The notes under the pieces are model-generated. The model was not told the origin of the DNA. It saw nothing but the letters and a program-made list of their open reading frames with translations, and made no database searches. A program made the translations under genes and the position numbers. A DNA stretch of 64,000 nucleotides from Paraspadella gotoi. Lineage: Eukaryota; Animalia; Chaetognatha. Where the stretch lies: NCBI GenBank assembly GCA_051294375.1, contig CM119266.1, forward strand, positions 10,193,677 through 10,257,676, in the 5' to 3' direction. Positions 1-64,000 of the stretch are shown here, in pieces; positions within the stretch are counted from its first letter, which is position 1, and the number at the start of each line of letters is the position of its first letter.

Positions 1-1965
1 GAGGCTAAAAATGGAAATGGAAATGCGTGGGCGGGTGACAGAGGAAGGAAGAGAAGAGAAAACGCCCGTGGGCGTTGAAAAGAATATTAAGGGAGAAAGG
101 GAGGTGGGGAGGGCGGGTAAATTTAAATGGAGATGGGGGGGGGTAAGTCTCGGGAGTAATTCGGGTGAATAAAACCATAACGATTGAAATGAATTTTAAA
201 ATAAAGTTACTAATAAAGTAATACTAATACGAATCGGTGACCGAAAGAAATTAAGTGTAATCACTCATCACTAATCACTAATCAGTAATGGCATTTATCT
301 TTCTTACTTTAAAATTATCTTTAGTAATAATTGCAAAAATAGTGGCATATTAGCTCGTATTTCCTTTCCTCCCTTTTCTAAGGAGGTGATTCGCGGTTTT
401 TAAAAAATTAAAGCAGAAAATCAAACGAAGCAGAAAACTAATTTATAGGAATTTTGGCGACAAAAAAAATCATTAAAATCGATTATTTTTTTATTTTGAA
501 GTTCATTGACTCCGCGATTACGTTAGTGATAAACTTAATTATTCTTCATGGATTATTGTACTAATCTTTGAGTGGAAAATAGGGGTAAGCACTGAAAGGG
601 TAAAAATTTGATGATGTTAGGAAACTAGAAAAGCGATTTTTTTTAAATAGACCGGTTTGTTGAGTTTTGAATTGTCTTTATGAAAGTAAAAAAAGTGCTA
701 AAAATTTGTTTTAGGTTAATTTAAAAACGAGACGTTTGGGAAGTAAAAAGGCGTCCATAACTAATGTCGTCGTGACTTTTTAACGTTAAAAAAAATTATA
801 GGAAGAGAAAAATGCATGATCCCAGGCGTTGTCGCTTATAAAATGACGTAGAAACTCGGCGCTGAAATAAAATATCTGAACTAGTATTAAGGCTTTAAGC
901 AATTGACAATGGGATTTACAAGCGAGAGAGAGATTAATGAAGGACAGAGTTAATACTAATTTATAATCTCCTTTGAATGTGATGTCTCTTTCACAACTAA
1001 TATATATAATATAATATAATATGAAATTGGTACAACCAATATAAAAATTATCCATTCATTTAATAAATAAGCTATCTTAATAGCTTAATATATATTTTTT
1101 TTTGAGAAGCGTAAAATAACTCTCGTGGGGAGAGAGCGCTGGATCGAGGGCGAGAACCCGCGCCCGTGAATGGATATAAATGAGGGGAGACCGCGGAGAT
1201 TAAAAACGAAGGCTAACGATTTTTAAGTAGGCTGTTGTGGTGAGAGGCCTTAACGAGATCGTGATTGGCGACAGCAAAGGAGGGCTGGAGCGGAGAGGGG
1301 GGGCAATGTTTGTCGGGAAGGGGGCAAGCATTAGAATATAAAAACGCGTGAGAAGCTAAGAGGTTTGAGATTGAATAACAAATAATTGTGAAAGCCAGGA
1401 TATTAGTCTTATTACTATTCGTGAGAATTGGTAGGTTAAGGGCTCATAGTGCCCTTTTTTGAACCTTAGATGGCAGAAATGAAAACAAACTGGCAGGGGG
1501 AAGCTCTGACAAAAAGACAAGGATGTAAATTGTGTAACGGAGAGGGAAGTGTGTGTCTGGTGATATTTAAATGGTGAACATAGGAGTTTATGTAGGAAGC
1601 GGAAGTGAAAACCAAAAAAAAAAAATGAATGTGGATAGAACGTGGGAAGAGGAGAAATTGAGGGTGGGAATTTTAAAAAAAAATAACGCTAGTCGTAATA
1701 TTCGCGATAGAAGGGCGCGAGAACGGAATGAGGGGGAGCTCAGGGGGGGGGCAGGGGAGCGAGGCGATTTAAAATCAGCGCCTTGATGTAAAAAAGAAAA
1801 AAAAAAATTGCAGGAGCGTCATCGATGGGGCTGAGATTTGCTGAAGAACGCTGCAGTCATTCCTGCAGAAAGTTCGATTGATATGAACACTGGGGCGAGT
1901 AATAGAATCTGGCAAATCGATAAGGTAAGGTAATTATTGAGTCGCGAGACGCGACGAGGTTTCAA

Positions 1966-1996
<31 letters not shown>

Positions 1997-2277
1997 GGAC
2001 GGCGATGGCGACGACGATGGCGACGACGATGGCGACATCGAAAACGTCGACGACGTCATCATCGTCATCATCATCATCATCACCAGCGACGCTCGGCTCA
2101 TCTCCGCGTCATAAAGACAACAACGAGGCTCGTAATACGAAGACAATCGCCACCGCGCCTTCGACGATTAGCGTCGGCGTCGATGAGGGCGGGACTGCGT
2201 CGATCTCCCCCCCACTATGTCCCCCCCTTGCTCGTCCTCGACGATCGGTCGCGGTATTGGGGGGGGGAGCGGGAAAT

Positions 2278-2343
2278 GAAGGGGTGAAAACTGAAGGGGT
2301 GAAAACTGAAGGGGTGAAGACTGAAGGGGTGAAGACTGAAGAG
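2278..2343 (+). repeat. 15-bp tandem repeat (gaaggggtgaaract) x4
   Basis: Seen directly; it produces the EGVKT repeats in the ORF track. Confidence 0.85.
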
Positions 2344-2965
2344 GGTTGGATTCGATTCCTGGTTTGTTTTTTAATGAGAGAGCGGGGGTGTTAGCGGGTG
2401 GGGGGCGAAGCTGCAATGATGAGACGTTTTTTTTGGTCATCGTCATTGTTAATGATGTCATTGTTGTTGTTGTTGTTTTTGCTGTGGTCGAAGGGATGGA
2501 CCCGGTTCATTTTAGAGAGGATTCTTTATCGAGGTAAAGTGTAAACAAAACTATGCAAATTCTAATATAAAGGGATCGTCAATGTCTTGGAATGTCTACT
2601 GATACCCAATTATTTATCGAGGACGAGTTATTATTTGCTGCCGCAGCTTTATATAAAGTTTTCGAAAAGCAGACATCACGATCACAACACTAACCCTCAC
2701 CCCCCCTTCGCAAGCTTTGTCTACCCTCGACCCTCGGACATCGAGATGCATTGATGATCTCTCTCTTTCTCTCTTTGTGTGTGTGTGTCTCTCTCTCTCT
2801 TTCAATTCCTGGAGAAACAATATTTTAATAACTTCGACCTTCGTCGCCGGTTCTCTATCACTCCGTCTCTTTCTCTCNNNNNNNNNNNNNNNNNNNNNNN
2901 NNCCTCTCTCTGATGCACGTCTCTCTCTTACTGCTCTCTTCTCTCTCTTCTCCTCTCTCTCTCTC

Positions 2966-3005
<40 letters not shown>

Positions 3006-3474
3006 TCTTCATTCACCGACCGCAGTGAGATTTCTCTCTCTCGCGAAAAGAAGATTCGTTCGACGCTAACAGAGAGCGATTCGCCAGCTTGCCGCTGTCG
3101 CCGCTGCTGCCCCTGCTGAGAAAAGTGAGGGACATAGAATTAGAAAGGGAAGAAAGGAAAGAGAAAATTAAAAATTCGAAGGCGAGATTCTAGAAGGAGA
3201 AAAAAAGGAAAGAAAAAAAAAAGGAAAGAAAAAAAAGGAAAATACGAAAAAAAAAAAGAAATTAATAAAAGAAGGAAAATATAAATTATTCGCAAACCAA
3301 ATGATTTTTTTTTTCCTCCCCCCTCCCTTGGCTCATCGTTGTGTGGAATTTTAATTTCCGCATAAAAAAGGTTTTAAGTTCGACTCGGGGAAAAGTCGTA
3401 ATCGATCGAATCTTCTCTGGACTTTGCTTGTGCTTGCTATATGCTTGCTTTGTTGATTCTTTATCTCTGCTCTC

Positions 3475-3533
<59 letters not shown>

Positions 3534-4008
3534 TCTTCTCTCTCTATCCACGATTCTTCCCGCCATCTCCCAGGGATCTTCTCATTGCGTCGCCGTCGAC
3601 TCGATCCTTGAAAATTTATCGAGCGACAGTTGTCCCGCGTGGACGCCTTCGACATTCACCGTCATTCGTCACGTCTGTTCACAATCACTATCACTGACAC
3701 TTGACTCTGTCATCGTTTTTCGCTTCGTCGTCGTTGCGGTTGTCGACCTCATCGATCCGGGACGCCCGACCCGCTGGGGGTACGCGCTGCCGCGAAAACA
3801 ACGAAGATAAAAGAGAGCAAGAAGAGAGGCAGAGAGATTTGACGGAGAGGAGAGAGCAGGGAGAAGAGAGAGAGAGACAGAGAGGAGATGAGGATCGAGA
3901 GAGAGATTGAGAGATGAGGAGAGAGACCTGTACTGGTTTTTATGCGTTCTAAGAAATTCCCCAGACCTGAATGAGTCAGGCCACGCAATGAGCCGGAAGA
4001 CGCGAAGA

Positions 4009-4654
4009 GTCACGTGACCGACGCGAATCCTAATGACAGGTCACGTGACATGTCAAGTCATGACATGTCTCGAAATCGGCATCGAATCGATTGACATTCG
4101 CTTCTTGAAGAGACTTCACTCGACCTCCTCTTTGTGATTTATTCCGCAAATGTATTCGTGAATTTGTGAGTTCGTGAACTCAGTCCTCTGCGATTCTTCA
4201 TTTTGTGACCAAAAAGGTTTTTGACTTGACAAATCGTACAGTTAATCGTGAACTGACAAAGTATTTACAATATTCCTTCATAATTCATAATGTATTTTTG
4301 TAAATTTCCTTTCATTTTACAATGTTCAAAAATAAACTTCAATTATATAATAATTCATTTTGTAGAAAGAGAGACATACGCGACGCATCTTCGACACGTG
4401 ACCCGAAGGCGAGGCGAGGCGCGAAAGGTCACGTGATCGGCGCGAAAATAATCGTTAGACGCCGGAAGAAGAATCGAAGAGGGGGGGAGAGAAATGGAAG
4501 GAGAGAAGTAAAATAAAGAGGAGGAGGAAGAAGAAGAAGAAGAAGAAGAAGAAGAAGAAGAAGAAGAACGGTGAGAGAAGATTAACGATGAGAAAGGAGA
4601 GAGGAAAGAATATGGATGTTGGGACAATCGTTTGTCATTCGTCACCATGGCGAC
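4009..4654. promoter_or_regulatory. Cluster of GTCACGTGA(C) E-boxes with an X-box-like site (putative promoter)
   Basis: GTCACGTGAC at ~4009 and ~4040, CACGTGAC at ~4395, GTCACGTGAT at ~4428, GTCACCATGGCGAC at ~4641. Confidence 0.35.
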
Positions 4655-5075
4655 GGAAAGAGAAAACGCGGTCTTTCAAGTCGCTAAGGATTTTGTTTGA
4701 ATCGTAAAATATTTTTGTTGGTTTCGTTGACATTTTTTAAGACTGATTTTGTTACTATTTTAAACTAAACATTAGAAATGACGCGTTCAAAAAAATAAAT
4801 TAAAGATAATTATCGCATGACTTCGGAATAGTTGGTAAAATTTTAAAGGCTATTTACTTTTAAGTAATCACCCAATAGCCTTCAGTTTATACTATTGAAT
4901 AAAGATAATCCTTCAACCTCTGCGCTTTTATTTTGATTGATTTCGTGATAAACAAAATCGTGACTTTATGACGGAATTTCTTTTTCCCCTTTTTTTCGAT
5001 TTTCGAGACGGCCTGGAGCTAAAAAAGATAAAATCTAATCATATGGTTCGCCAACGTCACCATTATTGTCCGGGG

Positions 5076-5292
<217 letters not shown>

Positions 5293-5465
5293 GGTATGAG
5301 AGAGCGATTCGTAGTTCGTAGTGACGCTGAGCGAAAAGAGGCGAGAAAGAGAGACGCCAATATTCGTTATCACGAAATCATTTTTAATAACAGTTATAAG
5401 AGAGAGGAAAAAGGAAAAGGGGAGATGGTGAGAGGAGAGAGAGAGAGAAGAGAGAGGAGAGAGAG

Positions 5466-5520
<55 letters not shown>

Positions 5521-6228
5521 TTTTCATGGGTTTTCATTGAGACTCGGAGTAAATGACCATGGAAGATTATCAAAGGATTTGGAGAACCGGGAAACCGGCG
5601 CCGGGACCGGGCCGCGCGGCGCCAGCACCCAGCCGGAAAAAAGGTGGGGGAATAGTCCGATGGATATCCAGGCAGTATGGAGGTGGATTGAAGAAAGATC
5701 GTCAGAGGAGTCACGAAGCGAATATGTGAGGATTATGAAAGTTACCAGGAGTATTGAGAACGAGAGAAAGTAAGTTGTAAATGGAGTGTTATATGGAGGG
5801 AGGTGAGGCCAGCCAAATCCAATGAGGGACGGCCGGGGTTTTATTTTTCTCTGCCCGGCACAGAAGTAGGAAGGGAGATGAGAGCGGTAAGTTGATGTGG
5901 AGAGGAGCGGGAGGGATGGAATGTGGAGCGGTAGAAGTGATGTAGGAGGGGTAGGGAGGGGAAAGAGCTGAATCGGAGGAAAGGTTAATTTGTTTTGCGT
6001 CTTATCTTTAGTTGGGTGCAGGGTTGGTCTTTGTTTTTAGCGAGGAACCTTGTCAAAGGATGGAGAAGAGGTTTAAAAAATTAAAGATGATAAATTTAGT
6101 GTTTGGAGAGCAAACAAAATTATCGGTGAACGAGCATATTGATTGGCGGGGAAGTAAGACTAGGGAAGGAAGTCAATAAGAACAAGGAATAGATACATAG
6201 TACTAGATAGATAGATAGATAGGATAGA

Positions 6229-6268
<40 letters not shown>

Positions 6269-6623
6269 ATAGAGGTCACACACCAAAAAGAAAATTTCTG
6301 AAAAAAAAGAATTAAAAATTTATATGGAGAAAACAATTTTAGAAGAAAGTGATGTATGAATTATTGGTCATTCATAAAAGTTGGTTTTAACAAAAAGTTT
6401 ATATAAACAGCTGGTTATTAGAGTCAAGTCGGAAAGAGAGTTTAAAGGACAAGCTTGGAATTAAGGGGATCGTCAGTCAAAAGAGATGATTTGAGGGGCG
6501 CCCGAGTACCGAATCCCGGGAATCCAGTGGGACGATAGAGATCGAAATGCTAGTTTCATCGCGAGGGTTAAATCATTTCCTCTTTCATCCGGGGACGACA
6601 TTCGTAAGCGGATAACAGAAAGA

Positions 6624-6659
<36 letters not shown>

Positions 6660-6677
6660 GAGCGAAACGAGAGAGAG

Positions 6678-6708
<31 letters not shown>

Positions 6709-7322
6709 ATGAGAGAAAATCGTAGCTGAACCTTGACTCATGCTCACTCTTACCGGTCTCCCAACAACACAACCCGAACTTACTCCTCTCGCTCTCTCTC
6801 CTCTCCTCTCCCTCGCTCTCCCTCTCTCTCTCTCTCTCCTCCTCTCTCTCTCTCTCTCTGCTCTCTCTCTCGTCTCTCTCTCTCTCTCTCTGCTCTAAAC
6901 GAAGCAAGTATCGCTGTCATACTATGCAAGTCTCAATCTTGTTCTCCTATATAAAACACGAAATAGGAATATCATTGTCAGACCGAAACGAGAATTTGCG
7001 AGTTTCTAGTTTCCGTTTTTGAGTCGATCTCGACGTCGGGGCTTTTTTCCTCTTTCTTCTTTCCTCTTTCCTCTTCTCTCTTTCACTTCCTCTTTCTGGT
7101 CCCTCCCTTCCTCCTTCTTGCTGTTGGGGCTTTTTTCCTCTTTCCTCTTCTCTCTTTCACTTCCTCTTTCTGGTCCCTCCCTCCCTCCTTCTTGCTGTTG
7201 GGGCTTTTTTCCTCTTCTTCTCCTTCTCTCTTTCTCTCTCTCCCTCTCTATCATTTTCTTTCCTCTCGCTCTTCTCCATACTCACTTCTCCCTCCCGGTT
7301 TTTTTTACTACTTATTTCTTTT

Positions 7323-7353
<31 letters not shown>

Positions 7354-7529
7354 CTTTCNNNNNNNNNNNNNNNNNNNNNNNNNTATCTTTCTATTCATTT
7401 CTAATTTCTTTTGTTCCAGTGAGACGTTATAATCTTTCTTCGTCTTTCTTTAAGATATCCACCTCCAATCCCTCTCTTTCTGTTTTTTCTTACTATCATC
7501 CTGTTATGTACTGAGAAAAAATATCAGAC

Positions 7530-7735
7530 TAAAAGCATTGAAAATAATAAAATTCTACAGTCTAATGTGAATAACATTGCGGTTTAAGATGAAATATCTT
7601 TTAAACTGAATCATGAGTTATTTACATTTGTTCTCATATCCATATACTTGAGTTACGTTTAAAACCAAGGTTATAATGCTATTCTCTAAAGTATATTCCT
7701 TAACTCCTTATATTCAAATAAGAATGATAGATATT
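7530..7735 (+). repeat. Dispersed ~200-bp repeat, with an inverted copy at 14398-14600
   Basis: ttgagttacgtttaaaaccaaggttataatgctattctcta matches the reverse complement at ~14444-14482, and flanking homology extends both ways. Confidence 0.75.
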
Positions 7736-9059
7736 CACCGTTTCTCACGAGAAGAAAAAAAAATGGATCGTTAGTTCGACTCGCGTCTCGAAGTTTTCTT
7801 TTTCGCTTTCGTGGGCAAAATCCGTAAAGTTACAGGGCGGTTCAGTCCGAGATTGAAAATAATTAGGCCCAAAATGAGATTATTTCTCTCGAACAACCCT
7901 GTAATTTTTATCTCGTTGTCGACGAGGATCTGAAGAATATCAATCTCCTCACGGTATGATACATATAATAAATCTCCCATCACTGTAATGCTTCGTTAGA
8001 TTAGACATTCCTTTCCCTCAAAATTAATTTGACACGTATGTCGTTAGATTTGAAAAGAGAAAAATGCCGTATCCTTCCTTGGCTATTAACTTCTGTCGCA
8101 TATAACGAGATGCCAAAACGCTCGGATATGAAAAAAAACGCGCATAAAGAAAAAAAAGAAAAAAAAATCGGAGACTCGTCTCGTGACGAGTTTATCGCCA
8201 TGGCAACGACTTAGCAACGACTTCGACAGCGACTCGAGACGCGGCTCGACGCTTTGCTGCCCAATTCGAGTTTTTCCTCATCTCCCTCACCCCTTTCCNN
8301 NNNNNNNNATAGAGACAGATGGACTGACTGACAACAACCCGATCCACGTTCTCGAATTATAAAACGCTCGAAGGGAAAACCCATTCGAGAAAATTGAAGC
8401 GCCTCCCATTTTGAAGGTCGGGAGAAGTAATACTCACCCAATATTGACGTTTTAGGGTTATTGGGTTAAGCGCTCGGAAGAAAAGATTGGGCAGGTTTGC
8501 CCAATAGGCAGGCTTGGCTCAAAGTGAAACTAGAAACGAGAGTTCTATTCTTATGAAAATGGGACGACCAACATAAAATCATTCATCTTTTTCAATAGAT
8601 AAGCTTTCTTGTCTCCTAACTTTTAACTGGCTATTTTGGGTTAAGTCCTACAAGGTAATAACATAAAATAGCATTGCCTTTCATCTAGACTCTCTCACAG
8701 ACTACTAGTTTATTAACTAACTGTTTTTACTAACAGTTTAAAATGAATATCGAATTATTAATATCTCTTCAGTCTTCACCTCCATCATCTCCGCGAGTGA
8801 AGAATCAGTTCAACCGCGGACTCGTGAATCACGTGATTATATCCCCGTTTTCTTCTCTTTCACCTTCTGTCTTAATCACCGACGATTTTAAACTCGTCAA
8901 GTGGCCGCGGCTTCAACGTCCTTGGCTGTCAGACGTCGTTTCCACTTTTTTTTTCTTTTAAAGAGGAAATCAGTGAAACATTGTCTCACGTGTGTCCTTT
9001 GCCTCACAATTTTCACTCACTTGTTCTTCTGAGAAGTTTCACTCATTTCTCTCATTCGA

Positions 9060-11395
9060 GCGAATCACTTGGGTATCGTCGTCTCACTCGTGTTTACGTA
9101 TGTCGTATGTCGTATGTTTACGTATGTCGTATGTGCCAACTTTTCGCTTAGCTTCATTCGATTGTCAAGTTTCGTCTTTAAGTCGTTGAGATCCCATCTT
9201 TTACACTCCGTCAATCTTGTTAAACCAGACGAGAATTCCAAATGGATTACTCAAGTTAATACGTAGTTTAAAAAAGAAAATAAAAGTAGGTAAACAAACT
9301 TTACTATGTATTATCGGTATGACGTTTTCAATCAGTTAGTGTAACAACTCAATAACAACTTAACGCGGTGTAAAAAACAAATTTACAATCATTCCCAAAT
9401 GGTTTGTCATCTTTGAGTTTTTAACGTCTTCCTCGTCGTCGTCGTCGTCGTCGACATCGCCCAACCTCCTCTTCAAAAGCTTCTTTGACGCCACATTGAA
9501 GATGCCTCGCCTCATCTCCGCCTCAGAGACCCCGATGGCAGCGGCGGCCGCNNNNNNNNNNNNNNNNNNNNNNNNNCGTCGGTCTCCGCCGCTGTCGTGC
9601 CTCGCGGCCCGGAGGACGCGGCGTTGAGCGCGGCGCGGCGGCGGCGGCGGCGGCAGGCCCGAGGACCCCGAAGATCCCGTTGCAGGGAGGTGCCAACGAT
9701 CTCGCGGAGTCCGGACTCTGGGGGTCGAAGCGATGGGGACTCGGATGTGGGAGAGGAGAATGTGAGAATGGAGAGGAGGGTTGTGTGAGGAAAATATCGA
9801 TGTGACGAGTTGTGAGTTGTGACACCGTGAAAACGAGATGGTGTTGAGATGAAGGGAGGGAAGTTTAGAGCAGGTTTCAATGTGATACAGGGAAAGTGAA
9901 AAAGTGATAGGGTAATTTTTAGTCAAAACTAAAAACTAATTTTAGCATTAACTGGTTTTTCATGGTTTTTGAATTTATGCAAATAAGAATTTTTATGTCA
10001 TGATTATTCTTTAAATCATTCAAATTTCAAGGACGAACTCATTGGCTGTCGCTCGTAGTTTTTTTAAAAATACATCTAAACATTTTTTTCATATTTTTCA
10101 TATTGGTCAGGAAAAATTGTTCTTACTCTGTACTTTCGCCTGGAGAAGAGAAAGATACGGTCGAGAGAAATTGGAAAGAATTGAAAAACTACGGAGGAAG
10201 TTTTAGAGCAGGGTTTCAATGTGATACAGGGAAAGTAAAAATGTGATAGGGGTAAGTTTTTAGTTTTTAGCATTTAACTGATTTTTTCATGGTTTTTGAG
10301 TAATGATTTAAAGAATAATCATGAACATAAAAATTCTCTATTTGCATAAATTCAAAAACCGATGAAAAAAAACATCAGTTATTAATGCTAAAATATGTTT
10401 CTTAGTTTTGACTAAAAAATTACCCCTATCACTTTTTTCACTTTCCCTGTATCACATTGAAACCCTGCTCTCTAAACTTCCCCCCTTACAATCTCGTTTC
10501 ACTGATGTTCACAATCACAACTCTCACATCGATATTCTCCCTCACACAAACCCTCTCCCCTCCATTCTCACAATTCTCCTCTCCCCACACTCGCCGGAGT
10601 CGCCCATCGCTTCGACCCCCCAGAGTCCGGACTCCGCGAGATCGTTGGCACCTCCGGAACGGGACTCTTCGGGGTCCTCGGCTCTGCCGCCGCCGCCGCC
10701 GCACGCCGCCCGCGCTCAACGCCGCGCATCCTCCGGGCCGCGAGGCAGACAGCCGGCGGAGACCGACGCGGCCGCCGCTGCCATCCGGGTCTCTGAGGCG
10801 GAGAGATGAGTGGCGCAGGCCATCTCTCAATGTGGCCGTCAAAGAAGCTTTTGAAGAGGATTGGAAGATTGGGGGCGGAATTAGTCGACGACGAAGACGA
10901 GACGAGGAAGCACGTTAAAAAACTCAAAAGAGTGACAAAACCATTTGGAATGATTGTAAATTTTTTGTGTTACACCGCTAGTTCACCAGTGTGTTATATG
11001 AAGTTAGTCGTACACACTAACATTGATCTTGAAACGTTTCATACTCGATAAACATAGTGTAAAGTTTGTCATATACCGTAATTTTTTTTCTTTTTTAAAG
11101 CACTAACGTATTTAACCTTGAAGTAACCATCCATCTTGGAATTCTCGTCTAGCGTTTAACAAATTGGACGGAAGATGTAAAAGATGGTGATCTCAACGAC
11201 TTAAAGACGAAACTTGACAATCGAAAACTGGAAGCCAAGCGGAAAAGTGAGCACCATACTACATCTACCCCGTAACCGGATCATTTACGACATATTTACG
11301 ACATACGATTCATACCCCTAAACAGCCGACGTGATGAGACGACTATACCCCACAGTGAAGTGAGTTCCCCACTACAGAATGCTGGAGAAGGAGAN
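9060..11395. repeat. ~1-kb inverted duplication (9060-10021 vs 10302-11395) plus a short direct duplication 10023-10197 / 11420-11597
   Basis: Reverse-complement match. The second arm carries many single-base insertions and ends at an N gap. Confidence 0.85.
9360..9745 (-). CDS. Possible terminal exon of an unidentified gene
   Basis: GC-rich coding-like block after a pyrimidine tract (ESPSLRPPESGLREIVG..GVSEAEMRRGIFNVASKKLLKRRLGDVDDDDDDEEDVK..), interrupted by an N gap. No family recognised. Confidence 0.3.
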
Positions 11396-12375
11396 NNNNN
11401 NNNNNNNNNNNNNNNNNNNAAATTTCAAGGACGAACTCATTGGCTGTCGCTCGTAGTTTTTTTAAAAATACATCTAAACATTTTTTTCATATTTTTCCAT
11501 ATTGGTCAGGAAAAATTGTTCTTACTCTGTACTTTCGCCTGGAGAAGAGAAAGATACGGTCGAGAGAAATTGGAAAGAATTGAAAAACTACGGAGGTAAT
11601 GAGGCTCGGGGTTAATACAGGGTGGATAGAAAGAAGAGATTGGATGAAGGGAGATAAAGAAAAATAAGAAAATAATGTATTTTTATTTGTTTCTTTTTTT
11701 TTTATTTCAATAAGAGACGCACCAGCCCCTCTCCTAAAGAAAAAAAAAGAAAGAAAGAGCAAAAAAAAAAAGCAAGTTTGGACGAAGAGCGATTTCGGCC
11801 GACGAATTCTCCTAATAGATATGACCTTCAAACATCATTACGACGGTTTTCGAATTTCACGGAAAACCACAATTACACTTGGGCAAGCTCGACCGAATGC
11901 TTGGTCGTCGTTGTTCTTAAAAATGGCTTTTCCAATAGATGCGTTAATTTAGAATCTTGAACGAGAGGTTTTTTCTGTACCTAGGATGAAAATATTACGG
12001 GATTTCTTGGGTAAAGTATTCATTTTAAGGTCTTTGCATTTTCGTTGCGCTTGTTCTATGAATTTTTGTTTAGATTAAAAATGGAAACTTGAAGTTAAAT
12101 TGCTGAGGCGGAGTACAGAAAATAATTTACCGCTGAAGAATAGAGAAATGCAAAAAAATTATAATAGAGTTTTTTTTTTTCTAATATCATTCAAATAGCT
12201 GATAAAATCATTAAAGAATGAGAAAATTCTCCGAGTCGAAAATTAAATCTTTTCATAACCGCGGAGTAAAAAAAATCGCGAGGTGAAAATTTTGCGCATC
12301 GTCGTCGTCGTCGTCGTCGTCCTCTCAAATTCATTTGAATTTTTGAATGAACTGAATCTTCATCGCCCAGAGAGA

Positions 12376-12472
<97 letters not shown>

Positions 12473-12884
12473 TAGTTAATTCAAAGTATGGCCGAATAAA
12501 GCGTAAAAGAAATTACGATCTAGCAACCATATGAAAATGGTACAACCAATATACATACGGAAGATATCCTGAATTGCTAAATAATTTGCCAAATTAAAAA
12601 TAATAGAATCTCGTGTCGAATTTATCAATAATGTTTCAACTTTACTTCTTCAAACAATGAACAAAAATAATGATAACAAAATACGTAATTAAAACAAAAA
12701 CATAACAAAGCAAAGCAAAGCGTGAGTGACTTCAGCTTGATTAAATAATTAAGTAAGCAAATATTTTCGTTTCATGTGGGCTACAACCCTGTAACCTTAT
12801 TGAGTGGACTTTTGAATTGTATCATGATGTTGTGAGAATTTAAAACGAACGAATTTTTAGTTCATTAAGTATAAAATTATCAAA

Positions 12885-28988
<16,104 letters not shown>

Positions 28989-29580
28989 GACGACGCGACG
29001 AAAAAAAGGCGAAGAGGATTAAGGGATCAGGAAGTCACGTGACGGACGCGTGATCGAAACGGAAGATGCCCCCCCCCCCCACACGATGGTCGGGGTTGGA
29101 GAAGGGATAAATTAGGAATCTTGAAGAATTTTGTGGACATGAGGGAACGCCCAAAATCGAAAAAGCAGAGAGAGATTTGTACCGATAGCGTTAAGGTAGA
29201 AGTTGAAAGCATTTATAAATGTGAAGTTAATTTGCGAATTAACCGAATGCGATGCAGTTTCGGGAGCTGACGCAAAACTTATTCCAAAATTGATATCTGA
29301 AATCGTAAAAACCGACTGAAGTTAAATAAAAACGTAGTATCCGAACAGATTTTACAGTTTAATCAAATAGAATGAAAGTTTTCATTTTGTAAAATAAAAA
29401 AAAAAAGAAAGAAAAACTCGGTTAATTTTTATATCCAAACTGAGTTTTGCCCAGTAGGATTTTTTGGGTTCATTGTAGTCTTTTCATCGAGGGGGAAAAA
29501 AAAGGATAAAAACTTCGCCGAACCGGAAAATGAAAACTGGATGAAAGCAATAAAATTGGTCGAAACTTGGGTTCGTGCCT

Positions 29581-29621
<41 letters not shown>

Positions 29622-29996
29622 TTGTAGTCAGGTTGTCGTCGTCGTCATCGGTGTCGTCTTCCCTTTCACTGTATCCGTCTTTGATATCTTGGCCATATCT
29701 GTCTTCCGATGTCCTCGATGTCTCTCTCTTGGTTATATCATCGTTTGGATATTTTTCGTTGTCGTTTTCGTCGTCGTTGTCGTCGTTGTTTTCGTCGTCG
29801 TCGTCGTCGAGGGGTCGACGATCGATGTATCCACGGCCTCCTCGGCTCCCGCTGTCCTCGTTTCCCCATCTCTCTTTTTTTTTTGAATGAAACTTATCCT
29901 GCGACTTACCTTCGTGTGTCCGTCTGGTCTGAAAAAAATGAGGAATTCCAGGAAGATCCAGGAAAGTAAAGGGGATGAAGGGAAGGGAGGAAGGCA

Positions 29997-30084
<88 letters not shown>

Positions 30085-31284
30085 TTTGATTTGTTGCGTG
30101 AGATAAGGATATTCCTATGAGAATTTATTAGAGAAATATTGTAAAAAACGATGAGGGAGTTTTTTTCCGAATATCAACGGCGGAGGTTAAAGAGGAGAAA
30201 TGAGATCAAAATCGAGGAAGGAAAAAAATATATATTTTGAGATAAAAACAAGAGCCTTCATTCCCGAAAGCGCCCCATTTCAACTTATATTCAGAATTAA
30301 CCTAAATTCAGGATTAAGTTTGTTCTTATGTTTAATAATTAGCTTAATAGGTTAGGGGGTTAAGGTTAACGACAAGGTTATTGATGAGGGATAGCGATTA
30401 GGTTAGATTTAGTTGTGGTTAGAGATTGGTATAAACTTTTGAAAACAGATTATGTAAGGATTAGGATTTTAAAAGGGCGCTCTCAAAAAATAGTGCCAAA
30501 ACAGGATATTAAATCCTGCGTTTGATCAGTCTCCATGTTCTCACCTTCTTTCTCTCTTTGGTTAGCAGCGTAAAACAATTTATTCCAGCAGCGGCTCCTC
30601 TTTCTCCTGTATCTAATTGATTCTTTCTCATTCGAATACTAAAAGTAAGTGAAGAGCGAAATTCCTTTATAAATCTTGTTTTTCCTTATTTAAAGAAGCA
30701 TTATCAACTAACTTTTGGGAGAGTATCAGCTTACAGCCTTTCTCGGTGTTTCATTATTTTCTCCCCACAAAGAGCAAAATTGCTTTTTTTTGTCATTTAG
30801 CCTTTAAGGGGACTGTGTCATTTTTGGGGTCCAGATATGAAAGTGGGCCAATTTTGTGAATGAACTTCCTCTGACATTGATCATCTTTGACAGAAGTCAC
30901 AGATCTCTTATCTTCTTCACAAGCAAAATTTTATATTCAGGCTAAACACTTACACACATTCTAGCATATGGACTGATGCTAAAGCCAGAATGACGAGTAT
31001 GACTCAATTTAAAGCTTAAAAATAACGCTACGTATTTCTCAACTAAAAAAGTTTAGATAAGAGAAATTAATAGCTTACAGGATGAATGCGAATGGGAAAA
31101 TGGCGATTGACTGAGAAGTTTTATCTTTTACGCCTTTGAATAATTATGATTTTATTGATTATATTGATTACCTATTGATTAACAAATCTGGATGCTGTGC
31201 ATCGCGATAGATCAGTATGGTCATCTTGGTCAGTATGTCCTGTTGTCTGTCTGTCCCCTATATCATCAATAAGAGAAGGAAGGT

Positions 31285-31692
31285 CACGCTAGAGAGAGAG
31301 AGAAAGAGAAAGAATGTAAAAGGAGGGCCACGAATAAGGAAGAGAGAAAAAGAGAGAGAGAGAAAGAAAGAGAGAAGTGTGAAAAAGGAGGAACACGATG
31401 AGGAAGGGAGGGGGGGAGAAAGAGAAAAAAATGTAAAAGAGGCCATGAATGAGGATGAAGACAAATGAGAGAGAAAGAGAGAAGAAATGTGAAAAGGAAG
31501 ACACTATGAGGAGGAGGGAAGAGAGAGAGAGAAAAGAAATGAAAATGAGGGCCAAGAATAAAGATGAGAGGAAAAAGAGAGAGAAAGAGAGAAAGAAATG
31601 TAAAGGAGGAACGACGAATGAGCGGAGGGTGGGAGAGAGAGAGAGGAGAGAGAGAGAAAAAAATGTAAAATAGGAACACAATGAGGGAAGGG

Positions 31693-31737
<45 letters not shown>

Positions 31738-31850
31738 TGAAAAGGAGAAACGAATGAGGAAGGTGGGGAGAGAGAGAGAGAAGAGGAGGAGAGAAGAGAA
31801 AGAAATGTGAACAGGAAACACGAATGAGGAGGAGAGAGGAGGGAGAGAGA
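31285..31850 (+). repeat. Degenerate ~60-bp purine-rich minisatellite
   Basis: Unit gagagaaagaaatgtaaaaggaggaacacgaatgagga, repeated about 8 times. Confidence 0.7.
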
Positions 31851-34800
31851 GCTTTTGGAGGAGATTTTATGCGCCGCGGCGGAAGTGGCTCACGTGGAGG
31901 GAGCTGGAACACATCGATTCCAAGGCAGCGCCCCTTAGGAGCGAGCGGACGGCGTGTCATTGCTAGAGTCTTACAGTATAGATCTGAGAGAATACGAGGC
32001 GCACAATATGAATGAGGGAGTCGCGGATCAAGAACCAAGTATTCTACACGTATAATTTATTAGATTATTGTACGATACTCTTTCACTAAAGGAAACAGAT
32101 TAAAAATGATAATTATTTATAACTGAAATGAGTTTATAAATGTCGAGCGAATAGTTTCCATCGAGTCCATCGGGTCCACGCGAGTCCGTCTCGCAATGAA
32201 GAGAGAGAGGAGAGAAGGAGGTAGAGCTGAGAGAGAGAGAGAAGAAAGAAATAGTAAAGTTTGAAACCGTTGTTCGGATCGCCCACGATCATTAACGGTA
32301 ATTAATTAATTATTCAAGTTAAATATTTATTTATGAATTCTTGTATGAATTAAAAAGTCAGATTGATAGTAATGATTAATAATTAATTAGTAATTGTTGA
32401 TAAAGATGATAATTAGTTATCAATAATTTAATATAGAATTAATTAATGTAGTGAAATTTAAGATATAAAAGAAAAAAGAAAGATCCAAATGATGGAAACA
32501 GGTTTTATTGTTTTACATTTAACTAATTCCAATCGGCGATCCATTCGAAAACTTTAGTTCGCTGCTTAATCACACCATTTCTCTTTTTACCTCACACAAA
32601 CTTTAATGTAATTACACACGATACATTGCTTCAAAGCGTGAAGGGGAACTAGATGGAAGGACTGGCATTTTTTTTAATTTTTATGAATTGCTATATTCGA
32701 TGTTCGAATGATATAAGGACTGCGTGGCGACAAGATAATGGGGCGACCGGCAGACCGACACAAAGTGAATTAAGTGAAAGTGTAAAGATACTACTTTTTC
32801 TTACAGATAATGTAAAAAATATGCAAATTAATAATCTAATTTAGCTCAAAGTACAAGTTAACAGTTCATTTCAGCACAATTCATAAAGTTTTTTTTTGGA
32901 TGAAAATTTAGTTAAGAATGTATTGCGCCCCTCCCCCCCATTTGCGGGCGCACGCTGGGGTCACCGTAGGGGCAAGGGGACAGTTTTTTTCAACGTTCGA
33001 CGGCAGAGTTTCGAGTCCCAAGTTTTCTGATTCGCGACGGAACGTCGCGACGACGACGACACACAACGATTAATATGAAAAAAAAGCGAAATATCTGCTA
33101 TTTAACGTTTGAAATTAGGAAAAGTGCAGAGCATGGCCTCATTATTTGTTTTGAAAAACTTTAACTATGCCTATCGCTATGCCTCAAATTCAATAAACAT
33201 TTTAAATACATTGTGTACTTCCTCGTGTCTACGAGAAGTTCAGCAAAATAACATATTTTATATTATGTACCGAGCAGCTCAAACAATGAATTTGTTTGAA
33301 GGTTTTGGCATAAATCTTTATTCGTCGATTGAATAATTTTTTGTGCATGCCAAATTTTGGTAACCGATGCATTTATTAAATATAATATGGTTAGAATTTA
33401 GTATCTATCACTTTTCAATTTAATTTTTTTTTATACGCTTAAGATGTCCAATCAGTTTTAATATCTTTAATATTATAGTTATACCTTAAACAATTAAATA
33501 GTTAAAGATTTCTTTCATTTCAAAAATTGTTACTTTAGCATACCGACAGACCCCTCAGATCGGTGGATGAACCCTCTCTTGGTAGTATCGCCCACTCTCT
33601 TATACTGAAAGAATTCGTTTTTTGTTAATAAACTTAAAACTTTACCAATAGAAAAAGAGCCATTTAAAATATCATCTGATAAAGCATAAAATTTTCCTAA
33701 TAAATTTAAACCCGACATCCTAACATTTTGCGAGTGATCATGGAAATCTCTGTTCCTTGAGACTGCGCAAATATTGACAGTGTGTAACTAGTCCCAAACA
33801 TTATAGCTTTCTAATATCGTTCTGAGATACAAAAAAATTATCATTAATTTGATATTTCATCAACCTCCTTAGAAAACATGTCAATTTGATACTTTTAAAA
33901 TCAGCAAAATGCGCAAGTCCTCCCTGAGATTTTCTTCAGTCTTCGAAGTCATTTACAAGTTTAGCAAACAATGTGGATCTGCTCACGATTAATTAAGCGA
34001 TCAAGCTAAATAAATAAATAAATTAAATTATATAAATAAATACGATAGTAGAATAATTACATGAAAGTAAAAAAATAATTATTAAAAAAAAATCAACTTC
34101 ACCTAGATCACGCGCCGTTGCGTAGGCAACGATAAACCGATATAAACGAGATACCTTATGATGCGTCTCGTGGCGGGAAACTGTCCATGCTTCTTTTCCT
34201 CTCTTATTCTCTCTTCTCGTGCCTCTGCGTTTATTTAAAAAAGAATTGATTGAAGGCTCGAAATTAGCAGCCGCAGTGTGCATGTTATTCATTTTCTATT
34301 TTTCAGAAAGCTGTAACTTATTTCTTCCGTACTTTTTTTTTTTTTCATTAACAATCGCAAAAGAGAATGTTTTCGTGGTGTGTTATAATTTATTTTCTTT
34401 TCTCAATTTTCTTTTTTAGTATCAATAATTTGTCGTCTATGCATTACGGACGATCCTTAGCTTTACAAAAAAATTTGTATTCACTTTTTTTCGTTTTCTG
34501 TGTGATCATTGAATATCCGTGAATAGTTTATAATTTCTAACTGTAAAATCTGAAATGCTTCTACCGTAGTTTCTGATTGATGGATTGGTAAAGAAAAGGG
34601 GAAAACCGGTGACAACAACAAGGAAAAAACCTATTAATGACGCCATAGATACGACGACGATCCACGAAAATGACGACGAAGACGACGGCCGAAATGACGG
34701 ACGAAAATGCGGCGAGAGGAGACAAAACTGACAACGAAGAAGAAACAAAGAGATCGACAATACGCCAACGAAATGACTGTGGACGAAAAAGACGACGGCG

Positions 34801-35011
34801 AAACGAGAGTACGACGCGACGAAAATTTATTGAAGGAAAATGACTAACGATGTCGAAGACGACGACGAAAACGAGACGATATGGACGAATTAAGACGACG
34901 AAGAGACGACGAAGAAGACGACAAAGAAGGCGACAAATGGGTAGCTGGTCAGCCTGTTCTCTTCTCTCTCGCTCTCTATTCCCTCCTCTCTCTCTCTTTC
35001 TCCGACCTCTC

Positions 35012-35539
35012 CGCGTACAGCTGCTGCTCTCTGTAGATATTAATTTATTAATAAAAGTTAAGACGAGCATATTGCAGCTTAGCTTCGAGTTAGAGCATAT
35101 TATCCAAAAAACAAGATATAATACATGCTGAATAAACTTTGTTATTTGTCTCGATGCGATTTAATCTCAACTCACAAATTATCAAGAAAAAGCAATTCTT
35201 ACTCGTTCCAGAGTCTATTCTCTTCTTGAGTTCCTTCTCTTTTGTTTGACATCGAGTAAACTCTGTCCAGCTTTAGATGCGGATCCCAAAACAGATGGCG
35301 CCTTCTTTGCTCACGGAAAACAGCGACAAGGAGATTTTAAACAAAGTGAAATAATAATTAATAAGTTGCTCTCTTCATATGAAAAATGTAACTTTTCTTC
35401 AAGTTGTCCATCCTGACCTTGACTGTGATTTCTTGATGGTTGTGAGCCACGTGACGAATACGTTGATTTGTGCCGCTGGCGAAAGGACTCGTCATTTTGC
35501 TGTCGATGTAATCCCTCTCGCGGTACTGAGAGAGAAAGA

Positions 35540-35594
<55 letters not shown>

Positions 35595-36155
35595 AATCAA
35601 GTATGACTTCCGTTTCGTGTCTTGTTTCTTGTTTCTTCCGAACCTGAAGCATCATGTAAGTGCAAAACTCGTCCCAGCTGACAGTCCCGTCGCAAGATGT
35701 GTCCACTGAAATAAAGTTGATTTTAGATTACTTGGTTTTGTATCTGTCTGTCTGTCTGTCTTTTTTCTATTTCCTTCCATTTCTTTATAATTATTTCTCT
35801 ACTTTATTTTTTTCGTTTTTTCGTTTTTTTTCTATGTCTTTATGTCTTTCTGTCTTTCTGTCTTTCTTTCTTTCTTTCCATCACCTTTATTGAAGAGCTT
35901 CTCGATCTGATCGTCGAATCCCCTCGTCCCCAGCATCTTCCCCACCGCGTCCTTGAAATCTCTCATGGACATGTTCCCCGGGGATCGTTTCGGTCTCCGC
36001 GCGGTCACTTCGCGAAGAAGGGCACGTGCGGAGCGCGCTGGGTGAGTGGAAGAGCGCGGAACGTGCTGCGCGGAAATAAAATAAGGATAAATGATACAAT
36101 AATAAATAATGAATAAATAATGTATAAATAAAAAATTTTCGCTAATACGTAGAAC

Positions 36156-36199
<44 letters not shown>

Positions 36200-36200
36200 T

Positions 36201-36249
<49 letters not shown>

Positions 36250-37006
36250 GCCTGTTGAAACATCCTCATGAGCTGCTGCAAGTGCCTGATGGAGATGTAG
36301 TCTCGACCGATTTCCGGGAGAAGGCAGCGCGAATCTCCCACACGCGCGACGCCCAGACGCACGTGGATATCGTCGTCGTCTTCGTCGTCGATGGTCGTCA
36401 TGACGACGCGACGAAAAAAAGGCGAAGAGGATTAAGGGATCAGGAAGTCACGTGACGGACGCGTGATCGAAACGGAAGATCGCCCCCCCCCCACACGATG
36501 GTCGGGGTTGGAGAAGGGATAAATTAGGAATCTTGAAGAATTTTGTGGACATGAGGGAACGCCCAAAATCGAAAAAGCAGAGAGAGATTTGTACCGATAG
36601 CGTTAAGGTAGAAGTTGAAAGCATTTATAAATGTGAAGTTAAAGTTTGCGTAATTAAAGAAGCCGTAATCCGACGAATGCAGTTTCGGGAGCTGACGCAA
36701 AACGTAATTCCAAAATTGAGTATCTGCAATCGTAAAAACCGACTGAAGTTAAATAAAAACGTAGTATCCGAACAGATTTTACAGTTTAATCAAATGAATG
36801 AAAGTTTTCATTTTGTAAATAAAAAAAAAAGAAAGAAAACTCGGGTTAATTTTTATATCCAAACTGAGTTTTGCCCAGTAGGATTTTTTTGGGTTCATTG
36901 TAGTCTTTTCATCGAGGGGGGAAAAAAAAGGATAAAAACTTCGGCGAACCGGAAAATGAAAACTGGATGAAAGCAATAAAATTGGTCGAAACTTGGGTTC
37001 GTGCCT

Positions 37007-37045
<39 letters not shown>

Positions 37046-37398
37046 TCGGTGTCGTCTTCCCTTTCACTGTATCCGTCTTTGATATCTTGGCCTTCGATAT
37101 CTTCTTCCGATGTCCTCGATGTCTCTCTCTTGGTTATATCATCGTTTGGATATTTTTCGTTGTCGTTTTCGTCGTCGTTGTCGTCGTTGTTTTCGTCGTC
37201 GTCGTCGTCGAGGTCGAGATCGATGTATCCACGGCTCTCGGCTCCGCTGTCCTCGTTTCCCCATCTCTCTTTTTTTTTTTGAATGAACTTATCCTGCGAC
37301 TTACCTTCGTGTGTCCGTCTGGTCTGAAAAAATGAGGATTCCAGGAAGATCCAGGAAAGTAAAGGGGATGAAGGGAGAGGAGGAAGGCAAGGGGAGAG

Positions 37399-37492
<94 letters not shown>

Positions 37493-38219
37493 ATTTGTTG
37501 CGTGAGATAAGGATATTGCCTATGAGAATTTATTAGAGAAATATTGTAAAAAACGATGAGGGGAGTTTTTTTCCGAATATCAACGGCGGAGGTTAAAGAG
37601 GAGAAATGAGATCAAAATCGAGGAAGAGAAAAAAATATATATTTTGAGATAAAAACAAGAGCCTTCATTCCCGAAAGCGCCCCATTTCAACTTATATTCA
37701 GAATTAACCTAAATTCAGGATTAAGTTTGTTCTTATGTTTAATAATTAGCTTAATAGGTTAGGGGGTTAAGGTTAACGACAAGGTTATTGATGAGGGATA
37801 GCGATTAGGTTAGATTTAGTTAATGGTTAGAGATTGGTATAAACTTTTGAAAACAGATTATGTAAGGATTAGGATTTTAAATAGGGCGCTCTCAAAAAAT
37901 AGTGCCAAAACAAGGATATTAAATCCTGCGTTTGATCAGTCTCCATGTTCTCACCTTCTTTCTCTCTTTGGTTAGCAGCGTAAAACAATTTATTCCAGCA
38001 GCCGCTCCTCTTTCTCCTGTATCTAATTGATTCTTTCTCATTCGAATACTAAAAGTAAGTGAAGAGCGAAATTCCCTTTATAAATCTTAGTTTTTCCTTA
38101 TTTAAAGAAGCATTATCACTACTTTTGGGGAGAGTATCAGCTTACAGCCTTTCTCGGGATTTCATTATTTTCTCCCCACAAAGAGCAAAATTGCTTTTTT
38201 TTGTCATTTAGCCTTTAAG
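35012..38219 (+). repeat. 3.2-kb direct duplication, copy 2
   Basis: Matches 27622-30808. Confidence 0.92.
35203..36401 (-). pseudogene. Second copy of exons 1-5 of the EF-hand/WD40 gene (partial duplicate or alternative haplotype)
   Basis: MTTIDDEDDDDIHVRLGVARVGDSRCLLPEIGRDYISIRHLQQLMRMFQQ (36401-36252), then the HVPRSS..KLFNK, VDTSCDGTVSWDEFCTYMMLQ and YRERDYIDSK.. exons. Near-identical to 27811-28988, and no downstream exons follow this copy. Confidence 0.65.
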
Positions 38220-38273
38220 CCTTTGTAACACTTGGAAAGAAAGAGTTTGATTTCTTGCCATTATATTGCCCAT
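36910..38273 (-). CDS. Putative small uncharacterised gene with an Asp-rich last exon
   Basis: ATG (MGNIM..) at 38273; exon-like blocks with splice signals at 38273-38146 and 38016-37955 (cag|..aag|gtgag); an acceptor at 37323 opens TRRTHEGKSQDKF..RWGNEDSGAESRGYIDLDLDDDDDENNDD.. Frames are inconsistent unless indel errors are assumed. No recognisable domain. Confidence 0.3.
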
Positions 38274-38650
38274 GAGAATTTACTAGCTAAATATTGTAAT
38301 GAAAGATCTGAAAATCGATTGTACTGAAAGAGGAAAAAAAGAAGAAATATTTTGGAATGAAAAAAAATAACAGAGTAATTAATAAAACTATATTTAATAG
38401 TTAACAGAGCAAGCTACGAGCTTGTCAATACGTTTTCTTTATTAAAATCGTTAAAAATGACAAAGGTAATTACAGGGGTTTTTTAAGATAACTTAGGAAT
38501 TAGATTTATTAAAACAGTTTTGGATGTATTGGAGCGTAACATATTTCTATATTCAAAGCGAATATTCCACTACAAAAATATAATATGTACGAAAAAGTGT
38601 AAATCGCAAGCTTTGAATATTGTTCTCCAGACTTTAATGTCTGATTCGAC

Positions 38651-39325
38651 TCATTTAAACTGGCAGATAAAGGGTCTTTCTTTTTGGCAATTTTGATCTT
38701 GCCATTTTTTCTCCCCATTTACGACGATGCACTTCCGACCTCCACCATTAGGCTCAGTCTCGTTCCAACGAAACAATTTTATCTTTCGAATTGAAGCGAT
38801 CTCATCGGACTGAGGGTTAGGAGCGAAGACCCAAAGCCAATCTGGATGGAATATGGAAAGGTTAAATCTCTCTCTCTCTCTCTCTCTCTGACTTCATTGA
38901 TTCGTGCTCACATTCATATAAGCATTCATTATGTACACTTGAATGCGCAGCACTAGGAAATACATACACTGATTTAAAATCGTTGTAACCGTACCATCGT
39001 CGGCAGTATTCCGATACCCGGCGATCCAAACAAATTCGAAACGAGGCTCAAAGAATTTCTCGAATCCCTCAATGTCGTCCTCAGGGATCGCGAGATGCCC
39101 ATTCTGGCGAGCGCACTCCATGAGCGCCTCCGTCCAGTTCACGTTTCGAGATGCCCACTCGTAGCGAAATCTGGGGCGACCCTCGGCGCCGCAGGATGAC
39201 GCAGGATGACGCAGCGTCGCCGCTGTCGATGGGGGATGTAAACTCTGGAGGCAGAATGGCTCGCCGAGGGTGTCGCGGACGATGAAGACGACGACGAGGG
39301 GAATTAGGAGATCCGAACAACCCAT
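38651..39325 (-). CDS. Secreted C-type lectin (CTLD, EPN motif), 2 exons, ~182 aa
   Basis: Exons 39325-38968 and 38841-38651 join in phase. Signal peptide; NWTEALMECARQNGHLAIPED; VWIAG; WNETEPNGGGRKCIVVNGEKKWQDQNCQKERPFICQFK*. Confidence 0.9.
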
Positions 39326-39812
39326 TACAGAAAATAAGCGGTTAAATTTGATAATAATAGCTATTAATATTATAAATAAACTTCAGGCGGATAGAAAGTT
39401 GCCAATCGATTATTCGGACGGAAAATTGGACTCGTGGTCTTTTAGGTTAGGCGTTGAAACCTAAATCTGATATACGTTGTCATGGAAATTGTATAATATA
39501 TATACAATATATATACGATATATATATATATTATATATATATATATCGATCCCCGTCCCTTTCGTCGACGAAACAAGAGTTATTTGAGTTAGAATTTATG
39601 TTTGCTCTTCCGGTAACTTTACCTAGAGTAAAAAGAGGGCAAAAAATTACTAAATACTGCACAACAGGAAAATACTAAAAAAGGTGAAGAGACTTTAATT
39701 ATTGTTATTTGTTAGTGACAGAACCGTTCAATGTAAGCAGTCCCTGAGCTTCGGATCAGGCTGTAACACCGTGTTACAGGCGGGTTAAGCGTCCCGTCCC
39801 TCTTAACTGCTA

Positions 39813-39885
39813 GGCGGCCACCGGGCTAGAACCCCGGACCTTTGGGTTGGGAGGCGAATGACTTGCCTCCGGCACCAATGACCGC
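39813..39885 (-). ncRNA. tRNA-derived (tRNA-Gly-like) Pol III cassette inside the LTR; not a canonical tRNA
   Basis: GCGGTCA/TGGCCGC acceptor stem, CCGGG-GTTCTAG-CCCGG T-arm, A-box-like TGGTGCCGGAGG, and TCGCCTCCCA resembling the tRNA-Gly(CCC) anticodon region. The anticodon stem does not pair. Confidence 0.65.
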
Positions 39886-40228
39886 TGATGAACAGTTGGT
39901 GGATTTTAGTCCACCATACATCCCCCCCTCCCATAGGGAGAAGTCTGTTGCGTCTCTTAAGTGAATTGTTGTTGGTGGAAAGTGCGTCACCAAGTTGAGG
40001 CATGTTGCCTGATGTGTTGTTGGCGGAAAGTGCATCACCAGGTTGAGGCCTGTTGCCTGAAAGTGTTGTTGCTGTTGTGTTAAGAAGTCGGGCTCACCAA
40101 TGAAGATACTTTAATTATTTTTATGTGTTAGTGACAGAACCATTCAATGTAAGCAGTCCCTGAGCTTCGGATCAGGCTGTAACACCGTGTTACAGGCGGG
40201 TTAAGGGCCCCGTCCCTCGTAACTGTTA

Positions 40229-40301
40229 GGCGGCCACCGGGCTAGAACCCCGGACCTTTGGGTTGGGAGGCGAATGACTTGCCTCCGGCACCAATGACCG
40301 C
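40229..40301 (-). ncRNA. tRNA-derived cassette inside the second LTR
   Basis: Identical to 39813-39885. Confidence 0.65.
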
Positions 40302-40415
40302 TGATGAACGGTTGGTGGATTTTAGTCCACCATAAAGGAATAGATAGTCTTAGGAACAGAAATCGCTACAAGATCACTTAATATTAGGATAAAGAAGCGA
40401 GTGTACATAACACAT

Positions 40416-41159
40416 TAAGCAAATTACATGTCTGAGACAAAAACAGTGAGGCTTACTATAAAAAGTATGAAAAAAAAATGATATATTGTGGACGCAATAT
40501 CGAGTTTGTGAGTAGCGTGGTCTTAGAAAAACCAAAACCAAAACCAATCTGCAAAGATGAATGAATTTTATTTATTTTTTGCACAATCTCAATAGAATAT
40601 AGAATATTAGTCATTCCTTAATTTATCTTGGAAACATTTACTGAAGTTACTTTAATTACATTAAACTATCGACAGCTTTTCTTGTCCGAGGCCGTAAGTG
40701 TTAAGTTTAATTTACTCTTTTCACTCTTTATTTTTTAGCCATCGTTATTAGTTCAAATTTAATTTTTTTTTTAATTACATGCCAATTTCTCTCNNNNNNN
40801 NNNTTACATGTCTGAGACAAAAACAGTGAGGCTTACTATAAAAAGTATGAAAAAAAAATGATATATCGAGTTTGTGAGTAGCGTGGTCTTAGAAAAACCA
40901 AAACCAAAACCAATCTGCAAAGATGAATGAATTTTATTTATTTTTTGCACAATCTCAATAGAATATAGAATATTAGTCATTCCTTAATTTATCTTGGAAA
41001 CATTTACTGAAGTTACTTTAATTACATTAAACTATCGACAGCTTTTCTTGTCCGAGGCCGTAAGTGTTAAGTTTAATTTACTCTTTTCACTCTTTATTTT
41101 TTAGCCATCGTTATTAGTTCAAATTTAATTTTTTTTTTAATTACATGCCAATTTCTCTC
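40416..41159 (+). repeat. Tandem ~360-bp duplication across a 10-N gap (likely contig overlap artefact)
   Basis: About 40423-40793 is repeated at 40804-41159. Confidence 0.85.
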
Positions 41160-41160
41160 A

Positions 41161-41568
41161 CCCTTGCTGTTTCGTTCCAGGATTTCGTCAAATTTTTCTT
41201 CGTCGTCTTCGGGAATGGCTAAATGACCGCCACACTCAACACATACTTTAAGCGTCTCCAGCCATGTTACGTTTCGACTCATCCACTCGTAGCGCACTAG
41301 CCTTTTCCCAACGGTTCGGACTCTTGTTTCGGACTCAACCGGGACACAACGGCCCCGAAGTAGGGTGCAGCTCTGTCGTACGGCACGGTGCGGCCGGTGC
41401 CAGGAGGCCAAGTTCTCCCGCAGAGCACGCAGACGCCTTCTCCGCCGTCGTTGGCAGTGTATGAAACCTTTGAAAATAGAATGGCTCGCCGAGGGTGTTT
41501 CCAATTAAAAAAAGGGTGACAGTGTTGAGGACTAAGATGAAAGTGAAGACGAGTTGCGGACCACTCAT
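41161..41568 (-). pseudogene. C-type lectin paralog, frameshifted and lacking its C-terminal exon
   Basis: Signal peptide MSGPQLVFTFILVLNTVTLFLIGNTLGEPF, a frameshift near 41340, then RYEWMSRNVTWLETLKVCVECGGHLAIPEDDEEKF and a donor at ~41160. No WIAG/EPN exon is visible downstream (an assembly gap is adjacent). Confidence 0.7.
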
Positions 41569-42434
41569 AGTCGGCTTCTCGATAACCTGATTTTTTAAAA
41601 AGTCTTAAACTGCAAGAGTGATTCTTTCAAAATTTCTCGGAAATTATGTGGATGGCACCATATATATAATCCACAATTAGTCCGAATCGTCGTACGTATG
41701 TAAAGGCTGAGTTTAGGTTGAACTAAAGCAAAATAACAGTGTTTCCTGAAGAAAAAAAAACTAAACTTTTCAGTTTTTTCCAAATTTCAGTGAACATTTA
41801 TACAATTACTTGTTACACTATTTTTTTTTAATATTTTATAATATAAGGTCAGTTTCGGTTGAGCCTTCGAAAAATAATCTTTGATCCACTTTGAAAAGCA
41901 ACAACATCTTCTCTCCTAACGCGATGTCAGTTTTGGGAAGATAATTTTTCTCGGTTGAAAATAAATAGTTATCGATCCGCCATTGTTTGCCCTTCAGATT
42001 TTGGCAGGGGGCTTGGAAATTTGAATCCAGCGCTTATCTCTCTGTATGTCATTATTTACATGTATATCTGTTTGTCTGTCTGATTGAATTAATAAAAAAT
42101 AATTGAACGGATGAATAAATAAGTAAATTCAGCACAGATTGATTTATTGGGGGGATTTTACTTTCTGCATTTTAAGCCGTATATCTTAAAACATTGTTAA
42201 AAGAACTTATTACGTATTTTTCAAGTTTTCCTCTCTCTCTAACTAAAATCAATCGAGAAATTGTTCATCTTTCTCAAAATTAATCGACCGTTCATTTTGT
42301 CCCTCAAAATTCGAGTTTCCATTTTCTTTAAGACGGTGCATCAACGACAAACAAAATTCATTATAATTCGATAAAAGGTGAGAAAAAATATTTCAATGCC
42401 GAGTTTGGGAGAAACTTGACGAGTAATCGACGAC

Positions 42435-43263
42435 TCATTCCAACTGACAAACAAAATGCATCGCCGAATGACAAGTTCCGTCATGCCATTTCTTGTTTTC
42501 TTCGACTAAGAGGCCATCCGGTTGGCCAATTTCCCAGTTAAACTTGATAATTTTTCGATCGGAACGAACTTCGTCTTTAGTCGTCCAGTGATGATAATCG
42601 GTGACCCAAAACAAATCTGAAAGATAAGTTAAAAATATCAGAACACAAATTTAAACATTGCAGAGATGAGGGGACGGAAATGCGGGATATAATTTTCATA
42701 ACTTTCACTGATTCTAACCCAGAAAATATCTAACCTGATCTAAGAGGTTTGCCCGCGATCCAAACGCCTGAAAATTCTCTATCCAAATTTTTTTAAAAAA
42801 TTCTTCTTCGTCGTCTTCGGGGATCGCCAGCCGACCTTCGATCTCTTTGCAAACGTTAAGCGCCTTCAGCCAGGTGGCCTCTTGATCCATCCTCTCTACC
42901 CTTTTCTCTTTGCAATAACCTCGGCACTACCCCTTCTTCTCCAGCTCCCTCTCCCCCTTCCGTTCGGAATAAATTGACAGATGTCGCTGTCGAAGAAGAT
43001 GGAAGTTCCGTTGTAGGGTTTGGTGCTGCCGTAGGGTGCTGTGCCCCTGAAGGACGCTGTGCTGTCGTGAAGCTTGTAGGCTCTGGAGGACGAGGTAAGG
43101 GATCCAGTGCACCCGATGGGCACGCTGATGTCTTCAGGTGCGGTTCTGACGCCGTGGGTGGTGGATGGAAGCTTTGAAAGCGAAAAGGCTCGCAGAGAGT
43201 GGCCCCGATGAGGAGGAACGAGGTGAAGACAAAGAAGATGAAGACGGTTTGACCACTAACCAT
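42435..43263 (-). CDS. C-type lectin with Pro/Thr-rich stalk and QPD motif, 2 exons, frameshifted (sequencing error or pseudogene)
   Basis: Exon 43263-42735: signal peptide, mucin-like stalk, ATWLKALNVCKEIEGRLAIPEDDEEE, SGVWIAGK. Exon 42616-42435: FNWEIGQPDGLLVEENKKWHDGTCHSAMHFVCQLE*. Confidence 0.75.
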
Positions 43264-44198
43264 CTTCTTCTTGAAAACTGAACATTTAATTTTTAATTTA
43301 AATTTTTAATTCCGTTTGAAATGACTGAAATCAGGGCGCATTTATTTTATCGATTGAAACGACCGGAGGCGACGGCGAAATAGACAGAAAAAAATGAGAA
43401 TCATCGATCGGTCAATGTTGACTTTGAGATTTCGTCGTCGGGCGATGAAATATGATGCTGGCGTTGATTTATCTGTAATATCTGTCACTCTTCATTTCTA
43501 TGTATTTGTTTGCATAAATCTACGAACGAATGAATGATTGATACCGAGGATAATGATAGCGACATGTCCAGGAGACCCTTTAATTCTTATAAGAGGTCTC
43601 AACTTCATCTCCAGAGCAAGTCGCAGTGTTAATATTTTCTCAATTTGTTAGAATGAATTAATACAAAACCAGTGAAAAAATGTATTCAGAAAAAAAAGAG
43701 GGATTCGAAGAGAATTAAGGATGAAAGGGGAATTTTTCATCGATCGAAGCGGCCAGTTGAGTGATGATTCGTTTATTCGGTCATTGTCTGACATTTAGAT
43801 TTAAGTCTGCGAAATCTAAATTTTCGGTCTGACTGTCGTTCTCTAATTCTGTCTGTCTGCAGTTCAGAATCATTAAATGAATAAATAAATAAACAAAAGA
43901 ATGAAGACTTCGATGAAAAAAGATTGCATAATGAATGAATGAATGAATGNNNNNNNNNNTGAATGAATGAATAAAGGAATGATTGAATGAATAAATTAAT
44001 TAATCAATCAATTAATCAAATAATAATAATAATCGATCGGTAATTTTGATCGAAAAGGATTTCATTCACAGAATTTTCATCCAATAAATTATCCATCCAT
44101 TGTTTTACAACTTTGTTTAAACAAAATAAAAATAGGAAAACAGTTGTTTTTTTTTCATTTTCACTTCTAAATCCTAAACATTCTGAAATCATTTGTAA

Positions 44199-47100
44199 TC
44201 ACTCGCTAATCCCATCGAAACCCCCCGCCCCGTCCGAGTCCGATCCCTCGGCCAACAGTTCCGTCGTCTCCGCAACAACCGAGTCGTCATCTTCCTCCTC
44301 CTCCTCTTCCTCCCCTTCCTCGATCCTCCCCAACGTCCTCGCACCTTCCTCCCTTTCCTCCTCCATCTCTTCCTCTTCCTCCACTCTACCTTCCCCCACC
44401 TTCTCCCCTTCCAACGCAGCCGCCTCCGCCTCCTCCCGCTCCGGATCCTCCACCACCATCGACAGCGCCCTCGGATGATGCGGCGGCGGCGGCGGCGTCG
44501 TCTCTTGGAACGCCTCATTGACGTAGACGTCGACGCCGAAGGGATCCTCGTCGCGGAACGGATCGTCGGAAAAGCGCGGATAATCCTCGTCGTCGTCGTC
44601 GTCGTCGTCAGCTTCGAAGGAATCCTCCAACTCGTCTCCGAGAAAGGCGCCTCTTAAAAGCCTTCGATCTCCCCGCTCGGGTTCCCAATCGTCGATCATT
44701 GAATCCTCACTTAACATCGGCGTCCGTTCGCCCACCTTCTCCTCTTCCTCTTCCTCCTCTTCCTCCCCCTCGGCGGCGAACTTGACCTTCGTCGTCCGCT
44801 CGGCGACGAAGATGTCGGGAAAATCCTCGAGATCCTTGGAGTCGCGAAACTCGCGCGACCAACGGAAGATGGGGGCGAGGAATCGACGGCCGCGTGCCGT
44901 GTCGGGTTTGATCGGGGGTGGGGCGGGTGAAGAGGCGAATGGGGCGACGGGGTTGTCGTCGTTTTCGTCGCTTGAGTTGTTGTTGTTGTTGTTTATATTG
45001 TTAGGAAAATGGACGTTGTCGTCGTTGATTTTGTCGTTGTTGTTGTCGTCGTCCATATCTCGAGACCCATTTCCTGCTTCCTCTTCCTGGACCCTCTCCT
45101 CTTCCTTCTCCGCCTCGATGCCCCCGCTCCGAGACGGCCTTCTCTCGGCGTCGATCCTCAGCGTGCGCCGCACCGCCGTGTGGATGCTGATCTTCCGAAT
45201 CTCCGCCTCCGCCTCCCGCGACGCCCGACCCCGCGCCACGACCGACTTGACGAGGGCGATGACGACGCCGACGAGGACGACGACAATGACGCAGAGAACG
45301 ACGCCGAGGATAACCTGACCCGGCCCTACCGAGGTCAAGAAGCTCTCCTCCACGGCGGCTGAGGCGGCGGCCGCGGCGTAGTCGGCCTCGGGATCGCTCA
45401 AGACGACGGCGGCGGCCAAATCCGCGCGAAAATTTCGATAGGCGTAGTTTTCCGGCGCCGGTGGGAGAGGAATCGGCGCCGGCGCCGCGATGCAACGACC
45501 CTTAACGACGCCGCCGACGGATCTGGCGCCGTATGGGCTTCGATCGTCGTAGAGCGCCGACTTTAGCGGCGTCAATCGAGTTCGTCGCCAGCGCAGATCG
45601 AGGGCGACGTTGGAGAGGCAGCCGGTGAAGTTGAAGAAGCCTCGAAGCGTTGGATGAACGAGCGGAAGGCCACCGACGAGCACCACGCTTAAATCCTTTA
45701 AAATCCTTAAATTCCCCCGCGTCTCTCTCTCGCTCTCGTCCACCTCCAACGACACTTCTCTCGCCTTCTTCGTCAACCGCAACTGGTGATGCTCTCCGTC
45801 CAAGACATCGACGATCGATTTGAGTCGAACTCCTTCTCGTCCCGACTGCACCTCCACCCAGAGTTCCGTCCACTCGTTGAGGTAAACGTGAAGAAAGTCG
45901 GTGTGAGTTCGTCTCGTGGAGGAGGATTCCGCGTAGAGGAGGGATTGCCGCTCGCCGGCGGAAGAGCTGTCCACGCGGAGAATCACCTCGAGCGTCTCCA
46001 ACGGGTCGTCAACTCCTTGTCTTTTTTTTCTTATCGACGAAGCCTTCGGCACGCTCTGCACCACGAAGCTCTTCCCATCAAAAGCGGCGCCGTTATCCTC
46101 CGCGCATGTCGGCCCCGCGAATCCCGTCTTTCCACAGTCGCAGCTGAAGGCCGACCATTTCTCCCGACAAACCCCACCGTTCGCGCACGGAGCGCCGTCG
46201 CAAGGCGCCAGGCAGCCGGGCTTGGCGCCGCTGCCGCCGTCCCGAGCCGTATTTTCCAAGGGAATTTGAAAGTCGTCGAATTTAAGGCCAGAGAGGCAAC
46301 CGATCAGAGGAGGGAGCGTCGAGTTGGTCGCGGATCCGAGAGAGACGCGCACGCGGTCTGCGGGATCCGAAACGTCCAATTTTGGCATCACCGTCGGCGT
46401 CGAATCGCAGTTGACGAACGGATCCGCCGAAAACGTCATAATCTTGTCCCGCGCCAAAACCAGACGACGCTCGTCATCGTTGAGACGAAGCGTCATTTCC
46501 GGTCGACCACGCCTTCGACGGAGGCGGACGCGTTGGAGTCGTCCGTCGTTGAGAGGGCGCGAAGATTCGAGTCGAATCTCAATCGGGCAGTTGGACGAAT
46601 CGACGAGGGCGTTGAGGGTGACGAAGAGCGAATCCCTCTCGAAGTGGAACTGGATAAAGTTGTCGAATTTGTCGCGGGCGTGGAGCAACAGCGCAGCGGC
46701 GGAGAAGCTGCGGAAGGCGAAGGTGACGGAGGCGTCAAAAGGATCGAAAGGGGCGTGGCCGGAGGCGGAGTTGAAGTATTCGACGGCGGGTTGGATGTCT
46801 TTCTTGGAGGGAGTGAGAGTCATCGCGTCATCGTTTAAATTGATTTCGCAATTTCGACCAAAGATTGAAAATTCGTCGAAACACTCGCACCTTGTGAGAA
46901 AGGGCGAAGAAGAGCAAAGTGGTTTAGCGAAAACATATACTTTTACAATTAATGGATAACAAATATGTCAAATGAAGGTGATTTTTGACTTAAATCTCAA
47001 TTGAATTTCACTACCGTTGCCAATGTTTAATAATAACATGCATCGGTAAGTTTAGAGTCTTTGAGATTGTCCATGATATTGTCTCCATCACCGTTTCTCT

Positions 47101-50100
47101 CTGATATATTTTAAAATTAATTTTACAATTAATATAATTTAGAACAAAAAACAACCTTTGACATTCAAATATTGTTCTCACCTGTAATCACCCCACAATT
47201 CCACGCACTTCCCGTTCCGACAGGGCGAGCTCCGACAACCGGCGACGGAGCCCAACATCAAGTCGCCCTTCACCACCGTCCTCGAGTCTCTCGTCAAATT
47301 CCTCAGCGACGCCGAGACACCGTCGACTACCAACGCCTCGACGCTTCCGGCGAATCCGCCCACGATCGCTCGCCCGCCGACAATCCACTCCACGCCCTCG
47401 CTGTCGACCAGTTCCGAGGCGAGGTTAACTCGAAAGAGGGCGTCGCCGCCTCGGAATCGCGCGTCCACGAATTGCCAGTCGCCGTCGTTGAGGATTCGGT
47501 GAGATCGGACGAGGGTTTTGGTGGAAGGGAGTAGGAAGGAGACGAAAAGGCCCTTCTCCACTGAGATCTTAAAATAAAAGTTTAAAAAATATATATATAA
47601 ACAAGGAAACAGAAAAAAATAGAAGTAACCAAGCAAAACAAATATGAGAGAAAACTAAAAAACAATTGCCAATTCTGACAAAAAAACAAAAAAATCTAAT
47701 CAATTCACAAAAACAAAACAATTAACAATAAACATAAACATTAAACAATCTCGACGAAACAAACCTTCAAAACTCTTTCTCCTCGTTCGCTCCTTAATTC
47801 CATCAAATCTCCATCCGGGGAGAAAGTTCTAAACTTAAACGATATTGACCGACTCCCCCTCCGCCCGTCCATTGCAACCGGAATCGCCACCCTCGTTTCC
47901 GGCGATCTCAGCGTCACCCCTTGGTCCGCCTCCATCGTTCGGTCGCCCCAACACCTCAGCGGTCCCAGGGTGACCTTTGCCCTCGATTCTACGCCTTCGC
48001 TCCGCTCGAAAGTCATCCCTAAGACGGGCAGTTTGATGTCATCAAGTGAATCCAGAGTGCCTTCGTCCGAGGTCCAGGTCACGTGATAGGGATCGCCCCT
48101 TTCCCCGTCGTCAGCGTCGCAGTTGCAGCGGACGCGAATATTGGCGCATCTCTCCAGCGAATCGAAACAGCCGCAGGCGCCTTCTGTCGGCGAACCCATC
48201 GAGACGATCCTTCGATCGTCGAGACCCGTAAACCAAGTGCGTTCGCCGAGTAGCAACGGAGCGTCGCTGCACTCGTAAAAGAGATGCTGCTGACAACGAG
48301 ATGATGCATCAACGAGCCTCTCCAGCATCTCGCGACTCATGTCCGCATAGACGACGTCGACGGAAGCCGTCTTGTCTCCGTAGGAGGCCTTTCTGACCCA
48401 CAGACCCGGCGGCACGTTGTTGGGGACGACGGTGACACCGATAGGCTCGTCGCCGCTGTCTCCATCTCCTTCCATCTTGCACGTGACCTGCACCGGGGCG
48501 GCGCCGTCGTCGCCGTCCACGTCGATCAAGTAAGGACCCGAAGTCACGTGACCTCTGGCCCTGAGTTCCTGGCACGACCTTGCGAGTTTGGAGAATTGAC
48601 AGAAGCGGCCGGCGTGGGCGGCGCCGTCGCAAAGGCACTCCGCCCGGCGCCAGTCGGACACGCAACGCCCGCCCTGGAGGCATTTATGGCCAAAGGTGTG
48701 ACAGTGGTCGACGAGCGGGCATCCGTCGAGAGTTGCGCCATGGTTGAAGTGGCTCGTCGAGGTGGGTCGCGTCGTAGTTGTTCGTGGATCGATGTTGACG
48801 CCGTTGACGACGACGTTAGCGACACAGCCGACGAAGCCGCGGCCTGGGCGCCGGTGCTGATCGTTGCCGACGAAGATCGAAGATGTCGGCGGCGTTATTT
48901 TGGCGAAATCGGCGTCGTCGGGAGGAAAACGAACTTCCCTGACGGCGCCGTCGATGCGGAGTCGAAGAGGACGCCTGAGGGTCAGGGAGACGTTGTGCCA
49001 CGCCCCGTCATTAATGGCGACGGCGACGATGTCGTCGCTGATGACGGCGTCGTCCTCGTCATTCTCTTCCTTCCTAGTTCTCAACAACATCCTTGCGTCA
49101 CCCCTGTCGACGATCAACTCGACCATCATCGAAGCCGACACGTTCGCCGCCACGAGAATTCCCGATCCCCAGAAAGTTCGAAAAGCGAGTGAGACGGCGC
49201 CGCCAGATTTACTTCCGGCGTCGACGAGCAGTTCCAGCGCAGCCCTTCCGTCTCTGAAGCTGAGAGGCGTCGACTCGATCGTCCGGCACGCCCCTTCCGG
49301 TTCTCGACAAAAACCGGCTTCGCAGTAACTCGGCGTCTTTCTTCTCGCGGCGCCGTCGTCAAGCGCTTCCGCCACGTTGACGTCGTTGAAAAAGACGTCG
49401 CGAAGGCAACCAACGAAGTTAAGCGCCACGACGCCGCCGATCTCCGCCACGCCGGCGTCCCCGGCGCCGCCGCCGAATCGGACGACGGGATCGAAATGAA
49501 AATGACGCCGCCGTCCGTCTAGTCCGTGCAGGGATCGAAATCCGTCCAATTCTATCTCAAGATGCGCGTGACGGTGGCGCAGCACGACGGAGTGCCACGT
49601 GTCGTCGTCCAGACGACGCCGGGCGCCAAACGACGCCGAAACGAAGACACCGTCGCCAAAGTCAGCGTCTACGCGAAGAACGCCGGCGTGGAGAAGGACC
49701 GCCAAGTGGTTGTGGGCGGGAATGGCGCCGCCAGCGAGGAAGAGGAGCGAAGAGGAGACGCGGGTTTTAAAGTCGAATCGAACGCGGGTCACGCTGGCGT
49801 GGGATTTGGCGTCTGCGGCTGCGGCGTCGGAATCGCCACCCCTGGCGGTCAACTCGACGTGATCGAATCCCGACAGCGTCATCGGCGGCGAATTAAATTC
49901 ACAGAATTGACCGCCTTTAAATTTAGCCTCGAAACAGTCGCAGGTCACGCTATCATAGCGGTTGACGCAGAGGCCGCCGCCGTCGCCACCGCCGCAGAGG
50001 TTGCTGTCTCCGCAGCCGTCGCTGCAGGCTGCGCCGACGCGAGCGCCGCCTCTGACGACGCGGACCTTCATAGCGGAAAAGAATCTGACGCAGCCGAGAA

Positions 50101-50991
50101 TGTGATTGTTTTTTAGTTTTCTGTTGATCTCGTTTTCGCTTTGATCGTTGTTTCTAGCTCCGTCTTTGTTTTCTTTTTCTGGAATCTTTGTTTTTCTTTC
50201 GTTTTCACCTTCTTTGTTTTTGTTTTTTCTTTTTTCTTTTAATATCACTTCTTTTTTCCCATTTTCTTCTCCCTCTTTCCCTATCACAACTTTCACTCTT
50301 CCTCCGCTCCTCCTCAACTGCGCCACAGCCTGGCCGCTCAGCGTCGCCGCGTCCTCAGGGAGACGGTCCAACTTGACGCCGACGAAGCGACGTCGCGGAT
50401 CCAGCGTCAGCGTCACTCGGTGCCACTCGTCGTCGGAGAGTCCTTTTCCGAGACGGAGACGGCGCTGGGTGGCGGTGGCGGCGTCTATGGTCACCAGGAG
50501 ACGCCCTCGACGGAGAGAGAAGCCGACGAGCGCCGGCGCCGTGGAAGGGGCGGGACCGCCCTGACCCGTGTCCGGAAATACGTGGAAAATGGCGCCGGTA
50601 GCGTCCCAAGTGCGGAAAGAAAAATCGAAGGTTGTCGGCGACGTATGAGGGCGTGGCCGATTCTATTTGAGGTTTTAATTAATACATATATGCCACCTTT
50701 AAGATTATGTAATCAATGTTAATTAAAAGACTTAATTTTGTTGTTAATGAAGTGTCAATAACCATCAAAAACACTACGACCACAATAACTACATAAAAAA
50801 CTTACAAGAAATAAAAAAAAGCATATATTATCATAAAATTACTTTCTCCGCCCAGTCACCTGAACCAAAACGACGTACGCGTTTGATCTGGACGTCAACG
50901 TGACGTAATCTTCATTGGCGTTGGTGGCGTTAATGACGTGGAACAGCGTCGCCACCGTCAACGCCGATAAAATGAGTCGCAACGCCTCCAT
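44199..50991 (-). CDS. Axotactin/contactin-associated-protein-like neurexin-superfamily membrane protein (LamG/EGF/fibrinogen-like, TM), 4 exons, ~2035 aa
   Basis: Exons 50991-50860 (signal peptide MEALRLILSALTVATLFHVINA), 50662-47765, 47567-47182 and 46890-44199 join in frame (6108 nt). Repeated LamG motifs (FSFRT..LSDDEWHRV, FDFKT..LDDDTWHSV..FVGCL), EGF repeats, a fibrinogen-like block (SCQELRARGHVTSGPYLIDVDG..CQQHLFYEC..CNCDA), TM segment VILGVVLCVIVVVLVGVVIALV, and an acidic tail. Confidence 0.92.
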
Positions 50992-51477
50992 TTCTTATTA
51001 AAATTCCTTTGATCGAGAGTCATAATCCTCGATCCGCGGTGAACAGCTTGTCAGAGTCTGTCTCTCTCTCTTCTCTCTCCTCTTCTCTCTCTCTCTCCTC
51101 TCTCTCTCTTCTCTCTCTGCTCTCTCGTCTCTCTCTCTCTCTTCGGTTTAGCAGTCATTGGCTCTCTCCGTCATATAAAATAATAATCGAGGGAGAAAAA
51201 GATTAATAGAATTTTTGGCCTGAAGTCACCTTTGGGATTGAGAATCTCGTCTTTCTCTTTCCTCTCTCTCTCTCTCTCTCTTCTCCTCCTCCGCTCTCTC
51301 TTCTCTCTCCTCTCTCTCTCTCTCTCTGTCTGTCAACTTTGGAGTCAATATCTGCGACATTCAAAAAATTGATTGAATCTTCTTTTGCAGACGATCGTAA
51401 AGATCAAAATTTTTTTTTAAAAATTAAAAATGATCTCAAAATTCTCTCTCTCCTCTGCTCTCTTTCTTCTCCTCTCG

Positions 51478-51513
<36 letters not shown>

Positions 51514-53541
51514 CTTTTCTCTCTCTCTTCTCTCTCCCTCTCTCATTCCTCTGAGCCTGCGCTATCTCACTTTGCTCGGTACTGTTCAAAGATTTAACCA
51601 AAACAAATCGCCAAGTCGTTTCAGGCGGCTAACAGTTAATTTGCGACATCAAGTTCTAACTCACTCATTGATATGAATTTTAAATGATGAAAAAGATCGC
51701 TCGTTTATTAAATTACATAACGATACAGTTAAATTTTTATTACAAAAATCGAACAATGTATTTCCCGATGGCGAAGTGCGAAACAAAAGGTATTCGCGCG
51801 AACAGGTTCCGAACCTAAAATCTTTGACATAAAATTTTATTAGGGGGAGGAATTTGTTTTTTTTTAAAAAGGTTTAGATAAAGTTGGAAATAACTGGCGG
51901 TTAAAACTGTTTGAAAGGTGTGCGAATAAATTGTCCTAATTTTTTTTTTCAGAAAAGGAAGGGGAAGGTAATTTTCGTTTTCATATCCGTTTGGATCTTT
52001 TTTTTATTTTTTTTGCTATGGGTTTGGTTTTATGATTTATGTTTATTCGGAGTGATTAACAGGGTGTTGCATAAAAGTTTTCGAAGTCTACTCGGAAATT
52101 GGCTCGGTTTTCACTGTTTTTTTTTTTTTTTTTAATTCCCTTTTTTTATAAATATTTTTAAGGCTCAAATTTCGACACCATTTTTTTTCGTTTTAACGGT
52201 AGACGTGCAAGTATTCTAAATTTAACTCTAAATGTTTATGTTTCCATTCCATGACTTTTTGTGTAAACAAAATCAACGTTGAGCGGGAATTATTACCTCG
52301 AGGGACGAGCTGAGTTTATATCGATTGTCACGGCTGCGAAATTTAATATATTAGGCAATTTGATGTAATAGTCATAATTAGCTATTCAAAAACTTATTTT
52401 TCTTACGCCGACAGTCTGAAAAACAGATTGACGAAAGACAGACATAGGGAAAAACAGACTGACAAAAAGACTCTCAGCCGTGACTCTCAATTTCCTTACA
52501 TTCCTCACTGAGAAAAAAAAAATATTCCAAGACGAACGTTTCCATTAAGAGTAAACGACTTTGGGTGTCGAGAGGATAAAAACGGATTATAAACCAATCA
52601 GGGCCGATCAGGCAGATTAAAAACCAATCAGCATATGTCCCGCCCAGGATGTATTTGCTTCTAGATCCTTATTTAAAAAAAGGATGGAAAGAAGAAAGAA
52701 AAAAAATATTGGTTTTCATCTTTCCCGTTTGATTTCCTGAAATATTTTTTGCCGTATTTTTCCCCTCCAGTATTTGTCACCGAAAAAAAAAAGCAGGATA
52801 ATTTATAAAAAAATATAGAAGATTTGTTTGTATAACAACGAGAAAAGTTCATTAAACTTTTCTTTCAAAAGCTACGACAAAATGAAGCGCGCTCAAAAGT
52901 TCAAAACTCAAATAAATGCATTTGTCAATTGAGAAGGAAAAAATTGCATCCTTTTGGCGATTGGCAAAAGAAAAAGGGGCTCCTCCAAAACATTAAATAG
53001 TTAAAAATTCTTTTGTTGTAAAGTTAAAAGTCAAAGAAAACCTCTATATAATGAGTAAACTATTTTTTTTTCCAAATCTATCAACGAACTTATGTTTTTC
53101 CATCACTTTTGCGTGTCACCAAAGTCATTTTGACTAGAAAATAAAAAAAGAAATAAAAAATTTTCTTTTTGATGTAAATCTACAAACTAAAGACCCGTTT
53201 TTTTTTAAAGCTAGTGCGACAGGGGAAAACCCCCCCAAAAAAGTTTCACCCAATATATTTAATTTTCCCAACTTCCCCCTCACGCACACTCGAGATTCGC
53301 GATATAAAGCGGATAGAAAATATATTCGCATATTTTTAAAATAAAAAGAGATCATTAATCATTAAAATCGGGAGCGAGAAAAATCAAAGGAGATCAATAA
53401 ATAATTTTACGCCGCTCTTATGCAAGACTGGCAGAGAGAGTGTGTGAAAAAAAAAAGGAGAAATTAAAAAAATTATGGCTACATGTATAATCTGTGGGAT
53501 TTCGGGTCTGAGAGAAAGAAAGTAAGTTTTTGAGATCACGG

Positions 53542-53614
<73 letters not shown>

Positions 53615-54049
53615 GTATTGGGTGAGGGTTCCTTCCGTGAACAGGTAACGATCTCGTGAATGATCACACATGCATTGGGAAAATTTTCGAAGAAGCTGAA
53701 AATAATTTGGGCCGACGACGACTTTAATTTATGTNNNNNNNNNNNNNNNNNNNNNNNNNNNNNNNNNNNNNNNNNNNNNNNNNNNNNNNNNNNNNNNNNN
53801 NNNNNNNNNNNNNNNNNNNNNNNNNNNNNNNNNNNNNNNNNNNNNNNNNNNNNNNNNNNNNNNNNNNNNNNNNNNNNNNNNNNNNNNNNNNNNNNNNNNN
53901 NNNNNNNNNNNNNNNNNNNNNNNNNNNNNNNNNNNNNNNNNNNNTTTTTTTTGTTGTTGTTGTTTTGTTTGTTTTTTTTTTCGTCGGAAAAACCTCGAGG
54001 GAATTCCTCAGTTTATGTTCGTCGAACGACGCGACGAAGAGAAAAGGGA

Positions 54050-54180
54050 CGACCGACGTGACGACGAACTACTCACGATCGCCGTGATGACGAACTGGCG
54101 ACGATCGCCGTAATGACGAACTCGCGACGATCGCCGTGACAACAAACTAGCGACGATCGCCGTGAAGAGCTCGCGACGAC
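54050..54180 (+). repeat. ~22-bp tandem repeat (gacgatcgccgtgatgacgaact) downstream of the FBXL16 stop
   Basis: 4-5 degenerate units. Confidence 0.7.
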
Positions 54181-54292
54181 CGAAGAGGAACGATAGAGTT
54201 TAAAATCTAGCCTAAGTCCATCCTCAACTCCATCATTAACCACCAAACCACCTCCACTAACCACCTCCATCCTCCACCCACCAACGCCGTCG

Positions 54293-55797
54293 TCAACCGA
54301 TGATGAGCGTGTTCGGCATGTGATCCCCCAGGAACATCAGCAGCGCGTGCGTCGCTCCCGGACAGTTGGTCAGCTCCAGCTCCTCAAGCTGAATCAGCTG
54401 CACCAGCTGCGACAGGCCCTCAGTCGTCAGCATGCCGCAGCCGGCGATGGACAGCACTCGCAACGACGGCATTCCCAGCAGGTGCTGGATGGAGATGTCG
54501 TGAATTTGGGTGCACCATCTGGAAAAGAAAGACGATGTAACTGGTTAAAAAAAAACTTTTATCAAAATTACATATAATAAATTAGAAATATTCAACAATA
54601 GTTAAAACTGCAGTGAAAAATGATTTTTTTAGAAAAAAAAACAACAACAAAAAATACGTTTCCATACATTTAATATAATATAAATATTATTCGTATATTA
54701 TCAAACAAAAAAAAACAATAAAAAACAGCAGGAGATAATAGTTTAGTATAAAAAAAGACATAATTTTCACTCTGGACTGCCTTCAAAAATGATTCGTCCA
54801 TAAGAAACGAAATATTGGCAAATAAAAATAAAAAATACACTTGTAAATCATACTACGAATTGCTTTATACTAAATAAACTAAGTATCTTTTAAACAAATA
54901 AGTAAACAAAGAAAGAGTGAGCCAATTACAAATAAGCAAGTATTAAACAAACGGTAAATATAAAATAGTTAAATAGGGAACAAAGAAAAAAAAATATTAA
55001 CAGATTAAAAAAATTAACTAACCAACAAATAAGTTGCACTCGCCTGAGAAAAAGTCTTTGGATGGAAGTCATGGCGGCGATGTGTCCGATGCCGACGTCC
55101 GTCACGTGGACGCATCGATCGAGCACCAATTCTTGGAGGGACGCGCCCAAGTCGCACGCCAAGTACTCCAGGGAGGCGTCTGCGGAGATNNNNNNNNNNN
55201 NNNNNNNNNNNNNNNNNNNNNNNNNNNNNNNNNNNNNNNNNNNNNNNNNNNNNNNNNNNNNNNNNNNNNNNNNNNNNNNNNNNNNNNNNNNNNNNNNNNN
55301 NNNNNNNNNNNNNNNNNNNNNNNNNNNNNNNNNNNNNNNNNNNNNNNNNNNNNNNNNNNNNNNNNNNNNNNNNNNNNNNNNNNNNNNNNNNNNNNNNNNN
55401 NNNNNNNNNNNNNNNNNNNNNNNNNNNNNNNNNNNNNNATAAATTGGGTTGACGTGAATACAATTTAAAAAGGGAATTTTTGAGGTGGTAGATATGACCA
55501 AACAAGCCGTCCGACAATTAGCGGCCCCTAAACAAAAGGACTTGGTTTCACTTTTAAAAAAAGGGTCATGGGTTTATCCCAACGTCTTGTCGACGCTCGC
55601 GACTGTAGCAGGTCCAAAGTCCAGAAACCTGCGCGCTACGGAATCATTTTTCACAAAATCAAGAATTAAGGAAAAGTTTCAGAGATTTAAAGAGAGAGAG
55701 AAAGAAAGAAAGACAGTTAAAATAAAGAGGAAAAGATAACAGAAGATTTAATCATTTGAAGAAATATATAGAAAGAGATAAAGAGTCTAAGAGAGAG

Positions 55798-55853
<56 letters not shown>

Positions 55854-57290
55854 ATTTCATCGGCGGAAAATAGACGGGAGAGTAAAGAAGGAAATTGGAG
55901 GCGGGAGTAAAAGGAAGCGGCGCTGAATATTCACGACGGATTCCACGCCCGGAGGCAACCGTCGGGATCCTCCAAAGGGGGATAACGGAGTTGCGAAAAT
56001 CTCGAGGTCGCGGGTTCGAATCCGGGGTCGGGAGGAAATGTTTTTGTCTAGGGTCTTGCGGGTCGGAAGTGGCCTTCGGGCAAGTCACTTGAAGTTTTTT
56101 TTCGTGAGTCAAGATGAAACCACAATAATAACGACGACGAAAGTAGAAAAGAAGAGAACAGATATTTATCTCTTTTTTTTTCGGTTTCTCCAACGAAGAA
56201 AATTTGCATGTCATTAAATTCTCCCTTTTTTTAATTTTTGACTTCTGTCGACGAAAATCTGCATTTTGGAGACTCAGCGATTTTTTGGGTTTTTTTTNNN
56301 NNNNNNNNNNNNNNNNNNNNNNNNNNNNNNNNNNNNNNNNNNNNNNNNNNNNNNNNNNNNNNNNNNNNNNNNNNNNNNNNNNNNNNNNNNNNNNNNNNNN
56401 NNNNNNNNNNNNNNNNNNNNNNNNNNNNNNNNNNNNNNNNNNNNNNNNNNNNNNNNNNNNNNNNNNNNNNNNNNNNNNNNNNNNNNNAGAGAGAGAGAGA
56501 GAGAGAGAGAGTTGAAATAAAGGAATTACAAAGATAGTCAATGTAACTGTCTCGGGTTTTTCCAATTTTGAAGTATAAGCAACGCCTTATTCCTGCGGTA
56601 CAAGCTAAAGTCTATAAAAGCCATTCTCTCAAATTTAATGTGCTTTTCTAAACAATGATTTCAGTCAATTTAAGAACAACTTTTAAACCTTCGCAAAAAG
56701 AAAACGGAATAAAATATCTGAATTGATTCAAAAAAATGTTTTATCACTCTTTTTTTTTCTCACAGCGTCGCCAAGCAACCTGCGATTTATCACATTTCCC
56801 TCTCTCCTTCTCTGCCAAGAAGTCGACGCGCGTTTATCGTCCATGTCGAAAACCCTGAGCTTTTTTTAAAATTTCTTTATTAAAAAAAAAAAAGCCTCGT
56901 CTCCTTTTATTATTTACGATTCCCTTTTTTTTTCAAAGTCCTCGCGCGGCGCCTCGATCGGAAAAGATGTCGCTTCTTTTCCCGATTTTTCGATGGTTTT
57001 TCTCGACCTTAGATGACCTTTGAGGCTTGGGACTTGGAGGAAGGGGGGATGACCTTTGACCCTTACAAAAGCCGGGGCCGGAAGAGGCTCGAGGGATTTC
57101 TATTAGGCGGGGCGTGGGCCTTTGGGAGGAGAGATATCGAGGTTGAAATTTTGTTTATCTACGGTAAATTGTTTATTAGTTTTCATAACATTAATCAATC
57201 ATTTTATATTGACGTTTTATATTTTGGTTTTTAGTCATTTGTTTGTGAAGCTCTTTGTTTTTGTTTGTTCCTTTCGAGAGGGAATAAAGC

Positions 57291-57358
<68 letters not shown>

Positions 57359-57633
57359 CGCTTTTCTAACCCACGACCCGAAGGTGGCTGAGAGGCTTTC
57401 CTTCCTTCCCCTCCATCCACGCCATCTGAGGAGGTGGAGCGGGCGGGGTTCCTCGGACCCCGAAACTGACCTGTGACCCTGGGACACCAGGAGAGGTCGA
57501 GCGTCTGCAGGAGACGAAGATGCTCGGCGATGACCTCGACGCCGTCGTCCGTGATCTTGCTGGCAGGCCGGAGATGGTTTGGAGGTGCGCCGGTAGGTTG
57601 GATGAGGGCTGCAGAACTGGTTGGAGGCGAGGG
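54293..57633 (-). CDS. FBXL16: F-box/LRR-repeat protein 16, last three coding exons (5' part not found in window)
   Basis: Exons ~57633-57471 ([30 protein letters not shown]), 55179-55044 ([46 protein letters not shown]) and 54518-54293 ([42 protein letters not shown]). Closely resembles the FBXL16 C-terminus, and phases are consistent. Confidence 0.9.
55960..56095 (+). mobile_element. Degenerate tRNA-derived CORE-SINE fragment
   Basis: B-box GGTTCGAATCC (~56013), followed by GTGGCCTTCGGGCAAGTCACTT, which resembles the CORE motif GACCTTGGGCAAGTCACTT. Confidence 0.55.
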
Positions 57634-57659
57634 CTAGATTGGGTGGGGGTGGGTTGTTT

Positions 57660-57885
57660 GTTTATTATTAATCATTTATTTATTTATTTAATTTATTTAT
57701 GTTATTATTTAGTTTATTTATTTTATTTATTTATCACTATTTTATTTATTTATTTATTTATATTTATTATTTATTTATTTATTTATTTATTTATTCTATT
57801 TTTTTCTATGTTATTTTTATTTATTTATTTATTTATTTATTCTATTTATTTATTTATTTATTTATTTATTCTATTGTATTTATTT

Positions 57886-57929
<44 letters not shown>

Positions 57930-57930
57930 T
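57660..57930 (+). repeat. (ATTT)n microsatellite
   Basis: Seen directly. Confidence 0.9.
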
Positions 57931-59565
57931 TGTTAAATTTTAACCTGCTGCGATGTTATGGTTTTGTCATTACAAAAACCACTATATTAAGTAACAAGAT
58001 TATAAAAGGGACAGGGACTGTTGCTATTTGCTTTTCAATAATCTATTTCACAAGATATTTTCTGGTTTATATAACTTCGCAGTTCATCTCGGCTCTCGGT
58101 TAATTTCTGCGGTTTATTCGCGGTTTATGACACAATGAAAAATGGCCCCGTAACGTTCTCCTGTTCCGTGCATAAAAAAAATTTCACTGTTCACATATTA
58201 TTATGATTTCTTTTTATTTTTTGAAACGTTATAGTGTTTCATATGGGTCGATATCCAAATATCAATGCTAAAAATCTTTTTTGTTTTTTAGATACGTGAC
58301 CCGAATATAGGGTGAAAGAGATGATAATTTTTTAAAAAAGTTACATATTCATATTTTATTCCTAGAATTGTAATCAGATAAAAAAATAAGAAAAAAGACA
58401 ATCAATAGTACCAATTAGTAGAGCCAAACTTCGTCAATGGGGTGGGTCAGAAGTTTATTTTGGGAACCTGTTCCAAATGAAACTTCTACATTCTGAGAAG
58501 AAACTTTCAAGTGGAGCAAATTTTCTAAAATGGCAAGACGCATTAGTAATTAATTTTTTAATATTTATTTATATGGATTAGGAAATGTCAAGAAATTTTT
58601 TTTTTTGGAATTTTTTTATTTTAAAAGCAGATTCAAAATATGCTTATGAAAAGTTATCTAACACAAAGTATAATTCTTTTTCCATATTTTTGATGATAAG
58701 TGGTTTTAAATGGAGAAAAACCTTAAAAAATCGATCATCATCACATCATTCGGATAATTTTAGCAGTTTTTTACTAATTTTTAGTAATAAACATCGAAAT
58801 TTTAAAAAATGTTGTAATTATTATTTTTTGGCCTAACTTTTTAGCTCTATCAGGAATCATATTAAAAAAACTTTTAAAATATCCGAAAAAAAAATTTTTG
58901 TTCATTATGGGTATAGGCAATCAAAATAATCATTAATTTTATGCGAATTACTGCATGAAGTTCGCGAACATTTTTGGCAAAAAGATATTTGTAACCACAA
59001 TAATTAATACCAATAATGGATTGTTTGAATGCTGTTCCCATTTTAAAATTTGAATTTGTCGGCTACCGCTTACCAATAGTTGGTATTATGTCTCAAATAG
59101 ATAGAACACATACGTTTGAGCGCAAACAATGCGGATCTGCCACGAATAGATTTAATTTAATTAATTAATTCTAATTAATTAATCGATTAATTAATTAATT
59201 AATCTAATTTTAATATTGTTAATAATTAATTTTAAATTTAATATTCCAAACTTATTCATCATCGGATGTCCTTAAAATTGGGGTTTAGCGACCAGTTAAT
59301 TATAATATGGTTTTGTTTGCTTTTTATCAAAACAAACAAATATCCTTTATTTTATTTTATTGTTCCTTTGCTCTCTCTCACTCTCACTCTCTCTCTCATC
59401 TCTGCTTCTTTTTTATGCAATTGCGACGATCTTTTATGCTTTTAAGATTTTTTTTAACTGCATCATTTTTCACGTCATTATAATTTATTTAATTAACTTA
59501 ATTAATTAATTTAAAACATTTTATTAGTAGTGATAATAATATAAATAATAATAATATTATATATT

Positions 59566-62500
59566 AAAGATTCAAGTTATGATGTCCGCACTGATATGTC
59601 TTTTCTATCTTAAACTCATTTCCACTTGGCACAGATTCGTCAAAACCTTTATATAATTCATTATTATTATTAATAAATATTTTTAAAAGCTTCGAGTTGC
59701 AACAACCCAAAAATCAAAAAGTTACATTGCAGAAAGTCGATCTTAGTAGTAAAGAAAAAAACGGAAAAATAATTTTAAAAGAGAACGGGGAGTAGAAAAA
59801 GTGTTTCAATTTTGGCTCCGCGCTTACTTAGATATCGTAGGCCGGAACAGTTTGAAACCTTGAAGTTCTCTCAAAATGGTTTAATGCGGTAATGGTTAAT
59901 GGTTTTTTAAGCGACTATTAAATAGATATGCAAATATGAACAATTAATTTTTAAAATTTCTGTCTTATCAATTTTTTCTCTAGTAGATTCTGTATGAGAG
60001 CTTTAACATAGTGCTAGATATAAGGTTGATTAATACCAACTTTTTGGTTTTGTGTTTTATTTATGAAAAAATTTTAAAAAAAATAGAAATTCCTCCAATA
60101 ATGATGATGATGATAATTTGTTTAAGGTTTGTTCTATTTTTAACGCCAAATTTATTCTGTCAAAATTTGAAAAAATGTTCTATGAGTACTAACTTTCATT
60201 GTAACTGCTAAGCGCTCTACAAGAACCTGTTAAACTTCTTTCCGTGTTAAAGGTTCCCAAAAATCGTTGGCTCTTTTTTGCCCTAAAACGCTTTACTATA
60301 TATCTAAGTGAAGAAAACTTACCTTTGTGAAGTAGAACAGTAAGAATTATTATAGTACGTTTCTCAAGCTTTACGAGCGGTTGAAGCCATGGTTTGTTTT
60401 AATGTTTCTTTACTTTGATTTAATTTTATATTAAGGTTTTTATTAATTCGTTTTATATTATCTTTTTATGAGTCCAGCGCTTCAATTGCCTTCCATCGCG
60501 TTTCTATGTCCGTTCCCAATGCCGTTCAATGCCCTTTTCCAATTTGGCCGTTTCTAATATGCCGTTTATCTCAAATTGCTTCTACATTTTGGGTGATTAC
60601 ACAATATAAGTTAGCTTCGGACTTATCTCGGACTCTCTCTCTTGTCTTTTCCTCTCTCTCTCTCTCTCTCCTCTCTCTCTTTTGCATATCTGCAACGATC
60701 TTATGCTTCATTTTTTCTTGCTCTCTGCTCTCTCCCTTTGCTAATTGCGACCGGATCCTATTGCTCCATTTTTCTTGCTCTTCTTTCTCTCTCTCTCGTC
60801 GTCTTTCTCTGCTGCGTCTCTCTCTCTTCTCTCTCTCTCTTCTTCTCTCTCTCTCTCTCTCATAATTAATAAGATTCAAGTAAATGTTAACTTGTTTTTT
60901 CCAATTTAAAGCCTCATTTCCACTGCACAATTTTCCGTTCAAAACTTTATATCTAGCTTCTTCACACACTTTCCTACAGCCTGCCTTCACAAAATTTTCA
61001 TCTCTCTATTATGGGTTAAAATTAAAGTTAATAAAGATTCAAGTAAATGTGGAGCTCATAGTTTTCATTAAACTCATTTCCACTCGTTACGTTTCCACCG
61101 AAACTTTATATCAAGCATCGTACACATTTTCTTCACCCACACCAAACAAATTGTGAACTCAATCTATCCCGTCCAATTATTGATTAATTTAGGAGTACTT
61201 CATGGTTTTAAAATAAGTAAAAATCATTTTTAGACAATGCGACCTTATGTTTTTCCTTCTTAAATCGTCACATGATTCCGTTCGATAACTTATTTATCCA
61301 GCTTTTATCCACACCACTCCTACCCACACCAAAATTTCTTTCCAATCAACCAGCCCAGATCCGAGTTATTGGAGGCTTTTTGCTAGGTGGGGACGGATAG
61401 ACGGATTGATTGTACTGATTAATTATATTATTGATTATTGTTATATTAACTAATTGATAATCAACCTGATAATATTTGAATTTTATTATCATTCCCTGCC
61501 ATATTACAATAATATAAAAGAAAAAAGAATCATAAATCAATTAGTCTGAAACAGGGTTTTTTGTTTTTTTCCATTTGAACTCATTTTCCATCTCAAAACG
61601 GTTCCTATTTCGGAAACTTGGTTTCCTGTTTCAATCACACACTTTTTCTACTCAACATTACAAGAATTTCCAGGGTGTCAATCGATATTAAGTTGGTATA
61701 AGCTTAACTGCTTCACTTGCATAATTTAATTCACTTGCGATAAGTTGGTCAACTGACATAATTTTGCGTCCAACTGACATTTAATTTTGGTTCAACTGAC
61801 ATAATAATTGGCTCAACATGGCAGTAATTTGCGTCAAACAGCATATATTTTGGTCAACTGGCATCAATTTTCATCATGAACTTGCCTAATTTTGGTCAAT
61901 CTTAGCATAGAATTTGGTCAAACTGGCATGTTCTTGGTCAACAGCCATAATTTGGTCAACGAGGCTAATTTGGTCAACTTGTGCAGAACTTGATCAACTT
62001 GCAGAATTTTGGTCAACTGCGCAGTAATATTTGGTAACATTACAAGAATGTTGCGTTTCAACTGGCAGTATTTTTGTCATTGGCATAATTGGGTCAATTA
62101 ATCCTAATCAATGCAATCAATCAATTCAATCAAGTCACACTCAATCAATCAATTAATCATGATACGAAAGGGAGAGATGAGAGGAGAACTTTAAAAATAA
62201 TTCAAATAAATGTGTGCTTTTGCGTTTTTCTAAATTTGACTCTTTTCCCACGTCCTACGATATTCCATTCAGAAGAAAAAATTCCTATATCCAGCTTTAT
62301 CACTATACTTTCCTACCCACACACAAATCGAATTCCATTTGATTTGATCTTATCCAATTGATTTAATAAACAATAATTAATATATGAGGTAATTTAAGTA
62401 GAAAGAATCTTTAAGTAAAATATGACTTTTGTTTTTTCCATTGTTTAACTTCATTGTTCCACTCGCCACGATTCCATCCGAAACTTTATTATCCAGCTCA

Positions 62501-62700
62501 ATCTCACACTTCCCTAACCATCATACAAAATTGCAATACAATTGCCCTATCCACTCATGCAGCAATTGGTCCGTTAAAGTACGTGAATATATTTTTTTTG
62601 TTTTTCCATTTAAGACCCGCAATTTCCACTCGCACGATTCTCTTCAAAAGAACTTCATATCGCATCTCAGATCACACTGTTTCCTACCCACCACCCCAAG
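59566..62700 (+). repeat. Diverged ~170-200-bp satellite-like repeat, ~8 copies
   Basis: A recurrent aagattcaagtaaatg..aactcatttccact..aaactttatatccagc..cctacccacacc unit near 59566, 60870, 61032, 61215, 61550 (partial), 62190, 62400 and 62575. Confidence 0.65.
61700..62100 (+). repeat. ~20-22-bp minisatellite (aattttggtcaactgrcat)
   Basis: About 17 degenerate head-to-tail units. Confidence 0.8.
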
Positions 62701-62760
62701 ATTTCATTACCATCCATCCATCCAATCCACGAGTAAAATGGAGTTTTTATTGTCTAAAGG

Positions 62761-62997
62761 GTGGACGGACGGACGGACGGGACGGACGGACCGGACGGAC
62801 GGCACCGACACGACAGACGGACGGGGTCTACGGACATCGTTTGTTTTTGGCTATAAGTTATTTCATGAATTCCTAGTTGTTCTGAATGACTATAAGTGTG
62901 TTGCCCACAATATTGAGGGCGGACGCGCCGACGGACCGAAATGAAAGTGAGTTATAGAGTCGCCGGATCTGCTGATTAAGCAGATCCGACTACAAAT
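62761..62997 (+). mobile_element. Helentron/DINE-1-like non-autonomous element end
   Basis: (GGAC)n tract, then aaagtgagttatagagtcg and a 10-bp-stem hairpin CGGATCTGCT-gatta-AGCAGATCCG (62964-62988) before an A-rich end. Confidence 0.5.
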
Positions 62998-64000
62998 AAA
63001 CCTCATTTAAAATGGATCGCGAAGTGGGGCGGTAACTAAGGCTTACCAATCGGCCTATCCTCACGCCGTATTGTTCTTCTCAAATAATTTTTTTTTACAT
63101 TTAATATAGTTTTGAAAAGGAAAGAAAAATGAAAATTCAGAATTCAGCGTTGTATAAAGGTAAGATAATCTGGACTTTACTGACGATATGAAAACCATGA
63201 CCTTTTTAATTATCTTGGAAAATCGCGGGCGGCTAGTAAAGATTATCTAACAAAGAATTTGATTCATTTTCGAGTAGTCAGTTCAATGAACCCTGTTTCT
63301 ATATGGGCTATTACGACTGAAATATTTTTTCTTTAATTAAAATGGGCATTGATAGAATAATTAAGAATTAAATTCCTTTGCTATATTTTAAAGAAAAGTT
63401 GAAATCAATCACCAATTTAACACATATGATGTCTTGGCTTCTGTCATAATATGATCTTGCCAGCGTTATATATTTTTTAAGGGAACCTTTTAGGTTATGC
63501 AGTTAAACAGAGGCAGAGTGTGTGCTCCAAGCGTTTTAGTTTGCAGGGTTCAAAGTAGTAATTAAAAAATGACGATTTTTTTTTTCACCAGACTAAGACA
63601 GGTTGTATGTCCAGACTGTTTTATATCCAAGCTGAATAACACTTTTGTTGCTTGAATTTATCATATTCTGTGAATATTCTAAAAAAACTATTTTTAGTCA
63701 CAGCTACGAACATAATGTTTTGGCTTGTTTTGGTTAGCTATTAACTTAAGAAAGTTATAGAGCAGTTTATGGCAATAAAGAAAAATTTATATAATCAATC
63801 AATAATGTTAATTCAGTCTTTCCTTTTTCAAATTACAAAAGGGAAAAATAAAAAAATTTCATTTACCCTTCATTAAGAATTTTAAAGCAGAAAAGAACTG
63901 TTTCTACTTTTAACTCTGGATTTTAGAACACAAACGCTGTTGTAAGACAGATTTATGGATTTAATTTAATAAAACGTTGTTTAGAAAGGGTGTCCCACAT

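Follow-up and report, generated by a model that had tools for sequence, protein, structure and literature searches.

A 650-nt LTR element on the minus strand of the 64-kb stretch analysed here (the window) belongs to a high-copy, interspersed, and sharp-ended family rich in solo LTRs, and a type-P5 twister fold lies directly behind the tRNA-like head of each of its LTRs on the sense strand. The presence of a twister-derived fold in the LTRs is a well-supported prediction from descriptor matches and pairings, and self-cleavage is predicted from it. This fold was overlooked in the first reading of this DNA, and it likely changes the RNA life cycle of the element. As a tentative reading, to which we give somewhat less than an even chance, we propose a Pol III-driven LTR retrozyme: both LTRs would self-cleave, and the resulting one-unit RNA, likely circularised, would be copied by a CsRn1-type helper.

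Read along the minus strand, the element runs through AAGG, LTR, one spacer base, primer-binding site (PBS), core, polypurine tract (PPT), TG, LTR, and AAGG. Repeat comparison and loose contig ends place the 5′ LTR at 40101..40334 and the 3′ LTR at 39685..39918. Both are 234 nt long with TA...CA ends, differ by 9 substitutions (96.2% identity), and enclose a 180-nt noncoding core (39921-40100, minus strand), in agreement with the preliminary description, which had reported two direct repeats around a 180-bp core. Its placement of the flanking signals also held, as did everything else it stated about the sequence. Specifically, the CA end of the 5′ LTR at 40101 is followed by the spacer at 40100 and by a PBS of the tRNA-Trp type at 40099-40087 (minus strand), which matches the 3′ end of tRNA-Trp at 12 of 13 positions when checked against the A. 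mellifera tRNA-Trp given in Fig. S2 of PMC10886601. The PPT, made of 12 purines (39932-39921, minus strand), abuts the TG (39920-39919) before the 3′ LTR, and the 4-bp target-site duplication AAGG (no strand) flanks the element at 39681-39684 and 40335-40338, with a chance of matching from flank composition of 0.007 at one register and 0.02 over three. A 7-bp hairpin (39897..39916 and 40313-40332, minus strand) lies within U3, the 33 nt that precede the tRNA head. The noncoding core holds 2.2 copies of a 48-nt tandem unit (39967..40071, no strand; TRF), and contigs that go back or skip at this unit suggest that its number varies. The element contains no open reading frame of at least 130 aa from stop to stop, and no third LTR copy was found in the 64-kb window.

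Family membership was assessed with contigs from four public runs (three studies) placed on positions 39570-40450 (881 nt). Matching contigs numbered 10,651, 17,501, 3,046, and 1,066 per run, and their summed depth, which is not a copy number and which leaves out element cores of less than 85% likeness, reached 1e5-3e6 on the element versus 10-220 on the flanks. Relative to flank depth, the values in three runs were 4,400-8,800 for the core and 22,000-69,000 for the LTR; division by 31, the worst overlap of short contigs, still left 140-280 and 700-2,200, respectively. The U3, tRNA head, and twister regions were equally deep, at 5- to 12-fold above the core, which indicates solo LTRs rather than free SINEs starting at the head. 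The copies and solo LTRs that the earlier reading called for are thus present. That reading would have been overturned by two SINEs adjacent by chance or by a single-copy element, and the depth of the core, with its PBS and PPT, thousands of times above that of the flanks, speaks against both, as does a U3 whose depth equals that of the head. Each repeat begins with a SINE-like head and ends A-rich, and there are gap-associated duplications nearby, features that would fit chance adjacency or an assembly artefact. However, contigs of two runs span both flank junctions, and those of a third also span the left one, so that such an origin is extremely improbable. A 23-nt motif of the LTR had 0 exact matches in metagenome contigs.

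The ends of the family are sharp. Loose contig ends into unrelated flanks accumulated at 39685 in all four runs (62, 77, 50, and 30 contigs) and at 40334-40336 in the three DNA runs (164, 194, and 137 contigs), with none at 39920 among the best 24 of 1,077 rows. At least 51-59% of the right-end junctions are unable to carry CA, and the commonest four letters in the loose ends of both sides read A/C-T-A-T, starting at 40335. These two observations indicate that integrated ends are mostly TA...CA and that TG occurs at the inner PPT junction only (39919..39920, minus strand), which departs from the TG..CA ends expected beforehand. The absence of 2 nt from the outer LTR had likewise been noticed; it is true of the sequence, but the loose ends make it a family trait rather than a peculiarity of this copy. 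The inner TG would correspond to the dinucleotide that an integrase trims from the outer end.

The tRNA-like heads (39813..39885 in the 3′ LTR and 40229..40301 in the 5′ LTR, both minus strand) are identical 73-nt cassettes, read from 39885 to 39813 and from 40301 to 40229, with none of the inter-LTR differences falling inside. The segments had been described as having a paired acceptor stem and T-arm, and in tRNA register we indeed counted 7/7 acceptor and 4/5 T-stem pairs, with poor D and anticodon arms. ARAGORN made no tRNA call on the cassette at its default setting and Rfam gave no tRNA match on the element at E<=10, but at 88% of its threshold ARAGORN called a tRNA-Gly(CCC) pseudogene here, a level at which any call arose in only 10/2000 dinucleotide shuffles of the LTR. 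Taken together, these results mark the cassette as nonrandom yet strongly decayed. The B-box GGTTC is intact at 39833-39829. The A-box-like motif lies at 39877-39866, and box A reads TGGTG, which fits only a looser A-box pattern. It departs from the TRGCY..YGG box A described for most Helenus families. Three further candidates were set aside: additional relaxed ARAGORN calls over the twister region (Tyr and Arg at 80%), a level at which the window has 30 calls; an Rfam match to the snoRNA sR38 on the plus strand, antisense to the head (39850-39896 and 40266-40341), which at 18-19 bits against a gathering score of 50 was taken as chance; and a subthreshold Rfam match to P26, also taken as chance.

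The decay of the head bears on whether it drives transcription, since a retrozyme with an inert head, transcribed by Pol II or by read-through from a neighbour and with its RNA defined by the ribozymes alone, would equally show a cassette below the ARAGORN and Rfam thresholds with an atypical A box. Read-through has been proposed for retrozymes (PMC7761336). We nevertheless consider an inert head improbable, given the intact B-box, the lack of inter-LTR differences in the cassette, and a single variant between 39818 and 39880 among the best 40 of 61 variant rows. The proposed Pol III-driven retrozyme would instead start transcription near 40301, in the head of the 5′ LTR, a promoter role predicted from the cassette.

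The twister folds span 39736..39811 in the 3′ LTR and 40152..40227 in the 5′ LTR (both minus strand) and were identified by descriptor match and pairings. In the 3′ LTR, the predicted general-base G is 39798 and the predicted cut falls between U39787 and A39786, with T2 (GC) at 39781-39780, P3 at 39779-39761, P4 formed by 39760-39756 with 39747-39743, and L4 at 39755-39748. The corresponding predictions for the 5′ LTR are G 40214 and a cut between U40203 and A40202. All pairs form in the 3′ LTR (T1 3/3, T2 2/2, P4 5/5, P3 8/8, and P5 7/7), those of T1, T2, and P4 being all Watson-Crick, and the 5′ LTR has one P5 mismatch. The conserved core bases of twisters (UAA, GC, U..AAGC, and GA) are present, as judged from Table 1 of PMC8501958 and the Rfam consensus line. 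A descriptor that was written from the element table (Table 1) of PMC8501958 after the motif had been seen had no match on either strand of the 64 kb other than the sense strand of the two LTRs, and it matched 0/100,000 shuffled LTR strands. As a check of this descriptor, pattern matches were collected from viral and metagenome contigs, and 10 descriptor motifs in 9 loci were run through Rfam: 8 were called Twister-P5, 7 of them above the gathering score, and the two without an Rfam call have short linkers and a 3-bp P4. In those contigs, two type-P5 twisters in the same orientation were seen twice, 240 nt apart on one viral contig (L124; 148-207 and 388-451) and ~2.9 kb apart on another (L131 and L132).

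Rfam itself found no twister on the element at E<=10, and the gathering score of RF02684 was missed. We attribute this to the model, which has an 8-bp P1 and no P3, and the same point marks how the fold differs. P1 is here a single G-U pair on a 6-nt linker, compared with linkers of 17-29 nt in 15 natural P5 twisters, a range that is partly a result of the search pattern, which demanded at least 10 nt. P1 has been reported to be dispensable in vitro (PMC5408937). P2 has a 3-nt strand with 2 Watson-Crick pairs and a C-A mismatch or bulge; a 3-nt strand also occurs in 7/15 natural P5 twisters, P2 is 4 bp in the structures, and altered P2 length may disturb the twister active site (PMC5408937). 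In the minimum-energy fold, computed with pseudoknots ignored, the T1 partner strand is placed in a competing hairpin and the pair probability of P2 is 0 (-28.1 kcal/mol, versus -21.8 kcal/mol for the nested twister without pseudoknots). A covariance model built from the 15 natural P5 examples ranked the LTRs second and third in the window, below a GC-rich chance match, with scores of 20.0 and 18.2 bits (rough E values of 0.007 and 0.018) that refer to another register. This alternative register (second UAA at 39776-39774) was rejected, as it keeps P1 but breaks P2, T1, and T2. A hammerhead starting from the plus-strand CTGATGA was also discarded by eye, having no GAAA partner and lying on the wrong strand, and Rfam found no hammerhead match in the element.

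These features raise the alternative of an ordinary Helenus TRIM in which the twister is a dead relic. A tRNA-headed SINE already containing part of an RTE-type twister would have given rise to its LTR. A linear Pol III RNA would then run into the flank, and the LTR downstream of the head would serve as the repeat. The minimal P1, imperfect P2, competing hairpin, and missing Rfam call all favour this explanation, as does the fact that an RNA from 40301 to the four-T run at 39682 already holds a 201-nt repeat, with no need for a ribozyme. A possible source is suggested by the likeness of P3 to the Perere-3 twister. By eye, the P3 arms are identical to those of Schistosoma Sma-1-680 at 7/9 and 7/9 positions, with one pair changed on both sides, L4 is identical at 7/9, and the third T1 pair is G-C here versus C-G in the Schistosoma rows. 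This likeness, with its two-sided changes, suggests that the fold arose from an RTE-type twister through permutation. A dead relic, however, sits poorly with pseudoknot pairs and core bases that are intact in both LTRs, with the two-sided change in T1, and with the P5 order, which requires a rearrangement relative to the RTE type. Variants within the fold point the same way: among the best 40 of 61 variant rows, the common ones avoid the core and lie in or beside the P3 loop, linker, junction, and P5 end, the one core change being a minor T1 variant at 3-14% of depth. On balance, we regard a dead relic as rather unlikely, although it is an alternative to be taken seriously. A search of viral contigs with the T1-variant pattern gave 120 loci, of which 5 motif rows passed a loose descriptor and none was a relative; one of these 5 rows has a P4 of at least 4 bp and none has a P3.

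An active twister in each LTR would lend the proposed retrozyme the following cycle. Pol III would start at the tRNA head of the 5′ LTR (40301) and meet no four-T run inside the element, the first lying in the flank at 39682; 352/2000 shuffles also had none, so that this absence is not significant. The twister is predicted to cut after 99 nt, removing the head, and a second cut would follow in the 3′ LTR. Their product would be a 416-nt RNA (39787..40202, minus strand) with 5′-OH and cyclic-phosphate ends and no terminal repeat, consisting in order of the ribozyme 3′ half, U5, PBS, core, PPT, U3, tRNA head, and ribozyme 5′ half. By analogy with plant retrozymes, a host ligase would close this monomer to a circle, whose junction would read exactly like the LTR. 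Host tRNA-Trp would then anneal to the PBS and the helper reverse transcriptase would run round the circle, with the PPT priming the second strand and no strand transfer across an R region needed. Finally, the helper integrase would trim 2 nt per end, with loss of TG, and insert the DNA with a 4-bp duplication. Integration is the step partly borne out by observation; the trimming is deduced. The data themselves show the anatomy, copy abundance, sharp ends, and fold.

The same coordinates accommodate a slow ribozyme acting as a 3′-end maker, in which the 5′ LTR stays uncut in many transcripts and the 3′ LTR is cut. The resulting linear RNA would have a terminal repeat of 99 nt, which begins with the head at 40301 and extends up to the first cut, and normal LTR strand transfer on this repeat would dispense with a circle. 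Partial cleavage would suit the weak P2 and the competing hairpin, and a 3′-end maker would suit an element without an internal Pol III terminator. Plant retrozymes, in contrast, cut at both sites and circularise, and the two ribozymes of the element share the same core, so that selective cutting of one LTR needs a kinetic explanation. We judge this alternative unlikely.

The priming signals point to the putative helper of the proposed retrozyme. CsRn1-clade elements have a tRNA-Trp PBS of the form TGGTGA(G/C)CCCG(T/A) and a 4-bp target-site duplication, and ATA or AAA can replace ACA at their ends, according to PMC2582038. The PBS of the element, its mismatch included, fits this signature, as does its 4-bp duplication. 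CsRn1, PwRn1, and AgCR, as described in PMC2582038, thus share with the element the PBS signature, tRNA-Trp, the 4-bp duplication, and tolerance of non-CA ends; they are autonomous and 4-6 kb long, in contrast to the noncoding 650 nt found here. From these sequence features, we infer that the helper would be a CsRn1-clade Gypsy element, which narrows the probable Gypsy helper of the earlier reading. None of the 22 window ORFs scanned is a helper ORF, and the sections of PMC12471100 covered here hold nothing on tRNA-Trp priming.

By the working definition of Kojima 2024 (PMC10886601), assignment of the element to the Helenus-type TRIMs is supported. The same assignment had been made in the preliminary description and stands as regards the multicopy status, the tRNA-like LTR cassette, the 4-bp duplication, and the Gypsy-type priming, but it was incomplete in that the twister fold had been missed. 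Like the Helenus elements (TRIMp3) of PMC10886601, the element is shorter than 1 kb and noncoding, with two LTRs carrying a tRNA-like part, a PBS, and a PPT, and it shares solo LTRs and the B-box GGTTC with them and the 4-bp duplication with the animal families described there. The nearest are Helenus-2_SyJa and Helenus-2_SyUm, which are likewise tRNA-Trp primed, and TA...CA ends also occur in five wasp Helenus families (PMC10886601). In most of the published Helenus LTRs examined, a T run follows a tRNA part situated in the 3′ half (PMC10886601), whereas in the element the head begins 33 nt into the LTR and the twister fold comes next. Three LTR motifs and the exact PBS start of the element gave 0 matches in the published Helenus consensus file (PMC10886601). 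The portions of the main text of PMC10886601 consulted name no ribozyme in Helenus and present Pol III transcription as unproven for the published families too.

In DataS1 of PMC10886601, Helenus-2_SyJa-LTR and Helenus-2_SyUm-LTR show by eye what looks like a type III hammerhead on the 3′ side of the tRNA part, with a GUC site, a stem I hairpin, CUGAUGA, stem II, GAAA, and complementary loops. If these apparent hammerheads in two tRNA-Trp-primed wasp Helenus families are genuine, TRIMs that depend on CsRn1 elements would have acquired ribozymes on at least two occasions. The broader proposal would then be an animal LTR retrozyme that combines an active P1-less twister with a Pol III promoter and priming signals of the retroviral type within 650 nt, and that multiplies by way of a 416-nt circle, with the wasp hammerheads as a separate recruitment; this we put forward as possible, with distinct reservation.

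Comparison with plant LTR retrozymes (PMC4918200) reveals a similar plan. As described there, these are noncoding, with a self-cleaving ribozyme per LTR (predicted in our case), a PBS, a PPT, and a 4-bp duplication, and they have a Gypsy-type helper (inferred in our case), solo LTRs, and a cleaved monomer without R (again a prediction for the element). Their ribozyme is a type III hammerhead instead of a twister fold, their primer tRNA-Met instead of tRNA-Trp, and their LTRs are 300-400 nt long instead of 234 nt; unlike them, the element has a tRNA-like head and an animal host. Its ribozyme not being a hammerhead, the element falls outside the LTR retrozymes by definition. In plants, the steps from cleavage through circularisation to reverse transcription are on record with hammerheads, and copying beyond one unit gives solo-LTR, monomer, or multimer cDNA (PMC4918200). 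Animal retrozymes have been described as lacking LTR, PBS, and PPT (PMC7761336 and PMC4918200), and further reviews on retrozymes are available (PMC6765202 and bioRxiv 10.64898/2026.07.22.740005). In the SINE-like repeats of Schistosoma described in PMC6765202, a Pol III-type promoter lies directly upstream of the ribozyme as in the element, an arrangement that leaves the promoter as the 3′-terminal part of the monomer after cleavage. These repeats differ from the element in being tandem and non-LTR, with a hammerhead and no PBS or PPT (PMC6765202).

On the ribozyme side, the Perere-3 (RTE) T-variants of Schistosoma mansoni (PMC8501958), together with type P5 (RF02684), have the core bases, T1, T2, P3, and P4 in common with the element. 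Its P3 and L4 are close to the Schistosoma rows, and it has little or no P1, as in the T-variants (PMC8501958). It differs in its P5 rather than P1 order, the closure by a 7-bp P5, a short and imperfect P2, and its location in an LTR instead of at the 5′ end of the non-LTR element Perere-3. Among the open-access papers found, judged mostly by title and abstract start, none places a twister in an LTR element or reports a ribozyme in Helenus, and within them a ribozyme in each LTR that would trim the transcript to one unit occurred otherwise only in plant elements, with a different ribozyme. Should the retrozyme reading be true, it would join the Pol III-promoter TRIMs (Helenus and Cassandra), the plant LTR retrozymes, and the twister ribozymes, whose one worked-out role in the literature covered is the trimming of the 5′ end of RTE elements. 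It would offer an answer to the question of where a Pol III-driven LTR element gets RNA ends of fixed position, and it would lead one to expect, in an animal, an abundant small circular RNA dependent on a Gypsy helper. As a natural P5-type twister that lacks P1 and is missed by Rfam, the fold would also mean that others may hide in repeat libraries. If the ribozyme is dead, the element is one more Helenus family in an invertebrate, of modest interest.

The element lies between members of a small gene family, with a start codon at 39325 located 360 nt downstream of it. Three related small genes on the minus strand, labelled by eye as C-type-lectin-like (38651-39325, 41094-41626, and 42435-43263, the middle one frameshifted), match each other in tblastn, with no Pfam match on their exon pieces, and it is the first of these that the element precedes. 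An axotactin-like gene (44199-50662, minus strand) is fast-evolving and has very long exons with open frames of 973 and 922 aa. Its best matches, at 31-33% identity, are from a tick, molluscs, a nemertean, and an annelid, and a quick tree (26 rows, proteins aligned over 450 residues or fewer being left out) placed it on a long branch outside the arthropod, mollusc, and ambulacrarian clades; the host is read from this as a bilaterian invertebrate. WDR49/CFAP337-like exons (~23400-35700) and exons resembling F-box/LRR protein 16 (~54900-57700, the latter by eye) also lie on the minus strand. Besides the element, the window holds a 370-nt duplication around a 10-N gap (40424-40793 and 40804-41159), likely an assembly artefact, a 3.2-kb direct duplication of 95% identity (27618-30808 and 35008-38219), and a 1-kb inverted pair of 81% identity (9124-10020 and 10302-11264).
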